From a virus (Duplodnaviria; Heunggongvirae; Uroviricota; Caudoviricetes): a stretch of 64,000 nucleotides of DNA. The position numbers and the translations under genes are program-made. Below the pieces are notes generated by a model. It ran no database searches. It saw only the letters and a program-made list of their open reading frames with translations, and had not been told where the DNA came from. The stretch is from the IMG/VR virus record IMGVR_UViG_3300020057_001228, positions 1 through 64,000 of that record. The stretch is one strand, 5' to 3'. This document shows, piece after piece, positions 1-64,000 of the stretch; position 1 is the first letter of the stretch; every line of letters begins with the position of its first letter.

Positions 1-240
1 TTATTCCACCAAGGGTTCTTCCACCCATTCGACGGTAGGGTAGTCGCCTCCCCCATTAGGGTTAGGTAGACCACCAGCCACCATCTCCGGGAAGATCATG
101 TTCAAAGAACCATAGTCGGCTGCCGTTTCGCGAGCAGCATCCTCTACATTCTCTTTGTAGTTAGCGATGCCGCTGTCGTCGTCCGGAAGGCTATCATCGA
201 TGATGACCGTGACGATCATCTTCAGAAGACGCTTAGCCAT
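1..240 (-). CDS. hypothetical acidic small protein (79 aa), complete
   Basis: Complete minus ORF; stop at 1-3, ATG at 238-240; TAATG stop/start overlap with upstream gene. Confidence 0.4.
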   Translation of the reverse strand: MAKRLLKMIVTVIIDDSLPDDDSGIANYKENVEDAARETAADYGSLNMIFPEMVAGGLPNPNGGGDYPTVEWVEEPLVE

Positions 241-431
241 TATGCCTTCTTATGAAGGATGTGGCGCTTCGGGTGGAGGAAGTCTCCAGCTCCGTGGGTG
301 GCGAACAAGCCAGCGGCCATCAGCTTGGCTCTGCGTCTCTTCCCACGTTCAGTTGTGGGTGGATGATCCTCGGCGTACTGTTGCATACGCACCCGGATGG
401 CATCTCTCATCTTTTCAGCTTTGATGCTCAT
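240..431 (-). CDS. hypothetical basic small protein (63 aa)
   Basis: Minus ORF translationally coupled (TAATG) to downstream gene. Confidence 0.35.
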   Translation of the reverse strand: MSIKAEKMRDAIRVRMQQYAEDHPPTTERGKRRRAKLMAAGLFATHGAGDFLHPKRHILHKKA

Positions 432-463
432 GGCATTCCTTCATCTTAGCAACATAGAATTTG

Positions 464-537
464 TGGTGAGGGACTGAGGAATCGAACCCCAGATACGATG
501 ACTCTCGCCACCGTGGTTTACACTTAACCTATCCCCC
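464..537 (-). tRNA. tRNA, CCA-encoded, noncanonical anticodon loop (8 nt GCGAGAGT by my fold); isotype undetermined
   Basis: RC has acceptor GGGGGAT/GTCCCTC+A+CCA, D-arm GGTT/AACC, T-arm TGGGG-TTCGATT-CCTCA. Confidence 0.55.
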
Positions 538-540
538 ATG

Positions 541-617
541 TGGTGCCTGGAGATGGGAATGGACCCACCGTACTACGGCCACGAGTGCCGCTGCTTTACC
601 ACTTAAGCTATCCAGAC
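541..617 (-). tRNA. tRNA-like, CCA-encoded; anticodon loop ACTCGTG (possible Arg-TCG); atypical T-arm (6-bp stem GGTGGG/CCCATC with 6-nt loop)
   Basis: Acceptor GTCTGGA/TCCAGGC+A+CCA, D-arm GCTT/AAGC, anticodon stem GCGGC/GCCGT. Confidence 0.5.
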
Positions 618-618
618 A

Positions 619-694
619 TGGTGCCGGGGGACGGGCAACGACCCATCACCTACTGGTACAAGTACCAGCCGCTCTGCATTTGAGCTACCCCGAC
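619..694 (-). tRNA. tRNA-like, CCA-encoded; perfect acceptor (GTCGGGG/CCCCGGC) and D-arm (GCTC/GAGC) but anticodon region forms CTGGT/ACCAG stem with 6-nt loop; isotype undetermined, possibly nonfunctional
   Basis: Manual fold of RC of 619-694. Confidence 0.45.
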
Positions 695-701
695 AAGCTT
701 T

Positions 702-777
702 TGGTGCTTCCCCTCGGTATCGATCCGAGTACCTCGGGCTTTTCAAACCCGCGCTCTACCGTTTGAGCTAGAGAAGC
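702..777 (-). tRNA. tRNA-Phe (GAA), CCA-encoded
   Basis: Acceptor GCTTCTC/GGGAAGC, D-arm GCTC-AAACGGTA-GAGC, anticodon stem CGGGT/GCCCG with loop TTGAAAA, T-arm CTCGG-ATCGATA-CCGAG, ACCA end. Confidence 0.8.
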
Positions 778-786
778 AAACTTTGT

Positions 787-1086
787 TTATCCTACGCGGA
801 CGTAGGCCTTTTGTCCAGCCCTCTGTTCAACTTCCTTGTGAGCATTCTCAGGTTGGTAGAAGTGAGGGACCTCGACTGCGACATCCTCATAGGCAATTGA
901 TAGCCTAAAAGCATACCGCTGGTTGAGTTGTGTGACGAACCGCTCCTGCTCGATGCCAGCAGTAGTTCTGACACCCCACCAGTCAGCGACGATGTCATAC
1001 GTGCCGTCAATGGATTTGACGAACCCGATGTCGTAATCAGCAGCCATACGTGCGTATCGTGCTCGTGACATAATGCGGTCAGACAT
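787..1086 (-). CDS. hypothetical protein (~99 aa; start MSDRIMS preceded by GGAGG)
   Basis: Longest in-frame ORF with protein-like composition; RBS GGAGGCTCATATG; alternative frame 792..1103 is Ser/Leu-rich junk. Confidence 0.45.
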   Translation of the reverse strand: MSDRIMSRARYARMAADYDIGFVKSIDGTYDIVADWWGVRTTAGIEQERFVTQLNQRYAFRLSIAYEDVAVEVPHFYQPENAHKEVEQRAGQKAYVRVG

Positions 1087-1137
1087 ATGAGCCTCCAAAT
1101 CACTTCTCATTCGGGTGAGCAAAGTGAACTTCCAGCC

Positions 1138-1398
1138 TTATTGGTTCGAGTGCTTCCGAATCAACAGAGTGCTCCATGCCTTAGAGACACGGATGCCATC
1201 CTTACTCTGGGTATGCATTGACGTGGCGAAGGGTTCCCAGCCCGCAGGAACTGAAGCAGTCGCTGCTATGTCGCTGACAGCCCACGCTGGCTGTTGAGAT
1301 GTGGTTCCTGCAGTTGCCTGAGGTACATAGGTGGCTACCAAGAGCCCAACCATAAAACCTATGGGTAGGGCTATTGAGAGTCTCGACAACATATTCAT
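1138..1398 (-). CDS. small secreted protein (signal peptide MNMLSRLSIALPIGFMVGLLVATYVPQATA)
   Basis: Hydrophobic N-terminus, AGGAGC RBS upstream of ATG at 1398. Confidence 0.5.
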   Translation of the reverse strand: MNMLSRLSIALPIGFMVGLLVATYVPQATAGTTSQQPAWAVSDIAATASVPAGWEPFATSMHTQSKDGIRVSKAWSTLLIRKHSNQ

Positions 1399-1476
1399 AC
1401 AAGCTCCTATTTTCTATTTGACTTTAACAAGACACCAAAGCTGAGGAACAGCTCTCAGCCTGGTGCCGAAGTTTCA

Positions 1477-1782
1477 CTACGGTGCGATGGTTTCAGGAAT
1501 GAGGCTTTGAGGATTGTGCGCGGCTCTAGTAGCCCGTTCGTACAACACTTGCTTCATCTCAGGCGACATGCGGGGAAGGATACCGCTGATGAAGCGCTTA
1601 CGTGCTTTACCAGTGGGAACCCCGTCTGCCTTTAGCTGGCGCCTACGCTCAGCTCTAGAATCGGATACCTCGACAGCCTCAGGGGCTGGAGGCAATCTAT
1701 AGAACGTATCCCTGTTCTTGGGAAGCGGGATACTCTTTACCTTCTTCACCTGTGATGGATTGAAGGGAATGATCTGTGCCAC
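1477..1782 (-). CDS. hypothetical basic protein (101 aa)
   Basis: Minus ORF, no recognisable motif. Confidence 0.4.
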   Translation of the reverse strand: MAQIIPFNPSQVKKVKSIPLPKNRDTFYRLPPAPEAVEVSDSRAERRRQLKADGVPTGKARKRFISGILPRMSPEMKQVLYERATRAAHNPQSLIPETIAP

Positions 1783-1806
1783 ATCGGTCTCCTATGACGG
1801 CGGGTA

Positions 1807-2001
1807 TTAGTTGTTGTCGAAGATGGTCCGATGTTTGGTCGGGAAGTCTTCGGCAGTATGAATTTCCATGTCAGAACAGAAGTGAGTTCGGTTGGTAATC
1901 GTGACGGGGTGACCGGTTTCGAGATCGTCCGCAGCCTCAATGAGAGCTGCACGAATGCCTTCGATAGTGGTTGCCTCGACGGCGAGCATCATCTTCATCA
2001 C
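1807..2001 (-). CDS. hypothetical protein (64 aa)
   Basis: Minus ORF contiguous with neighbours. Confidence 0.35.
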   Translation of the reverse strand: MMKMMLAVEATTIEGIRAALIEAADDLETGHPVTITNRTHFCSDMEIHTAEDFPTKHRTIFDNN

Positions 2002-2198
2002 TGATTTCTCCTTCTTCTACTGGTGTGATTATATGCCCTGTTTGCGTAGCGTATGCGACGTAACAGGTAAGCCGTAGTGAGGAGTGATTCAATAGACATA
2101 TATTTAAAGTCATCGTCCTTGATGTCTTTAAACCCCAAATCCCGAGTGGATGTTTTTGCGAAGCTCGCAAGGACAGAGTTAATTCTGGATTCGTCCAT
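1998..2198 (-). CDS. small protein of the array family (C-term LLTTAYLLRRIRYANRAYNHTSRRRR); start likely internal MDESRIN
   Basis: Shares the C-terminal basic motif of the 9.8-25 kb array; upstream part of track ORF overlaps a tRNA-like element. Confidence 0.35.
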   Translation of the reverse strand: MDESRINSVLASFAKTSTRDLGFKDIKDDDFKYMSIESLLTTAYLLRRIRYANRAYNHTSRRRRNQ

Positions 2199-2223
2199 TG
2201 TGGTGGTTACTTTCAGAAGAGCA

Positions 2224-2280
2224 GGTGCGAGAGTCGAACTCGCGATAGGCGCCATCCCAGTCCACGGCCCTGCTCGTAGG
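2224..2280 (-). other. tRNA-like 3' fragment (perfect T-arm GCGAG-TTCGACT-CTCGC plus acceptor-like ends), too short for a full tRNA
   Basis: RC of 2224-2280 reads AGCAGGG...CGCGAGTTCGACTCTCGCACCTGCTC. Confidence 0.3.
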
Positions 2281-2281
2281 G

Positions 2282-2440
2282 TTAACGATGTAGTCTATCG
2301 TATAAAGCTACTGCTACTAAACCAATCATGATGATTGGGCTGAAAACAATAGCAACGATACTAAACAGCACTACTTGTTTGGTGGTGAACTCAGGTGGTC
2401 CATCATCCAACATTTCCCTGAGGTACTCCGGTGGGGGCAT
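2282..2440 (-). CDS. small membrane protein (~52 aa, MPPPEYLREMLDDGPPEFTTKQVVLFSIVAIVFSPIIMIGLVAVAL)
   Basis: Not in ORF track (below cutoff); TAATG coupling to upstream small gene; one TM helix. Confidence 0.3.
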   Translation of the reverse strand: MPPPEYLREMLDDGPPEFTTKQVVLFSIVAIVFSPIIMIGLVAVALYDRLHR

Positions 2441-2616
2441 TAGCGGCTCTTACGCCGTGCCACTCTGGCGGCCTTGTTGGAGGCCTTACGCTTGGCCTTG
2501 AAGCCCTTAGGTAGGCCAACGGAGGGATTGACCTCATAGGTACGGGTAGGAACGACTGGCGGGACCATTGCCGCTACTAGGGCTGCTACTGTGGGGGCGA
2601 GTGTTGTCGGGTTCAT
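2440..2616 (-). CDS. small basic protein (58 aa, MNPTTLAPTVAALVAAMVPP...KRKASNKAARVARRKSR)
   Basis: Strong RBS AAGGAGAGAAC before ATG at 2616; not in track (short). Confidence 0.4.
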   Translation of the reverse strand: MNPTTLAPTVAALVAAMVPPVVPTRTYEVNPSVGLPKGFKAKRKASNKAARVARRKSR

Positions 2617-2723
2617 GTTCTCTCCTTAAGCGCGATGCTTCCTGTTGATGTCGAGTATCTGACGTACCTCATCCTGAGTAAGGGGGTACGCGTCGCTGTA
2701 GTGGCCTTCCATAGGCATGTCCA

Positions 2724-2912
2724 TCATTCGGATCCAAGTATTGGGTAAGCCTGCTTGAACAGTTCATCAGAGACCTTGTGTCCCACAAGTACAGCCTTCT
2801 TTACGGACTGTGCAAGTAGCTCTTCGTTGACGTTACCATGTCCTGAGGCTACATAGCCTGAGAGGATGGTGGCGGCTAACAGTGTAGCCTCTTGTTGCGA
2901 TGGAATTCTCAC
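2724..2912 (-). CDS. hypothetical small protein (62 aa)
   Basis: Minus ORF. Confidence 0.3.
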   Translation of the reverse strand: MRIPSQQEATLLAATILSGYVASGHGNVNEELLAQSVKKAVLVGHKVSDELFKQAYPILGSE

Positions 2913-3115
2913 AGTAGCTTCCTCAGAAGTAGATAGGGACCCATGTTACCAAAAGGTTCCCACCCATCAGAACAGGTGATGGTTCTCTTTTGTTCAATGA
3001 CGTTTCGACTAATGTCTACTGCTTTGATCTCCCACCTAGGAAGGTCTGACGACTCTTCGGGGGAGACCTTCGTATTCCTTGAAATAGCGTTTATGAACCG
3101 CGATACGATGGACAA
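2909..3115 (-). CDS. hypothetical small protein (68 aa)
   Basis: Minus ORF, ATGA coupling. Confidence 0.3.
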   Translation of the reverse strand: MSIVSRFINAISRNTKVSPEESSDLPRWEIKAVDISRNVIEQKRTITCSDGWEPFGNMGPYLLLRKLL

Positions 3116-3254
3116 TTCGGATGTTCCTCAACGTCTCGTCATCTATGAAGGTTCGATCATACCTGGTGGCCACCAGGTCCATCTGAATGGACCGGAATAT
3201 GGCATGGATAGGGTCTCTCACGTCGTACAGCCCTCTTGTAGGAGTAGAACTCAT
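3036..3254 (-). CDS. small protein, array-family-like C-terminus (IVHRIAVHKRYFKEY)
   Basis: Minus ORF; start probably internal. Confidence 0.3.
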   Translation of the reverse strand: MSSTPTRGLYDVRDPIHAIFRSIQMDLVATRYDRTFIDDETLRNIRIVHRIAVHKRYFKEYEGLPRRVVRPS

Positions 3255-3375
3255 GTAGGTTAAGCATTTGCTTTAACCTTACATCGACAACAGGCCAGAA
3301 GACGACAAAGCTATCCACACTCATGTGAATCCTGTTAATGGCTGACCGTATGTAATCTGGGAACTTTGGCATCAC
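3157..3375 (-). CDS. small protein, basic C-terminus (EFYSYKRAVRRERPY)
   Basis: Minus ORF overlapping neighbours; start uncertain. Confidence 0.25.
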   Translation of the reverse strand: MMPKFPDYIRSAINRIHMSVDSFVVFWPVVDVRLKQMLNLHEFYSYKRAVRRERPYPCHIPVHSDGPGGHQV

Positions 3376-3622
3376 GACGTCTTCTTATATACTTCACATA
3401 CTGGAATGCTGTGTACGCGTAGCGTATAGCTAACATACGGAAGTATTCATCCCAGAATGGTCTACGCTCTTGTATAGCGAAGAGACGAAGCTGGTATATG
3501 TCCTGTGTTCTGAGTTCGAAGTCAGAGAACTGGTATATGGTGGAGCGTTTCTTCACTATCCTAGATCGGAATCTACCCATGTAGACTCCCCAAGGTTCTC
3601 TCTTCTTAGGTTGATGTGGCAT
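3335..3622 (-). CDS. small protein, array-family-like C-terminus (FQYVKYIRRRRDAK)
   Basis: Minus ORF. Confidence 0.3.
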   Translation of the reverse strand: MPHQPKKREPWGVYMGRFRSRIVKKRSTIYQFSDFELRTQDIYQLRLFAIQERRPFWDEYFRMLAIRYAYTAFQYVKYIRRRRDAKVPRLHTVSH

Positions 3623-4076
3623 TAAGCTCCGATCGTAGGTTGATCAGTAACTGTCCAAGGAGATTGGTACCTTCACCGTTATGCACAGAACAGGTACACT
3701 TACCCCAGATACAGTCGTGCCAGTTGTTCCACTCAACGATGTCCTCATCACCTGTAGCGAGTAGCTGAGCTACCCATTCAGGATCAGTGATTCGATGGTT
3801 GAGTGCTTCGTACATGACAGCAATCTTCACCTTCTCCCAATCAGCCCTGATAGTAGCCTTACGTCCTAGACGCTTAGCAATGCCAGGAGTGGGAGCATTA
3901 GCAATCTTGAGTCTCTCGGCTCTATCTAGTGTCTTCATCGCCTGGAAGAAGTGCTCAGGCGTACAATAGGAGATACCGTCAACTACCAAAGATGTATGGT
4001 AGGACTCAAAGTTGCTAAACCAGTTCTTAGTGAACATTGCTGTATTCCTTTTAGAAGAGGAGCTGCCATTAGACAA
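3606..4076 (-). CDS. NADAR (YbiA-like, DUF1768) family protein
   Basis: FSNFESY...CTPEHFFQAMK...GQLLINLR pattern typical of NADAR domain. Confidence 0.75.
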   Translation of the reverse strand: MSNGSSSSKRNTAMFTKNWFSNFESYHTSLVVDGISYCTPEHFFQAMKTLDRAERLKIANAPTPGIAKRLGRKATIRADWEKVKIAVMYEALNHRITDPEWVAQLLATGDEDIVEWNNWHDCIWGKCTCSVHNGEGTNLLGQLLINLRSELNATST

Positions 4077-4088
4077 CTCCCCGATTTG

Positions 4089-5024
4089 CTACTGTGCAGC
4101 AGCTACTGGAGCTGGCACATTGGTGAAGTTGTAGAACGCCTTATCTGGTAGTACCAGTTGTACGTTCGGGTTCAACTTCTCGATGGCTAGCTTCCTGAGG
4201 ATAGGACCCGTCAGAGAGTTGGCGATCTTGTGATTCGCTGCTGCCTCTGCGTTAGCCCTGATCATCGTAGCTTTAGCAGAGCCTTCTGCGGAGGCTATTT
4301 CTGCATCTGCTCCAGCTCTTGCTTCAACGACCTTCTGCTGAGCATTGGTCCTGGATTGTACCAGGTCATTCTCTGCTTTGGTCTTTGCTGCAATACTGTT
4401 GGCGATTGCATCAGGCACGTGCACTGCACGGATCATGACTCTGGTGACAGCGATGCCATCAGAGGCTAGATCTTCCTGTAGCTCTTTGGCAGCTACATGC
4501 TCGACACCCACCCTACCTGGGCCTGTGATGGCCTGAGCTAGGGGCAGTGATGCAAAGGCGTTGATGATGACTGAGCTGAACTTAGAACGGTACCGTGTCT
4601 CCACAATACGCTCGAAGTCCATACCATACTTCTGGTATAGTGGGCCTGCAGCTTCCTTGTTGGCGAGCCTGTAATCCACAGATGCGTCAACGTTGAAGGC
4701 CTGCCCCTCAGCACTATTCACCTGGACTGAGTCGTCGCCCTTGTTCTGCCCTTCACCCGACGCAGCTACCATTACGTACTGCTGTTGAAGGGTGGGGAAG
4801 ATGACGAGTCTCTGACCAACAGGCATAGCGAGACGCCAGCCTGGATCCAGAGTGCGGTCGATCTTACCTGTCATATTGCTGACCAGCAGGCCAACATGAC
4901 CCTGGGGAACGTCAGTCGATGCCCAGTTGAGTAGAGTCAACGCGAAGATCACTGCAACCACAGCTGCTGCCTTGCGTAGTGAGAACATGCCGACGATCTT
5001 ATCGACCGCGGTATTGGCACTCAT
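4089..5024 (-). CDS. SPFH/band-7 (prohibitin/HflK-like) membrane protein
   Basis: N-terminal TM, band-7 core, C-terminal Ala/Glu-rich coiled coil. Confidence 0.8.
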   Translation of the reverse strand: MSANTAVDKIVGMFSLRKAAAVVAVIFALTLLNWASTDVPQGHVGLLVSNMTGKIDRTLDPGWRLAMPVGQRLVIFPTLQQQYVMVAASGEGQNKGDDSVQVNSAEGQAFNVDASVDYRLANKEAAGPLYQKYGMDFERIVETRYRSKFSSVIINAFASLPLAQAITGPGRVGVEHVAAKELQEDLASDGIAVTRVMIRAVHVPDAIANSIAAKTKAENDLVQSRTNAQQKVVEARAGADAEIASAEGSAKATMIRANAEAAANHKIANSLTGPILRKLAIEKLNPNVQLVLPDKAFYNFTNVPAPVAAAQ

Positions 5025-5197
5025 AGTTTCTCCTTATCGATACTACGTATCTTCTGATCCAATACATCAATGTTTCTGTGTGCCTTCCTATGGAAGATGC
5101 CCATCAGAGTACCAATTACCCTGGTGCCACCAACCGCATAGATAAGGAGCCATAGAAACAGGACTACGACGATGAGTTCAATCATCATTGGAAACAT
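5021..5197 (-). CDS. small membrane protein (~58 aa) coupled to SPFH gene (possible NfeD-like partner)
   Basis: ATGA stop/start overlap with SPFH start; one TM helix; not in track (short). Confidence 0.4.
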   Translation of the reverse strand: MFPMMIELIVVVLFLWLLIYAVGGTRVIGTLMGIFHRKAHRNIDVLDQKIRSIDKEKL

Positions 5198-5209
5198 TTA
5201 TGTTTGTCC

Positions 5210-5821
5210 TTAGAACAAAGTGATCACTACCGCTAACAGTATACTGATCCCAGTGATGACCACGAGGGCATCCGCCTGGAATATATACCGTCTAGTCCTA
5301 TTATAAGACCCTTCAAGGTCGTCTAAGCCAGCTGTAACACGCCAAGCACGCTCGTTCATTGCTTCTCTGGCCTGTCGCATAGCTTCATTAGTATCTTCTC
5401 GATACTTAATACGTTCTTCCGCATGTTCACGACGGACCTGATCCATACGCTCACGTTGCTCACGACGAGCTTCGTTCTGCTGCCTAGCAAACCTAACCCT
5501 CCAATCCTCTGTGGGATTGTCGTAGCCCCATGCAGGACCATAGCCAGACTGCTGATTGTTAGGTTGTTGCTTCTTCACACGATCGTATGTGTCACGTGCG
5601 TCAAAGCTACCTGACGAGGAGCTTGCTTTTAGAGCTGCATCATACGTGTCCTTACCGGACCCAGAGAGTACGTCATAAGCCTGCTGAACCTCCTTGAACT
5701 GGAGTTCATGGCCTGGACCTCTATCTGGGTGGTAGCGTTTAGCCAGGGCTCTGTAGGCCGTCTTAACGGTCTTCTTGTCCGAGTACCTTGCTACACCCAA
5801 TACGGCGTAGTGATCTTTCAC
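5210..5821 (-). CDS. J-domain (DnaJ-like) protein with C-terminal transmembrane anchor
   Basis: MKDHYAVLGV...YRALAKRYHPDRG (HPD motif); C-terminal hydrophobic helix. Confidence 0.8.
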   Translation of the reverse strand: MKDHYAVLGVARYSDKKTVKTAYRALAKRYHPDRGPGHELQFKEVQQAYDVLSGSGKDTYDAALKASSSSGSFDARDTYDRVKKQQPNNQQSGYGPAWGYDNPTEDWRVRFARQQNEARREQRERMDQVRREHAEERIKYREDTNEAMRQAREAMNERAWRVTAGLDDLEGSYNRTRRYIFQADALVVITGISILLAVVITLF

Positions 5822-6161
5822 CCTGCTTCTTCTTGTACGTGTGTCTCATATCTAGGATGAGCACGAAGTGGTATGGGAAGAACTCAGCCCCATACCGTTG
5901 ACTCTCTGGTTCTTCAGTTATAGTGCCGATCTTCCAGCATTTGATTCCATTACCATGGTGAGACTGGCCAGAGGTTACGAACTGTACCGTGCCCATACTA
6001 AGAACGTGAGATAGCCAGCTTAATCTCTTCAAAGGTAGGTCCCATGTTGGTTGGCGTAAGACTACAGGTGGATGTTCAATGAGGCGGCGAAACCAGCGTT
6101 TGATCTTAAACCAGATCAGGAGAAGTGAACTTCTCCCTATCCAGCTCCATCTTAGTAGCAC
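5763..6161 (-). CDS. hypothetical; possibly 3' part of a frameshifted gene with 6106..6453
   Basis: Overlaps DnaJ start by 58 nt and the next ORF by 56 nt in different frames. Confidence 0.25.
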   Translation of the reverse strand: MLLRWSWIGRSSLLLIWFKIKRWFRRLIEHPPVVLRQPTWDLPLKRLSWLSHVLSMGTVQFVTSGQSHHGNGIKCWKIGTITEEPESQRYGAEFFPYHFVLILDMRHTYKKKQGERSLRRIGCSKVLGQEDR

Positions 6162-6453
6162 GGCGGTCCCGTACCTTCCTCCAGCCTCTATGAGCTGATT
6201 GTATGGCTGCGAAGTCCTGGTAACCCATATCTTCTCTTATAGCACCGCTTGGAGAGATGATCTCTATACCAAATGGCCCTCTATCAAAGGAGTGCTTAGC
6301 CATCCTGAAGTCTCGGCCCAAGAGTATAAAGAATACTCTCCTGTAGAAGATGGTGGGCACAGAGCCCCCTTTTAGATTGAATGGTGGAGCGCCGGAGTAA
6401 CGATCTCCGCAGCACGAGGCTTCCTTGTAGGCTTTAACCTCGCCGGGTCCCAT
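6106..6453 (-). CDS. hypothetical protein (115 aa)
   Basis: Minus ORF. Confidence 0.3.
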   Translation of the reverse strand: MGPGEVKAYKEASCCGDRYSGAPPFNLKGGSVPTIFYRRVFFILLGRDFRMAKHSFDRGPFGIEIISPSGAIREDMGYQDFAAIQSAHRGWRKVRDRRATKMELDREKFTSPDLV

Positions 6454-6473
6454 GCCCGCGCCCCAAGCTTGTG

Positions 6474-6701
6474 TTAGTACGGACCGTGATATCCGTGTTT
6501 ACGCGCCTCATCAGCACGTTTCTCCAGTCGTTGTTCAGCTTCGAACCATAGAGGTCTTGGCTTTACTCCAGCTGAGGAGAGCATCATGATACCACCAGCT
6601 ACCAGAGTTGGTACCTGCATTGGTGGCATCATAGAGATGAAGACCAAGCCACCACCTACGAATAGGAGGAAGGCCGAAGCCATGTGTCTGAAGGCTCTCA
6701 T
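6474..6701 (-). CDS. small membrane protein (75 aa, two TM helices)
   Basis: Hydrophobic segments. Confidence 0.4.
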   Translation of the reverse strand: MRAFRHMASAFLLFVGGGLVFISMMPPMQVPTLVAGGIMMLSSAGVKPRPLWFEAEQRLEKRADEARKHGYHGPY

Positions 6702-6750
6702 TTCTTACCCCTGATAAAAGCCGCGAGTGCGGCTGCGTGTTGCTCTGACA

Positions 6751-7284
6751 TTACTGCCCTCCTATTAGATACTGGTCTACTTCCTGAATAGAGTTGACCC
6801 TAATGAACCTGTCTTCTGCGTGGTTATGAGGAGCTGTCATCAGTAGCTTAACACCCTGGAAGAACTCAAGGTTCTTAGGACTGTCATCTATCATGATGTC
6901 GGCTCTGATGTACCTCTTGTCCTCCATGAAGACAAAGTGGTTTGGTGGAACCATCGGTAGATGCTTCTTTAGCCAATCAATCTTAGCAGCGATCATATTT
7001 GGATTATGGTAAGTCGCTGTCACCACAAGCGGAATATGACCCTTGTCTACTACAGACTGAACGTATTCTATAGCACCAGGCATAGGCTGTACGCCATCGT
7101 ACAAAGTACGATCCTTTAGGTACTCATAGATATCATGTCCACACTTAACAAACTTGTGGATGTCCCAACTGGTTACGTGGTTTGTTGTGACTGTGTCTTC
7201 GTGGTCACGATTGTAACGGTGAAGCCACTCAGTATGAAGATCTGCTAGAACTCCATCCATATCGAATGCTATGACTTTACTCAT
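6751..7284 (-). CDS. 5'(3')-deoxyribonucleotidase (HAD superfamily, NT5C family)
   Basis: IAFDMDGVLADL motif at N-terminus. Confidence 0.8.
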   Translation of the reverse strand: MSKVIAFDMDGVLADLHTEWLHRYNRDHEDTVTTNHVTSWDIHKFVKCGHDIYEYLKDRTLYDGVQPMPGAIEYVQSVVDKGHIPLVVTATYHNPNMIAAKIDWLKKHLPMVPPNHFVFMEDKRYIRADIMIDDSPKNLEFFQGVKLLMTAPHNHAEDRFIRVNSIQEVDQYLIGGQ

Positions 7285-7414
7285 CTGGGTCTTTCACTCT
7301 AGATCTGACAGCAGGGGGAGAGAACTTAGACCATAGCCAGTCACTGATCTTTTGTTTGATATACTGGAACATTGAATCTCCTAAGAGGGGAGGAGTTACC
7401 CTCCCCATTGGCTC

Positions 7415-8083
7415 TTAGGCCACGGTTACCGGTGCGCGCTCGACAGCTTCTTCGACAGCATCCCAGGCGTAGCCTGAGTCCTGAAGGGCAGCGCTGAGCA
7501 CTGCGATCTGGACACCGAGCTCACGCACGAGGGCGAGACGGTAGTCACCACCAGCACTTCTGGCGTAGTAACGGGCCATGTGGTACATGAACAGGTTACC
7601 ACTGTTGATCACGTCAGCCTTGGGCTTGTGGGCCAGACTGAGGGATGTCAGAGCATTGTACAGGTGCCAGTCTGCACTACCCTCTGTGACATTCAGCCTG
7701 GAGCGCAGGTGCTGCTTGGCTCCACGGATGAACTCCTGTGCCTTGTGCCACGAAGCAACACGGCTGCGGTGATTGGCATCGATCTCAGTCCAGGGGGTGA
7801 GCTTGGTGTAGCTCTTCCCTTTCTGATCGGTATAGGCCTGGCCGTTGGTGGGACGGGATGCATGTTTGACACCACCCTTCTCCACGTATGCGGTGATCAG
7901 TCCGAAGACCGCACTACGAACATTGGATGCACCAACGTGCTCGACAGTGGCAGTCTCTGCCTCACCGTGGATGAGATCCTTGGCCGCTGCAGCCGGTAGA
8001 GCTTTCAGCAGTCGTCGCCGTAGATACTCCTGGGATTGGATGCCATTGGTCAGGGCATCGCTGAAGCGTTGTGCTTCGGTCAT
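7415..8083 (-). CDS. hypothetical protein (222 aa, locally GC-rich)
   Basis: Long clean ORF, no recognised motif. Confidence 0.5.
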   Translation of the reverse strand: MTEAQRFSDALTNGIQSQEYLRRRLLKALPAAAAKDLIHGEAETATVEHVGASNVRSAVFGLITAYVEKGGVKHASRPTNGQAYTDQKGKSYTKLTPWTEIDANHRSRVASWHKAQEFIRGAKQHLRSRLNVTEGSADWHLYNALTSLSLAHKPKADVINSGNLFMYHMARYYARSAGGDYRLALVRELGVQIAVLSAALQDSGYAWDAVEEAVERAPVTVA

Positions 8084-8097
8084 TGTGTTGCTCCTCT

Positions 8098-8367
8098 TTA
8101 TGCGAACTGTTCACGGGATGCTTCTAGAGCATCACCTTCGGCTTGGGCTTTGTCATCAAGGTATCGCTGCGTCTTACGACGGTACAACTGAAGAGTTCTC
8201 TCCAGCTGGTCTACCTTCTTCACCAGATGATTGATGGTTACTTCATCTTCTTCATAGGCTTCGACTAACGCAATGACCTCTAAGGTCCCCTCTATCAACT
8301 CACCCTCATAACTAAGGAGGATGCTATCAGCTACTTTTAGGGCCTTGCATAGGTCAGCGTTATTCAT
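8098..8367 (-). CDS. hypothetical acidic protein (89 aa)
   Basis: Minus ORF, coiled-coil-like. Confidence 0.4.
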   Translation of the reverse strand: MNNADLCKALKVADSILLSYEGELIEGTLEVIALVEAYEEDEVTINHLVKKVDQLERTLQLYRRKTQRYLDDKAQAEGDALEASREQFA

Positions 8368-9016
8368 GAGTCCAGTCTATCGAAGCGATGTCTTTGCTAG
8401 CTAAGAATGCGTTTGCCTTTGAGAAGGGCTTAGACCCAAAGAAGCCACTATTTGCCGAATAGGGACTAGGGTGGGCTGCTTTAACAGCGTATTGCCCTTG
8501 TGGTGTGTACGGGAGTTTGTTTTGAGCGTGCTTACCAAAGAGTAGATAGACTACTGGTCTGCCAGAGTCACCCAAGGCTTTGATAGTCGCATCAACTAGG
8601 AAGTCCCACATACCTACATGAGATGCAGGTTTATGGATCTCTACAGTTAGACTGCTGTTCAATAGGAGTACACCCTGCTTAGCCCACGTGATAAGGGTAC
8701 GATCTTTAAGTTTGTCATCGAGATCGTGGTACACCTCTCTGTAGATATTCGCAAGAGACGGAGGCAGACTCTGATCCGCATTCACAGCAAAGGCTAGGCC
8801 GTTTGCTACACCAGGCGTATGGTAGGGATCTTGGCCTTGTAGAAGTACTTTTACATCTTCGAAGTCTGTAAGATGATAGGCACGTAAGATGTTCTCCTCT
8901 GACGGAGCTATATGCTTACCAGAGTCTCTGATACCTTGTAGGTTATCTTCGATCCTCTGTTGTGTACCCTCAGGCAAAGCTTTAAGCCAGCCAGGTGGTA
9001 AGATGTTCTGCGTCAT
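8360..9016 (-). CDS. ung: uracil-DNA glycosylase, family 1
   Basis: GQDPYH water-activating motif and HPSPYS (HPSPLS-type) motif. Confidence 0.85.
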   Translation of the reverse strand: MTQNILPPGWLKALPEGTQQRIEDNLQGIRDSGKHIAPSEENILRAYHLTDFEDVKVLLQGQDPYHTPGVANGLAFAVNADQSLPPSLANIYREVYHDLDDKLKDRTLITWAKQGVLLLNSSLTVEIHKPASHVGMWDFLVDATIKALGDSGRPVVYLLFGKHAQNKLPYTPQGQYAVKAAHPSPYSANSGFFGSKPFSKANAFLASKDIASIDWTHE

Positions 9017-9039
9017 TAATTCCTACATGTTTAATCCGC

Positions 9040-9252
9040 CTAGAATGCTAAAAGCGGTTTGAGCTGCTCAGTCTTCAGAGCCTTAGCATTCCTCCTGTAG
9101 TCTAAGGCTTGCCTCAGCACATGGATATCTTGAATGATGAAAGCAGCTGCGCATACTCTATCACTGAGACCGAGAGCACTCTTTGCGGTGAACGATAGAG
9201 TTGCTATATGTCCTTCTATCCACTCAGCTAAGATAGGCAAGCCTTCCATGCG
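9040..9252 (-). CDS. small protein of array family (C-term FIIQDIHVLRQALDYRRNAKALK); start uncertain
   Basis: Track ORF 9040..9441 overlaps RlpA-like gene; likely internal start. Confidence 0.3.
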   Translation of the reverse strand, partial: RMEGLPILAEWIEGHIATLSFTAKSALGLSDRVCAAAFIIQDIHVLRQALDYRRNAKALKTEQLKPLLAF

Positions 9253-9310
9253 TACGTAACCTAGATCGGTATTGTTCAACCAGGGAGACCACACACAGTA
9301 GTCTTCGTCT

Positions 9311-9688
9311 TCATCCTCCCCGCTGAACAATGACCACCTCCACTGGAGCGATACCATCCATACCAATCTTACGAGCAGCTGCTGTAGAGATATCGATGAT
9401 ACGTCCTCTTGTGAAGGGACCTCTATCCGTGATACGCACAAGGACTGACTTCTTGGTACGAGTGTTTGTCACTCTGACCCATGTTCCAAATGGAAGGGAC
9501 CTTGAAGCAGCTGTGAATGCCCATTGGTTGAAGCGTTCACCAGAGGCTGTACGCTTACCGTGGAAGCCATCTCCCCATCCATAAGTACTACCAATACCAG
9601 TTTGCCTGTAGCCCCTATCTGGAGCCGCTACAGCTGGCTGTACTGTTGATGTTAGCAGGGCCATTAAGGCCGCTAGGATTACTCTCAT
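9311..9688 (-). CDS. RlpA-like double-psi beta-barrel secreted protein
   Basis: Signal peptide plus STYGWGDGFHGKRTASGE...LPFGTWVRVTN...VLVRITDRGPF...RIIDIS..AARKIG, near-identical pattern to RlpA DPBB. Confidence 0.8.
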   Translation of the reverse strand: MRVILAALMALLTSTVQPAVAAPDRGYRQTGIGSTYGWGDGFHGKRTASGERFNQWAFTAASRSLPFGTWVRVTNTRTKKSVLVRITDRGPFTRGRIIDISTAAARKIGMDGIAPVEVVIVQRGG

Positions 9689-9838
9689 GTTTACTCCTTG
9701 GTTTATGACTCTCGTACATAATATTGAAGATGTCCAGGCAGTCTATGTAACCTAGTGCTGACGCTGGACTAGGGTATCTGTAATAGAGCATTCTTCTTAC
9801 CTAACAAGAACTCACGTACAAGCCTTAGCATCAGACAC

Positions 9839-10024
9839 TCATCGTGAATACGACCGAACGCGTTTACTTCTTCTGGGGTACATAACGAAGCTAATGTCAC
9901 TCTGGATTCTATCGTCACCACGCGCTAAGAAGCGGGATATCCCATCACAATAGTCGATTGATCTTATGACTACCTCCACCAAAGGCTCTTGGTCGGTATA
10001 GTACATAAACATGTTTTCATCCAC
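9839..10024 (-). CDS. array small ORF
   Basis: C-term ISFVMYPRRSKRVRS. Confidence 0.3.
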   Translation of the reverse strand: MDENMFMYYTDQEPLVEVVIRSIDYCDGISRFLARGDDRIQSDISFVMYPRRSKRVRSYSR

Positions 10025-10241
10025 AACGTTTCCTCGTGGCTACTTTGAAGAGCATATAGCAAGCTACGATCTGATCCTGTATCAGTAATCTATCCTGAAG
10101 TGACCGCTTAACGGATGTATAAGCCGCTAGGTTGTTATGCAACCAGAAGCTGGCTGTGTGCACACCATAGGGACATATCTGTTCAGTGATGAACTCAGGG
10201 AAGGTACCAAAGTAGTACTGTGGCTCGTAGTGTGTTAACAC
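10017..10241 (-). CDS. array small ORF
   Basis: C-term DQIVACYMLFKVATRKR. Confidence 0.35.
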   Translation of the reverse strand: MLTHYEPQYYFGTFPEFITEQICPYGVHTASFWLHNNLAAYTSVKRSLQDRLLIQDQIVACYMLFKVATRKRCG

Positions 10242-10465
10242 CGATTCCTCGTAGCTGTTTCATAGAGTTCTCTAGCAACAAGGCACTCATCATAGGCTCT
10301 ACGGATGTAGCGTTCGTCTTTGTTGACATCTCCTATTGCTCTGTCTAGTAGGATGAACTCTTGGCATAGGAACTGTTGTAGTCCCTGGTTGGTTGCAACA
10401 CGTGCTATACAGACGGCGATAGGTCCTATATCACTGTAGAAGATGAAGCTGTTGTCTTTAGGCAT
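10235..10465 (-). CDS. array small ORF
   Basis: C-term ECLVARELYETATRNR. Confidence 0.35.
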   Translation of the reverse strand: MPKDNSFIFYSDIGPIAVCIARVATNQGLQQFLCQEFILLDRAIGDVNKDERYIRRAYDECLVARELYETATRNRC

Positions 10466-10782
10466 CGATGTTTACCTGTTTGGTACACAACCCACGCTGC
10501 GTACGTCTGAGTGTAGATAAGGCTATAGTTATCCTTTAAGCTGTCCCACTTACCCCACAGAAAGTCTGCGTTTGAGCCAGCTAGGTGAGCCCAGTGGTAT
10601 ATATCATGCAACCTATGGGTAGCTCTACCACCTATCCACTCGTGATCTGTGCCATACTCAGGTGCTATGAGAAGAGTACTTTTTAGCTGTACGGTAGATA
10701 GTTCTCGCAACGTAGCAGTGTTGGAGTAAGGCGTTGATTTTGCTTGCACCGAAACCTTCTTCACCCACTCTCTCTTGTACAT
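10426..10782 (-). CDS. hypothetical (118 aa)
   Basis: Minus ORF overlapping neighbours. Confidence 0.3.
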   Translation of the reverse strand: MYKREWVKKVSVQAKSTPYSNTATLRELSTVQLKSTLLIAPEYGTDHEWIGGRATHRLHDIYHWAHLAGSNADFLWGKWDSLKDNYSLIYTQTYAAWVVYQTGKHRCLKTTASSSTVI

Positions 10783-10897
10783 TTCGGTCTAGGTAGTACA
10801 TCCAGGTGTACAAGAATCTAGACTTATCAAGACACACGCTAACCATCATGTAGGGTGTGATCCAGTTCTTCAAAAGAGGCCAGAGTGCTCTGCCCAA
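10658..10897 (-). CDS. array small ORF
   Basis: C-term LLQHCYVARTIYRTAKKY. Confidence 0.35.
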   Translation of the reverse strand: MGRALWPLLKNWITPYMMVSVCLDKSRFLYTWMYYLDRNVQERVGEEGFGASKINALLQHCYVARTIYRTAKKYSSHST

Positions 10898-11382
10898 CTA
10901 CCCCATACGTTGTACACTGTCTTCTCTTTAGACTTAGCGTAGTCGATACAGTTAGTGGTACCGCCAGGTCTACCAGACCATAGAGCTAGGATGATGTTGG
11001 AATGATCAACGATCCAGATGTTTCGGATCTGAAGCTTCTCACCAGAGTATCCACCGGACGAGGTATAAGCTACCTCAGCGTACTCACATAACTCAACGTG
11101 TCTACGCAGCCAGTAGGGACCCCAATTGCTACCGTGGCCCTCGAAAGGTATGGCAGCTACTAAAGATATACTTAGGTTCTTAGCTGCTTGAGCTAGAGCC
11201 ATATCCCAACCCAAAGCCATACCACTGATGACTTTGGATGGGGCAAGACTTTCTAAAGACTTAGTAGCAAGAGCTACCAGCCTGTCAAACACGAGATCCG
11301 AATAAGGATCAATGGTCCCAGGAGGGATTAGACCGCCTGGTCTATGTCCCGTCCCGCCCAGTATCAGAGTCTCTTGTGACAT
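10870..11382 (-). CDS. DUF1273/YoqJ-like (SLOG-type Rossmann) protein
   Basis: LILGGTGHR...ISGMALGWDMALAQAA...AAIPFEGHGSNW resembles YoqJ-family signature. Confidence 0.5.
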   Translation of the reverse strand: MSQETLILGGTGHRPGGLIPPGTIDPYSDLVFDRLVALATKSLESLAPSKVISGMALGWDMALAQAAKNLSISLVAAIPFEGHGSNWGPYWLRRHVELCEYAEVAYTSSGGYSGEKLQIRNIWIVDHSNIILALWSGRPGGTTNCIDYAKSKEKTVYNVWGSWAEHSGLF

Positions 11383-12580
11383 TCATCCTCTGCTGTATCT
11401 CTTTTAGGAAGCCTAGAGGGTCATCAACATGCTCGATGGCAATCTCTTGCACATGAGCCATGCTTAGGCCAGTATCATCAGACCTCAACATGCCACCCTT
11501 CTTATCTGGATAGAAACGTTTGTACATCTCCATCACCTGATATGAGTTAGCGTTGCTGAGTTCCATCTTGATATCAGCTCTACCTGGACGTATTAATGCA
11601 GGGTCTAGCTTCTCAGGATGATTTGTAGTCATCACAAAGATCCTACCCTCAGGTGCACCTAGTCCATCGATAGCGTTGAGTAGACCACCAAAGCTGATCT
11701 GCTGGTGTTCCTTGTTGGTAACTACACGTCCCTCAAAGATGGTATCGATCTCTTCGAATACCACGATAGAGTTCTCGTTAGTTGTAGCCACGATGTCCAT
11801 TAGCTTAGCGTCTGTGAGTTCCTGGTCAGCTAGGTTCACGATGTGAACATCAGCTAACAGGTGAGTAGCCATGACGAGGATAAGAGAACTCTTACCATTA
11901 CCAGGTTCACCATGTAGTAGGTAGCCACGCTTCCAGGGTATACCCATCCGTAGGTACCAGTCTCTACGTCTCTTGAATGTATCCAGATCATCCAGAATGC
12001 TCTGCATCTGTCCTTCTTTAAGGACTAATGTCTCAGGTGGTCTGAATGATTTAGCGCACGCGTCGGACCAGTGGTAGCCATTGTAGGCCATTACCTGGAT
12101 GCTAGTCTTCTCGCTGACTCTATGAGAACGATACATGTCCAACACCAAGTCATAGACCATCTGACGTGTTCCACCAATCGTTGATAGACTGATAGTTTCG
12201 ATCCATGCATTGTGTTTCAGTCCTGACGTAGCACTCTTCTCACGTGACCTGACCATCCAGAAGAATCTTCCCTTGTAGGTGAAGAAGTGGAAGCCAGGTG
12301 CTGGAGATAGTTTGATGATGGGGTCAGCTGCATCAGAAGGACCAGAGATAGCCGTGATAGTCACAGCCTTGTTCTTGTCTGTACGGATGTTCTGGTCCAT
12401 CCAGCTTTGCATCCAGTAGAAGACGTTATCCTGGTTCGTGATATCGATAGTGGTGATGAATCTGTTACGGCCTATACCAGCTAGATTGCTAAGCGTATCC
12501 TTAGCTGAACTAAGAATTGCATTCAGCACGACAAGAGCTGCACCACTAGTCAGGAGTGTATTGCTGAATGGATCGATCAT
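11342..12580 (-). CDS. BCS1-like AAA+ ATPase
   Basis: GIPWKRGYLLHGEPGNGKSSLI (Walker A), IVVFEEIDTIF (Walker B) with BCS1-N-like N-terminal region. Confidence 0.8.
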   Translation of the reverse strand: MIDPFSNTLLTSGAALVVLNAILSSAKDTLSNLAGIGRNRFITTIDITNQDNVFYWMQSWMDQNIRTDKNKAVTITAISGPSDAADPIIKLSPAPGFHFFTYKGRFFWMVRSREKSATSGLKHNAWIETISLSTIGGTRQMVYDLVLDMYRSHRVSEKTSIQVMAYNGYHWSDACAKSFRPPETLVLKEGQMQSILDDLDTFKRRRDWYLRMGIPWKRGYLLHGEPGNGKSSLILVMATHLLADVHIVNLADQELTDAKLMDIVATTNENSIVVFEEIDTIFEGRVVTNKEHQQISFGGLLNAIDGLGAPEGRIFVMTTNHPEKLDPALIRPGRADIKMELSNANSYQVMEMYKRFYPDKKGGMLRSDDTGLSMAHVQEIAIEHVDDPLGFLKEIQQRMNVTRDSDTGRDGT

Positions 12581-12876
12581 CCGACTAGTTCTTCTGCAGC
12601 GTTATGAAAGACAGATGCTGCCAGCTCGTTGTGTACAATCACACACATCATCGTAACTGTCAGCGCAAAGGTGTCGAGGAACTGATGGAACTCAATCTTC
12701 TCAGTACCCTGTACGACAGGCCTCAGTTCTTTGCTGAGTATATTGATGAGTCGCTTCATCAGTTCAGGGTTAGGTAGGTCAGCCAGCTTCTGCATAAGAG
12801 GAGCGTAGTCTGGAGTGTTGGCTGTTTGGGAGACGCAGCTTAATAGCTGTCGAAGATCGTCGGGTTTGAAACTCAT
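12577..12876 (-). CDS. hypothetical (99 aa)
   Basis: ATGA coupling. Confidence 0.4.
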   Translation of the reverse strand: MSFKPDDLRQLLSCVSQTANTPDYAPLMQKLADLPNPELMKRLINILSKELRPVVQGTEKIEFHQFLDTFALTVTMMCVIVHNELAASVFHNAAEELVG

Positions 12877-13076
12877 ACTGCTGCTCCATTTAAGAGACTG
12901 ACCAATGCTACTTCTATTTGCTCGTGCGACATCTCACCGCTATCATAAGCGTCACTGAGATCAGCTAACTTCTCATAACGCTTATTAGCGTCCTCTAGAG
13001 CCCCGCCTACAGAGTCCATCACAAAGGAATGTGTGAACTCATAAGCACGAGCAGATGTGAAGCATTCGTGTTGCAA
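12873..13076 (-). CDS. hypothetical acidic (67 aa)
   Basis: Minus ORF. Confidence 0.35.
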   Translation of the reverse strand: MQHECFTSARAYEFTHSFVMDSVGGALEDANKRYEKLADLSDAYDSGEMSHEQIEVALVSLLNGAAV

Positions 13077-13126
13077 CGTGTATTCCTTCTGTATCGGAAG
13101 TCCTCCAGGGACCCTCAGAGAAGGTC

Positions 13127-13444
13127 TTACTCTGGAGATATCAGGTGATCCTGATTCTTAGGTCTACCAAGCTTGTAGCTGTCATACATAAAGACTACGC
13201 ACTCGGCAAACTCACAAGCTAGTTCTGTCTCAATTTCTGTCTCAATGCGGTGATAGCCTTCCAGCACTCTGTTGATGTAGGGCACTACGAAGATAAGTTG
13301 CCACGAGCGGATGTCGTCCAACGTCTTCTTGCTGAACTGACGAGCATCTCTTATCCAAGACGAACTTGTAGACGTCGAAGCAGTAGTCAAGTGCTCTTGT
13401 GTAGATAATGAGCTCGTCATCCCCAATCCTCTTGTCTGCTTCAA
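13127..13444 (-). CDS. hypothetical; overlaps 13242..13571 in another frame
   Basis: C-terminal half protein-like, N-terminal half low-complexity. Confidence 0.25.
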   Translation of the reverse strand: MKQTRGLGMTSSLSTQEHLTTASTSTSSSWIRDARQFSKKTLDDIRSWQLIFVVPYINRVLEGYHRIETEIETELACEFAECVVFMYDSYKLGRPKNQDHLISPE

Positions 13445-13571
13445 ATCTACTTATCAGGATCTTTGTATCCATCTCTAACCTAGCTATAGGTAGCCGAGGC
13501 GAGTGGCGTCTAAAGCTACCTATTAGAGACGGGTAGCTTGTCTCTGTTGATCTGTCTCTTGATACGTACAT
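13242..13571 (-). CDS. array small ORF (motif DELIIYTRALDYCFDVYKFVLDKR, then junk-like tail)
   Basis: Possible frameshift with 13127..13444. Confidence 0.3.
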   Translation of the reverse strand: MYVSRDRSTETSYPSLIGSFRRHSPRLPIARLEMDTKILISRFEADKRIGDDELIIYTRALDYCFDVYKFVLDKRCSSVQQEDVGRHPLVATYLRSALHQQSAGRLSPH

Positions 13572-13746
13572 TGGTCCAGCACTCGTGTAGATATGTGGTG
13601 TATATGAACTCTAATGGAGAGAAAGCCATGCTGACGTCCCAGTCGAGTCTCTTGAGTATGCCGATAGCCTCTTTGAGGTTGTCTAGGGCTATCACTGGAA
13701 TGATACCTTCCCTAAGAGCCTGATAGCCTAGCTTGTCTTTCAGCAC
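13516..13746 (-). CDS. array small ORF
   Basis: C-term YTTYLHECWTNVRIKRQ. Confidence 0.35.
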   Translation of the reverse strand: MLKDKLGYQALREGIIPVIALDNLKEAIGILKRLDWDVSMAFSPLEFIYTTYLHECWTNVRIKRQINRDKLPVSNR

Positions 13747-13906
13747 GTAATCTCCTCGTCAACATGTAACAGTCACGTAGGTATTTGAGACCGCAATGGT
13801 GCCTAGCTTTGAAGACCATACCTACAGGCCACGGGTTGCTCGGTCTGGTGGCTCTATAGAGCCACTCTTCTAGGTCATAGAGGATATCCAGTGGACTTAG
13901 TTCCAC
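13712..13906 (-). CDS. array small ORF
   Basis: C-term DCYMLTRRLRAERQAR. Confidence 0.3.
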   Translation of the reverse strand: MELSPLDILYDLEEWLYRATRPSNPWPVGMVFKARHHCGLKYLRDCYMLTRRLRAERQARLSGS

Positions 13907-14204
13907 GTAATCTCCTCACGACATGGTATTGAACATGGAGTTCTATGGAGTACATCCATATGGTTGCAAACTGGGTTGGTGGGTAGTGTTTAGGTCTAGA
14001 CTCTTCTGTAAGCTCGATAGCTACATTGATACTAGGTCCAGCAACCCAGCGGGTGAATACCTTAGGCTCCCACCCTGATATGGAACCACCAGACACATGG
14101 CACTCGATCCTACCAGCCTTCAACTTTATCCTGATGTCAGGAGTAAGCTGGACTTCAAACTCCGATGGGATCTGACAACGTTCCATTGCGCCCTCATAAC
14201 ACAC
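13875..14204 (-). CDS. array small ORF (W-M-Y subfamily)
   Basis: C-term TIWMYSIELHVQYHVVRRLRG. Confidence 0.35.
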   Translation of the reverse strand: MCYEGAMERCQIPSEFEVQLTPDIRIKLKAGRIECHVSGGSISGWEPKVFTRWVAGPSINVAIELTEESRPKHYPPTQFATIWMYSIELHVQYHVVRRLRGTKSTGYPL

Positions 14205-14446
14205 GAGTACAACCAGATTGAAGCCAGATACTCTCTTGGGTATTTACTATCATCATAGTTACGTAAACCCTTCTCAAGAGCTTCTAGTGCTATAGGTGTC
14301 TTCCAGTCCCAACTACCCCCGTCACTACTCCAAAAGGAACACCATTGAGGGCTTAGAGTTACTGTAGTAGGACCTATCTTTGTCGTGAAGCACGACGGAA
14401 TCTCACGGTATTCCACATCATCCTCACTCCATGGGCATACATCCAT
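14126..14446 (-). CDS. array small ORF (W-M-Y subfamily)
   Basis: C-term SIWLYSCVMRAQWNVVRSHRS. Confidence 0.35.
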   Translation of the reverse strand: MDVCPWSEDDVEYREIPSCFTTKIGPTTVTLSPQWCSFWSSDGGSWDWKTPIALEALEKGLRNYDDSKYPREYLASIWLYSCVMRAQWNVVRSHRSLKSSLLLTSG

Positions 14447-14676
14447 ACGGTTGCTAGGTACGACAGATCGTACTTACCACTGGAGTCTGGATACTGATGC
14501 TTGTGAGTACACTCGTTGATTGACTCTAATGGGTCAAAGGTGTCTCTAGGATCACAGGACCATCTCTCAACGTGACTATCAGATACACCAGAGTCAAGAT
14601 TGGCACGATAGATATCCCTGTAGAAGCCTACAGTGACGACGCCATGCCCATTGGAGAATTTCTCTTCAAAGTGCAC
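14374..14676 (-). CDS. array small ORF (W-M-Y subfamily)
   Basis: C-term TVWMYAHGVRMMWNTVRFRRA. Confidence 0.35.
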   Translation of the reverse strand: MHFEEKFSNGHGVVTVGFYRDIYRANLDSGVSDSHVERWSCDPRDTFDPLESINECTHKHQYPDSSGKYDLSYLATVWMYAHGVRMMWNTVRFRRASRQR

Positions 14677-14971
14677 GGCGCTTGTGACTCCTTACCAATG
14701 CAGCTCTAGCTACGATGACGTCGATGTACATATGCCACCACTGCATTGGGTTATCTACCGATACATAAGTTCTATGGTTACGTTCTACACTGTTCAATGT
14801 CTTAATGAAATGTTTAACGACTACTGAGTCGTATACATCACGTCTGTATTCACGCTTGTTGTGTATTACGGTGACGTGGTCTGCTGATACTTCGATGTGC
14901 CACTCCGCGAGCAGGGGATCTCTATGGACCCCCAACTCTAGGACTGAGTTACTTGTCGCCGTGGTAGTCAA
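14666..14971 (-). CDS. array small ORF
   Basis: C-term WWHMYIDVIVARAALVRSHKRR. Confidence 0.35.
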   Translation of the reverse strand: MTTTATSNSVLELGVHRDPLLAEWHIEVSADHVTVIHNKREYRRDVYDSVVVKHFIKTLNSVERNHRTYVSVDNPMQWWHMYIDVIVARAALVRSHKRRAL

Positions 14972-15188
14972 GGATGGTGCTCAGCACAGCCAGGTCGATG
15001 GTGCGCTTGGCTACTACAGCATTCGCCTGATCGATCTTGACGTTCGTAGCACCCATCATGCCTTTGATCACTTCAGGCTTAGCCAGCTCTAACCCATCAT
15101 CCGTCAGAGTGATGACTTCAACTCTCTGAGGCAGGGGAACTAGCTTCAAACCGGTGATGGAGCTGATGAGCTTCTTGAGAAATTCCAT
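14949..15188 (-). CDS. hypothetical (79 aa), not of the motif family
   Basis: Clean ORF with balanced composition. Confidence 0.4.
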   Translation of the reverse strand: MEFLKKLISSITGLKLVPLPQRVEVITLTDDGLELAKPEVIKGMMGATNVKIDQANAVVAKRTIDLAVLSTILDYHGDK

Positions 15189-15591
15189 TGGTGTTTCCTT
15201 TTAGTGATCTTCTGTTCCTAACGATGTTCCATGTGCACCGAAGCCACATCGCTTCGCAATAGATATATGGAGGGTAATAGGTGGTGCAGTTAGGCTGATT
15301 AACATCAACCTCGATAGCATGGCCTATATGCTGGACTATCCTGGTGCTGTCGTTCACCGTTATGGTGTGCACCTTACTCCATATAACTAAGATCACTGAG
15401 AAGCCTGTATGCTCCCCCTGTGCGTTGTAATCGTATCCAATGGATAGCAATTGATCAGGACGTGGGGAAGCTTCATAGCGCTCACCTAGTGGGATACTGT
15501 GCCTTTTGATATACGGTACAGCGCTCTGCATAAGTTGGTGTCCTCTAGTACACTGTGCCAACTGTGGTTGCTTCCCCTTACCATGGCCCAT
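15118..15591 (-). CDS. array ORF (motif CEAMWLRCTWNIVRNRRS internal)
   Basis: W-M-Y subfamily motif; 3' end overlaps next gene. Confidence 0.3.
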   Translation of the reverse strand: MGHGKGKQPQLAQCTRGHQLMQSAVPYIKRHSIPLGERYEASPRPDQLLSIGYDYNAQGEHTGFSVILVIWSKVHTITVNDSTRIVQHIGHAIEVDVNQPNCTTYYPPYIYCEAMWLRCTWNIVRNRRSLKGNTNGISQEAHQLHHRFEASSPASES

Positions 15592-15698
15592 AGCCAGTCT
15601 GCACAGCTGTACAGCAGGGCTGGACCAGTACCGAATACTAAGGGGTTACCTATGCTGGCTGCTGTGTAGGCTTCAAACAGTGTTAGTGGATCTCGCAA
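15486..15698 (-). CDS. array small ORF
   Basis: C-term DTNLCRALYRISKG. Confidence 0.35.
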   Translation of the reverse strand: MRDPLTLFEAYTAASIGNPLVFGTGPALLYSCADWLWAMVRGSNHSWHSVLEDTNLCRALYRISKGTVSH

Positions 15699-15876
15699 TC
15701 TTAAGTAGCTCCCTAGCCAACACGATGTCTTCTAGCATGAGTTGTCCTGCCTGCCCAAAGCCTTTAACACGTGGTGGGCTGTGAGCAACAGAGTTAATAT
15801 AGGCAAGACCCTGGAACATTGATGGGCTGCTATTGTTACCATCAGTGTAGCCCTTGAAGAGCTTTACTGGTCCCAT
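15673..15876 (-). CDS. array small ORF
   Basis: C-term DIVLARELLKIARS. Confidence 0.35.
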   Translation of the reverse strand: MGPVKLFKGYTDGNNSSPSMFQGLAYINSVAHSPPRVKGFGQAGQLMLEDIVLARELLKIARSTNTV

Positions 15877-15973
15877 GATAGCTTCCTGGCTAACTTAAAG
15901 AAGCCATAGCATAACCACAGGTCATCCTGAGTACCTTGACCTACAGTGCCATCAAACTCTTCTACAGCGCACT

Positions 15974-16246
15974 CTATGATGAAGGAAGGCATGTAGAGCG
16001 CTGTGATCTGGAAGTCGTCATTGAAGACCATATCAGATGACCAAGTAGTGTGTCGTCATAGACAATGACCATATCCTCAGGTTCCAAACTGGCGTGATGT
16101 ATCTTGCTTCTAAGTACCCTTGTGAACTCATAGAGAGCTGTGATGTCAGGGTACTCTTTGGTGTACAGCTGCAGCAGCATTACTGGAGCTATGTGTGGAC
16201 TGTCTGGATCGTCTCCATAGTACGTTACAGAGTTGGACGTCGTCAT
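15974..16246 (-). CDS. array small ORF
   Basis: C-term DDTLLGHLIWSSMTTSRSQR. Confidence 0.3.
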   Translation of the reverse strand: MTTSNSVTYYGDDPDSPHIAPVMLLQLYTKEYPDITALYEFTRVLRSKIHHASLEPEDMVIVYDDTLLGHLIWSSMTTSRSQRSTCLPSS

Positions 16247-16415
16247 AGATGTACTCGTACCCTCGCTTAGTCATAGCCTTACCAAAGTTCTCTATAGTTG
16301 TGGTGATACCACCCAAGATAGATATCGATCTATATAAGGCTTCAACCTTGTGGAATGACACAGAGTCATTGTGCTGAGCTAAGAGAGCAGCAGGCTCTTT
16401 GTAGTAGGCCGCCAT
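16146..16415 (-). CDS. array small ORF
   Basis: C-term DDVQLCNVLWRRSRQ. Confidence 0.35.
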   Translation of the reverse strand: MAAYYKEPAALLAQHNDSVSFHKVEALYRSISILGGITTTIENFGKAMTKRGYEYIYDDVQLCNVLWRRSRQSTHSSSNAAAAVHQRVP

Positions 16416-16582
16416 CTAACACCATATTCCATACATGCGTATAGGAAAGCTATATCAGCCAAACCATGATCATCGACATGCCCATCGCTGACTTGGCCAC
16501 CTAGACAATCACACATACTCTCAATGTCTTCACCCTTCTGGGTTTCTAGAATGTCTCGTACGAGAGTACTTATAACCATCAT
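16379..16582 (-). CDS. array small ORF
   Basis: C-term FLYACMEYGVRWRP. Confidence 0.3.
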   Translation of the reverse strand: MMVISTLVRDILETQKGEDIESMCDCLGGQVSDGHVDDHGLADIAFLYACMEYGVRWRPTTKSLLLS

Positions 16583-16695
16583 ACAATAACCTCACACCCC
16601 TGATGAACGGTACATTCTCAAACGCGAAGCTTATCTTCATGCGGCAAGCTTGCTTGAACACTGGGTGATCGATCAGGTGTGCCCCTGATGCATGT

Positions 16696-16968
16696 TCAGG
16701 TGAGAAGACGTCGCCTCTTTCTTATTGCAAAGAAGTTGATCCATAGAAAGCACACGTTGGTGTAGATATGCTTCAACTCACTCTTGGTTGTAAGCGGGTA
16801 GTGATTGAAGCTACAGTGATCTAGTATCTCATGGACCGAAGAGCGGATACACCTAGCTACACCTTCAGTTCTCCACTTGTCCACGTGCTTTGTATTCCTA
16901 CGTGCTTTGAGTAGCTCGTTTACTACGGTGTCTGGCAGCTTGTCGTCCATCCCATAGAGCTCTGGCAA
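16696..16968 (-). CDS. array small ORF
   Basis: C-term NVCFLWINFFAIRKRRR. Confidence 0.35.
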   Translation of the reverse strand: MPELYGMDDKLPDTVVNELLKARRNTKHVDKWRTEGVARCIRSSVHEILDHCSFNHYPLTTKSELKHIYTNVCFLWINFFAIRKRRRLLT

Positions 16969-17149
16969 CTAGAGCTTCCTCCCTTATAGTTGGGTAGCTG
17001 ATTGTCCGAGCGATGTTCGTTCGGTAACTAATGACACTATCGTGAGCACGCTTCTGTAAGGCTTCTACAGCCCTATAGATAGCACGCGCATAGATACCTT
17101 TGTAGTAGTGCAGATACAGGTCAAGATAGTGTGCTTGTTCGTCTGTCAC
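16898..17149 (-). CDS. array small ORF
   Basis: C-term EEALVARALWDGRQAARHRSKR. Confidence 0.35.
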   Translation of the reverse strand: MTDEQAHYLDLYLHYYKGIYARAIYRAVEALQKRAHDSVISYRTNIARTISYPTIREEALVARALWDGRQAARHRSKRATQST

Positions 17150-17333
17150 GTATGGTTCTCTTCCCTAGCCAATACTGAGAGGGCTCTATGCAATACCCTA
17201 TAAGCCATAGGAAAGCCCTACCCTCTGGCACGAAGTCTACGTTTGCGTTCACAGCGTAGTGGAACATGTTGTCTAGGCATAGCCTAATCTCTAAGGCTGG
17301 CCAGTAGAGATCCTTGACCTGATCACCATCCAC
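17121..17333 (-). CDS. array small ORF
   Basis: C-term YWLGKRTIRDRR. Confidence 0.3.
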   Translation of the reverse strand: MDGDQVKDLYWPALEIRLCLDNMFHYAVNANVDFVPEGRAFLWLIGYCIEPSQYWLGKRTIRDRRTSTLS

Positions 17334-17529
17334 GCTTCAGTACCTTACGAGCTTGGATATAGTACCTAGCCTGTGTACTGTGGTCAAAGATGAAGTTATA
17401 ACGCTTCCTGATCATGTATGGATCATCCTCGTATGGTGAGTTCTCTATCAATCTGCAAAGAGTCTGTAGAGACTGTGCCTCTCTGTAGATCCACCATATG
17501 TTGAACATTGAGCTTCTTCCTCTGGACAA
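17323..17529 (-). CDS. array small ORF
   Basis: C-term ARYYIQARKVLKRGW. Confidence 0.3.
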   Translation of the reverse strand: MSRGRSSMFNIWWIYREAQSLQTLCRLIENSPYEDDPYMIRKRYNFIFDHSTQARYYIQARKVLKRGW

Positions 17530-17734
17530 TCTTCATCCTCCAGTAGAGGAGCATACGTTGTAGATCCTGTTTGAAGAAATAGTCCAACCATTCTCTATGA
17601 GGCCACTGATACGAGCTACAGACTTCTCTGTAACGTCTGTTATGTAGCTCACACAGATCTACGGTAGTGAGAGTGAGGCCTGTGCTTCTTGTCTTCTTGT
17701 GGGACATACAGGATCTTCTGAGACACAACACCAT
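17423..17734 (-). CDS. array small ORF
   Basis: C-term QRMLLYWRMKIVQRKK. Confidence 0.3.
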   Translation of the reverse strand: MVLCLRRSCMSHKKTRSTGLTLTTVDLCELHNRRYREVCSSYQWPHREWLDYFFKQDLQRMLLYWRMKIVQRKKLNVQHMVDLQRGTVSTDSLQIDRELTIRG

Positions 17735-18092
17735 CAGTGATGATCTTGCTCTGCTCGATACCTACATCCTTGGTGAAGTGCAATAGATCCTCAAGCGTGT
17801 CAGCCCAGAAGCTGATGAACTCTCCACCCTGAAACATCTCCTCAGACTCGTTGATCATATAGACAACGTGGTCACCCTTCTTCCAAGGACGTACATACAT
17901 CCCTGTGAGGAGACGTACAGCTGGCTCACGGTTTACCCAACCGACTACAGGTACTTTGTTAAGAGTGGAATCTTGAAGTGTCTGTAACCACTTCGGCTTC
18001 TTGCCAACACCATTCCAACCAACGACTTTGAAAGCAGCTCTCTGCTTTACGCGTTGGAATGTAATGTTCTCTAGAGAGTTATAGTTGGGCAT
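17649..18092 (-). CDS. hypothetical (147 aa)
   Basis: Clean ORF, no recognised motif. Confidence 0.4.
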   Translation of the reverse strand: MPNYNSLENITFQRVKQRAAFKVVGWNGVGKKPKWLQTLQDSTLNKVPVVGWVNREPAVRLLTGMYVRPWKKGDHVVYMINESEEMFQGGEFISFWADTLEDLLHFTKDVGIEQSKIITDGVVSQKILYVPQEDKKHRPHSHYRRSV

Positions 18093-18113
18093 GATGATTC
18101 CCTCGTTAGATTG

Positions 18114-18401
18114 CTACTTATCCATTTTAACACGTTTACGGATCCGTAACAGATCCCTAGCAGTCCTAGATGCCCTGTATAGGTATACGAACCAGTCATC
18201 CTGATCGAAGCGACTATCTTCATAGAAGCCTGCTTCAATAGCTGAAGCTATGACCGATACAGGTTTGTACACGTCACCTACTGGGTCTTTGTAGAACTCA
18301 CTAGGTGCATCAAGTAGTTGACTTCTAGTGTTAAATCCGAATGCTGCTGCTAACTTAGTGAGAACCATGCCGCTTAGCAACTGCAATCCTGTAAGCTTCA
18401 T
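18114..18401 (-). CDS. array small ORF
   Basis: C-term DDWFVYLYRASRTARDLLRIRKR. Confidence 0.35.
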   Translation of the reverse strand: MKLTGLQLLSGMVLTKLAAAFGFNTRSQLLDAPSEFYKDPVGDVYKPVSVIASAIEAGFYEDSRFDQDDWFVYLYRASRTARDLLRIRKRVKMDK

Positions 18402-18597
18402 GCATGAACCTCGTCATGGTGTAGGTGTGTGCGTACTTCAAATGCCTACTATCGTGACCACTCTCTATACCGAGGACGTATAACCTACAACGATCTGCAT
18501 GGATATACAGGCCTTCCAGATGCATGACTCTAATGCGACTCCACCAGGTCCCCATGATGAACTTTGCGGTTTCTAATTGCGAGGTTGTAGCTCTCAT
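18355..18597 (-). CDS. array small ORF
   Basis: C-term FMHEAYRIAVAKRHG. Confidence 0.3.
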   Translation of the reverse strand: MRATTSQLETAKFIMGTWWSRIRVMHLEGLYIHADRCRLYVLGIESGHDSRHLKYAHTYTMTRFMHEAYRIAVAKRHGSH

Positions 18598-18895
18598 TCA
18601 GGTACTCCATGCACTGATATAGATACATGCACTGATATAGATAATCGAAGTGCATACCTGGACCAAACCCAAGCGGACTACCTACCTCTCCATTGAGGAT
18701 ACGGATGTTCTTTCCGCAGATTTCTATAACAACGAATGGACCGTAGTCTGGGTCCTTCTTAGCATGTAGCCAATCTATGTCTTTCGGAGTGGACAAGTTT
18801 ATGAACCTCGTGTAAGTATTCAATGCATTGGTAGAGCCAGAGTTGGTAAGGCTGATCGATCCTATCGTTCTGTATATCGTTGATGTTATTACCAC
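18530..18895 (-). CDS. array small ORF
   Basis: C-term EYLNESYNLAIRNRKVH. Confidence 0.3.
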   Translation of the reverse strand: MVITSTIYRTIGSISLTNSGSTNALNTYTRFINLSTPKDIDWLHAKKDPDYGPFVVIEICGKNIRILNGEVGSPLGFGPGMHFDYLYQCMYLYQCMEYLNESYNLAIRNRKVHHGDLVESH

Positions 18896-18971
18896 AGATC
18901 CAAACGATAGTATGAACAGATTGAGGATGGTTCTCAGCGTTCAGCCAGCTTATGTCTTTTGCTATATGCAT
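18759..18971 (-). CDS. array small ORF
   Basis: C-term CIEYLHEVHKLVHSERHR. Confidence 0.3.
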   Translation of the reverse strand: MHIAKDISWLNAENHPQSVHTIVWICGNNINDIQNDRIDQPYQLWLYQCIEYLHEVHKLVHSERHRLATC

Positions 18972-19158
18972 ATGCGTGATGGAGTCTCTCTGCGAAGCTG
19001 ATGGTGATGAAGATAGACATACGTGAGACTAGACAGGTATTGGGGTTATTATCCCCAACTGGCCAATAGTCAAACCACCGTGTCGCATGCCATATACTCA
19101 GGATGAAGTCACAGTTCTCTCTTGGGACTCTGTGGTACTTTAGATGCTTTGAAGACAT
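18934..19158 (-). CDS. array small ORF
   Basis: C-term SFAERLHHAYAYSKRHK. Confidence 0.3.
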   Translation of the reverse strand: MSSKHLKYHRVPRENCDFILSIWHATRWFDYWPVGDNNPNTCLVSRMSIFITISFAERLHHAYAYSKRHKLAER

Positions 19159-19351
19159 AGTGTAATCTCTCCGCCAGAGCTAACGTATAACGCACACGTA
19201 TGTCGTATTGCTTGTACGTTGGATCTAAGTCCTCTTCTGTAAGGAAGTTGAACCAAGCGTATGCTACGTGGGGGTAGTAGGATGATGGAGATGTATCACC
19301 CCAGTCGTTAGCCATCAGGTTATCGTACTTGAGCTCTGTCTTTAGTGGCAT
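19109..19351 (-). CDS. array small ORF
   Basis: C-term TLALAERLHYVFKASK. Confidence 0.35.
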   Translation of the reverse strand: MPLKTELKYDNLMANDWGDTSPSSYYPHVAYAWFNFLTEEDLDPTYKQYDIRVRYTLALAERLHYVFKASKVPQSPKREL

Positions 19352-19553
19352 ATCTATAGCCTACTCTCAACACATGGATGGCACGATAGATAGTCCAACC
19401 ATCATTACCGTAGAACTGTATACCCCACATACCCTCTAAGTTGATACGACTGGCTAATCTAGCTACATCCCATATCCAACGACGATTGCCAACAGGTATG
19501 TCGCACTTAGGGAACCTTGGGTAGGCGAACCAGTACTTCTTCTTCCTACCCAT
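19320..19553 (-). CDS. array small ORF
   Basis: C-term TIYRAIHVLRVGYRYATKDR. Confidence 0.35.
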   Translation of the reverse strand: MGRKKKYWFAYPRFPKCDIPVGNRRWIWDVARLASRINLEGMWGIQFYGNDGWTIYRAIHVLRVGYRYATKDRAQVR

Positions 19554-19734
19554 CGTGGAAAGAGAGACAGGCGAGAGTAGCTAACGGTATACTGAAGCCA
19601 GTGACAGTCAACCAGGTAGCTACTCCCCAAGAGATGAACGTCGAGATACTGATCATAAAGGCACACAGGATGATAGACCCCTGCATAAGCCTGATACTGG
19701 TCATTTCGACCTTAGAGTTCTTTTCGTTAGCCAT
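19546..19734 (-). CDS. small membrane protein (62 aa, two TM helices)
   Basis: Hydrophobic segments. Confidence 0.35.
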   Translation of the reverse strand: MANEKNSKVEMTSIRLMQGSIILCAFMISISTFISWGVATWLTVTGFSIPLATLACLSFHDG

Positions 19735-19852
19735 GCGTCCCTCAGTCTTCTTATCGTTCCACCACAGACTACGATCCCTTCTTTGACCTTCACCAGAGTT
19801 GCGAATGGTCGTATGGAGAGGGCCTTAACTGGGGCGTAGAGTATCTTAGGAT

Positions 19853-20482
19853 TTAACACCTAGCTGCCCTTAGCTGCTGTAGTGATTGCTGCGCTGAGGT
19901 ATGCAGGATACCAATACCACCAATGTTATTCCATTGGTCGATGTTGATCTGCATGTCATCGATCAGGACATCCTGAGGTGAGTAGCAATGGTACTGCTTG
20001 TCCATAGCAAAGGGTCCGAAGCGGACTCTAATCTGTGGGTGGATATGCTTACGTGCCCACTCGACCTTGTGCTGAACAGCATCAGGGAATTGCAGACGAG
20101 CACGACGAGGAAGAGCAGTGAGGATCTGAACCTGGTTACGATCCCCAGTGAACTGACAGCAACCCTCGTACAACTCCAGAGCGTCTGGCATAGGAGCAAG
20201 CATCTCGTAGATACTGGGATAGGCAGAGAAACGTCCCCATTCAGGTAGCTTGATCTCTTCCTTCCAAGTACTCCCAAAGAGCTCTAGGCCCTTGGCATCA
20301 AAGTCTGCTAGGACACCATCCATGTCCAGGTAAATGATGGACTTGTTGCCACGCTTGACCAGATCCATCTGAGCCAGAATCAACGTGTTCCTGGTCTTAA
20401 CCAGCTCGTCTTGTAGCTTCTTATTAGCTACCTGTTCATCTGCTAACTTGCCCTCAAGTTGGTGCTTTGTGTAGAAGCTCAT
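19853..20482 (-). CDS. second 5'(3')-deoxyribonucleotidase-like HAD protein with N-terminal coiled-coil extension
   Basis: IIYLDMDGVLADFD motif. Confidence 0.7.
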   Translation of the reverse strand: MSFYTKHQLEGKLADEQVANKKLQDELVKTRNTLILAQMDLVKRGNKSIIYLDMDGVLADFDAKGLELFGSTWKEEIKLPEWGRFSAYPSIYEMLAPMPDALELYEGCCQFTGDRNQVQILTALPRRARLQFPDAVQHKVEWARKHIHPQIRVRFGPFAMDKQYHCYSPQDVLIDDMQINIDQWNNIGGIGILHTSAQQSLQQLRAARC

Positions 20483-20738
20483 GTGTCCCTCGTAGTCTAA
20501 TAGCGTATAGGTAACGTAACCGTGAGTGTCTGAGATGCCTCATCACATCTAGATGTACATCATGACCAGCGAGTGCCTCCCCGATAATGACACCACAGTC
20601 CCACTGGAACGCACTCTCAATCGCATACGCAGGGTTATACACAGAGATGTATGACCACTCTGTGTAGACTCGCCAATAGATATAGATCTCTAGAGGCCCT
20701 GCATAGCTGTAGGACTGCGGGGAAGCGTGTGAGTTCAT
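20454..20738 (-). CDS. array small ORF
   Basis: C-term RLRYLYAIRLRGTH. Confidence 0.3.
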   Translation of the reverse strand: MNSHASPQSYSYAGPLEIYIYWRVYTEWSYISVYNPAYAIESAFQWDCGVIIGEALAGHDVHLDVMRHLRHSRLRYLYAIRLRGTHELLHKAPT

Positions 20739-20894
20739 TGTGTGGTATCCAGAAGAGAGCGTCGTGCAAACTAATGCTTGCTGAGTACATCAAGGGTACC
20801 GTCGATGATAGCCACAAAGAACCTCTTGAGCTTATGTTGGCTCATGAGACGATGTGCGATAGGGAAGTGCTTGATGAAGGTGTCGTAGGCTGCC

Positions 20895-21167
20895 TTAGCT
20901 AGGGCTAGGACCACTTTGTCCTTCGGTGTCAGGCTTGTCTTCATTGGTGATTTTCCTACTGTGAATAAGCATGTGTACTCTAGCCCACAGGGTCATAGGT
21001 CTACCCATGAACTCACGAGGGACACCGTACGAGTCAAGTTTATCATGAGCATCAATGATCTCTGTAAACATACGAGCGTTGTTACGTTCTAGAGTTGCTA
21101 GATCCTTCTTTGCTACAGATAGGTTACCTAGTAGTGCTGCTATGACTGGATTGTTCTCTTGGACCAT
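20895..21167 (-). CDS. hypothetical (90 aa)
   Basis: Clean ORF. Confidence 0.35.
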   Translation of the reverse strand: MVQENNPVIAALLGNLSVAKKDLATLERNNARMFTEIIDAHDKLDSYGVPREFMGRPMTLWARVHMLIHSRKITNEDKPDTEGQSGPSPS

Positions 21168-21282
21168 TTGACCCTCTGCATTCGGTATGCTTTATGCAAT
21201 CGATACATGAAACGCATGAATACAGGTTTGTCACTCGGCATCCATACGTGTATGTAGAAGATCATACCTCTATATGGGTTCT

Positions 21283-21678
21283 TCATCGACTAATCGAATA
21301 TAGCAAATGACAGAGATCAATGTCTTCTCTTAAGATGTTCCAGTCTGGCACTCGATCATCCTGGATCTCACGCGTCTCGATCATCTCATCTAACCATGCA
21401 GCACCTGTGTACACAGAGCCATATAGGTTACCACGATCACTATGTACATCCGTGACACCTGTGTTGTAGTACTTTATCAGGGTGACTGGATCCATCATCT
21501 TATGTCTTCTGGATCGTCTGTAGACAAAGTTTGCTAGACGAACAGCAGCTTCTAGTTCTGGAACAACGAACACAGCCTTAGGCTCAGCGTTGGTGATCTG
21601 CCCAAAGGCACAGATGTGTAGGTTGATCATCCATGTGGTGTAGAGACCAGCACCAGGTAGTTCTCTCATTGGGATCAT
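21283..21678 (-). CDS. array ORF
   Basis: C-term EDIDLCHLLYSISR. Confidence 0.35.
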   Translation of the reverse strand: MIPMRELPGAGLYTTWMINLHICAFGQITNAEPKAVFVVPELEAAVRLANFVYRRSRRHKMMDPVTLIKYYNTGVTDVHSDRGNLYGSVYTGAAWLDEMIETREIQDDRVPDWNILREDIDLCHLLYSISR

Positions 21679-21863
21679 GGTTTAAACCTTGAATAGAAGA
21701 AGCGTAGGATATCTGCAGCTGAATGAAACCTACCCCACTCTTCCTTAGACGGCACACTAAGTAGGAAGTGGCCATGCGTAGCCCCGTCGAGGGCCCTAGC
21801 TATTACCACAGGCTTGAATCTAAACTCAGCAAAGAACGTAGCCGTTGCATCATACTCGTTCAC
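21675..21863 (-). CDS. small ORF, paralog of 21860..22048
   Basis: C-term DILRFFYSRFKP; ATGA coupling. Confidence 0.3.
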   Translation of the reverse strand: MNEYDATATFFAEFRFKPVVIARALDGATHGHFLLSVPSKEEWGRFHSAADILRFFYSRFKP

Positions 21864-22048
21864 TTACGGAACCTCACGACTACTAAGCGGAGTGCTTCAA
21901 CAGCTGCTAGGAACCTGATCCAGTTGTCTCTAGAGGGGAGTCGTTGAATCGAGTAGTTGCTGGTGATGCCACGCTCTACAGCAGTTGCGAGATCTATCGC
22001 ATTACCTCTAAAGTCCAACAGTATCAGTCTCGCTGCATCAGGCATCAT
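21860..22048 (-). CDS. small ORF, paralog of 21675..21863
   Basis: C-term VEALRLVVVRFRK. Confidence 0.3.
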   Translation of the reverse strand: MMPDAARLILLDFRGNAIDLATAVERGITSNYSIQRLPSRDNWIRFLAAVEALRLVVVRFRK

Positions 22049-22217
22049 TTCCTATACCCCAAGCTAGCTAGACGGAAGACTGTGATTGCATACTCAAACC
22101 TATCCCACGTGGCTGTTGGGTCCCAGTGATGAGTTGAGTAGTTCAAAGCTGTACCTAGTCGTCTTGTACATGAGCCGAACTCAACTAAGATGGCATGCGA
22201 ACCGTGGGGCAGCCTAA

Positions 22218-22526
22218 TCATCTTCTACCAATCTTGAATAGCTCATAAGCTAACCTGAAGTCCTCAAAGTACATGGCAATACCGTTCACCCAGACACCTA
22301 TGCTCACGTTGTCTGTAGATATTCCACCCTCACCTGCAATCAGGTGGACAGGCATGTAGATAGCGTCTATGGGCCACCTATACCGCCATATGATTGGGTG
22401 TGTGAATCTACCTTCTGTGTACTCAGCTATCAGTACGTTTGGAGGAGTGTTTGACAGATCCACGTATCCTCCACAGCTCTGCACATAGGTTGGTATCCTC
22501 AAATAGGAAGTCCCAATCTTTGTCAA
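22218..22526 (-). CDS. array small ORF
   Basis: C-term EDFRLAYELFKIGRR. Confidence 0.35.
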   Translation of the reverse strand: MTKIGTSYLRIPTYVQSCGGYVDLSNTPPNVLIAEYTEGRFTHPIIWRYRWPIDAIYMPVHLIAGEGGISTDNVSIGVWVNGIAMYFEDFRLAYELFKIGRR

Positions 22527-22824
22527 TCAGGGGATCTTCCTCGTTTGGGGTATCGATCTTCCCCACAATACTCTCAGCCTCATTGTTAGCGTACATAGAG
22601 GCTCTATAGACCCTATCCTGGACTTCTACCTCACCATAGTAGCCCTCTATGTACATGTGGTACAGGTAGTGAGGGTTTCTAGGTGGGTTGACTATTCTAT
22701 CTGGTGCGGGCATGTCATCCAACGTTGAGGAAAGCCTTAAGGATCTTCTCGGCAACCTCGTCTTTAAGATCGGTGAGTACCATACCTGGCGTACGTTCAT
22801 CGAAGTCATCTTTGGGAGCCGCAA
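22423..22824 (-). CDS. array ORF
   Basis: C-term EDTNLCAELWRIRGSVKHSSKR. Confidence 0.35.
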   Translation of the reverse strand: MRLPKMTSMNVRQVWYSPILKTRLPRRSLRLSSTLDDMPAPDRIVNPPRNPHYLYHMYIEGYYGEVEVQDRVYRASMYANNEAESIVGKIDTPNEEDPLIDKDWDFLFEDTNLCAELWRIRGSVKHSSKRTDS

Positions 22825-23089
22825 CAGTTACCTCGATGTCTTTGAACTTGCCTGTGATGACGATAGTAGTGCCCTCGATCTTCTCTTCGTAGAGAACCTT
22901 AGGGACCATCACGCGTGTCATCAGGCGGACAGCATAGCTAATCTTCTGTGATTCACTCAAGCCCATGTCTTCTTCGTTCCCTTCGTCCAAGAACACGTCC
23001 GTGCACCTGGTATAGCGTGTAACAGTAACCATGCAGATAGGTTGAATCCAACCAGCGGAACGTTGAGTCCGCGTGCATAGGATTATCAA
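22715..23089 (-). CDS. hypothetical (start probably internal)
   Basis: C-terminal half protein-like. Confidence 0.3.
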   Translation of the reverse strand: MIILCTRTQRSAGWIQPICMVTVTRYTRCTDVFLDEGNEEDMGLSESQKISYAVRLMTRVMVPKVLYEEKIEGTTIVITGKFKDIEVTVAAPKDDFDERTPGMVLTDLKDEVAEKILKAFLNVG

Positions 23090-23144
23090 GCTTTTTAGTC
23101 ATACGCTCTACAGTATTGGGAACTGAGAACTCACTAAAGGTCAT
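22953..23144 (-). CDS. hypothetical small (63 aa)
   Basis: Minus ORF. Confidence 0.25.
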   Translation of the reverse strand: MTFSEFSVPNTVERMTKKLDNPMHADSTFRWLDSTYLHGYCYTLYQVHGRVLGRRERRRHGLE

Positions 23145-23153
23145 TAGAGGTAC

Positions 23154-23405
23154 CTAGCATGCCCTAGAGTCCATGTCTAATATGGCTCTGGTGTGTCTGG
23201 ACCTTCTTCTAGAATAAGAGGCCTTGTAGGCCACGTGAAGAGTTCTAAGTGATCTGTGGTATATGACATAGATAAACTCACCCTCTATGTTGCTGCCACT
23301 GTAGATCAATTGAAGCACTCTCGATGCTTCCCAGTAGAACGGGTTAGATGAGGGAGGGACTAACCGTTGGCCAGCCGTCTCTTCGAAGAGATATATCTTG
23401 TGCAT
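23154..23405 (-). CDS. array small ORF
   Basis: C-term LRTLHVAYKASYSRRRSR. Confidence 0.35.
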   Translation of the reverse strand: MHKIYLFEETAGQRLVPPSSNPFYWEASRVLQLIYSGSNIEGEFIYVIYHRSLRTLHVAYKASYSRRRSRHTRAILDMDSRAC

Positions 23406-23644
23406 TTACGTATTTCCCATAGGAGGTGAACGATGCGTATGTCCACACTGATGTTCTCAGGTTCTTCGAAGTCAGGCATCATGTGCTCTAGCATTTTGGC
23501 TGAGTAGTAAACCACATCAGCTATACTGCCACGCCTAGACCCATTAGCTACCAGGCTTGTGTCCGCGAGGAATAGGTTTATGGCACACTCAGTGTCTGTT
23601 TGGTCAACCGGGTCGTGCATGAAACCCTCCAGTAGATATAGCAT
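23360..23644 (-). CDS. array small ORF
   Basis: C-term DIRIVHLLWEIRKCTRYISSKRR. Confidence 0.35.
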   Translation of the reverse strand: MLYLLEGFMHDPVDQTDTECAINLFLADTSLVANGSRRGSIADVVYYSAKMLEHMMPDFEEPENISVDIRIVHLLWEIRKCTRYISSKRRLANG

Positions 23645-23826
23645 AGGACAATGTCAGTGTACGCATCGCCACGCAGGATGGGGTATTCGTACTTGAGGTA
23701 ATCAGATAGGAGAACTGCTGGTTGATACGCAGGATGATGTATACCAGCTGAGTTCTTAGCTAGCCAATTAACGTGGTCTGTTGCTATAGCCTCAGTCAGC
23801 CACTCGTCACTTACACCTAATCGCAT
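23578..23826 (-). CDS. array small ORF
   Basis: C-term DIVLCYIYWRVSCTTRLTK. Confidence 0.35.
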   Translation of the reverse strand: MRLGVSDEWLTEAIATDHVNWLAKNSAGIHHPAYQPAVLLSDYLKYEYPILRGDAYTDIVLCYIYWRVSCTTRLTKQTLSVP

Positions 23827-24065
23827 TTGCTTCTCCTGAAGTACAGGTACAGGATGGCAATGTCTAGGAGTGTGTGTTTCTGTTCACCGTGGAGGTAGGT
23901 TTCAGCGTAACCACCTGAGTTGTATGGATCTTTGTACCACTCCCTGAAGGTTATCTCAGCAAGTGCGACGTACAGAGCTTCTACGATGCCATAACTGAGA
24001 GCTGTGTCACATGTCTGGTCTTTGATCACTAGGGCTAGAGCTCGTACGAGCAGCTCGGGTTGCAA
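23817..24065 (-). CDS. array small ORF
   Basis: C-term DIAILYLYFRRSKCD. Confidence 0.35.
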   Translation of the reverse strand: MQPELLVRALALVIKDQTCDTALSYGIVEALYVALAEITFREWYKDPYNSGGYAETYLHGEQKHTLLDIAILYLYFRRSKCD

Positions 24066-24348
24066 GGCGTATCCTCCAGAGTAAGTGTGTTAAGGCTGTG
24101 TCGACTATGAGTCGTATGTGAATACGTGGCCCGTAAGTTATGCTATCGACTGCCCTGAGGCTATCACTAATTTCATTGCAGCAAACGAACAGCGCTGCTG
24201 GTGTGTCCTGTGAGTTGTCTCTAGTGTCTAGTTCGAACAGGATGAGTGCATCAGCTTCTAAGTTAGCATCCATGCTTAGCCACCTTGTAGAGTCTGTGCG
24301 AGGTGATGATATCGATGAAGAACTCGTTCTTCTGCTTGCTGGTTTCAA
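24007..24348 (-). CDS. array small ORF
   Basis: C-term DTALTHLLWRIRLATRAAR. Confidence 0.35.
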   Translation of the reverse strand: MKPASRRTSSSSISSPRTDSTRWLSMDANLEADALILFELDTRDNSQDTPAALFVCCNEISDSLRAVDSITYGPRIHIRLIVDTALTHLLWRIRLATRAARTSSSPSDQRPDM

Positions 24349-24490
24349 ATGGCCAACACTCTGTTACGTCGTACTCAACCATACTGGCTGCTACATAGGG
24401 TGGTTCTATTCCTCCACCCGTAGCTCTTAACTCACGATCGTTATCACTGATCCAGGTCTCATCAGACTTGAGTAGGTCTTCAGCGTCCAT
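24263..24490 (-). CDS. array small ORF
   Basis: C-term DIITSHRLYKVAKHGC. Confidence 0.35.
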   Translation of the reverse strand: MDAEDLLKSDETWISDNDRELRATGGGIEPPYVAASMVEYDVTECWPFETSKQKNEFFIDIITSHRLYKVAKHGC

Positions 24491-24887
24491 GAGCTAACCT
24501 TAGGAACTCTCTGCACATGATGATCTCTGATAGGAGGTCAGGTGTTACTGAGAGTAACTTGATCTCGTAGTCGAGGATGCGTGCTGGGTTGTAGACAGCT
24601 TCGTGTGGCCCCCAACCTATCTCACATGTGCCTGCTGTGTCTGTTAGGAGGTTGCCAACCATCCGACGTCTGCTGCTGATGTGCTTGAAGGCTGTGTGTA
24701 GTCTGATGAGGTGCTGGTAGTTGAAGTAGGTGTGGTGGAACTCTTTGCCAGGTATGCCTCTGGCTTCAATGAGGGTGTAGTAGATGTTGGTTAGAGATTG
24801 GTGGAATGGATATCTGTCTCTGTTGAAGCGGTTGTTGGTAACGATGGCGAACCCACTGGTTGGGAGTATGTTGTACGTGTTTGCCAT
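24480..24887 (-). CDS. array ORF with two motif copies
   Basis: LIRLHTAFKHISSRRR internal and IIMCREFLRLAHGR at C-term. Confidence 0.35.
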   Translation of the reverse strand: MANTYNILPTSGFAIVTNNRFNRDRYPFHQSLTNIYYTLIEARGIPGKEFHHTYFNYQHLIRLHTAFKHISSRRRMVGNLLTDTAGTCEIGWGPHEAVYNPARILDYEIKLLSVTPDLLSEIIMCREFLRLAHGR

Positions 24888-25147
24888 CGTTGCCTCTTTG
24901 CTTTGTAGCCTGTGTGGAGCGTATGGAGTGCCCAGAGGCGTATGGTTTCGATTAGTTCGACTTCAAGGATTGTGTATTTGCCTATGCCAGTAAAGTCTCC
25001 TTTGTTTTTACCTTCCCAGCTGTAGACGTAGTGGCAGAGACTGAAGAAGGTTTCGTCGTCTGGTCTGTAGTAGTCAGGCTGATAGATTGCTCTGTAGGTG
25101 TGGATTATTGATGGCGGCATTGTTTTCTCTTTGCCTAAAAATCGCAT
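24791..25147 (-). CDS. array ORF, first gene of the array
   Basis: ELIETIRLWALHTLHTGYKAKRQRW motif; immediately downstream of AT-rich promoter region. Confidence 0.35.
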   Translation of the reverse strand: MRFLGKEKTMPPSIIHTYRAIYQPDYYRPDDETFFSLCHYVYSWEGKNKGDFTGIGKYTILEVELIETIRLWALHTLHTGYKAKRQRWQTRTTYSQPVGSPSLPTTASTETDIHSTNL

Positions 25148-25215
25148 AACTAAAGTATTGACTTTAAAAAATCATAGTGTATTTTTCTAATAGTATTATA
25201 TATACCTTATATAAA
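25141..25215 (-). promoter_or_regulatory. AT-rich promoter-like region upstream of the paralog array
   Basis: About 75 bp of greater than 80 percent AT with multiple TATAAT/TATATA-like hexamers directly upstream of first array gene. Confidence 0.35.
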
Positions 25216-25514
25216 TACACCTGCAGTCGGAACGACGGGAAGGTGTGCAGCGAGGCAGAGCCGAGCGCAGTGCAACGTCCAGTCAGCTATCAGTTAGACT
25301 CGTGTCTGTTTACTGTCTTTTCATCTCGTCAACAAAAATCACTTTAGTTTAACTATAGCTTTCTTTTGGTTCTTTTCTTTCGCCACACCCCCGTGAATAC
25401 CCGCAGCGTCTCGATGAACACGGTGAGGCTCTGCTCCGCTTGATACACTGCGTATGGAGCATGGCCATCCATTGGACTTAAGACTCAGCTCATCACTGAT
25501 GACCACGCTCTCAT

Positions 25515-25817
25515 CTAGATCCCCTGTTCCATCAACCATTCGACTGCCTTCTTTACGATGTCACCGTGGCATTCCAGTGGGGCACAGTAGCACACGAGGT
25601 CCACAGTGCCAGCCTTATGCTTCCCTAGGATCACCAGTAGCTCACGGAGCTGGGTTGTGTCTTCTTTCATCTTGCCCTGCAACCAGAGCTTGTACAGAGC
25701 CACACAGCCTTCACGGCCATACTTCATGAGGTCGTATGGATTACCGAGGACACTTGGCCGACCGATGTAGTGTCCGTTAGAACCGGCATACGTGTGCTTG
25801 TTGACGACGTTAATCAT
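25515..25817 (-). CDS. DUF4326-like phage protein
   Basis: VVNKHTYAGSNGHYIGRPSVLGNPY...CYCAPLECHGDI pattern. Confidence 0.5.
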   Translation of the reverse strand: MINVVNKHTYAGSNGHYIGRPSVLGNPYDLMKYGREGCVALYKLWLQGKMKEDTTQLRELLVILGKHKAGTVDLVCYCAPLECHGDIVKKAVEWLMEQGI

Positions 25818-25889
25818 CTCGGGTTCCTTTCCTAGCTTCCATCGGGTACGCGAAGAGCGGGTTGTGTTGAGCGACCTATGAAACTCTTG

Positions 25890-26040
25890 GTAGCTATGAG
25901 GCTAAACCTTCAATCTGCTATAGCTACGAGCTACAATTAGCTACGAGTAGCGAGCACAATAAGGCTTCAATGGATGACGGCAGCGAGCACCACGAAGGGG
26001 TGCGAGATAGTGAATATAGTCAGCTACGAGTAGCGAACGG
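25890..26040. repeat. iteron-like direct repeats (AGCTACGAG[TAGCGA] x3-4, GCGAGCAC x2) in 600-bp noncoding region
   Basis: agctacgagtagcga at about 25939-25953 and 26022-26036; agctacgag at 25922; tagctatgag at 25891. Confidence 0.4.
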
Positions 26041-26415
26041 AGTGCGAAAGCACGGAGTGAGTATTGGCAAATAAGTGTCTAAACATGGGCGGTGCCACCT
26101 TACCCCCATACCACCTCCACCTACCTACTAGCTATTTCTAAGCACACTTGTAGCCACATGTCAGTAACCTAGATTCATAGCATTAGCCCCACTTTAGTGT
26201 CTACTGCCACCCCGTACATTGTACTAAAGTGTCATACTCGTCTGCTGAAACCCACGTTACGCCTACATCATAGCCTTTGTGTACATCGGTGCCTCCCAGC
26301 TAAAAACAGAGGTGCACCACAACAAGTACTAACTGTACTGTGTAATACACCTCTAGTTTTCATTATGGGTAGCTCCTGAGCGACTCAGGAATCCTGCTAC
26401 ACATAAAAATAGCGG

Positions 26416-26632
26416 TTACGCTGCCCACACCAGGTCTTCATCCCGTATGACTTTGTTGGTCATAGCGGAGCTTGATGAGACGGTGCGTTCTTGCGTATGC
26501 CATGGATCAGTCACTGTAATAGAGTTCCCTACAATGGATTCGAGTACCCAAGTCTCCTTGGATCCTTCGAGCATGATTTCTGAGTTGATGTGCTTCGATA
26601 GTTCATCGTATGGAATGTGGACTGCTAAAGTC
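26416..26632 (-). CDS. hypothetical small protein (start probably MTLAVHIPYDEL)
   Basis: Track ORF 26416..26712 would overlap tRNA-Met, so internal start assumed. Confidence 0.3.
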
Positions 26633-26682
26633 ATAGCGTCCTCTCTACTCTCTAGGCAGTGATGCCTGTCTAATGGTGTACT

Positions 26683-26754
26683 GGGGGTGGCTGGAATTGA
26701 ACCAGCGACCAACGAATTATGAGTTCGCCGCTCTAACCACTGAGCTACGCCCCC
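26683..26754 (-). tRNA. tRNA-Met/fMet/Ile2 (CAT), no encoded CCA
   Basis: RC GGGGGCG-TA-GCTC-AGTGGTTA-GAGC-G-GCGAA-CTCATAA-TTCGT...GCTGG-TTCAATT-CCAGC-CACCCCC-A (one acceptor mismatch). Confidence 0.75.
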
Positions 26755-26901
26755 ACGAATATTAAAGACAACAGACCAAGTAGCGCGCCTGCCTGTTGCC
26801 CATTGATCCGGCTAAACATCTACAGCTTACACGCCTTCATCCATAGACATCTTTTTTGGGTGATCTGGAGGCGTAGTGCCTCTCCCGCAGCCAGATTGCT
26901 T

Positions 26902-26978
26902 TGGTACCCCGTACTGGACTCGAACCAGTGACCGTGGGATTAGAAATCCCATGCTCTATCCAGCTGAGCTAACGAGGC
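26902..26978 (-). tRNA. tRNA-Arg (TCT), CCA-encoded
   Basis: RC GCCTCGT-TA-GCTC-AGCTGGATA-GAGC-A-TGGGA-TTTCTAA-TCCCA-CGGTC-ACTGG-TTCGAGT-CCAGT-ACGGGGT-A-CCA. Confidence 0.8.
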
Positions 26979-27315
26979 AAAGATTGGTGCTGGGCCCCAC
27001 CCAGACTTTAGGGCTGCCTAACAGCAGCTTTGGGTACCCACAGCTACGCCACTCTAACCAAGTGGTTTCAGCGCTGTTATTTTAACGCGATGGGTAGCTA
27101 ATCCCACCGGCCTGCTAACCGTGCAGGAACAGAGTAGGTCATGCCGTGCACAACATTCCCCACTAAAGAATACACCCTCTACTGCGGATAGAGAGACCAT
27201 CTCCGACTAATCGGGGTGATCATGTGGTGTACTCATTAGTAGGGAATGCCCGCTGCTCAGTATCCCGAGCTTTGGGCACCCCATAGGGCCCAGCATTACT
27301 GCCGGTATGTCTGCA

Positions 27316-27927
27316 CTAATCCTTTGGGAACAACGCGTTCCAGAGACGCTTGGCCAGGCCAGGTCCCTTCTTGTTGGATTTGTGCATTCTCTTGTTGGCC
27401 ATCGGACGAACCGATACGGCATGATCCACACCACCGTAGATCAACGGATCCACTTCCACACGGACGATGGTGTCTTGGTTGATGTACATGAACGGGTGGA
27501 TCGGGGTCTCTTCACCTGACCGCTTGTCGACCAGAGGCTTGTCTTTCGCACGCGAGGACAGGCCAGTGGACTCCACCTGCAGATCATAGCCCTTGACCAG
27601 CAGCTCGCAGGCCGGGTGATCGTAGCCGAGGTGGATGTTGGACTTGATCTTGTGGGTGAAGGGTTGCAATGCCCAGTCACCATCGATGTCCAGAACGTCA
27701 GGAGTGCTGACACAGTACACGTCCACCAGAGCAGACATGTTGGTCTCCCACTCACTCACGTGGAGCACCTTGACGACGTACTTCTTCAGCACGACACCAT
27801 GACCTACGGGAACGACTTGTTGGATGGCATCGGTCTGCTGTTGCACAACCTCAGCCGCCTTCGTAACCGCCCCACCCATGTAGGTGGGAGCAGAAGCGGG
27901 GATGACACTGATCATATCGCTGTCCAT
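27316..27927 (-). CDS. hypothetical protein (203 aa), first gene of high-GC island
   Basis: Clean ORF; GC shift begins here. Confidence 0.5.
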   Translation of the reverse strand: MDSDMISVIPASAPTYMGGAVTKAAEVVQQQTDAIQQVVPVGHGVVLKKYVVKVLHVSEWETNMSALVDVYCVSTPDVLDIDGDWALQPFTHKIKSNIHLGYDHPACELLVKGYDLQVESTGLSSRAKDKPLVDKRSGEETPIHPFMYINQDTIVRVEVDPLIYGGVDHAVSVRPMANKRMHKSNKKGPGLAKRLWNALFPKD

Positions 27928-28029
27928 CGTAAAATCCTCCTGGGATTATCTATAGGCGGTTACTTTTGTAAGACGAGTAGGGGATAACTACGAGAGCACT
28001 GTCTCTTCATCCCCCAACACGTCGTTTGG

Positions 28030-28548
28030 TTAGCTTACGGCTACCAGCTCGTCCACGTTGATCACTTCCGTGATCTCTGCTTCGTCTGTAGCTGCGCCGA
28101 CACCCTTGGCCACGTTGTTCTTGAGTTTGAGGTAGTCGATAGCTGTTGATGCACGACCCGAGATCGTTTCCTCGATGACCTTGATCATCGTTTGTAGAGG
28201 CTTGTCTTCAAAGGTTGATTTGCCATCCCATACCGCCGGTCCGACTCCACAGAAGTAGATCGTACGACCAGGGGTGAATGAGATTTCCTCATTCTGCTTG
28301 ATGTAGCCCTTCTCCTGATACTCACGGGTCGTTTCCGAACCGAGCTTATCGAGGACAAGATGATCGCCCTGCAGACGGAAGCAAACGTGTGTCCACGTTT
28401 CTAACGGCTCCAGGTCTTCAATGCCACCACCGTTGATAGCCATCTCACGCACTTGCACGATGACTTTGACGGTTGCGGTATCTTTGTACTTGGCGACCTT
28501 TTTGATCACACCCGAGAACAGAGGAAGAGGCTTCTGCTTGGACATCAC
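28030..28548 (-). CDS. hypothetical protein (172 aa)
   Basis: Clean ORF. Confidence 0.5.
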   Translation of the reverse strand: MMSKQKPLPLFSGVIKKVAKYKDTATVKVIVQVREMAINGGGIEDLEPLETWTHVCFRLQGDHLVLDKLGSETTREYQEKGYIKQNEEISFTPGRTIYFCGVGPAVWDGKSTFEDKPLQTMIKVIEETISGRASTAIDYLKLKNNVAKGVGAATDEAEITEVINVDELVAVS

Positions 28549-28590
28549 TTTTAGTTACTCCTAATGTGGCCATAGGTGTATTGGTGATGA

Positions 28591-28950
28591 CTAGATGAGA
28601 CCTAAGAGTTTCTGTTGAATCTCTGTTGGTATCTTTGTCATTCCGAGCAGGTATAAGGCTATGTCCGACATTGCGTCGGGGTGCTGCATAGCTGCGTGAT
28701 TGTAAGACAACCACGTAACTAACCAGACCCATTTACTGATTGCACGTTGGTCCACCAGCTCGACTAGCTCACGCATGAGAGGGTCTTTGTCTACGACATC
28801 TAGGTCGGATTCACCAACCTCTTTGTAGACCCCTATTGCGGTAGCTAGCCGATGACCGATGTACCTAGCTTCAAGGGCAGTAAACGGCTCTTGGCCACGC
28901 CTTTTCAATTGTTTGTATGCTTCGTCTCGTAGTACTGCGAAATTAACCAC
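28591..28950 (-). CDS. hypothetical protein (119 aa)
   Basis: Clean ORF. Confidence 0.45.
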   Translation of the reverse strand: MVNFAVLRDEAYKQLKRRGQEPFTALEARYIGHRLATAIGVYKEVGESDLDVVDKDPLMRELVELVDQRAISKWVWLVTWLSYNHAAMQHPDAMSDIALYLLGMTKIPTEIQQKLLGLI

Positions 28951-28994
28951 GTATCATCCTCTGTTCATTACGGGTTTAGGTAAACCCCGCTGAA

Positions 28995-30215
28995 TCAGTG
29001 GATAAACATTGCAGTCATCACGCCGGACATTCCTGTGTAGTAGATCAGCACTGGGCCTATCATGGAGACCATGAGAGCTTGATTGGGTACAAACCACTTC
29101 TTGGCTTGTGAACTGATTAACCAGGCAGAAACGAATACGATAAGCCCACTCACCCCGCACGTGTACCAAATGGTAGACACGGTCCAGGCGAACAGACCCA
29201 TCGCTACAATCTTTTGTGGAACCTGGCGGATGACCATTCTGTAGGGATCATGGATCCTGTTCAGAACAGCCGTACCCGCCCATATGCCTAACATCATGAC
29301 GATGAGGCATATCATAGCTCCAAAGACATCCACAGCTGGGGCTGCTTCTGCTACTGCAGCTGCTACACCAGACCGTGTACTTCCGATAAGAGTAAATGAC
29401 AGCAAAGCAAACATGTTGTTGCTGGCATCCCCTGCAGACCCCAGCAGTAGCATCTCTTCTTCGTCCATATCACTATGGCGTGCCAGAGACACTAGACTGC
29501 TGGTGCCTACACCGGCGAGGAAGCCTGTCACCATGCCCAGAAACGCTCCTGTTGGGGAGGCATCCGTGTCATCGTTCCAGTCATTCCTACGATCCGCTTG
29601 GGGCTCCCTGGAAGCCTTTGAAGTCATCATGCCATATGCAGCAGGAGCCATAAACAATCCGCCCAGCAAAGGGAGCATTGTCCACGGTGATCCTACCATC
29701 GCTGGGATATTGAAGGTCATGAACCCTAATAGCCCAGCACACAGGCAAATGACGACAGTTCGTATCGGTCGCGAGGACTTACCTACAGTGATCAGTATTA
29801 CTAATCCCAGCACATAAGGACTGACTACCTTTACGATTCGATTGATACCACCTGCGGCATCTAACCCCAGAAGGGCTAGAACAACGAAGATGATTCCAAC
29901 AAACAGGATCATGAAGGCTGACTGATGAACAGCATCCTTATGAAGCCTGACTACTGCCTGACCGAAGCCCATATGGGCGAGTTTGGTAGCTACGTCACTA
30001 TTTGCCAGCATATCGTTGCTGACAGGTTGATAGGCCGCATGCAGAATACTCAGCACACTTCCCATACCAACACACATAGCTGCCGTAGCGATGGACCCAT
30101 CACTCCCTAAGGAGAGCCATGGTAACACCATCATAAGAATAAGAGCCGCGTGAACACCTGGGAGCAGGCTCAGGAGGCTTATAACAAAGCCTAAGCCCAC
30201 TCCTACGATGATCAT
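28995..30215 (-). CDS. polytopic membrane protein (about 10-12 TM), tentatively TctA/DUF112-like transporter
   Basis: Many hydrophobic helices with Gly-rich G-x-x-x-G-x-G repeats (VTGFLAGVGTSSLVSLA); start taken at MIIVGVGLGF because upstream part overlaps next gene. Confidence 0.5.
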   Translation of the reverse strand: MIIVGVGLGFVISLLSLLPGVHAALILMMVLPWLSLGSDGSIATAAMCVGMGSVLSILHAAYQPVSNDMLANSDVATKLAHMGFGQAVVRLHKDAVHQSAFMILFVGIIFVVLALLGLDAAGGINRIVKVVSPYVLGLVILITVGKSSRPIRTVVICLCAGLLGFMTFNIPAMVGSPWTMLPLLGGLFMAPAAYGMMTSKASREPQADRRNDWNDDTDASPTGAFLGMVTGFLAGVGTSSLVSLARHSDMDEEEMLLLGSAGDASNNMFALLSFTLIGSTRSGVAAAVAEAAPAVDVFGAMICLIVMMLGIWAGTAVLNRIHDPYRMVIRQVPQKIVAMGLFAWTVSTIWYTCGVSGLIVFVSAWLISSQAKKWFVPNQALMVSMIGPVLIYYTGMSGVMTAMFIH

Positions 30216-30294
30216 CTCTTGACTCCCATGAATGCGAAGTACAAGACTCCACACATGAGAACAAAGCCCCCAACCATCATTCCATATGCCATGA

Positions 30295-30900
30295 TCATGA
30301 CCACGCCTCCACGATGAATATACCGTTGGGCATACGATACCCCTTGAGGGTGGAGCTTCGCATGACTTCATCTATCCACGTCTCCTGAACAAGTCCGTTA
30401 AAGACCCGTCCGTTGGCTACGAATTGGATGCTACGGATTCCCTTTGCAGAGACTCTTGGTAGCTTTATGATTTCATCAGTGCGAAACTCCACGCGGGTAC
30501 TGACTCCGCCAGGCTCAATCCCCTTGCTGTAGACGATGCCACCAGCTGGTAGGAGAAGGCGGAAGTCATTCTCTGATTGGAGGGTTACAGCCTTCTCACC
30601 AAGCATCTTGCCGGTGATAGAGACGTAAGCCCCGATGTGAGGGATACCAATCCCTAATGCTGGCCCTATGTAGGCTAGGACTTGCTCGTTGTCCACCTGC
30701 AGGGTTAGTACCTTGCCAGCTTCACGAGTCATCACAGCCTTGATCACAGTGCCATTGAAGGTAACCAGGCCAGGCTGAAGAGACGTCAAAGACATCCCAT
30801 CAACATGCTTGGGTACAGAGTATTGCCTATATGGCTCTCGGAGAGCTGAAAGGCCCATGAGGAGGATTAGCACGACTGCTATTTTGAGCATTGGGGCCAT
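30295..30900 (-). CDS. secreted protein (201 aa; signal peptide MAPMLKIAVVLILLMGLSA)
   Basis: N-terminal signal-like segment. Confidence 0.5.
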   Translation of the reverse strand: MAPMLKIAVVLILLMGLSALREPYRQYSVPKHVDGMSLTSLQPGLVTFNGTVIKAVMTREAGKVLTLQVDNEQVLAYIGPALGIGIPHIGAYVSITGKMLGEKAVTLQSENDFRLLLPAGGIVYSKGIEPGGVSTRVEFRTDEIIKLPRVSAKGIRSIQFVANGRVFNGLVQETWIDEVMRSSTLKGYRMPNGIFIVEAWS

Positions 30901-31508
30901 CCTTCCGCTTCATCTTCCTTTTGTACCGGCACGATGGGCACCGATCAGGAGGATGCTCTACTTGGTTCTGGTTCTTGGTGCGCATGAAACCACCACCGCA
31001 GTCGATGCAGGTAGTAGTCGGTGGCAATGAGACTTCCCGCTTCAGAGGAACAGGAGCTTCTTCAGCACCTTTGACGCTCAGCACACCTTGTCGTTCACGC
31101 TTGGGAAGTAGACCTTCAGGCCGCTTCTTGCGCATGACACAGTAGACCAGGTGAGCACTAAGGATCTCTTTGCCTTTGATGGGCTCATTGAAGCCGTTGT
31201 TGGGGTTCTGAGGTGTGTACAGGACTTCAGGTTCGGTACCTGTGATCCCACGCAACCCAGCAACAAACAACACCGCTGCCGTAGAACTACCAGGAGGAAC
31301 GAGAAGCACCCGACCAAACCGGGTCAGGTTAACATCTTTGTTGATGCGCCAGAGAGCAGTGATGACATCATCCTGCACTGACAAGGGATTGACACTCAAC
31401 CCATAGAGATAGGTGACCACCTCACCCGGAAGTGAGGCTATGAATCTCTGAGTGGCTTCACTGGGTTCATGACCCAGGAGAACGATTGTCCTCTGGATAT
31501 CATCCATG
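30827..31508 (-). CDS. hypothetical protein with Rossmann-like core and C-terminal Zn-ribbon (CIDC...CPSC)
   Basis: VLLVPPGSSTAAVLFVAGLRGITG segment; Cys4 cluster; start taken at MDDIQRT. Confidence 0.4.
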
Positions 31509-31532
31509 TGCGTTTCCTTTCGTAAGTTAGGT

Positions 31533-31742
31533 CTAAGACCCAACAGCTGCCTCAAATAAGGCGGTATAGATGTCCTGAGACATCTGGCTGATCTCATATG
31601 CGAGATCATTCTTGAAGCGTGCGGTGACGTCCCCATTGGACGCTAACCCGGCTGCAATGGTACACAGGTGCTTGAACTGACGTTCTTGACCTTCTGTCAT
31701 CTGATCAGTGATCTCACGCTCGTCTGGATCGAGGCCGGTCAT
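31533..31742 (-). CDS. hypothetical small (69 aa)
   Basis: ATGA coupling. Confidence 0.35.
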   Translation of the reverse strand: MTGLDPDEREITDQMTEGQERQFKHLCTIAAGLASNGDVTARFKNDLAYEISQMSQDIYTALFEAAVGS

Positions 31743-32131
31743 GAGAGTACCAATCCCTTCTTTGTGAGCAGGGCTTCATGTACCTTACGCATGGTGCTGT
31801 ACATGACCGTAGGATCGCATTTGATGATGCGCGAGAGAGTCTGACCCGTAACCACGTTGTTCAACGCTTGTGAGGCAGACTGGATGTTGTGGTGACCCTT
31901 ACCGATGAACTGGAGGATCTCACAACGTACCTGACGTTGGTAGTCCCGCTGACTGATCTCGATGGTGGGTAGTGGCTCATCCAATGTGAAGTTGATACCA
32001 ACCATGGCCATCTTCTTCAGGATGTATTCGTCGTTGTTCACGAACTCGATAACCTTACGGAGTTGCTCTTCAGGCCAGACACCTTCTGGCACCATCATGC
32101 AAACGCGTAGGTTGCTGGTAATTGGCTGCAT
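31739..32131 (-). CDS. hypothetical (130 aa)
   Basis: Clean ORF. Confidence 0.45.
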   Translation of the reverse strand: MQPITSNLRVCMMVPEGVWPEEQLRKVIEFVNNDEYILKKMAMVGINFTLDEPLPTIEISQRDYQRQVRCEILQFIGKGHHNIQSASQALNNVVTGQTLSRIIKCDPTVMYSTMRKVHEALLTKKGLVLS

Positions 32132-32246
32132 TGAGCGTTTGTCCTTTCAAAAGCTCCAGGTGATGCGACTTACATCCGCCAGGAGCACACAAAGCAGCTT
32201 GAGCTTTAGTAGAGGCAGGAGAATTAGAATCCCCCCGCCTCCAACC

Positions 32247-32552
32247 TCATGCGCTCTCGCTGGCTTCTGTTTCCTTGGGCTGAACCACGATCTGATGTTT
32301 GTCTTCGCATATGATGTGTATTTGCTTCGTCTTTCCGTGGGCTACCTTACGGACGCCACTATGATCACGAACATCAGAAATGATATCGGCCAGAGACAGA
32401 TCCTTACCGTGTTGGTCCACGAAAGGTCCCACCTCTAGCAAGTTGGCATCATGGCGTCTGCCAAGTGCTTTGATAAGTGTTGCCTCATCCATAGAGGACC
32501 CCCTTCCGCTCACTACGTTGAGCGTTGCAGCTAAAAAGGGTATCCACAGCAT
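32247..32552 (-). CDS. hypothetical (101 aa)
   Basis: Clean ORF. Confidence 0.4.
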   Translation of the reverse strand: MLWIPFLAATLNVVSGRGSSMDEATLIKALGRRHDANLLEVGPFVDQHGKDLSLADIISDVRDHSGVRKVAHGKTKQIHIICEDKHQIVVQPKETEASESA

Positions 32553-32601
32553 GCGGGATGCACACTATGGATACCCTTCAAGATCTCCCTAGCACCTGGT
32601 G

Positions 32602-33204
32602 CTAGAAGCCGGAGGCAGCGCCGCTCGACTGATGCCCGAGGACCTGTGCGGCACGTTGGGCATTCGCCACGGCCACCGGGTCGACCAGGCCTGCGCCGAT
32701 GCCCGCACCACCCTGCATGCCGGCGTGAAGCCGGACACCCTGGTTGAGTCGGGGCTGACGGACACGAACCGCGATCTCACCATCCATCGCGTCTTCGGCC
32801 GCATCGTACGGCTTGGAGTTGGTGATGGTGTCGATGGTGAAGTCGAATGTGTACCGGCTGAAGTCGACGTTGTCACGGTTCGTGAGCTTCGCCTCGGACA
32901 CGGCGGTGAGCCGCGCGTTGATGTTGCACAGGATCGGGAACTTGACGTCACGCAGGTTGCGCGCCGCCTCAGTCGTCAACCACCCCTGGGCCCAAATGGT
33001 CCCCGAGATGCTCTTGAAGTCGGACACTTCAAGCGTCTTGCTGTACGCCTCCATGTACTGCTCCAAGTCCACCTTCTTGAGGTAGGCCGCGGCCTGCTCC
33101 TCGGTGAGGGGGAACCGGATCAGGATGCCGCTGGAACCCGGAGGCGGATTGTCCGTCCGACGCAAGGCACCATTGACACGGGTCTGTTCGAAAAGCTGTC
33201 CCAT
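32602..33204 (-). CDS. hypothetical protein (200 aa) with Gly-rich C-terminus
   Basis: Very GC-rich ORF; antisense ORF 32599..33231 rejected. Confidence 0.5.
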   Translation of the reverse strand: MGQLFEQTRVNGALRRTDNPPPGSSGILIRFPLTEEQAAAYLKKVDLEQYMEAYSKTLEVSDFKSISGTIWAQGWLTTEAARNLRDVKFPILCNINARLTAVSEAKLTNRDNVDFSRYTFDFTIDTITNSKPYDAAEDAMDGEIAVRVRQPRLNQGVRLHAGMQGGAGIGAGLVDPVAVANAQRAAQVLGHQSSGAASGF

Positions 33205-33516
33205 GGTAAGCTCTCTTTCTTTTGTTCCTGAGGTCAGTATTACCGTATGGTAGCTCTGCGCTCTCGGCCGCAGCAGGCCGCTTGTCTCAACTATGTGGGG
33301 TTAGGCGTATCAGCCTGTAGCACCCACCTCTGAGAACAAGAATCATCTATTGGTATGCTGCATTAGCACACCGTATCAACAATGATCATCTACTGGTAGG
33401 CAGCATTCGCAGCATTAAGGTAAGTTCGAGAGCGGGTGGCGCTCTGAGGCACAGTCAAGAATAAAGGGAGCTTTCGCTCCCCCTATTCTCAGTTAGCTCG
33501 CAGCAAAGCTACGATC

Positions 33517-36500
33517 TTACCACTCGTCTTCACCCCACGACACGTCATCGTCCTCTTGTGCCTCAGTGTCCATCAGGTCACCGATCAGCGTGTTCACCGT
33601 ACCGAGCTGCTTGCTAACCAGCCGGCAGAGGTTGTAGAGGAATGAATCATCGAAGCCATGAACCCGAGCCGATTGCTCCATCTCATCGCTGGCAACGATG
33701 ACACAGTCAGCAACAGCCTGGGACAGCTTCTTACGACCCAGCATCCATGCAACACGGAACAGCGGAGTCAGCATGTGGTAAGGCATTTCCTGACCGTACT
33801 TATCGTACACAGGAGCCTGCACAGTGGCTTCATCAGGTGCACCATGCTTGATGCTGCGGTTCAGGTGGTTGCCCACCTTGATGGCATGAGGGAGAAGGAT
33901 GTCGCCACTGGACTTGTAGCACTTCACCTCATTCATCGTGACCCGCAGGTTGGACATCATGCCGGTAACCACGTCGGTATCCCAGAGAGGCCAGATCCAG
34001 CTCTGCATGAACTTCTTGCAGGACTCACCAACTGGCTTGCCAGCGAGACCTTTGTGCTCATACAACCATGCGCCCAGCATCATCATACGAGGATTGGTCA
34101 GACCCAGTGCGTACTGGATAGAACCACCCTCCATGAGACGATAGGCAGTACCAGTCCACCACGTGTTGGCTTCAACGCCTTCACGGATAGTTTCAAACCA
34201 CTTGTCAGCGGTCATCTTCTTGGACTTGGCGATCATCTTGTCCGCGGTGTTATTCGGGGACACAGCCTCACTGAACATCAGCGGCTCATAGACCCTAGTC
34301 CCATCACTGAGGACTTCCTTGAGGGTCTCGATGTGCTCAGCATCGTTGCCAGGCCCGTAGGTAGCCAGGTTCATGTCACCCTTGGGCAACAGGGCTTCCA
34401 GCTCCACACGCAGCTCAGCAGCGATGTCACGAGTACCAATGTTCGTGATGGGGAAGATGCAACCAGTGTCACCATCAAAGTCACCCTGGTTAACACGACG
34501 CCACTTCATCTCGTTGGCCATCATCACGTGCAGGTTGACCTTATCGTTTAGCACGATAGTGGCAACGTAGCCCACGATAACGGGATGGCGCAGCACGTAC
34601 ACAGCCTTACCGTTGAGGTCAGCGACATTGCACTTGAACTTACGGGCGAGCCGCTTGGCAATCCGTGAGTCCGGGTGGATATGGATCTCTTCCATACCAA
34701 TGCCACGAGAAGCAACCATCTTACTGGTCACACCCCAACGAGTACCGTAGACCCGACCGAAGCCACCACTCTTGGCGAGCTTAGCAGCATCAATCTTGAC
34801 GGACTGCACCAGACCAGCAACGCTGTCAGGATTAGCAGTGACCAGCTTGAGACGCAGCGCAGGGTCTGCCATCACACGCACTAGACGTGCAACAGTCTCA
34901 CCCAGCCCAGTGAGGCCAGAACCCAGGCCATCAGGCGCCGTTGCCTGCAGGACCTTATCAGCATCAATAGCTGCTGCCAGCACACCATTGACGATGATAT
35001 TAACACCCTGAGGATACAACTCCTTGACCTTCTCCAACAGTTGGACATCGGTCATCGCAGGAGTATACTCACCATGCAGGTCGAGTACATCATCACGCTG
35101 GAGCAGCAGGTTAGTACCCAAGAGCAGGTACAAGAACTGTTCACCTGTAGCAATCTTAGCTGCATTGGGGAATGATCCCAAACCAGCCAGATAGCCAAGC
35201 AGATGAGTACGCCGCACCATGTCGGGCACAACGTACTGCTTCAGCAGATCCTTACCAGCCTTGGTGAAGCCCAGGAAGAGGATCTGGTACAGCGTCATTG
35301 CTGCACTACCCACGTTCTCCTGAACGCTGGAGCTCTCAATGAGGAACGTAACCTCACCCAGGATAGCGTTGTCATCCACTGTAGTGATAGTGCAGGTAGC
35401 ATCATCAAACGTGAACTTAGCCGCATACTCAGGCTTGTCGTAGATCTCCTTGGTCGTAGCGTACACAATGGGGTTGTACACACTGCTAACCTCGACACGA
35501 CCACGACCAGTCTCCTTGAAGCGCTTGCGAAGCTGCTTGGAGGACTTGATGAGACCGTCGCCAATGTGCAGGCCTTTGAACACCTGTCCATTGATGAGGA
35601 CCTGCACACCAGCAGCTTCGTTGGTCTGCATCATAGCTTTGACAGGTCCACGACCCTTGGCTGCACCCTTATCAGTAGCCTCGATCGTCACCGTGAGCAC
35701 GAATTCGTACTCCCCTGCAACGTTCTTGGAGGCACCATGCAAGCGCATGTTCTTAACCACCTCGATGACACGACCCTCAACAGCACCATCATCGGAAGAC
35801 CAGTTGATGATATTGCCATTGAAGTCAAGCACCGGTACCTTGACGTTGTCTTCGGGTTTAGCCTTAGCAACTTCGACAAGAGCCCCATTGGCCCGTTCGT
35901 CTGCCAGGTGAGCGATGGTGTTACCATCAGCATCAGTGGAGAACGTGATCAGATCGCCAACTGCAACCAGGATATGGGAGTTCTTGGCTTCCATGAACGC
36001 CATCTCGTGATCAGCAGCACTATAGCGGTGGCTACCACCGATGGTAACCAAGCGCTTACCAACAGCCTCATCGAGGATCTCAGCACCGATGTGAGCCTGC
36101 CCACACTGAGAGATAGGAGATACAGCATCAATGACACACGGGACAGTCATTGATCCGCAGTGAGACGCAGCAGAGCTCTTGAGCAGCCCCTTGATGTTGC
36201 TACCTGCGAACTCGATCTCAGTACCCACCAGCTTAATGCCGAGAGGTCCACCATCCGTAGCGAGGTCCGTGTAAGGGATACGCAACGGGAAGCTACCACG
36301 GTTGTCAGGGATGTACCACGCGGTGGCATCTAGAGCATCCATATAGCGGCAGATCTCCACAACGTTGGGGCGATTGCCACTCAGAGAACCACGACCAGCG
36401 TGGACCTTGCCACCACGGTCCATGAAGAGACCAACCACCCCAACGGAGTACTTGGTCTTAATCAGCAGACCATCCTCATCGAGCTCGTCACGCTCACGAG

Positions 36501-37227
36501 CATCAGGACCAAGAGCCCCAGTGAACCCGAGCAGCGCACCCACAGCGTACTGAGCAGCCTTAGTCTCAGCGTGCATGGTGAGCACAGCCAGCATGATTTC
36601 CATGAACTCCTTAGGACCCTTCAACCCAGCGATGAGTTGTGGAGCAATCCCCCACTGATCCTCGGCCAGGTTAACGATAACCGTACTACGAAGCTGGGCA
36701 GTGTTCATGTAGATCTCATCATCGGAGACCCACTTGAACGTGAAGCTGGCACCGAAGGGCACCTTGACGATGAAGGTATCCTTGTCATCCTCGTCAGCCT
36801 CAACCCGATATCCCAGCTCACTGAAGATGTGTTGAGCCGTCTCAGAGCCGTTCGTGAGTTCACAGAACTTCAAGAACTCTTTCATCTTCATGGAGATCTG
36901 AACAGTCTCCTCGGACACGATCTTACGAGACTCTGGCTGAGCCTGGTGGATCTCCTTGAGCGCGGAGGCTTCACCCTTCTGGAGCTTAGCACCCTTACCA
37001 ACCACAACACGCACGTGAGGCATGTTGAACAGTGTAGTGAGAAGGATCTGCTTGTAGGCAGAACCAGTGTGACCGCCAGGGTTCCAGGAAGACAAGTCTT
37101 CCTTCTCGATGACAGCACTAACAGGGATACCGTAGTAGTCAGCAACGAGATTGAGGTCTGCGCATTGATATGCGTAGACAGCGAGACCGGTGTAGTTGAT
37201 ACTCATGTGATGTTGTCCTTTCAGCAC
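33517..37227 (-). CDS. 1236-aa protein with RNAP beta-prime-like double-psi beta-barrel catalytic motif (putative two-barrel RNA polymerase-like protein)
   Basis: LRHPVIVGYVATIVLNDKVNLHVMMANEMKWRRVNQGDFDGDTG (aa about 878-922; DFDGD at 34468-34482) parallels beta-prime NRAPTLH...KAIQLHPLV...NADFDGDQ; upstream RLHGASKNV resembles beta GRHGNKGV. Confidence 0.45.
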   Translation of the reverse strand: MLKGQHHMSINYTGLAVYAYQCADLNLVADYYGIPVSAVIEKEDLSSWNPGGHTGSAYKQILLTTLFNMPHVRVVVGKGAKLQKGEASALKEIHQAQPESRKIVSEETVQISMKMKEFLKFCELTNGSETAQHIFSELGYRVEADEDDKDTFIVKVPFGASFTFKWVSDDEIYMNTAQLRSTVIVNLAEDQWGIAPQLIAGLKGPKEFMEIMLAVLTMHAETKAAQYAVGALLGFTGALGPDARERDELDEDGLLIKTKYSVGVVGLFMDRGGKVHAGRGSLSGNRPNVVEICRYMDALDATAWYIPDNRGSFPLRIPYTDLATDGGPLGIKLVGTEIEFAGSNIKGLLKSSAASHCGSMTVPCVIDAVSPISQCGQAHIGAEILDEAVGKRLVTIGGSHRYSAADHEMAFMEAKNSHILVAVGDLITFSTDADGNTIAHLADERANGALVEVAKAKPEDNVKVPVLDFNGNIINWSSDDGAVEGRVIEVVKNMRLHGASKNVAGEYEFVLTVTIEATDKGAAKGRGPVKAMMQTNEAAGVQVLINGQVFKGLHIGDGLIKSSKQLRKRFKETGRGRVEVSSVYNPIVYATTKEIYDKPEYAAKFTFDDATCTITTVDDNAILGEVTFLIESSSVQENVGSAAMTLYQILFLGFTKAGKDLLKQYVVPDMVRRTHLLGYLAGLGSFPNAAKIATGEQFLYLLLGTNLLLQRDDVLDLHGEYTPAMTDVQLLEKVKELYPQGVNIIVNGVLAAAIDADKVLQATAPDGLGSGLTGLGETVARLVRVMADPALRLKLVTANPDSVAGLVQSVKIDAAKLAKSGGFGRVYGTRWGVTSKMVASRGIGMEEIHIHPDSRIAKRLARKFKCNVADLNGKAVYVLRHPVIVGYVATIVLNDKVNLHVMMANEMKWRRVNQGDFDGDTGCIFPITNIGTRDIAAELRVELEALLPKGDMNLATYGPGNDAEHIETLKEVLSDGTRVYEPLMFSEAVSPNNTADKMIAKSKKMTADKWFETIREGVEANTWWTGTAYRLMEGGSIQYALGLTNPRMMMLGAWLYEHKGLAGKPVGESCKKFMQSWIWPLWDTDVVTGMMSNLRVTMNEVKCYKSSGDILLPHAIKVGNHLNRSIKHGAPDEATVQAPVYDKYGQEMPYHMLTPLFRVAWMLGRKKLSQAVADCVIVASDEMEQSARVHGFDDSFLYNLCRLVSKQLGTVNTLIGDLMDTEAQEDDDVSWGEDEW

Positions 37228-37299
37228 ATGGATAGTGTGGGTCTTTTAAGAGGAGACAGTACCTACCATCTCCTCTTCGCCTGGTATAAGAGCGATTTG

Positions 37300-38160
37300 T
37301 TAGAATCCCTCGATGGTCATGTCGGTGATGCCCATCTCGGCCGAAGCCTTCTTGGCAGCCTCCAACACGTCCAGGTTCACATCCTTGTTGGGGTGAACAC
37401 GGAAGCGCTCGAACCACGCAGCCTGGCCTTCCGTGGGATCAACCACAGCCGTAGGATGCGTGCGGAAAATGGGCTCCTTGCGAGTATCCGATTCAACGGA
37501 GTACTCCAAGACTTCCTGGATAGTACCGATGTAGGCCATAGCCCCATCGTTGTCCTTCTTCAGTTCAAAGGTACCCTTGAAGCTGAAGGCGAACTTCTTG
37601 TACAGCCCAGCAGTCTCACGCAGCCAGAGCTTCTTGGCAGCCTGCTTGGCATCCAAGGCAGACATACCAACCATGCTGACGTTACGCTCAGCAAGGAACT
37701 TGGTGTACTCCGCTTCCTCGCTCAGGTGGAGACCATAAGCCTCCTTGAGCATCTGGCGGATCTGGTCGTTGATACCACCAAAGACGGCATCTTCCATCTT
37801 GACGTAGGTCCGAACCGTGGCTTCCGCTTTGGTCGGATCCAAGATAGCCATCGGGTTCTTGAACCACGGGGTTTGGCTCTTGAAGATGAAGTTCTTGATG
37901 AAGTCATCTTCGTTCTTCGACAGGCCGTTGAAGTACAGCTTCATCATCCCAGCGTCAGCAGTCTTCGTGCTGTAGTTGGGGAAGTGCTGAACTCCCTTGA
38001 TGGTCTTCGGGAAGATGTTAGCCTCAGCATAGTACGTCGGGACGACGATCTTGCTGGCCTCCTCACCCATGAGGAAGGTCTTGATCTTGTTAGTGAAAGT
38101 ACCCATTTGGTACCTCCCTTTCTGAACACTGGTGCATACTGTTGAGCCGACATGACCCAA
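37300..38160 (-). CDS. hypothetical protein (286 aa) co-transcribed downstream of RNAP-like gene
   Basis: Clean ORF; terminator at 38183-38210 separates it from upstream cassette. Confidence 0.5.
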   Translation of the reverse strand: MGHVGSTVCTSVQKGRYQMGTFTNKIKTFLMGEEASKIVVPTYYAEANIFPKTIKGVQHFPNYSTKTADAGMMKLYFNGLSKNEDDFIKNFIFKSQTPWFKNPMAILDPTKAEATVRTYVKMEDAVFGGINDQIRQMLKEAYGLHLSEEAEYTKFLAERNVSMVGMSALDAKQAAKKLWLRETAGLYKKFAFSFKGTFELKKDNDGAMAYIGTIQEVLEYSVESDTRKEPIFRTHPTAVVDPTEGQAAWFERFRVHPNKDVNLDVLEAAKKASAEMGITDMTIEGF

Positions 38161-38182
38161 TGCAGTAACGCTGTGTTAGTGT

Positions 38183-38210
38183 CCAAAAATAAAGGGGCGT
38201 AAGCCCCCTT
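38183..38210 (-). terminator. intrinsic terminator (GGGGGCTTACGCCCC + T-tract on minus strand)
   Basis: Hairpin followed by TTTATTTTTGG reading on minus strand. Confidence 0.6.
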
Positions 38211-38224
38211 ATTAAGATGTTTAG

Positions 38225-38470
38225 TTAGAGTGTGTCAGCGTACGCACTCATACCCTGTACAGCATTCAATGACCGAAAGTACGTGATGACCAGCGTCCTC
38301 TCCTTACAGATTAGGAGAGTCCAATCTTCGCACTGGATTTCCGCCTGGAATCCCCCAAGCGAATCGTGTTCCTGATGCATCCAGGCTACCAAGCCTGCGA
38401 GACTGGTATCTTCCAAATGATCCATGATAGGGTCGTGGACAGATACCAGTCTCGCAGGCTTGGTATTCAT
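38225..38470 (-). CDS. small protein (81 aa, start MNTKPARL)
   Basis: Start aligned with conserved 5'UTR element copy (AAAGGAAACTCAATG). Confidence 0.45.
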   Translation of the reverse strand: MNTKPARLVSVHDPIMDHLEDTSLAGLVAWMHQEHDSLGGFQAEIQCEDWTLLICKERTLVITYFRSLNAVQGMSAYADTL

Positions 38471-38487
38471 TGAGTTTCCTTTCATAA

Positions 38488-38527
38488 GAGCTCCACGTAG
38501 AGCTCGTCTATACGCTAAAGAGCGGGT
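38488..38527 (-). promoter_or_regulatory. conserved 40-bp upstream element, copy 1 (GAGCTCCACGTAGAGCTCGTCTATACGCTAAAGAGCGGGT)
   Basis: Identical copy at 39012-39051, each directly upstream of a minus-strand RBS/start. Confidence 0.5.
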
Positions 38528-38544
38528 TTGAAGCGTTAGCTTCG

Positions 38545-38832
38545 TTAAGCGGCCCCCATGGCAGGCTGGTGGACAGGCTTCACTCCTTCCTGTGATAGTG
38601 TGGGTTGCTGAACGTCTCGGTGGTAGTATTCAGAGGTGTAAGTAACAGCACGCTCTAAGTTACCATCGGCATCGAACTCCCACGCCTGGAAGTGTGCTAG
38701 GCTGTCACACGTGACAATAGTCTTACCATCAGGCATCAGTTCAATCACCTTTGTACCTTTGGCGCTGCCGAACGGTGGCACGCAATCACAGTTGCTGACT
38801 GTGATTGTTTCCCATGTCCATTTCGTGTTCAT
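38545..38832 (-). CDS. small protein (95 aa, start MNTKWTWE after GGAGGG RBS)
   Basis: Track ORF extended upstream in junk frame; RBS GGAGGGCTAACCATG. Confidence 0.45.
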   Translation of the reverse strand: MNTKWTWETITVSNCDCVPPFGSAKGTKVIELMPDGKTIVTCDSLAHFQAWEFDADGNLERAVTYTSEYYHRDVQQPTLSQEGVKPVHQPAMGAA

Positions 38833-38837
38833 GGTTA

Positions 38838-38996
38838 GCCCTCCACAAAGATCTTGAACTTGCGACCTTCGCAGATGTACTTCCACAGCAGCCCCAGACT
38901 GCAGACAGAGAACTCCAGCCGGTAATACTGTGTAACCCTATCCTCCTCAGGATAGAAGGCCACATTCTGGGCCATGTTACGTTGGTTCATTTTCAT
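38838..38996 (-). CDS. small protein (~53 aa, MKMNQRNMAQNVAF...)
   Basis: Starts right after 40-bp element copy 2 with GAAAGGGAACACAATG; not in track (short). Confidence 0.35.
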
Positions 38997-39011
38997 TGTG
39001 TTCCCTTTCAC

Positions 39012-39051
39012 AAGAGCTCCACGTAGAGCTCGTCTATACGCTAAAGAGCGG
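39012..39051 (-). promoter_or_regulatory. conserved 40-bp upstream element, copy 2
   Basis: Identical to 38488-38527. Confidence 0.5.
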
Positions 39052-39069
39052 GTAAGTTTGAATACCTAC

Positions 39070-39486
39070 TTAGAGGTATTCCCCCTCGATGATCACGTGT
39101 TCACATTCAGTGAGAAAGCAGGAGCAATCACCATAAGCACCACCGCATTCATGTTTGTCAGTAGCCAGGTGCAAACGATCGCGCATGTTAAGGACCTGAA
39201 CGAAGTGTTCAGCACAGTGTTCACCCATGCACTCAGCCACATTGAGATCGCACAACAGGACATCCTTGGTGGTGTAAGGCTCATCACCTTCATAACTACG
39301 GGTCATCACAATGAAGATAGGCTTGGCAATGGATGTGACCGTACCCTTGATCTCACCACGGATCTTCACATCACCGAGACCGTTGTACCACAGCCCACCG
39401 ATCATCCTGCATGAGCACCCACAGATGCCACACCAGCCATCCATCGTGCAGGTTTGGCAGTAGCACTTGCATTCGTTTCCCATTGT
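39070..39486 (-). CDS. cysteine-rich protein (~138 aa; MGNECKCYCQTCTMDGWCGICGCSCR...)
   Basis: About 20 Cys incl. CxCxC, CxxC, CGxCGCxC clusters; RBS GAAGGGAGAA. Confidence 0.5.
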   Translation of the reverse strand, partial: TMGNECKCYCQTCTMDGWCGICGCSCRMIGGLWYNGLGDVKIRGEIKGTVTSIAKPIFIVMTRSYEGDEPYTTKDVLLCDLNVAECMGEHCAEHFVQVLNMRDRLHLATDKHECGGAYGDCSCFLTECEHVIIEGEYL

Positions 39487-39530
39487 TGTTCTCCCTTCAC
39501 AAGCTCGTACCAACGTAGGTATGAGCGTCT

Positions 39531-39558
39531 ATCAAAAGAAAAGGGGCCGAAGCCCCTA
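39531..39558 (-). terminator. intrinsic terminator (GGGGCTTCGGCCCC + T-tract)
   Basis: Hairpin then TTTTCTTTTGAT on minus strand. Confidence 0.6.
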
Positions 39559-39566
39559 TGGAATAC

Positions 39567-39776
39567 CTACACCTGCCAGCACCAGTACAGCTCTTCAGCC
39601 GCCCATTGCCAGTGGTCAGATAGGAATTCATACCTCTCATGCGTCCAGTCGTACAACCTCCCAAAGGGAAGCATACGAAGGGCCACACCCCATACTTTCC
39701 AGTATGGTTTGAGGTAGGATTCTACAGCCATCCAGAACGCCACGATGCAGTGCAACGCAGTGATGATGATGGTCAT
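39567..39776 (-). CDS. small membrane protein (69 aa, Trp-rich)
   Basis: TTTTGAAAGGAGAGGTCTATG RBS/start; TM helix. Confidence 0.45.
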   Translation of the reverse strand: MTIIITALHCIVAFWMAVESYLKPYWKVWGVALRMLPFGRLYDWTHERYEFLSDHWQWAAEELYWCWQV

Positions 39777-39788
39777 AGACCTCTCCTT

Positions 39789-39866
39789 TCAAAAGTAGCT
39801 TAAGCCAGCTACCAAGCAATACTGCGCCGAGGCAGTATCAAAAGAAAAGGGGGCTTACGCCCCCTT
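39789..39866 (-). repeat. 78-bp composite element copy 1 (two hairpins + terminator)
   Basis: Duplicate at 40731-40808 with 1 mismatch. Confidence 0.6.
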
Positions 39867-39871
39867 TGATG

Positions 39872-40120
39872 CTACATACCCATAGCATCGTAGAATGCAG
39901 CGGTCTCCTCACGACGGGCAGCATCATAATGCTCACGCAGAGAGATAGACACATCATGATGATCCAGCGCAGCCTTAGCATCACTGCACACTACAGTCAT
40001 CACCTCAAGGCGGTTCTGCGGCTCACCCTCAAGCGCAGCCTCTTCGCTGGTCATGCTTATGAAAGCACTTCCAACAATGAGGTTGCAGACGGTGAGCGCA
40101 GTCGCGATGATGATACGCAT
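39872..40120 (-). CDS. small secreted/membrane protein (82 aa, MRIIIATALTVCNLIVGSAFI)
   Basis: TTTTGAAAGGACAATACTATG RBS/start; N-terminal hydrophobic segment. Confidence 0.45.
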   Translation of the reverse strand: MRIIIATALTVCNLIVGSAFISMTSEEAALEGEPQNRLEVMTVVCSDAKAALDHHDVSISLREHYDAARREETAAFYDAMGM

Positions 40121-40179
40121 AGTATTGTCCTTTCAAAAGAGGCTTAGCGAGCCCCCGCGCAACACAGAGCTGAGTCTAT

Positions 40180-40206
40180 GTCAAAAAGAAAGGGGCTTTC
40201 GCCCCT
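40180..40206 (-). terminator. intrinsic terminator (GGGGCGAAAGCCCC + T-tract)
   Basis: Hairpin then TTTCTTTTTGAC. Confidence 0.55.
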
Positions 40207-40215
40207 AATCATCCT

Positions 40216-40374
40216 TACGGATGCGAGTCGATCGCATCTTGCAGGTTCGTAAAATCATCCATCATTTCAGCAGCATGATGAGCAGACACGTCAGCCTGAT
40301 GACCTTGAAGATCATAGGTGCCCATCAAACCAACAACAACGATGGCGATGATGATAGCAGTGATCTTACCCATG
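40216..40374 (-). CDS. small membrane protein (~52 aa, MGKITAIIIAIVVVGLMGTYDLQGHQ...)
   Basis: GTGAAAGGATGTACACCATG RBS/start; not in track; antisense plus ORF 40221..40454 rejected. Confidence 0.4.
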
Positions 40375-40412
40375 GTGTACATCCTTTCACAAGCTCAATC
40401 GTGTTGAGCATA

Positions 40413-40440
40413 TATCAAAAAGAAAGGGGCTTACGCCCCT
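40413..40440 (-). terminator. intrinsic terminator (GGGGCGTAAGCCCC + T-tract)
   Basis: Hairpin then TTTCTTTTTGATA. Confidence 0.6.
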
Positions 40441-40447
40441 CAGATGA

Positions 40448-40657
40448 TTATTGACCCACAATCATAGCACACACATACCATGTGCGCATGAATGCGAACA
40501 TCCATACGATCATGGCGAGCACCTGCATACGCAGATAGCTCCTCGCAAAGCGGCTATTCAAAGCCACAATGCTACCTTCAATGTCAAGCATGTACGCCGT
40601 GGATGAATCCACGTACACAGTAAATTCAGACATGGCCTTGTCCTCGTACTTGGTCAT
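40448..40657 (-). CDS. small membrane protein (69 aa, MTKYEDKAMSEF...)
   Basis: Preceded by palindrome element and GAAAGGAATGCATCATG. Confidence 0.45.
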   Translation of the reverse strand: MTKYEDKAMSEFTVYVDSSTAYMLDIEGSIVALNSRFARSYLRMQVLAMIVWMFAFMRTWYVCAMIVGQ

Positions 40658-40678
40658 GATGCATTCCTTTCATAAGCA

Positions 40679-40694
40679 CATGCACATGTGCATG
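40679..40694. promoter_or_regulatory. perfect 16-bp palindrome CATGCACATGTGCATG, about 25 bp upstream of start codon
   Basis: Same palindrome at 42122-42137; degenerate copy at 41874-41898. Confidence 0.5.
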
Positions 40695-40700
40695 AGCGAT

Positions 40701-40730
40701 AGTCAAAAAGAAAGGGGCTTACGCCCCCTT
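40701..40730 (-). terminator. intrinsic terminator (GGGGGCGTAAGCCCC + T-tract)
   Basis: Hairpin then TTTCTTTTTGACT. Confidence 0.6.
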
Positions 40731-40808
40731 CAAAAGTAGCTTAAGCCAGCTACCAAGCAATACTGCGCCGAGGCAGTATCAAAAGAAAAGGGGGCTTAGG
40801 CCCCCTTT
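40731..40808 (-). repeat. 78-bp composite element copy 2
   Basis: Near-identical to 39789-39866. Confidence 0.6.
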
Positions 40809-40818
40809 TCTTTTTATG
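40777..40818. terminator. bidirectional intrinsic terminator (GGGGGCTTAGGCCCCC flanked by T-tracts on both strands)
   Basis: AAAAGAAAAG upstream and TTTTCTTTTTAT downstream on plus strand. Confidence 0.55.
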
Positions 40819-41857
40819 CGTAAGCTTCCTCCCACTCGGAGGCGTATGCGCCTCCAACCCATGGGTCTACTACCTCATCGACTACCCGGTCGTAGCGGGT
40901 AAGCGGCAATCCCATTGCCTCTGCCAGATCTCTGGCGAACTGGGGTGGATCTTCTCCTAGATACACCACAGATTGGTATACAGGGCTCTCTATAAAAGCC
41001 TCGATATACCAGTCCTCTGTCATGGAGTCGGACATCCGGTCGATGTCCCCCCAATAGCAGACTTTGACCAGACCCAGCATCCTGCTGGATATCCGCCCCT
41101 TGTCTGCTGTGCACGCGTCCCCCGCGTACGCCTTTAGGAGGACTGTCTTCGTGGTATCTACCACGAGCCCTACCTTGGCCACCTCCCCGGCCAGTCCCAG
41201 GGACTGGCCGAAGCGAAACGCCTCGGCACTTACCGGTCGTCCCGGCGCTGCTTCGAAAGCAGCGATGTCCGCCACGGTCGCCCCGCGCCCGTAGGCGCCC
41301 ATCCACCTTACGGTGGTGGGATGGGAGGACCTGCTCTCTTTCCCCACCTTTTCCCAATACGGAGCTGCGGCTGCCAACGCAGCCTCAGCTAGGTGTGCCT
41401 CCCAGAGGAGGATTTCCTCTGGCCACATTACTATGTCCAGTAATGCGGCCGTTTCCGCCGCCTGGGCGGCGGCCCAGACGTCTGCGCCCAGTATCACCTG
41501 GGTGTATACCCCGACCGCGGTCGCGACCGGGTAGTCGCCGGCGAGGATGCCGGCGATGTCGAGCCCCGCTTGCAGGGTCTCTGCTACCTCCCGGTAACGG
41601 AGCCCCTGCTTGACAAGCCCGTAGGCTTGTCCCGACAGCTCGGGGCAGAGCTCTACTATGTGCCCAGCCGCCTCTAGGGTGGCGAAGTCTGTGGTATTAA
41701 CCCACAGGATGGCGGCCTCTGCCGTCGTCAGACGACGGTTGAGGCCAGACGCCTTGAGGGCGTCCTTGAGGACACCCGCCTCACGCTGGATCCAGAGTGC
41801 GCCGCACTCGGCGCCCCGGGCGGCGATGAGGGCGGCAATAGTGTTCTTCTTGGTCAT
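40814..41857 (-). CDS. Ala-rich hypothetical protein (347 aa), highest-GC gene in window
   Basis: Clean ORF; starts MTKK after same GAAAGGAATGCATCATG leader as 40448..40657. Confidence 0.55.
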   Translation of the reverse strand: MTKKNTIAALIAARGAECGALWIQREAGVLKDALKASGLNRRLTTAEAAILWVNTTDFATLEAAGHIVELCPELSGQAYGLVKQGLRYREVAETLQAGLDIAGILAGDYPVATAVGVYTQVILGADVWAAAQAAETAALLDIVMWPEEILLWEAHLAEAALAAAAPYWEKVGKESRSSHPTTVRWMGAYGRGATVADIAAFEAAPGRPVSAEAFRFGQSLGLAGEVAKVGLVVDTTKTVLLKAYAGDACTADKGRISSRMLGLVKVCYWGDIDRMSDSMTEDWYIEAFIESPVYQSVVYLGEDPPQFARDLAEAMGLPLTRYDRVVDEVVDPWVGGAYASEWEEAYA

Positions 41858-41902
41858 GATGCATTCCTTTCATAAGCACATACACACACGTGCATGAGCG
41901 AT

Positions 41903-41932
41903 AGTCAAAAAGAAAGGGGCCGAAGCCCCCTT
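41903..41932 (-). terminator. intrinsic terminator (GGGGGCTTCGGCCCC + T-tract)
   Basis: Hairpin then TTTCTTTTTGACT. Confidence 0.6.
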
Positions 41933-41986
41933 TGATGCTAATACCCGCGTTGAGTGTGTATATCACTCAACGCAACATCATTGTTG

Positions 41987-42099
41987 ACTAGGCGTGCGGT
42001 TACGCACGCCACACACTGCGCACACGCAGCACCACCGCACGTCTTTCGAAGTAGACGTGCATACTTAACCCCCCGAACGAACAGTTCAACGATGACCAT
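41987..42099 (-). CDS. micro-ORF (~37 aa, MVIVELFVRGVKYARLLRKTCGGAACAQCVACVTARL)
   Basis: Driven by third palindrome/GAAAGGA leader copy; coordinates +/-1. Confidence 0.3.
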
Positions 42100-42121
42100 G
42101 TGATACATCCTTTCATAAGCA

Positions 42122-42137
42122 CATGCACATGTGCATG
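42122..42137. promoter_or_regulatory. 16-bp palindrome CATGCACATGTGCATG, copy 2
   Basis: Identical to 40679-40694. Confidence 0.5.
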
Positions 42138-42517
42138 AGCAGTAATCAAAAAGAAAGGAGGCATAGCCCCCATAGATGTTTAGAACATCACATCATCATC
42201 TCCATCCCTTCGCTGATGATGCGCATTTTGTTTTCCTGTCACAGCACCTGAATTGTTTTTTCAGGTAGCGCTAACAGTATGGGTAGGGGGGTAGGTCCCA
42301 TCCCATATAAAGGACTCGTCTCAACTAGAAGCTTTTAACCCACAGGTTACTAGCCTCACTCCGTGCTCCCGCACTCCGTTCGTACAATGTTCACATCGTA
42401 CAGTGTTCATACCTAACGCACTAGGTTCCCTCCACCCAGGTAAAAATATGTACAGGAGTATTACACCAGCGGTCACTAGTGGGTCCCATGCCTAGCACAG
42501 GGCCCACCAGCAGCCTC

Positions 42518-42748
42518 CTAAAGACCCTCTAGTTCCCGTTGACGACTGTAGGGTCCCATATACTCTTCAAGTGGCCTTATGACCTCCACAGAGCCATCTG
42601 GGCGTAATGCAACACACCCAGTCTTCTCGTAGTGACTGAGGCTTAGCACTTTATCACCTTGGATCTCTTCAATCTCGGTGATAGTAAACCCGTTGGAACC
42701 GAGAGCCAGTTTGATGTCCGCCGTTTGCTTATCCGTTAGTCGCATCAT
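42518..42748 (-). CDS. hypothetical small (76 aa)
   Basis: Minus ORF. Confidence 0.4.
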   Translation of the reverse strand: MMRLTDKQTADIKLALGSNGFTITEIEEIQGDKVLSLSHYEKTGCVALRPDGSVEVIRPLEEYMGPYSRQRELEGL

Positions 42749-43109
42749 TCTTCTCCAGGGTCTCCCATAGGAATTTGGTGACGTCAGGAGTATCAGAGGC
42801 TTGCATGAGGACTATCTCTTCCTCTTCATCTGGTGGAGAGAGATCAACGATCTCCGTATGACGGGCTTTCAGTCTAGCAGTACCGATCTTCCGTAGTTCT
42901 TCATCTGACAGTTCGACCACGAAAGCTAGTACGTCACAACCATTGGCACTAGGCACAGGATGCTCAATGTGCTTGACCATCCAACGACCAGCCCACTCAG
43001 TGGCTTGGAGATTAATAGTCTCCCCGAACAGAGGACGGGTAGGTAGAGATAGCACCACGAACGGGCTATCAGTATCGGCTTCGTCATGGATAAGTCCAAC
43101 AACAGTCAT
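42729..43109 (-). CDS. hypothetical acidic protein (126 aa)
   Basis: Minus ORF. Confidence 0.45.
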   Translation of the reverse strand: MTVVGLIHDEADTDSPFVVLSLPTRPLFGETINLQATEWAGRWMVKHIEHPVPSANGCDVLAFVVELSDEELRKIGTARLKARHTEIVDLSPPDEEEEIVLMQASDTPDVTKFLWETLEKNDATNG

Positions 43110-43119
43110 AGTTAACTCC

Positions 43120-43148
43120 TTGACACATGGTCATCTAATAGATATTGT
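43120..43148 (+). promoter_or_regulatory. sigma70-like promoter candidate (TTGACA-N17-TATTGT) facing the plus-strand regulator gene
   Basis: ttgaca at 43120-43125, tattgt at 43143-43148. Confidence 0.35.
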
Positions 43149-43285
43149 CTAAGTATCAGCCTTCGGTTACATTTCCAGAGGCTGAGGCTCCCTGAGCTTA
43201 GCTCTAGGCGCTCTGCCCTGTAGGAAGGGTAGGAAACCTGAGAGGGGCTTGCAGCCCGGCTGGGGTATTCCCTGGCCACTTTAGT

Positions 43286-43320
43286 GAGCGGCAGGTGCTT
43301 GTTTCCTCCACCTGCCGCTC
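43286..43320. promoter_or_regulatory. perfect 12-bp inverted repeat GAGCGGCAGGTG...CACCTGCCGCTC just upstream of RHH gene RBS (operator or attenuator hairpin)
   Basis: Seen directly; followed by TTTCTATATC. Confidence 0.4.
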
Positions 43321-43344
43321 TTTCTATATCTGGAGAGTGCTAGT

Positions 43345-43668
43345 ATGAGACACGGACGCGTTCCTAAAGCTGCCAGTAAGACTTCCAAAACGAAAGACAG
43401 GAACCAGTTCAACTGCTACCTCACTGAAGAGTACGCAGATTACTTAAGATTCCTGTCTACGAAGAAGAATGTTTCGATCGGTGAGTTTATAGAGTCTCTC
43501 CTAGAGCTTTATAGGATGGACACTTTAAACCCAGTCATTTCCAGACTAACCGAGAGGCTTACTGCTGAGGATATACCTGAGAAGGTGATTAGCCAGCTAC
43601 CATTGCTAGCTAAGAGAGTAGAGTCGCTCATTAGCGCCAATGCTTCCCCCGCTTCTCCCAGTTGTTGA
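43345..43668 (+). CDS. putative ribbon-helix-helix (Arc/CopG-like) DNA-binding regulator
   Basis: NQFNCYLTEEYADYLRFLSTKKNVSIGEFIESLLELY has beta-strand then helix pattern of RHH; only plus-strand gene in first 53 kb. Confidence 0.4.
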   Translation: MRHGRVPKAASKTSKTKDRNQFNCYLTEEYADYLRFLSTKKNVSIGEFIESLLELYRMDTLNPVISRLTERLTAEDIPEKVISQLPLLAKRVESLISANASPASPSC

Positions 43669-43915
43669 GGTATCGCTGTTTGTTAGAGTACTTACTCCGA
43701 GCAGCCTCTTGAGCGGCTATTCTCTTCTGCCGTTCAGCTTCTTCTACGGCTTCCTTAGCTGCATGTAGCTGTTCGAAGGGTGCTATGCCTTTATAGCCGC
43801 ACCGCTTACATTTCCACCTGCCCCAACCTGGGAGTAGGCCTTGTCCACCACCAACGATAACCCACTCAAACTCAGGGCAGTTAGGGCACTCCAACAGATA
43901 CCTCCTGAACAGCAC
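43631..43915 (-). CDS. Zn-ribbon protein (CPNC...CKRC) with basic coiled-coil tail
   Basis: Two CxxC pairs. Confidence 0.45.
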   Translation of the reverse strand: MLFRRYLLECPNCPEFEWVIVGGGQGLLPGWGRWKCKRCGYKGIAPFEQLHAAKEAVEEAERQKRIAAQEAARSKYSNKQRYLNNWEKRGKHWR

Positions 43916-43962
43916 TATCTCGTACCACGAGTATAGTGTTGAGAGCGTTTAGAATCTACTTG

Positions 43963-44427
43963 TTAGTGGTGGACCTGAACGGAATAGAGCACCTTTCTAC
44001 TACTATCTGTGTAGTAGCTGTACTCTATCCACGTTCCGTCTCTCAACTGATGACGTACGACCACATCTCTATGGCCTACGTTGTCTAGTCGTTTGCTACT
44101 AGACGTGATCTTTACAGGCTTATCTGCTACCCAACCGAATGGATACTCAGACTGTCCTAGGTTCTTGTTGTAGATAGGATCGGTGTACGCGACCTCATCC
44201 ACTATCACATCAGAATCTAGTGGTGTCGAGATGCTGTACAGTACACCCATTGGGTAGTCCTTGTACGGACGTACTGTCCACACGTGACACATGTGGTTTT
44301 TGTCTGGAAGTATGTAATCCTCTGGAGCTGTTGACATCTTATCCCTGTATGTCCAGAGATCCACCTTGTTGAGAGCATTAGCCGCTGTACTGAACAGCAG
44401 GACTAGAAACATAACAAGGATACGCAT
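43963..44427 (-). CDS. secreted protein (154 aa; signal peptide MRILVMFLVLLFSTAANA)
   Basis: Signal-like N-terminus. Confidence 0.5.
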   Translation of the reverse strand: MRILVMFLVLLFSTAANALNKVDLWTYRDKMSTAPEDYILPDKNHMCHVWTVRPYKDYPMGVLYSISTPLDSDVIVDEVAYTDPIYNKNLGQSEYPFGWVADKPVKITSSSKRLDNVGHRDVVVRHQLRDGTWIEYSYYTDSSRKVLYSVQVHH

Positions 44428-44436
44428 AAACCCTCC

Positions 44437-47400
44437 TTACTGGTTTACTGTGCTGTTATCCACTGTGTCCCTTAGATTCGTATACGACAGGTCTCCATCT
44501 TCGCCGTCTGCAAAGGTGATGTTAGCCAAGTTGCCAGGCGAACCATCGATGTAGACTTCACTCCCATTTTGATCAACCAGTGAATTGACTTGAGTAAGAT
44601 CATCAGCCAGTCCTTCCATATATCCTGTAAGCATGTCGATTTGGCTCATAGCCCCCGCAGTGATATCTCCGAGTAGATCTTTAGCTTTCTTGGTAGCACC
44701 ACTACCCATCAACCTCTCAAGAGGCTTCTGTGCCAGTACGGCAGCGAAGGTGGAGGCAACTCCACCGACGACGGTCCTACTCCACACGTTCCTACTAGGT
44801 ATCCTTAGAGCAGCAGCAGCTACTCCTTCAGCCATGATACCAATACCCATAGAGGCAGCCATGATTCCAGCTGCGTGTAGCTGTTTGTCATGAGAGTTGT
44901 TTAGGAGCATACGAGTCATAGCCTGTGGTGAGTTCATAGCTATACCATAAGCAGCACCTTCCGCTATGTCTTCGTAACGTACCTTCTGGTGGTTGATAGC
45001 AGCTCCTAGAGCAGATCCTAAACCACCACCAAGTCCACCGATCATTACGTTCAGTGTGGTAGCACCTGATTGATTTCTAGGGTTATGAGGATCAGAACCG
45101 ATAGCCTTGTTCAACCTACCCTCTACCTTGTTCCAGAAGAAGTTAGTAGGATCGCCACTCCTGATCTCGAAGCGTCTCCGTAGGCCCTCTTCGATACCAG
45201 CAAAGTTCTGTAGTAGCTTCTCTAGCCCTGGCGCATCGTGGTCACCTGTTAAGGCGGTACCAGACTGTACACCAAAGACCATAGACTGCCGTGAGAGCTT
45301 ACGCCTCTGGTTATCACTTAGAGAGTTGTTAGCAGCATTCATCAGAGACTTCTCTGACATATCAGAGCTAGCACGCTGCTCAGCATACTTACTTAGCATG
45401 GTGCCTAGACCAGAGTTAGGATCCATAGCATTCATAGCAGCTTCTAGAGCAGGCATGGTGTGCTTGTCTGCCACCGCACGCTCTAGCAGGCTCTCTAGGA
45501 CTACTACGAGCTCCTTAGGGTGTTGTGCTAGATGAGGACGACCTGCTAGCTCCATGAGAGCTGTAGACTGTACAGATAAATCGAAGTGACTATTGTTCTC
45601 TATTGAGAACCTACCACCAGGACCTACCGTACCAGCGTGCTCACGAACACTCTCAAGGTACTGCTTCTTCTTACCCTGCACCTCAATGAATCTGTCTAGA
45701 ACAGCGAAGTCACCATCATCTACAGAGAACAGCTCGGTTAGTCTGTTCTGGAAAGCCTTCTGCATCTTGTACTCAAGAGAGCTGATCCTACCGCCACCCT
45801 GCTTTTTAGCTGTAAGGTCAGGAACACCAGTCTCTTCATGTACGAACATAGCAGTGGCGTGCTGGTGTACGAACTCAGTGAACCCCAGGTACATGCTGCT
45901 ATTCTTACCCATGGTCTTCTTGAGCTCAGCAAAGGTAGTGAACCTATCTGCTGTACCAAGCTTGGACTCATCAAGGGTCTTACGGAAGTCCATGGCGATA
46001 TCGTCAGCAATGATCGTGTTCTCTAGAGTATGGAGATCGATCTTCTGACCCTTACCAAACTTCTTGTTCAGCATGGCATCCATGTTGTATTCGCTGAACT
46101 CTTTAGCAGCTACTAAGGTGAAGCGCTTCTGAGCTTCCTTCATACCGTTGTGGCTTAGCTGACGACGTTTCTCAGCGTCTGGGTAGCTCTCGTGCTTATC
46201 TCCGTGCAAAGTATCATCTAACACATCTCCGATAAGATTACGTAGCACACCATCGACTGGCATGTTGTCACTGATCATCGCGTGTAGGTAGGAAGCAGTC
46301 TTGGCACCAGTGATGTTAGCCATAGCTGCCTTAGCACCACTACCACCGTGATCTTTAGAGAGTGCACCTAGCTGAGCTACAGTGCTGATACCCTTAGGTT
46401 TCATAGCGTCACGAGGCATCTGCGCTAGGGTCTTGATGAACCAGGAGAACTTCTCCTTCTTAGTTAATCCACCTTCGTTACGTACCTTCTTTGACCCATC
46501 AAAGTAGGTCATACGGTACTTATCATCATCTAGCCCACTCAGCACGTTAGTCATCGTCATCATGTCGTATGACACGTTGAATGCTTTACCGATGATCTCA
46601 GTACCAGCTACACCTACGTACTCCTGCATGAACCGGAAGTGCTCTTTGTTAAGAGCTACAGGGTTGGATACGTTCTGAGTAAGCCCACTTAGGGCCCTGT
46701 CAGTAACAGTTCTGGAGATATCCATGTGCATCTTACGACGTGCTTCTGGAGAGACGTCCTTAATCTTGTTTGTGCTAGTCTTATCCTCGTGAGCCTTAAC
46801 CTCAGCTAGATAGTCCATGAAGTAGCCAGCACTACCGTCGTAGAGCTCACGTACCTGTTGGATTACATGTTGAGATCTGTATAGGATGTCAGCCTGCTCT
46901 GTAGTGTTCTTATCAGCAATAGCTTTATCGAACGCCATGCTCAAACCAGGTACTGAGGCGTACTTCTCAGCGGAACGGACTAGCAGACGACCATTGTTAG
47001 CATCAGCTACAAACTGGTGCATAGTGTGGTACTGCTTATCAATTCCGTCAGCACTGTAGTTCTTGAGGAAGTTGATATCCTGTTGAGTTAGGCCAACAGG
47101 TACGTTCTTACCAGTGGCCCTAAGAGCAGCATTCTTCTTCACACGCTCTCTCAGAGCCTCACGTGTGCGCTTCTTACCCTTTAGAGCTGTGTACTTACCA
47201 ACATCTAGGAAGGACGCTTGGTCTCCATCCCAGTCTCCAAGAGACATAGCCATAGCTGTCATGCTGGTCAGGATGATCGACTGGTTATCTTTGCCAGATA
47301 AGGTTATGTCACTCAGCTTGTTGAGATCCTTCAACATCCCGTACTCTTTCATGTTGAGTACTAGAGATGGAGCATACTCAGAACCTAGAGGAGCACCAGC

Positions 47401-50400
47401 ACGACCACCGTAGCTAAGCATGCCACCAGGACCAGTTATAGCCAGGTCAGCCATAACACTCTTAGCAGTCTGGTAGATATGTAGGTCGCTTACACCTTTA
47501 GTCTTACGCCTACCCTTAGGATCGTCTTTGAGCTTACGGCTCAACTTCTCCATCAAGGTGTCCATCGCCTCGTTGAGGCGGCCTTCCTTAATAGTAGAGA
47601 AATCTAGATCCTTCTGGGTTAACTTACCGTTCTCATCAGTTACCCATACGTTCTTAGCACCCTCATCATAGCGGTCTGTAACCTGCTTGAAGATACTACG
47701 TACGTGCTTATCTAGAGCTCCACGGAGAGATGTCTCATCCATGTAGACTAAGTCAGACCTGAGGACAGGCTTGTTCTTTACAGTGTCCCGCTGCCCTGTA
47801 CGTCTTAGCTTCTTGTACTCAGCTTTAGATATCGGCTTAAAGTCACCGTTATCCATGTAGACACCCTGTTGGTGATCGGCAACGCTCATGTAGAGCTTGC
47901 TGATGTCATCACTGATACCAACAGTCTCATAGAACAGATTGTCTACACCCTTGGCAAAATCCTTGCTACCAGGTAGAGCTTTATCTACACGCTTGGTGTA
48001 CTCCTGACGTACGTGATCGTAGAGGAACCGTTTGGTATCACGGACCTTCTTGTTGAAGACTGAGTCCCCGTATACAGCCATACCCATAGGAACGGCCATG
48101 TCTGTGACGGCCGTGACGGTGCTACCGGTAGACTTAAAGACACCATATAGAGCAGACACATAGTCGTTGCTTAGGTTGCTACTGTACCAGTCGTAGATCT
48201 TTTGAGTAGCATCAAGTAGGTAAGACAACTGCTTACCAGCTCTATCGGTGATACTAAGCTTCTTACCTTGCTCAGCAGCAGTAGATATATCCTGGAAGAG
48301 GCCAACTTCATCTGCCTGAATACTTAATACCCTCTGGAAGCTCTGTACGATATCAGCACCAGCACCACTACCACTCATTGCCTTCATAACATCGAAGTCA
48401 GGCATAGGGATCTTCACACCACCCACAAGTTCGACACTCATGCCGGAACCCTGAGGAGTGATGTTCAGCTCAGGCAGGAAGATGGTCTGTGCGCCTATAC
48501 CAGCCTTCTCAAGGGCTGTTAGGAACGCTGGAGTATCAAGTGTACGGAGATCACCTGTACCCACCGTTACGGTCTTACCAGAGGCTCTCTTATCCCTGAG
48601 AGTCTGGGCGATGTTACTACTATCCTTGATGAGAGCTAAGCTCTTTACCTCAGTAGCTTTAGTAAGGCTATCAACACCTGTCTTAAATCCCTTTTCGAGT
48701 CTTGCTCTACGATCCACATCTGTTACTAACTTAATCTTGTCCCATTTACCCTGCAGGGATAGGATACGATCTGCCGTACCTTCGTGAAGCTCGTGCAGCT
48801 GTTTCGCCAGGGAGCCCACTTCAGACTCCAGCCCTAGTTCTGCTATAGATGCAATCATCGCAGCACTGATGGTACCAAAGGCGCTGATACCCTGTTTACG
48901 TCCACCAACCTCACCAAAGCCCGTGGTGAACAGAGATGCAAGGTGAAGCTGACTCTGCTGAGACTTGTTCATACCATCGAACATGATACCGAACTGGTGC
49001 TGGTTCTCGGAGAAGTTCATGTAGGTCAGGAACTTAACCTCAGGCCTACGTGAGAGCACGGTGGTATTCGTATTCATAGCGTTAGGTGCAAACGTAGGGA
49101 TCATGAACTTCTCTTTCGAGATTAGGTCCATCATCTTCTTAGTCTGCGCATCGTCCAAGTCACCAGCCTGGATCTGCTTCTTATGCTCATGCATAAAGAC
49201 GGAGATCTCGTTAGACTGCGTGTCTACGGGTCCCTTTACGTGCGCATCCCAATTAGCCATACGGTGCTCAAGCTGAGAACTCATATGGAACTGTTCCCAC
49301 AGATACCAAGCCATCAAGGAAGCTGCTTGGTGTTTTACGTTACCAACGTTAAGAGCCTTACGACCCTTCATGTTGCTAAGGTCAGTCTCTACGCTCTCGA
49401 ACAACTTCTTGATCTTAGCGTGTGCGTTCTCTCCACTGCTAGCAATGTTGTGGATTAGATCCCTAGCCATCTCCTTACTACCGTAGTTACCCTTGTGAGC
49501 ATCTTCACCCAGCTCTGTGTAACCACCTTCCTTCTTCTCTTGAAAGTCCTTCATCACACGCTCTAGGAATAGATCTGATCCACCCATCCTCTCAATACCT
49601 GTCCACATCTTCTGTAGGAAGCTTGTAGAAGGATTAGCGGTCATCAATAGGCCAGCACCTGTCTGCATAAGCAGATCACCGTGCTTGATGTTCGACTTGT
49701 TAACGATAGTGTGGAAAGACTCAGCACTAACACTACCCATACCCATGTAGCTCTTCATGGCTTCTGTGGAATCAGTGTTCATCAGGTAAGACTTATTAAC
49801 GGCAGCTGCGAAGCTAGCACCAGTCTCAATGAGGTGCACACCTTTTGTGGTCATGCTCCTCATACCACCCTCGGTGGGAGATGCTACCTTAAGGGCTACG
49901 TTTACGATGTACTTACGTGGATCAGCAGCACTACGTATAAGCTCAGGTGCTCTAGAGATCTGAGAGAACCCACCGGATGCAGTAAAGGACCAGGCAGGGT
50001 TATCAATGACCAGATTAACCTTGCGCTTACCGAACCTGCTGTGGATCTCTGCTTCACCTAGATCGATCTTCTCAGAAAGGATCTTGGTCCCTTCCTCATG
50101 CAGCTTCTGTAGAGCTTCGATAGACCTAAGGTCATGGTTCTTAGCATCTAGCTGGAAGGATACTACCTGCTCACGTACCTGGAAGACGCCATCGTATGCC
50201 GCTGCGTTAGCCCTGATAATATCGTGGTTAACACCTGAGCCAATCTCCAATAGAGACATCGTCTTGTACATCTTGATAGCTGGGTCCTCAAGTAGGTTAC
50301 CCATCTTATCGAATGCATCCTGTGTCTGCATTGGAGCATAGTACAGCTCAGAGTCTACAAGACTACCAGTGCCCTTCTTAGCACCCTCAATCCAGGTAGC

Positions 50401-53238
50401 CTGATCCCAGATGCTAGAACCGAAGACGTTCTTCAAACGCTGAGAGGTCTGCCACAACTTACCAAACGGTGTGAAGAACGTGAAGTCTTCTCTACCATCC
50501 TCACTCACAGTGGTCATGGTTGTGTTTCTGAAGGCTTGAGACCTGTACTGTTGACCTACCTGACGTCCCTTCTGATAGCCCTTACCAGTATCCTGGAAGC
50601 TGTAGTCGTCTACCTCGTAGTTGTTGTTCCTGAAGGCGATCTTAGCCTGTCTCTCAGGACGTAGGATATCGAATGGATCCTTGGTCTTCTCGTATACCTG
50701 GTACTGGTGATCCTTACCTGCGTAGGCGTGCCTACCAAGATCGGACCCCTCAAAGGTACCCATAATGTCACGTAGGAATTCCATACCTCTACGCTTCATA
50801 AGATACTTCGTGGAAGTACGGGACATCATCTCTTCGATACGAGTCTCAATCTGAGATTCGGTAGGAGGCTTGCTGAGAGCCATGTTGAGCTCTACGATAG
50901 CTTTGGAACGGAGTTCTTCTCCGATTACCTTCTCGGCTATAAACTCATGTGTGAGCTTCATAGCGCTACCGATTACTTGTTCGTAGCCAATGTGCTCACT
51001 ACTCCTATAGGCACCGTCTTGACGAGTTAAAGCTGTGACTCCACGAATAGTCTTCTGGAACGCAGGTAGGTAGACACTGGTCTCACCTGGCTGGTGGAAC
51101 ATCTCGAATGTTACGAGGTTCTCAACAGCAGTACCCTTGAACCTAGCTCCAATGGAAGCTACGCTTGAGTAACCACCTGTACCCTTGCTGATCTTAGCGT
51201 GTAGCCCAGCAGCGTTTAGCCTATCAGATACACCAGACAATGCCTTCAGTGTTGAGTCTAGTAGACCCCACCTGGCTAGTACTGGAGTGCTGTACAGAGA
51301 GATGTTCTTATCCATCATGTTCTCTGTTGTAGCAGCAGCCATTACACTGTGCTGGCCTAAACCATACTGACGTTCAATCAGCTTGTAGGAATCATGCAGA
51401 TCAGGGATATCATCCGAGGTAGCCATGAAGGCACCCTCTCGGTTCCTACGTGCATCATCCATTGCAGCAGAACGATCAGACGCATTGGCAGAACCAATGA
51501 TTTGTGTCATACGTCCACCAGAGTCCTGATGGAAGAAGCCCTTGGCGTGCTGGAACCGACCGAAGGTATCAGCTAGTCTGATGTTTTTACCTAGGCCGAG
51601 GATCTCTGTCATGGCTGCTAAGTCGCGACCAGTTCCCTTCAGGTCACGCATCACACCACCTTCGTTCTTATCGAAGTAGGCTTTGAAGTCTGCGTTGTTG
51701 GACCAGTTCTTAGTCTCCATACCCTCCATGAGTAGTGTGATCTCACCACCCTGGTTAGCAAAGCCCTTCATCTGGCTTAGAAGCCTATCGAAGGTGCTTG
51801 TACCACCATTGCTGGTTGATACGTTGATTAACGCAGTCATACGATGGCCTGTGAGGTCACCTGTCTGCTGGAGGATCTTACCGACCTCCTTGTACATATC
51901 CATACCATCCATGAAGAAGCCAGCTCCCTGGCTCCTAGTCAGTCTGGAGGTACCTGTAGGATCGTGCATGTAGCTACTGAAAGCCCTAGCACCATCTACC
52001 ATGCGCTTGAAGATGGCTTCTCTCTGTTGGAGCTGACTACCACCTGCAGCCCGTCTCCACTTAGAGTCAGGGTCTAATCCACGGGTAACGATAGTATCGT
52101 AGTCTGCATACTGGGTAAGCTCGATGTTACCCAAGCTGCTAGCGTACACACCATCACGCATAACAGGACCAAGAGCACCCATGGTGACGTTGGCTGTAGA
52201 CATGAGGAAGGCAGCATTACGCCAGTTGCTAGAGCTCGATAGGTTAGCACCAATGAACTTGTAGTGAGCAATCTGCGAGAAGGTATCTTCGCTGTTACCG
52301 AAGTTGTGTGAGTCCCCAGGTGTAAACCAATCTAGGTTAACGTTGTTCAGGCTGCCATTGGTAGAACGTATAGGACTAAATGCACCCTTAGCCTCAGGTA
52401 GGTTAGCAGCGCCAGTCCTTAGGTTGTTAGCTACGTTCCTACCAAACTCACGTAGGGTAGCCATAGTTAACGCATTACGTGTAGCAATGGACGTAGGTGC
52501 GCTCAGGGTCATATTGACATGACCACCAGCTTCCATAACCCTACGTTGGGCTAGCATAGTCTCAGCTAAGATACTGGTGTTCTCAAATTGGAACATACCG
52601 ATATCTAGACTGCTAGTTGCCTTCTGTAAGACCTTAACAAACAGTGAAGCATGATCATGGGATGCCAGAGACGTTACCATCTCAGGTACTCGTAGACCCT
52701 TACCACCTGTAAGAATCTCGTATTCCCTGAACGACGTCATAGTTGTGTGCATCAAGCTGTTGGTAACGAACTCGTGGTTCCAGCCTTCAAGACGGTTCAG
52801 ATCCTTCCAGTTGGCGTCTGGCGTGCCCACCAAGGTGTGTCTGATAGCATTTAGGACAGTATCCACCTGCCTACCCATTTCAGTGGGTCTTAAGGAGGTG
52901 CCAAGGTCAAACTGTTTTGGTTCTAGACCGGACTTAATCCTGCGTAGGCTATCTGCACGTGTACCAGTAGTATTGATGAGAGCATCCATGATCCCATCAG
53001 TCTTAGTCATCTGACCAAGGGTGTGGAATGGATCAATAGAGTGCTGCTGCTGTAGATCGTTAAAGATACTCAGGGTGCGAGAATCACGCTCAGCAGTGTT
53101 ATCAGCTGCCTGGTGTGTCTCTGCTAAACTATCATCAGCGTTACGTGGTTGTAGTAAACCAAAGAACGGTTTGAGCCTAGCGGACTCCAAAGCATTCTTG
53201 GTGTTCGCCGTCAATCTTTGTAGATCAAAACTATCCAC
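44437..53238 (-). CDS. giant 2933-aa protein, putative virion-associated two-barrel (DPBB) RNA polymerase-like protein
   Basis: YAPSLVLN...[30 protein letters not shown] (DWDGD at 47221-47235, aa about 2002) parallels beta-prime RAPTLH...GKAIQLHP...[20 protein letters not shown] (about aa 559, nt 51536-51565) resembles beta GRHGNKGV; gene abuts virion module. Confidence 0.4.
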   Translation of the reverse strand: [2933 protein letters not shown]

Positions 53239-53333
53239 TCAAGCATCTCCAGCTGGTATATGTGTGTTGCATTACTATCTAACCATATGTATAGTATTGA
53301 CTGAGCGCAAGCTAGTATTTCTGAGGAGATCGT

Positions 53334-53678
53334 ATGAGCTATACATTAGGCCTCCCGAGTGGTATGGAAGTCCAGTTCCGTACACCTAGGAACAAAGATC
53401 GCAAGTATGTAATCGAGAATTTCATTGCAGACAACAAGAACAAGGGTAGCAGCGATATTGAATTGCTAGCTGCTGTCTGCCTTGAGACAGTAAATGGTGC
53501 TGCACCTGGGGATCCTGATCCTCGTCGTCGTATGGACCAGTGGGACCTTAAGGACATGCAGTTCTATCAGGGTGTATTCCTTGAGATGTTCACCATCAGT
53601 GGTGAGGATGAGCTGGATAAGATTAAGGACACAGCAAAAAAGTTGCTGGAGGGCGGGACCGCGAACTCGAAAGAGTAA
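53334..53678 (+). CDS. hypothetical protein (114 aa), first plus-strand gene of late module
   Basis: Clean ORF. Confidence 0.45.
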   Translation: MSYTLGLPSGMEVQFRTPRNKDRKYVIENFIADNKNKGSSDIELLAAVCLETVNGAAPGDPDPRRRMDQWDLKDMQFYQGVFLEMFTISGEDELDKIKDTAKKLLEGGTANSKE

Positions 53679-53913
53679 AAGAACTCATAAGGCGGCGTAG
53701 AGTAGATAGGTTCACAGAGGACCTTAATACAGAGCTAGGAGCTTATCTATGCCGCTATGGGAACGTCCAGCCCAGTGAGTACTATGCTATGGAGGATGCC
53801 GAAGCAGAAGCCTGGGCACTCTCCATAGCTACACTCATACAAGCCGAAGATAAGAAGTGGTCAAGCCGAATGACAAACGATCTAATAGCCTCGAATAGTG
53901 GGTTCTTAAGATA

Positions 53914-55599
53914 ATGGCAAAGAACACAGCTAGATTAGCCCAACAGGCTAAAGCTCAGGCGCAAACAGATAAGGTTGTCCAGGCTTTACCTAGGGGTTCA
54001 GCCAAGCAGGCTGGTAGTTCTATCCTGCTTGGCACTATCGCTAATATCAACGGCTTCCTCGCTAACCCTGATGCGATTAGACTTCAGGAGTACGAGAGAG
54101 CCCTCACGACGGATGAGACGGTAGCTGGAGCCATTGACTTCATACAGCTATCTCTCATTGCGTCTATGGGTGAGTATCAACATCCTAGGGAAGATATTCG
54201 TAGGTTTGTTCAAGAGAACCTAGACAATATGGAAGGTAACTTCAGACAGGCACTTGGAGAGATGGTTCTCTCTGCGCTATGGTCTGGCTTTGCCTGCTCT
54301 GAGATGGTCTGGCGTGTTGATGGTGGTTCTTTGTGGCTAGAGAGAATGGCCAACTACCATCCTGGTTCTATTCATATGGCTGTAGACCGCAACGGTTATC
54401 TAACCGAGGGTGGTGAGCCTATGATGCCTGGTTCCAAGACACCTGGTGTCTATCAGATGTCACCTGTCAAAGGTTGGGGAACATATCTCCCACTACCGAT
54501 GAACAAGCTGTGCATCCTAACCCATCGTAAGCGCCACAATAACTACTACGGTGAATCTATCATCCGTAGAATCTACAAGCTCTGGAAGTACAAAGACCCA
54601 GGCCTAGAGATGTGGGCTATCGCTCTAGACCGCTATGGTACACCTGTTGTGTACGCAGTCGTTCCAAACCTACCTACAGGTAGAGAGATTGGTGACAGCT
54701 ACTCTGAGGGTGGTAAGCGTGCTGAGACGATGGCTGATTCAGCCTCTGTAGCACTCGCGGGTATCCATACTGGTACTGGTCTAGTACTAGAGAACCCAGA
54801 CCCACAGAATGAAATCCAGCTTGGAACTTTGAGCACTGGTAACAACTATGGCACTAGCTTTGAGAACTTCATCGGCCACCTAGACCGTGGTATGTACAGG
54901 GGTATGCTTATCCCACAACTAGTGTTCAGTGATGGCAAAGGTGGTATGAACTCTACCGCTCAGACTCACTTCGCTGTATACCAAGCTATGATCAAAGCGT
55001 TGTACTCTCAGTTCGTAGAGCAGTTCACGGAGCAAGTCATTGGTCGTCTGATCCGCTACAACTTTAATGAGACTAATCCTGGTAAGTTTCCATGGATCCC
55101 GTTTGACCCAACTATCTCTAGCACCATTACTAATGCTTTAGACAAGATGGTAGACAAAGGTGTTGTGGATACTTCTGATATTACAGACCTCAACATTGTT
55201 CGTCAGATCATTGGTCTACCAAGCAAGGAACAGGCTATGGTCAAGGACATCCACCAACTTGTAGAAGACAAGAGTGAGGCCACCAGATCTAAGGTCAACA
55301 TCGCACAGATCAGGGCAGATGCTCAGGTCAAAGTGGCTGGTATGCGTACAGAGACTAAGGAAGTTCCTAAAGAGAACGCTGCCCCAGAGGACATTCATGG
55401 CCAGCACGCTCTGGATCTGGATACTATCGATGTAGAACATCAGAACGATATGGAGAAGATGCTCAAGCAGCATGAGCTCGATATTGAGAAGCTGAAGATC
55501 ACACAGCAGCACCAGAAGGAAACAGCGAAGATCAATGCTAAGGCAAAGGCTTCGATGCCTAAACCTGCGGTACCTAAGAAGCCTGCTGGAGGCAAGTAA
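53914..55599 (+). CDS. putative portal protein (561 aa)
   Basis: Size and position at head of capsid module upstream of scaffold-like and capsid genes; charged C-terminal tail. Confidence 0.4.
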   Translation: MAKNTARLAQQAKAQAQTDKVVQALPRGSAKQAGSSILLGTIANINGFLANPDAIRLQEYERALTTDETVAGAIDFIQLSLIASMGEYQHPREDIRRFVQENLDNMEGNFRQALGEMVLSALWSGFACSEMVWRVDGGSLWLERMANYHPGSIHMAVDRNGYLTEGGEPMMPGSKTPGVYQMSPVKGWGTYLPLPMNKLCILTHRKRHNNYYGESIIRRIYKLWKYKDPGLEMWAIALDRYGTPVVYAVVPNLPTGREIGDSYSEGGKRAETMADSASVALAGIHTGTGLVLENPDPQNEIQLGTLSTGNNYGTSFENFIGHLDRGMYRGMLIPQLVFSDGKGGMNSTAQTHFAVYQAMIKALYSQFVEQFTEQVIGRLIRYNFNETNPGKFPWIPFDPTISSTITNALDKMVDKGVVDTSDITDLNIVRQIIGLPSKEQAMVKDIHQLVEDKSEATRSKVNIAQIRADAQVKVAGMRTETKEVPKENAAPEDIHGQHALDLDTIDVEHQNDMEKMLKQHELDIEKLKITQQHQKETAKINAKAKASMPKPAVPKKPAGGK

Positions 55600-55934
55600 T
55601 GCCTGCTAACTATGCACCGGTAGTTTACCAAGGCGATAACTTTCTTATGCCTATGACTTTGGTAAACGCTGACCCAGGCGAGACACCTATAGATATCACA
55701 GGGTGGACTTTCCAAGGTGATATCAAGCCATTCCTGGGCTCTCCTACTACCTTGGCATCGTTTACAATAAACATCGTCAGTGCAGTGGATGGGGAACTAG
55801 CTGCATCGCTTAGTCCAGCCCAGACTGTATTACTGCCTCAGAATTGCGTATATGATATAGAGGCAACAAAGGCAGACTTAACTATAGAGACGCTACTCTT
55901 TGGTAGGATCACGGTTCTGCAGCAGGTGACATAA
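55599..55934 (+). CDS. virion module protein (111 aa)
   Basis: TAATG coupling with portal. Confidence 0.45.
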   Translation: MPANYAPVVYQGDNFLMPMTLVNADPGETPIDITGWTFQGDIKPFLGSPTTLASFTINIVSAVDGELAASLSPAQTVLLPQNCVYDIEATKADLTIETLLFGRITVLQQVT

Positions 55935-56404
55935 TGAGTGACCCGTTAGTTAAGATCGTTGAACGGGATCCTATCAAGCTACAGGTTAGTCCTCAGACTA
56001 CAGTAGTAATCAAAGTAGGAGCTCTACGAGGACCAGCAGGCCCTACAGGACCCTCTAGCCCAAATACGACAGCTTCGGCTGTTGCAGGTCAGACTATGGG
56101 TGGCCAGAAGGTTGTCTACTCTAACGTAGACGGTAAGGCCTACCTGGTGAACAACACCACAGTATCACAGGCTGGAAAGATTCTAGGGTTCACTGATACT
56201 GCTGTGGTAGCTGATGCAACCTTCGATGTTGTTAACGGGGGTACTGTTCTACTCTCTGGACTTGTACCAGGAGATAGATACTACGCAGGGCTTACAGGAG
56301 GCGTAACTAATACACGTCCAACTGTGGGATTTGTACAACAGGTGGGTATCGCTATGACTACTACGGTTCTAGCAATACAGATATGTATGCCGATAGTTTT
56401 ATAG
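55934..56404 (+). CDS. beta-rich structural protein, paralog A (156 aa)
   Basis: Similar to 56417..56929 (Ala/Gly/Thr/Val-rich). Confidence 0.45.
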   Translation: MSDPLVKIVERDPIKLQVSPQTTVVIKVGALRGPAGPTGPSSPNTTASAVAGQTMGGQKVVYSNVDGKAYLVNNTTVSQAGKILGFTDTAVVADATFDVVNGGTVLLSGLVPGDRYYAGLTGGVTNTRPTVGFVQQVGIAMTTTVLAIQICMPIVL

Positions 56405-56416
56405 GAGATCTAAGTC

Positions 56417-56929
56417 ATGGCAGGTAAGAAGTACATTAAGCTCAACACCGTGGGCAACCTAGAGCAGGAAGCGTCTGTCGACGTATCCGCAGGTGCGGGT
56501 GATGCTACTAAGATCGTTGCGCTAGACGCCAATGGTCTGATCAGTAGAACTATGATCCCTACAACCCCAGCTCGTACCTTTACAGCTTCCGAAGCTATCG
56601 CAGCCGGTGCGTTTGTAAACATCTGGGATTCTACGGGAACCAAGGTCCGTAATGCCGATGCTTCTGGTGGTGTGGCTAAAGGTGCTGACGGCGTAGCTGT
56701 TTCTGCTATCAGTAATGCTGCTAGTGGGATTATCGACTTGGACGACCTAATAATCGGTGGTCTGGTAGGCCTCACAGTAGGCGCTTACTACTTCCTTGAC
56801 GCCGTTACACCTGGTGCTATCACAGCAACACCTCCTACAACTGCTGGACATATTGTACAGAAGGTTGGTAAGGCTATCTCTACTACCGAGCTAGCGGTGG
56901 AGATTGACGATCCTATTATCCTAGCTTAA
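56417..56929 (+). CDS. beta-rich structural protein, paralog B (170 aa)
   Basis: Paralog of 55934..56404. Confidence 0.45.
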   Translation: MAGKKYIKLNTVGNLEQEASVDVSAGAGDATKIVALDANGLISRTMIPTTPARTFTASEAIAAGAFVNIWDSTGTKVRNADASGGVAKGADGVAVSAISNAASGIIDLDDLIIGGLVGLTVGAYYFLDAVTPGAITATPPTTAGHIVQKVGKAISTTELAVEIDDPIILA

Positions 56930-56949
56930 GTTTTTAGCTAGGTGGTACC

Positions 56950-57309
56950 ATGGCTACTAAAGTACTGAAGATCAACGCTGGCGGGCATCTTGAAGAGGTG
57001 CCCGTACTTGATGCTACAGACATGGCTAACCACTACCACGCACGTGCACAGTACTGCGAGCCTAAAGCTGTTACAGCTGATGGACTAGATACAGGACAGA
57101 CGTGTTGGAATAGTGCTGCTAAGACTACTGTCTACTACGAAGAGACAATCGCTTGGTCTGTTGATAGGTTAACGGCGACTCAAACTGAAGACTACTATGA
57201 CAACGCTGGCACGGCTAAAGGCCAAGTCGTTACTGTGCATATCTATGATGTCGATGGTAACTGGCTCAATGGTACTCAGACTGTCCCACTAGGGTCAGGA
57301 GGACTGTAA
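56950..57309 (+). CDS. virion module protein (119 aa)
   Basis: Clean ORF. Confidence 0.45.
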   Translation: MATKVLKINAGGHLEEVPVLDATDMANHYHARAQYCEPKAVTADGLDTGQTCWNSAAKTTVYYEETIAWSVDRLTATQTEDYYDNAGTAKGQVVTVHIYDVDGNWLNGTQTVPLGSGGL

Positions 57310-58130
57310 TGGGTATCCACCAGCTTATGAAGAACGTAGGACTTAGGTTCGGCGCTGACAATGCTGTTGGTGAGAACTCAGGTACTCCTACGTCTACAAC
57401 GATCCTTGGTAGACTTAAAGCTATTGCTGACGCTATTACAGCTCGCTTCAGTGTTCTTGGTCAACAGACTATGGCTAACAGTACTTCGATTGTTGTAGCC
57501 TCAAACCAATCAGCTATCCCCGTCAGCCAAAACGGTACATGGACTGTAGGGCGTACATGGAGTCTGTCTTCGGGCACTGACTCGATTACTGCTGTGCAGT
57601 CTGGTACTTGGGCTGTTAATCAGACACAGATAAGTGGTACTGCTATTACACTTGGGCAGAAAGCTATGGCTGCCTCTTACCCGGTGGTTATCGCCTCAGA
57701 CCAACCACCACTAGACACCTACCCAGACTGGACTGTAAACAGGACAATCATCCATAGGCGTGGGGCTATCACCCAAGCCAGCTTAACAGAAGCTGTTCTG
57801 TCTAACGCTACAGCCGTACCTGGTGGCGAAAGTGCCCAAGCAATAAACTACACAACACCAGCATCCGGCCCTATCTTCTATCTAACCCGTATTACTGTAG
57901 CTACCTTAGCTCAATCTTTGAACAACGTATGTTCTGTAACGATCAGAGATGGTGCAGGTGGTACACGTACACAGGCAGTAAGTATACATACTGAGTACGA
58001 AGCTATGGCCCATGCAGAGTTCAATCCCCCAATCCCTATGCCGGCTAACACTGCTATACAAGTTCTAGTTGACCAGAGTACTACAACCTCTACAACCTAC
58101 CGTATCTCTTTTGGAGGTTACGAGCAGTAA
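57309..58130 (+). CDS. structural protein (273 aa), Ser/Thr/Gly-rich, fiber or decoration-like
   Basis: ATGA coupling; composition. Confidence 0.45.
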   Translation: MGIHQLMKNVGLRFGADNAVGENSGTPTSTTILGRLKAIADAITARFSVLGQQTMANSTSIVVASNQSAIPVSQNGTWTVGRTWSLSSGTDSITAVQSGTWAVNQTQISGTAITLGQKAMAASYPVVIASDQPPLDTYPDWTVNRTIIHRRGAITQASLTEAVLSNATAVPGGESAQAINYTTPASGPIFYLTRITVATLAQSLNNVCSVTIRDGAGGTRTQAVSIHTEYEAMAHAEFNPPIPMPANTAIQVLVDQSTTTSTTYRISFGGYEQ

Positions 58131-59032
58131 TGGACTACTCTTCACTGCTAGCGAATGTTAGACACCACAACTCTCAGATCCTCGTAGAGGACGCTGGGGC
58201 CTATTACAAAGTGTCTACATACCCACCTAAAATGGGACTCATAACCTGTGTTGTGAACAAGGGTACAGAGGATGCTACGGCTTTAGAATCTATCCAGCCG
58301 TACTGGAATATACCTACAGCTACTGAAGAGTTTAGGTTCATCACGCATAAGTTCAACAACCCTGCATCGTGGGATGGTAGAACTAATGGAGACCCTGCTG
58401 CTTCTTGGGCAGCTGACAATGGTGGCGTTTTTTATGATGACGTCCACTATAAATGGCTAGATGTTAATGGTGACCCTGTCTGTCATCTAGATACCATGGA
58501 TGGGGGTGTAGGCTCTATATGGCGGGATGAAGAGGATGAGATCATTGTCCAATACAACGCTGTTACCAGTCATTGGGAGCGCGTAGACAACAGTGCTAAC
58601 GTAACTTCTAGCCGCTGGTCCATTGTCCCTTATCCTAATACGAAGATGGCGTTAATCCAGGCTAAGAGCTTATTCCACTACCAGGCTACAATCCAACCTG
58701 TAGCCGAAGGTGTTCCTGGTGCACTACGGTACATTGTCTATATGTACCTACCGGAAGGTTACGCAGGCCCTGGAGCCCCAGCAGGAATATACCCGGTTAA
58801 GCAGTTTGTCTATCAACAGACCGAGCTTCTAGCTTTAGCTGCTAACCAAGATGACAAAGATGAATCAACTGGTATGGTTAGTTCTCTTTACGACTACAGG
58901 ATTACCAGCATTGTGCACATCGACAGTAGGATGGCTATGAGGTTAGATATACAACTAGATGGCCACCTACCAGTCTTATCAAACTACCCAGCCCTAGCCT
59001 CATTCATTGGAAACAAGATCGCGAGCTTCTAA
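58130..59032 (+). CDS. structural protein (300 aa)
   Basis: ATGA coupling. Confidence 0.45.
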   Translation: MDYSSLLANVRHHNSQILVEDAGAYYKVSTYPPKMGLITCVVNKGTEDATALESIQPYWNIPTATEEFRFITHKFNNPASWDGRTNGDPAASWAADNGGVFYDDVHYKWLDVNGDPVCHLDTMDGGVGSIWRDEEDEIIVQYNAVTSHWERVDNSANVTSSRWSIVPYPNTKMALIQAKSLFHYQATIQPVAEGVPGALRYIVYMYLPEGYAGPGAPAGIYPVKQFVYQQTELLALAANQDDKDESTGMVSSLYDYRITSIVHIDSRMAMRLDIQLDGHLPVLSNYPALASFIGNKIASF

Positions 59033-59526
59033 TGGGTAAAGCTTTTTATCTGGACAGCACTAACATCCTTAAACCTGGTGATATCTTAATCTCTCGTATG
59101 GACTGGTGGCACCCTGTACATCTACTTGTAGCAGCGACTACTAGGTCTCAATTCGTGCATGCATCTTTGTATATAGGTGACGGGTGGGAGTGGTCTGTAG
59201 AGGCCTTTGGTTCCCGTCTACGTAGGTCTCCAACTGACAACGTGTGGATTTACAGACCTTTGCAAGCAGAGGCTGCAATCAAGGCTGTGGAGTTAGCACT
59301 GGCGAACCCTGTGACGGGTTACAACTGGTCTGGTGCGGTATGGACTGGTGTGCGGGCGGCCGAGACCAACAGGTCCGCCCTGCACCGTCCATCTACCGCC
59401 AAGTACTGCTTTGAAGCTGTCACAGATGTATATGCTAAGTGTGAATATGATCTTGTTCCACGTCTAGACGATGGTGCAGTTCTAGGTAAGGATATCGTAA
59501 GTAGCGATCTTCTTGTTAGGTTATGA
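59032..59526 (+). CDS. permuted NlpC/P60 (YiiX-like) papain-fold peptidase, likely virion-associated cell-wall hydrolase
   Basis: GDILISR...TRSQFVHASLYIGDG (His) preceding KYCFEAV (Cys): His-before-Cys order of permuted NlpC/P60. Confidence 0.4.
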   Translation: MGKAFYLDSTNILKPGDILISRMDWWHPVHLLVAATTRSQFVHASLYIGDGWEWSVEAFGSRLRRSPTDNVWIYRPLQAEAAIKAVELALANPVTGYNWSGAVWTGVRAAETNRSALHRPSTAKYCFEAVTDVYAKCEYDLVPRLDDGAVLGKDIVSSDLLVRL

Positions 59527-59580
59527 TGCTTAGATGATCCCAGTACTTTGTAGTGCATAGTGTAAGCAAGGAGATCCTGT

Positions 59581-60951
59581 ATGCTTGACACTGTTAATGA
59601 AAACTGTACTACTGATACTTCAGTAGCGCCTGTAACAGCAGAGGGAGAATACCAGAACATGTTAAAGATTCCCGTAGCCCGTTTAGGTTCTTGGTACCAT
59701 CCCGCGTACGGTATTGTTTCGTTTACCCAAAAAGACTTCAATGAGATGATTCAAAACTTCTCTTCGAATGAATTGGGTTTCCCACCATACATGCGTTATG
59801 GACATGACATAGGTGCTCAGGGTGAAGGCATTGTCGATGCTGACCCATCCAGAGGACTTATAACCAGTCTTGTTCAGGACGGTGAGGTACTTTTTAGCTT
59901 AGTGGTAGCTAGCGACGTAAATGCAGTTGCAGACGTTCGTGAAAAGCGCTATCGTTTTGCTTCAGCAGAACTTCTACGTAATGTAGATTCTAAGAATACT
60001 GGTGAAAAGATTGGTACAGTACTTAAAGCAATCTCTCTAACCAACGCACCATTCCTACCTAACCTACCTCAGTGTGAAGCTCTCTCAGAGTCTAGTGATC
60101 CTCTTACCACACCAGGGTTCTTTGTATTGAACCTTGCTCAGCCTACAGTCATTGAGCCTGTGGTTGAGACGGTAGAGCATGAGGCTGAAGAGATGAGTCT
60201 ACTGGCAAGACTAGAAAAGAAGGTCACAGCAATGTATGATAAGTTGACCGGCTTCCTAGACAAGGATCAGGTAGAAGAAACCGCTAGCCAATTTTCCCAA
60301 CCAGGTGATATAGTCACGCTAGAAACTGTAGCTGATCAAGAAGAGCAGATTGTGCAAGAAGATCATGCTTTAAGTGGTAGTGTTATCTCAGAGGAGCAGG
60401 AGACTACTCAGATGTCAGAAGAGAACAAGACAGAGGAACAGCAGGAAGAGCCTAAGGTGGCTCCTGCTGCCGCTCAAGACGAGAGTCTTAGCCAGAACGT
60501 GGCCAAGCTCATGGAAGAGATGGTTGCTATGAAGGCTACCCTTGATGCCACTGTGGCAGAGAAGGATGCTCTTAAGCACGAGCTCTCCAGCGCTAAGGCA
60601 ACATTGGATGAGACCAGCAAGGCTGCTGAGCTTTTCAGCAACGCACTTGCAACAGAGAAGTTGGATAAGTTGAAGAATGCCCTAGTAGCCGAAGGCATTC
60701 CTCCAACGATGGTTGAGCAGGCATTTAGCCTCGCCGCTTCCATTCCCGTCAAGGAGCTGAAGCTATCAGATGGTGCTTCGGTTTCTATCAGTGAGAAGAT
60801 GGCAGAAGTCCTGCGTACTTTGCCCGCAGATAATCGTGTTAAGTTCGGTCAGGTGGGACACAACTTGTCCACCAGCTCCGCACCGACCACGAGCCCGTTT
60901 GCGGATATCATTGATCGTTACAAAGGCGATATCGGTAAGAGTGGTAAGTAA
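59581..60951 (+). CDS. putative scaffolding protein (456 aa, acidic, coiled-coil)
   Basis: Glu/Gln-rich central region, heptad-like segments; immediately upstream of capsid gene. Confidence 0.4.
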   Translation: MLDTVNENCTTDTSVAPVTAEGEYQNMLKIPVARLGSWYHPAYGIVSFTQKDFNEMIQNFSSNELGFPPYMRYGHDIGAQGEGIVDADPSRGLITSLVQDGEVLFSLVVASDVNAVADVREKRYRFASAELLRNVDSKNTGEKIGTVLKAISLTNAPFLPNLPQCEALSESSDPLTTPGFFVLNLAQPTVIEPVVETVEHEAEEMSLLARLEKKVTAMYDKLTGFLDKDQVEETASQFSQPGDIVTLETVADQEEQIVQEDHALSGSVISEEQETTQMSEENKTEEQQEEPKVAPAAAQDESLSQNVAKLMEEMVAMKATLDATVAEKDALKHELSSAKATLDETSKAAELFSNALATEKLDKLKNALVAEGIPPTMVEQAFSLAASIPVKELKLSDGASVSISEKMAEVLRTLPADNRVKFGQVGHNLSTSSAPTTSPFADIIDRYKGDIGKSGK

Positions 60952-60965
60952 GGAGAGTTAGCTAA

Positions 60966-62066
60966 ATGGCTGGCAATGTAACAGATTACGGTCTAGCAGG
61001 CGATCTCGCTTCGCTAGGTACCACTGTCCTGACCGATATGGCCAGGCAGTTTGAACAGTTCCCAGGCGACCCGATCGCCCAGCTGTTCCCAGCACGCAAC
61101 ATTAACGACATGACAATCGTTATTGAGCGTCTGAAGAATGGTGTTGGTATCGCTCCGATCGTTAACCGCGGTCAGCCCGATGCTATCACTGACAGCGCGC
61201 TAGTCGATCGTAGGATCGTGCAGCCCGTGTTCGTACGTGAGTCTGATTTCATCCCTCAGGATGTTATCAATAACCTTCGTCAGCCAGGTACCCTGAATGA
61301 GAAGGTTGGCCTTGAGTTCGTTGCAGAGCGTATTCGTCGTCTGACTGATCGCAACAACCACCTCTGGGCAGTACTACGTGCACAGGCACTTCTAGGTGGT
61401 ATCAACTACACTGATCCTCGGACCGGTGCTGATATCAACGTGAACATGCAGATCCCTGCTGGTAACCTACGCTCGCTTCTCCCATTGGGCGGTTCTCGCA
61501 CCTGGGATAACACAGCTCAGTCTATGCCTATCAGTGACCTACGTCGTTTCAAGCAGTACATGTACATGACTGCGAAGACCAATCCTACTCACATGATCAT
61601 GCGTTCTAGCTTGAAGCTTCTTCTGGAGCTCAACAAGGACATCGTGACCCGTGTTGAGGGTTCTGGTGCTCGCAACGCTGCTGGCTTCGTTGAGTATGCC
61701 AATGGTGAAGTAAGCCGCATTGGTGGTCTACAGATTCTTATCTGCGACACCAAGTACGACAACCCTGTAAGTGGGGCCAACGAGTTCGTTTGGCCCGTTA
61801 ACAAGGTCGCCGTAGTGGCAATGAGCCACGAACAGGGTGGTGGTGAGTTTGTTGGTCAGACTGTATACGCAGTTGGTGAAGATCCTATGGGTCGTGCCGG
61901 TCTGTGGATGCGCTCCGGTCCTGACACGTCTCCTCCTGCACCTCCAGGGCGTTCTGTGCAGATGGGTAACTGCGGTCTTCCATTCCTCAAGTACCCCGAC
62001 TGGGTCGGTATCCTAACCGTTGGTAACGTGGCCGACATCGACACCGCTATCAACACCGCGATCTAA
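60966..62066 (+). CDS. putative major capsid protein (366 aa)
   Basis: Position after scaffold-like gene; size and composition typical of HK97-fold MCP. Confidence 0.5.
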   Translation: MAGNVTDYGLAGDLASLGTTVLTDMARQFEQFPGDPIAQLFPARNINDMTIVIERLKNGVGIAPIVNRGQPDAITDSALVDRRIVQPVFVRESDFIPQDVINNLRQPGTLNEKVGLEFVAERIRRLTDRNNHLWAVLRAQALLGGINYTDPRTGADINVNMQIPAGNLRSLLPLGGSRTWDNTAQSMPISDLRRFKQYMYMTAKTNPTHMIMRSSLKLLLELNKDIVTRVEGSGARNAAGFVEYANGEVSRIGGLQILICDTKYDNPVSGANEFVWPVNKVAVVAMSHEQGGGEFVGQTVYAVGEDPMGRAGLWMRSGPDTSPPAPPGRSVQMGNCGLPFLKYPDWVGILTVGNVADIDTAINTAI

Positions 62067-62119
62067 GTGAGTAGTGAGGGGGCCAGCTAATACCTGGTCC
62101 CCATAACAAGGAGAAGATA

Positions 62120-62578
62120 ATGGGCCTAAAAACTAATCACGAAGCAATCCGTGGTGTCCGTTCCCGGAAGGGCGTTCTTAACGGTTGCGACGTTTCCCGT
62201 ACTGGCGCTAACCAGCTGACTATGAGCGCAGGCCTAGTGAAGTTTGGCCTAGTTGCAGCAGACATCACCGCTTTAGGTGGTCAGATGCTCAACGAAGGTG
62301 GCGCTGAGAAGGCTGCAACTCTTGCAACTTTCGACAGCACTGCACTAGCTGATGGTAAGTATGTGCTATTCCTGAAGACTGATGGTACGTTGTCTACAAC
62401 CCCTGAGGCTGAGACAGCTCTTACTGACGGTCCTCTAATGGCCATCAATGTACCAGGTACAAATCCTCTAGCACTGCGTCTTGATACACCTTCTGTGCGT
62501 CTAGGCCAGTTCACTAAAGCCGCTGGTGCTATTGCAGCAACAGGCGCCATCGAGTACACTGTACGCGAAGACGCTTAA
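62120..62578 (+). CDS. virion module protein (152 aa)
   Basis: Clean ORF with RBS AAGGAGAAGATAATG. Confidence 0.45.
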   Translation: MGLKTNHEAIRGVRSRKGVLNGCDVSRTGANQLTMSAGLVKFGLVAADITALGGQMLNEGGAEKAATLATFDSTALADGKYVLFLKTDGTLSTTPEAETALTDGPLMAINVPGTNPLALRLDTPSVRLGQFTKAAGAIAATGAIEYTVREDA

Positions 62579-62601
62579 TAACCAGCAATTGGAGTGATTG
62601 A

Positions 62602-62946
62602 ATGAGTGACAAGCTAAGCCTTAGGGTTATCCATCCTCATTACCTGGAAGGTGTTCTGCATTATCCAGGCGACGAGTTGGAGCTAGATCGCACAGAGTAT
62701 GAGAAGGCTGTTTCCGAACAGCCCTTCCCTTACTACCATGTACTGGCGGGCAACCCTGTAGAGACTAAGGCGTATAAGGTTCCTGAACCAACGCCCCTGC
62801 CTCTAGATGACACGGTTCCTCTAGCTATAGAGGCAATGGAGATCGCAGCACATGCGATGAAGGCTGAGGATGCAGGGCTCCCGCTAGACGAGGGTACTGA
62901 AGATCCAGACGAGGATCCAAAGCCAGCTAAGAAGAACAAAAAGTAG
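62602..62946 (+). CDS. virion module protein (114 aa, acidic C-terminus ending KKNKK)
   Basis: Clean ORF. Confidence 0.45.
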   Translation: MSDKLSLRVIHPHYLEGVLHYPGDELELDRTEYEKAVSEQPFPYYHVLAGNPVETKAYKVPEPTPLPLDDTVPLAIEAMEIAAHAMKAEDAGLPLDEGTEDPDEDPKPAKKNKK

Positions 62947-62996
62947 CCAATGGTTGAAGGAGGGGCGGTGATTAATAGTCATCGCCCTATTTTGTT

Positions 62997-64000
62997 ATGG
63001 CATTAAGAGACACAATCTTATCTAATACAGATCCAATCATTGGTATGGTCAGAACAACGAACGTTCTGCTTGCCAGTAAAAGTGCTGCAGATATTCGTGC
63101 GGTACTTAACGATCACTCATTCCCACGCATCCGTATGCGTATCCTGACTGCTACAAAGAGCTTCGTAAACGGTGAAGGCTCAGGTAAGCAGGAAGGTCTA
63201 TCTATCTGGTTTGACGACCTGCGACAGATGGCTGATCCATTTATCCAGGCACAGGTAGATACAGAGATCGAAACGATGATCTCTACCAACCCTTTAATCA
63301 GGGATGCTATCTATAGCATTGCTGCTAAACTCACAGGTTCCTACCTAACAAATGCTCTAGCTGCCCAGGTTGCCGCTCAGGCTAACTATGCTGCTGAACT
63401 AGAGCGTCAGGCTATGGAAGACCTTGAGAAGTTGCTACGTACTCCGTTCTTCACAGGTACTGTAGCTACTTTCAGAGAGACACAAGCCTCTGCTGCTAAA
63501 GCTCCACGTATCTTCATGGCGCTAGACATCGATGACAACACCTCGAACTACACATCTTCTACCAACATAGGTGTTACCTATACGGGAGTTGTAGTAGCTG
63601 GTCAGGCACGTATGTGGATTGGCCTAGACACTGTAGTCGTTAACGTCAACGTTGGGGACAAGCCTAACCTGATTCTCAACAGGCTAGCTGCTCAGTGGAG
63701 AACAGTACAGACTACGCGTAACCTAACCAACGTAGCGCCTATCAATGTAGTACTAGCACCAGACGAGGGGTTCCCTGTAGCAGGTACGAGGAAGACTCAG
63801 TATAAAGACTACAGCATCAACCCTCTAGGGACGCCTGTAGGTACTCCTGTCAGCCCTGCTATATCTACTAACCTGAGCTTTATGCAGGCTACTCCTTATC
63901 AGTACGATAAGACTGTAGACTTCTTGAACGTAACTATGGAGTTATGGTCAGAGACAGTTCTGGGTAGTGCTGTATTTGATCAACCTGGTATTAAGGGTCT
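62997..64000 (+). CDS. structural protein, 5' partial at window end (more than 334 aa, MALRDTILSNTDPIIG...)
   Basis: Open reading frame from ATG at 62997 with no stop through 64000; not in ORF track because open-ended. Confidence 0.45.
   Translation, partial: MALRDTILSNTDPIIGMVRTTNVLLASKSAADIRAVLNDHSFPRIRMRILTATKSFVNGEGSGKQEGLSIWFDDLRQMADPFIQAQVDTEIETMISTNPLIRDAIYSIAAKLTGSYLTNALAAQVAAQANYAAELERQAMEDLEKLLRTPFFTGTVATFRETQASAAKAPRIFMALDIDDNTSNYTSSTNIGVTYTGVVVAGQARMWIGLDTVVVNVNVGDKPNLILNRLAAQWRTVQTTRNLTNVAPINVVLAPDEGFPVAGTRKTQYKDYSINPLGTPVGTPVSPAISTNLSFMQATPYQYDKTVDFLNVTMELWSETVLGSAVFDQPGIKG

Follow-up and report, generated by a model that had tools for sequence, protein, structure and literature searches.

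We report that the 64,000-nucleotide stretch of a tailed-phage genome analysed here (IMG/VR record IMGVR_UViG_3300020057_001228, positions 1 to 64,000; referred to as the window) carries a gene for a 2,933-aa protein which, judged from its sequence, on balance probably represents a new and very rare family of giant multidomain virion RNA polymerases of the two-barrel type. The open reading frame (44437..53238, minus strand) exists as stated in a preliminary description of the window and is a real gene with known full-length homologues. It starts with GTG, preceded by GGAG 8 nt upstream, and its relatives (2,852-3,046 aa) can be aligned end to end at 26-39% identity. Seven of 1.84 billion cluster representatives and one truncated relative (L006) belong to the family, with identities of 24-39%, which corresponds to 8 known members among roughly 15 billion proteins.

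The putative catalytic centre is the sequence GDWDGD (aa 2001-2006; 47221..47238, minus strand), in which D2002, D2004 and D2006 form a putative Mg2+-binding triad. The motif has the form GD[FYW]DGD in 8/8 known members, including the truncated L006, with LGDFDGD as the family consensus, and G2001, D2002, D2004, G2005 and D2006 are invariant in the seven members that were aligned (26-39% identity). It had been proposed that DWDGDQ (aa 2002-2007, nt 47235-47218), in the stretch YAPSLVLNMKEYG... that begins at aa 1955, is an invariant catalytic motif; this holds throughout the family for D-x-D-G-D, but W2003 and Q2007 are not conserved. This motif and the second one discussed below are both real, and the coordinates originally given for them deviate by a few bases at most.

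A GD[FYW]DGD motif with a preceding hydrophobic strand and an upstream R...P element is a hallmark of two-barrel polymerases. In the giant protein the upstream element would be GGRAGAP (aa 1944-1950; 47389..47409, minus strand), located 56 aa upstream of the triad, with G1944, R1946 and P1950 invariant in 7/7 aligned members. It is a variant (G-G-R-x-G-x-P, i.e. R-x3-P) of the [RK]xP element, and the strict [RK]-x-P form, which has been used as a filter for two-barrel RNA polymerases (PMC10770324), is absent 20-100 aa upstream of the triad. The form of the motifs agrees with the earlier suggestion of a two-barrel instead of a T7-like protein, and no T7-type right-hand polymerase domain (Pfam RNA_pol) was detected at E-values up to 1.

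The candidate catalytic barrel, DPBB-A, spans aa ~1860-2015 (47194..47661, minus strand) and was delineated from the order of elements in the AlphaFold models, beta-beta-helix...beta-beta-helix-beta-helix-loop(DxDGD), and from the top match in a profile-profile comparison, in which the giant-family profile was aligned using hhalign with a 7-sequence profile of the crAss-like virion RNA polymerase core. The best alignment pairs aa 1978-2011 with aa 1337-1370 of gp66, exactly on its DFDID (E 0.1), and the second best pairs aa 1679-1713 with gp66 aa 1044-1076 (E 0.3), a segment that falls inside DPBB-B of gp66 (PMC10770324 Suppl. Fig. 8). The two matches are collinear and separated by 300 aa in the giant protein and 296 aa in gp66. 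None of 59 column-shuffled controls reached the top score and none of the 59 had a second match that high, while the probability assigned by hhalign itself to the giant family versus the crAss-like enzyme is <1%. Homology to gp66 orthologues was not detected by tblastn (50,697 phage records) or in PHROGs.

The second match places a candidate DPBB-B, together with the preceding helix, at aa ~1570-1730 (48049..48531, minus strand). Ten residues in this region are invariant (A1579, G1582, P1589, M1612, G1699, G1705, T1709, P1717, G1719 and G1724), and AlphaFold predicts a confident beta-hairpin at aa 1584-1612 followed by helices and two short strands. The lysine of this candidate barrel, K1702, is replaced in 3/7 members: P0004 has Arg at this position and a Lys two residues further along, while P0006 and P0007 have Met and Val. 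Based on the sequence, this region, ~300 residues upstream of the triad, is a better candidate for the second barrel than aa 559-569, where a beta-like barrel had originally been placed (~1,400 residues upstream). The segment RSMTTKGV (aa 1127-1134) was also considered but, being separated from the triad by 870 aa and not supported by any match, was rejected. AlphaFold modelling combined with a fold search for two DPBBs was run twice, and since the catalytic segments were modelled at pLDDT <50 from an alignment of only 7 sequences, it neither showed nor excluded the barrels; the predicted order of secondary structure elements around both candidates is compatible with DPBB halves.

Downstream of the triad there are two conserved blocks (46390..46638, minus strand), FRFMQEYVGVAGTEIIGKAFN (aa 2201-2221; invariant residues include F2203, Y2207, G2209, A2211, I2216, G2217, F2220 and N2221) and QMPRDAMKPKG (aa 2273-2283; Q2273, R2276, D2277, K2280 and P2281, among others). 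By eye these resemble elements of QDE-1 and gp66 (FLGMCTN and GVGITAN; VDQSKQ and VDNAKQ; PMC10770324) and are possible equivalents of the bridge helix and the trigger loop; hhalign did not pair them with the corresponding elements of gp66.

The protein's N-terminal part carries a phospholipase D (PLD)-like module with two HKD motifs (aa ~190-610; 51409..52671, minus strand), which is the sole domain detected above a curated threshold in the family. Four of six members gave a match to a PLD profile, and the PLDc_2 matches sit at two different positions in different members: on the upstream copy in P0007 (36.3 bits, aa 193-321) and on the downstream copy in P0004 (27.6 bits, aa 450-567), both above the 27-bit cut-off, while the match in the window protein (19.1 bits, aa 484-610) falls below it. 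The first, compact HKD-like motif, AHYKFIGANL (HxKFxGAN at aa 325-332; 52243..52266, minus strand; family consensus IAHxKFxGANL), is at the position of the P0007 match. The second, H564-A-K566...G582-S583-A-N585 (51484..51549, minus strand), is covered by PLDc_2 and PLDc matches and includes FGRFQHAKGFF (aa 559-569, nt 51564-51532), which had been read as a GRHGNKG-like barrel motif of the beta subunit. With G560, R561, H564, K566, S583 and N585 invariant in six members, it is instead the H-x-K...G-S-x-N motif of a PLD-like domain. Of the initial proposal of a virion-packaged two-barrel polymerase, the invariant DxDGD and the weak gp66 profile matches at both barrels speak for the general idea, while the barrel motif at aa 559-569 does not survive.

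No sequence method relates the giant protein to polymerases at significance. Searches of the whole protein against Pfam and PHROGs gave no polymerase match (Pfam gives just the weak PLDc_2 match, and RdRP is not detected), Pfam searches of aa 1400-2500 of each family member gave nothing polymerase-like, tblastn against the 50,697 phage records gave no match, and phmmer and hmmsearch against the PDB, using the giant protein and profiles of 2, 6 and 7 sequences, gave noise only. Fold searches with the models, in which the catalytic segments have pLDDT <50, found no polymerase. The negative fold searches, the weakness of the gp66 matches and the PLD-like domain being the only one above threshold speak for an ejected or internal head protein of the "polyvalent" kind, in which the PLD-like phosphodiesterase would be the real enzyme and DxDGD a metal site serving another reaction (for example that of a nucleotidyl transferase, primase-like enzyme or PolD-like DNA polymerase) or a structural role, or a Ca2+ site. 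We regard this as unlikely, because of the exact GD[FYW]DGD with a hydrophobic strand before it and an R...P element 56 aa upstream, the independent second profile match, which falls in the partner barrel with the appropriate spacing, and the presence in the same phage of a canonical-looking partner polymerase.

This second candidate two-barrel RNA polymerase is 1,236 aa long (33517..37227, minus strand; probably 1,229 aa, starting from the ATG at codon 8), and its gene lies 7 kb downstream of the giant one. With R880-H-P882 36 aa upstream of G915-DFDGD-920, it passes the [RK]xP filter in its strict form. In L003, whose giant protein is 29% identical to that of the window, a homologue of 1,242 aa with GDFDGD is likewise encoded downstream of the giant gene; a search of IMG/VR for further relatives of the 1,236-aa protein gave none, and hhalign detected no relation between the giant family and the family of the 1,236-aa protein. 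This co-conservation of a second protein with RxP 36 aa before GDFDGD matches the logic of one virion and one non-virion RNA polymerase known from Thermus phage P23-45.

With respect to genome context, the giant gene is the 5'-most one in the minus-strand block and is divergent from a head module (53914..62066, plus strand) identified by PHROG matches, which encodes the portal (53914-55599; phrog_113, 6e-42), a protease-like protein (59581-60951; phrog_976/32941) and the major capsid protein (60966-62066; phrog_30785, 7e-46), the last being nearest to that of Ma-LMM01-like cyanophages (~30% identity). The giant gene had been described as abutting this module; the divergent arrangement is indeed present and is kept in distant relatives (L001 and L003), but a 114-aa ORF (53334-53678) lies between it and the portal gene. 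The protein's C-terminal part has three Gly/Ala-rich hydrophobic segments (Kyte-Doolittle scan; aa 2729-2749, 2787-2813 and 2818-2836; 44731..45054, minus strand), which are conserved in the truncated L006 and are candidates for membrane insertion. The size, these segments and the lack of a match to tape-measure or tail families in Pfam or PHROGs fit an ejected protein.

Further downstream, ten short transcription-unit-like repeats are present (38440..42185, minus strand), as indicated by motif counts and a repeated architecture: a GC hairpin with a T-run, the box TTTTGAYWNNNNCTCR, a hairpin of variable sequence, CTTNTGAAAGGA and then ATG. The repeat motifs have 12 and 8 matches, where the expected numbers are 0.21 and 0.05, and nearly all of these matches fall within this interval and on the minus strand; the hairpins covary, and L005 has an analogous array. 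These units are the best candidates for the signals of the first phage genes. They also bear on whether the giant protein could be a two-barrel RNA polymerase that is not packaged and acts in the cell, e.g. on late or middle genes, with the host polymerase or the 1,236-aa enzyme starting the infection. The repeated units have ordinary intrinsic terminators and a TTGAYA box that resembles the -35 element of sigma-70 promoters, and packaging is argued from position, size and hydrophobic segments, all of which are indirect. However, a sigma-70 promoter reading of the box was rejected, as there is no -10 element at a fixed distance, the spacer varying with hairpin length, and a protein of ~2,900 aa with fused modules and a fixed place by the portal is typical of ejected polymerases (N4, gp66 and gp96); we therefore consider a non-packaged polymerase quite improbable.

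A tail tape-measure protein, or another purely structural protein of the tail or of ejection, is highly improbable. In its favour are the great length of the protein, its mostly helical structure in the two AlphaFold models, C-terminal hydrophobic segments like those of many tape-measures, and ejectosome chains among the non-significant Foldseek matches; against this, Pfam and PHROGs give no such match, the gene does not belong to the structural operon but lies on the opposite strand, upstream of the portal instead of between tail genes, and the invariant enzyme-like motifs would be left unexplained. Finally, the probability that the Asp triad arose by chance in a functionally unrelated protein is close to nil. 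Translation of the window in six frames does give three instances of D-x-D-G-D, about the number expected by chance over 128,000 codons. However, 0.08 instances are expected per 2,933 aa (about 5e-4 for G-D-[FYW]-D-G-D; hand calculations from the protein's own composition), and the motif is invariant in every relative found (8/8, at 24-39% identity) while neighbouring residues vary; this conservation effectively refutes chance.

In our preferred interpretation, that of a virion two-barrel polymerase, the giant protein would be a multidomain protein that is carried in the phage head and leaves it together with the DNA at ejection. A single-chain RNA polymerase with two barrels, akin to QDE-1 and crAss gp66 but very diverged, would be formed by aa ~1570-2330, with D2002, D2004 and D2006 holding the catalytic Mg2+ and the second barrel ~300 residues upstream. 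On entry into the host it might use phage-specific signals to transcribe the first phage genes, so that early expression would not depend on the host polymerase, and the 1,236-aa polymerase would then take over, as gp64 does after gp96 in P23-45. The two-HKD module may add a phosphodiesterase activity, of either a nuclease or a phospholipase, and the Gly-rich hydrophobic C-terminal segments could serve membrane passage. A more specific version, which we put forward tentatively and as less than probable, is that, next to gp66 and gp96, the family represents an independent third lineage of two-barrel RNA polymerases delivered by the virion, confined to a few uncultured phages of ~185-200 kb. In this version a minimal QDE-1-like core with the canonical DbDGD site is combined with a two-HKD PLD module and membrane-inserting segments, reads promoters formed around DNA hairpins whose loop contains a conserved ACG, and hands over to a second, unrelated two-barrel polymerase. 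If so, a single ejected protein would breach or modify the host through its PLD module, cross the membrane and start transcription.

To our knowledge, only a few phage groups have been shown by experiment to package a two-barrel RNA polymerase in the virion, and we know of no other case of a PLD-type domain fused to a polymerase-like giant protein. Such enzymes bear on how phages escape from host transcription and on the origin of the eukaryotic RNAi polymerases. The present family would be a new lineage among them, one that goes undetected by every profile library, and would contribute a canonical Gly-containing site, an unprecedented PLD-type fusion, a partner polymerase and candidate promoters with covarying hairpins. 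Read in this way, it would also suggest that searches based on motif plus conservation can reveal polymerases overlooked by comparisons of profiles and folds.

Several known systems share features with the giant protein. In the PLD superfamily (Nuc, the BfiI/NgoFVII nucleases, cardiolipin synthases and phospholipase D) the H-x-K...G-S-x-N motif and its two tandem copies are common to the N-terminal module, which differs in its compact first copy (HxKFxGAN) and in a second-copy spacing 4-5 residues above the canonical one. Coliphage N4 gp50 (~3,500 aa) is a giant ejected polymerase that uses hairpin-containing early promoters and is followed by a second phage polymerase; the N4 enzyme is T7-like with a right-hand fold and not two-barrel, whereas no T7-type family was detected here. 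DbDGD is the signature name for QDE-1 and the eukaryotic RNA-dependent RNA polymerases, with which the giant protein shares this signature, with a bulky second residue, and the candidate single-chain two-barrel layout, while the biological context differs. Thermus phage P23-45 has a giant virion RNA polymerase, gp96, which transcribes the gene for the non-virion RNA polymerase gp64 (PMC10770324). The candidates described here would likewise give one phage two unrelated-looking two-barrel polymerases, one embedded in a giant virion protein and the other free and of ordinary size; however, gp96 and gp64 cluster together, which hhalign does not support for the two families here, and the polymerase part of gp96 is N-terminal and fused to a tape-measure, whereas here it would be central and its carrier is, by context, not a tape-measure. 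The closest likeness in profile, weak and without significant sequence similarity, is at both barrels to the crAss-like enzyme (Cellulophaga phage phi14:2 gp66, PDB 6VR4). Both are giant single polypeptides (2,180 aa versus 2,933 aa here), largely without detectable homologues, encoded next to structural genes and with two barrels ~300 aa apart in one chain, a layout that is predicted for the giant protein. Unlike gp66, which has DFDID and is found in crassviruses, the giant protein keeps the canonical Gly (DbDGD), has an added N-terminal PLD-like module and C-terminal hydrophobic segments, and is encoded by a phage that is not a crassvirus.

The giant gene is a minus-strand ORF of 2,933 codons (44437-53238) with a GTG start and GGAG 8 nt upstream. 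Mapping of the ORF and of its motifs DWDGDQ (aa 2002-2007, nt 47235-47218) and FGRFQHAKGFF (aa 559-569, nt 51564-51532), both on the minus strand, agreed with the coordinates in the preliminary description, in which the product was proposed to be a virion two-barrel RNA polymerase. The gene is the 5'-most in a long minus-strand block, and a 114-aa ORF lies between it and a plus-strand head module with genes for the portal (53914-55599; phrog_113, E 6e-42), a protease-like protein (59581-60951; phrog_976/32941) and the major capsid protein (60966-62066; E 7e-46). Two plus-strand ORFs 5' of the capsid gene, 59032-59526 (phrog_1128, enoyl-CoA hydratase-like) and 59581-60951, are ClpP/crotonase-like or head-protease-like. 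On the contigs of two relatives (L001 and L003) the giant gene is likewise divergent from Portal_Mu/Phage_cap_E genes.

Members of the giant-protein family are extremely rare. Among 5.8 billion clusters, a word-index search returned only the protein itself and one 3,007-aa relative (36% identity), an exhaustive HMMER search of 1.84 billion representatives gave seven proteins in all (each E <1e-50, most of 2,852-3,046 aa), and scans of IMG/VR and JGI metagenomes added one relative, which is truncated. Contigs bearing members reach 185-199 kb; that of the truncated relative has 184,856 bp and another, carrying a 1,229-aa protein identical to one encoded in the window (see below), has 198,800 bp, lengths that place these phages close to jumbo phages in size. 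The capsid protein is nearest to those of Ma-LMM01-like cyanophages of Microcystis/Microcoleus (~30% identity). The rest of the window holds many small minus-strand ORFs, and on the same strand tRNA genes for Phe-GAA (702-777), Met-CAT (26681-26755) and Arg-TCT (26902-26978) and genes for NADAR (3606-4076), a phrog_200 'lipoprotein'/protease-like protein (4089-5024), a DnaJ-domain protein (5210-5821), two NT5C-type 5'-deoxynucleotidases (6751-7284 and 19853-20482), a UDG-superfamily protein (8360-9016) and a BCS1-like AAA ATPase (11342-12580); taken together, the two nucleotidases and the UDG-like protein are a possible hint of modified DNA.

In the family alignment (seven sequences, 26-39% identical to the window protein) G2001, D2002, D2004, G2005 and D2006 are invariant in all members, with the consensus LGDFDGD, as are G1944, R1946 and P1950, 56 residues upstream of the Asp triad; the truncated eighth relative reads GNRGGSP...IGDFDGD. 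A hand calculation that uses the composition of the protein predicts 0.08 occurrences of D-x-D-G-D per 2,933 residues and ~5e-4 of G-D-[FYW]-D-G-D. Judged from the alignment, the DxDGD motif of the preliminary description is genuine and a selected site, not an accident; its invariance across the family weighs more heavily for this than the low composition-based expectation. The strict [RK]xP element, on which the P23-45 authors filtered their candidates (PMC10770324), is absent from the family, and R-x3-P stands in its place.

Sequence and profile searches of Pfam, PHROGs and the PDB gave no polymerase match to the giant protein, nor did tblastn against 50,697 phage records. This silence is expected because two-barrel RNA polymerase families show no significant similarity outside the DxDxD region; in gp66, the crAss-like virion RNA polymerase of Cellulophaga phage phi14:2, ~1,600 of the 2,180 residues are without detectable homologues (PMC10770324; bioRxiv 10.1101/2020.03.07.982082). 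Using hhalign, we compared a crAss-like virion polymerase core profile of seven sequences (gp66 aa 880-1650 and six crassviruses) with the giant-family profile of aa 1400-2500. Read with table 11, the polymerase gene of crAssphage cr4_1 (NC_055893.1, 37538-39790), excluded from the crAss-like alignment, is interrupted by three in-frame stops, which fits the recoding of stop codons known from certain crAss-like phages. The top alignment paired giant-family ITLSGKDNQSIILTSMTAMAMSLGDWDGDQASFL with gp66 VGILPEAMGDTIVAYTEIPTKTGSDFDIDKMYVM, Asp triads in register (E 0.1). With suboptimal alignments on, a second match paired aa 1679-1713 (QKIYDWYSSNLSNDYVSALYGVFKSTGSTVTAVTD) with gp66 1044-1076 (E 0.3), which falls within the double-psi beta-barrel DPBB-B (gp66 1024-1100) of the published structure-based alignment (PMC10770324 Suppl. 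Fig. 8). The two matches are collinear, with 300 aa between the paired Lys and the first Asp in the giant protein and 296 in gp66, and none of 59 column-shuffled controls reached the top score or gave an equally high second match. Given the leniency of the column-shuffle null and the probabilities of <1% that hhalign itself assigns to the gp66 matches, the support for a two-barrel core is modest and not decisive. Two invariant blocks downstream of the triad, FRFMQEYVGVAGTEIIGKAFN (aa 2201-2221) and QMPRDAMKPKG (aa 2273-2283), resemble by eye the bridge helix (h-h-G-x-x-x-N) and trigger loop (D-x-x-K) of QDE-1 and gp66; the likeness is only a lead, since hhalign did not pair them with the gp66 bridge helix or trigger loop.

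The fold proposed in the preliminary description was to be recognised by a predicted pair of double-psi barrels. With only seven sequences in the alignment, AlphaFold2 modelled aa 1400-2500 with a mean pLDDT of 56.9 and pTM 0.34, and a tighter crop (aa 1565-2035; shallow alignment) with pLDDT 71.1 and pTM 0.55; in both, the segments around GGRxGxP, DxDGD and aa 1690-1715 had pLDDT <50. The predicted elements are, upstream, helix, long beta-hairpin, helices and two strands and, downstream, hairpin, helix, strand, strand, helix, strand, short helix and the DxDGD loop, an order compatible with two half-modelled barrels without proving them; at this alignment depth the models neither show nor exclude the barrel pair.

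The FGRFQHAKGFF segment, earlier likened to a beta-subunit barrel motif, has to be reassigned. The sole Pfam match on the giant protein, PLDc_2 at aa 484-610 (19 bits, below the cut-off), spans it, and G560, R561, H564, K566, S583 and N585 are invariant in the family; by its residue pattern, H564-x-K566...G-S583-x-N585 is the signature of the phospholipase-D (HKD) superfamily, and the barrel assignment was dropped. Scanned singly, four of six members matched PLDc_2, two of them above the gathering score and at different positions: P0004 at aa 450-567 (27.6 bits), equivalent to window aa 484-610, and P0007 farther upstream at aa 193-321 (36.3 bits), a position occupied in the window protein by the compact motif AHYKFIGANL (aa 325-332). 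These two separate positions indicate that the N-terminal ~600 residues contain a two-HKD PLD-like module. At the C-terminus, three Gly/Ala-rich hydrophobic segments (aa 2729-2836), kept in the truncated relative, fit a protein that passes through a membrane or becomes inserted in it.

A six-frame D-x-D-x-D scan of the window found a second large ORF, 33517-37227 on the minus strand (1,236 aa), with no match in Pfam, PHROG or PDB; translation probably begins at the ATG of codon 8, given the 1,229-aa length of the database copy. The product reads VYVLRHPVIVG...NQGDFDGDTGCIFPI, and R880-H-P882, 36 aa and G915-DFDGD-920 form a textbook catalytic-barrel signature; we regard it as a candidate non-virion RNA polymerase. 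L003 encodes a 1,242-aa homologue (18633-22361; E 7e-14; R.P and GDFDGD retained) downstream of its giant gene, the product of which is only 29% identical to ours. In this phage group there are therefore two distinct DbDGD proteins, a giant one encoded next to the head genes and one with the usual size of a polymerase. DIDGD in a 203-aa minus-strand ORF (27316-27927, motif at nt ~27690; no Pfam match) is probably a chance occurrence of a short motif.

Between the two candidate polymerase genes lie ten copies of a repeat unit on the coding strand (38440-42185, minus); with a copy near 32143, the repeats number ten or eleven. Each runs from a GC hairpin and T-run through a TTTTGAYWNNNNCTCR box (8 occurrences, 0.05 expected), a perfect hairpin of variable sequence and length (loops TACGTG, TACGTT, CACGA...) and CTTNTGAAAGGA (12 occurrences, 0.21 expected) to the ATG of a short ORF, and every short gene seems to be equipped with a terminator and an upstream signal of its own. 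Spacing between the TTGAYA box and the start changes with the length of the hairpin, which is at odds with a two-element sigma-70 promoter. A related region upstream of the 1,236-aa gene has a 9-bp hairpin, AAGAGGAGA..TCTCCTCTT, followed by GTGCTGAAAGGA-N9-ATG. Directly downstream of the giant gene of another, distant relative (L005, 16020-18850, plus) are eight analogous units, in the order CCCC-TTTTTCTTTG, hairpin (variable 6-7 bp stem), GGAGG and ATG; the loop A(C/T)GAA is conserved, compensatory double changes occur at 7/7 stem pairs and some stems require G-T/G-U pairs, which would favour structure at the RNA level. The hairpin units of the window and L005 are good candidates for either leader structures or promoters read by a phage polymerase. 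N4 has hairpin promoters, and the parallel is one of analogy only. L003 (17650-26135, plus) has a conserved but different leader, TGAGAGGAGTATC-N3-5-ATG, in seven copies preceding genes, among them the 1,242-aa polymerase-like gene and the next gene, together with identical repeated terminators, AAAGGGGCCTTCGGGCCCCTTTTTATTTG.

We consider it somewhat probable that the giant protein is packaged in the virion and ejected together with the DNA, and that its diverged two-barrel core, with Mg2+ held by D2002, D2004 and D2006, transcribes the first genes, after which the 1,236-aa enzyme would take over; the PLD-like module and the hydrophobic tail would have a role in entry or in attacking the host. 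The gene and its family, the invariant motifs, the PLD-like module, the partner gene, the synteny and the repeats are established by the analysis, whereas the barrel folds, catalysis, packaging, the assignment of promoters and what the PLD module does are inferred. That the protein is an ejected polyvalent protein using DxDGD for another reaction is unlikely. Less likely again is a polymerase that stays outside the virion. A tape-measure or structural protein is very improbable given the invariant DxDGD site, and the family-wide invariance makes a chance motif scarcely credible.

In its proposed working the giant protein is most like crAss gp66 and P23-45 gp96, and no sequence test places it in either family. 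The pairing of a giant with an ordinary-size DbDGD protein resembles the P23-45 arrangement, in which virion gp96 transcribes the pre-early genes, including that for the non-virion gp64 (PMC10770324). Unlike gp66 and gp96, the giant protein retains the triad's canonical Gly, has R-x3-P instead of RxP and carries a PLD-like module and hydrophobic segments, and its phage, of ~200 kb, is unrelated to crassviruses or Thermus phages.
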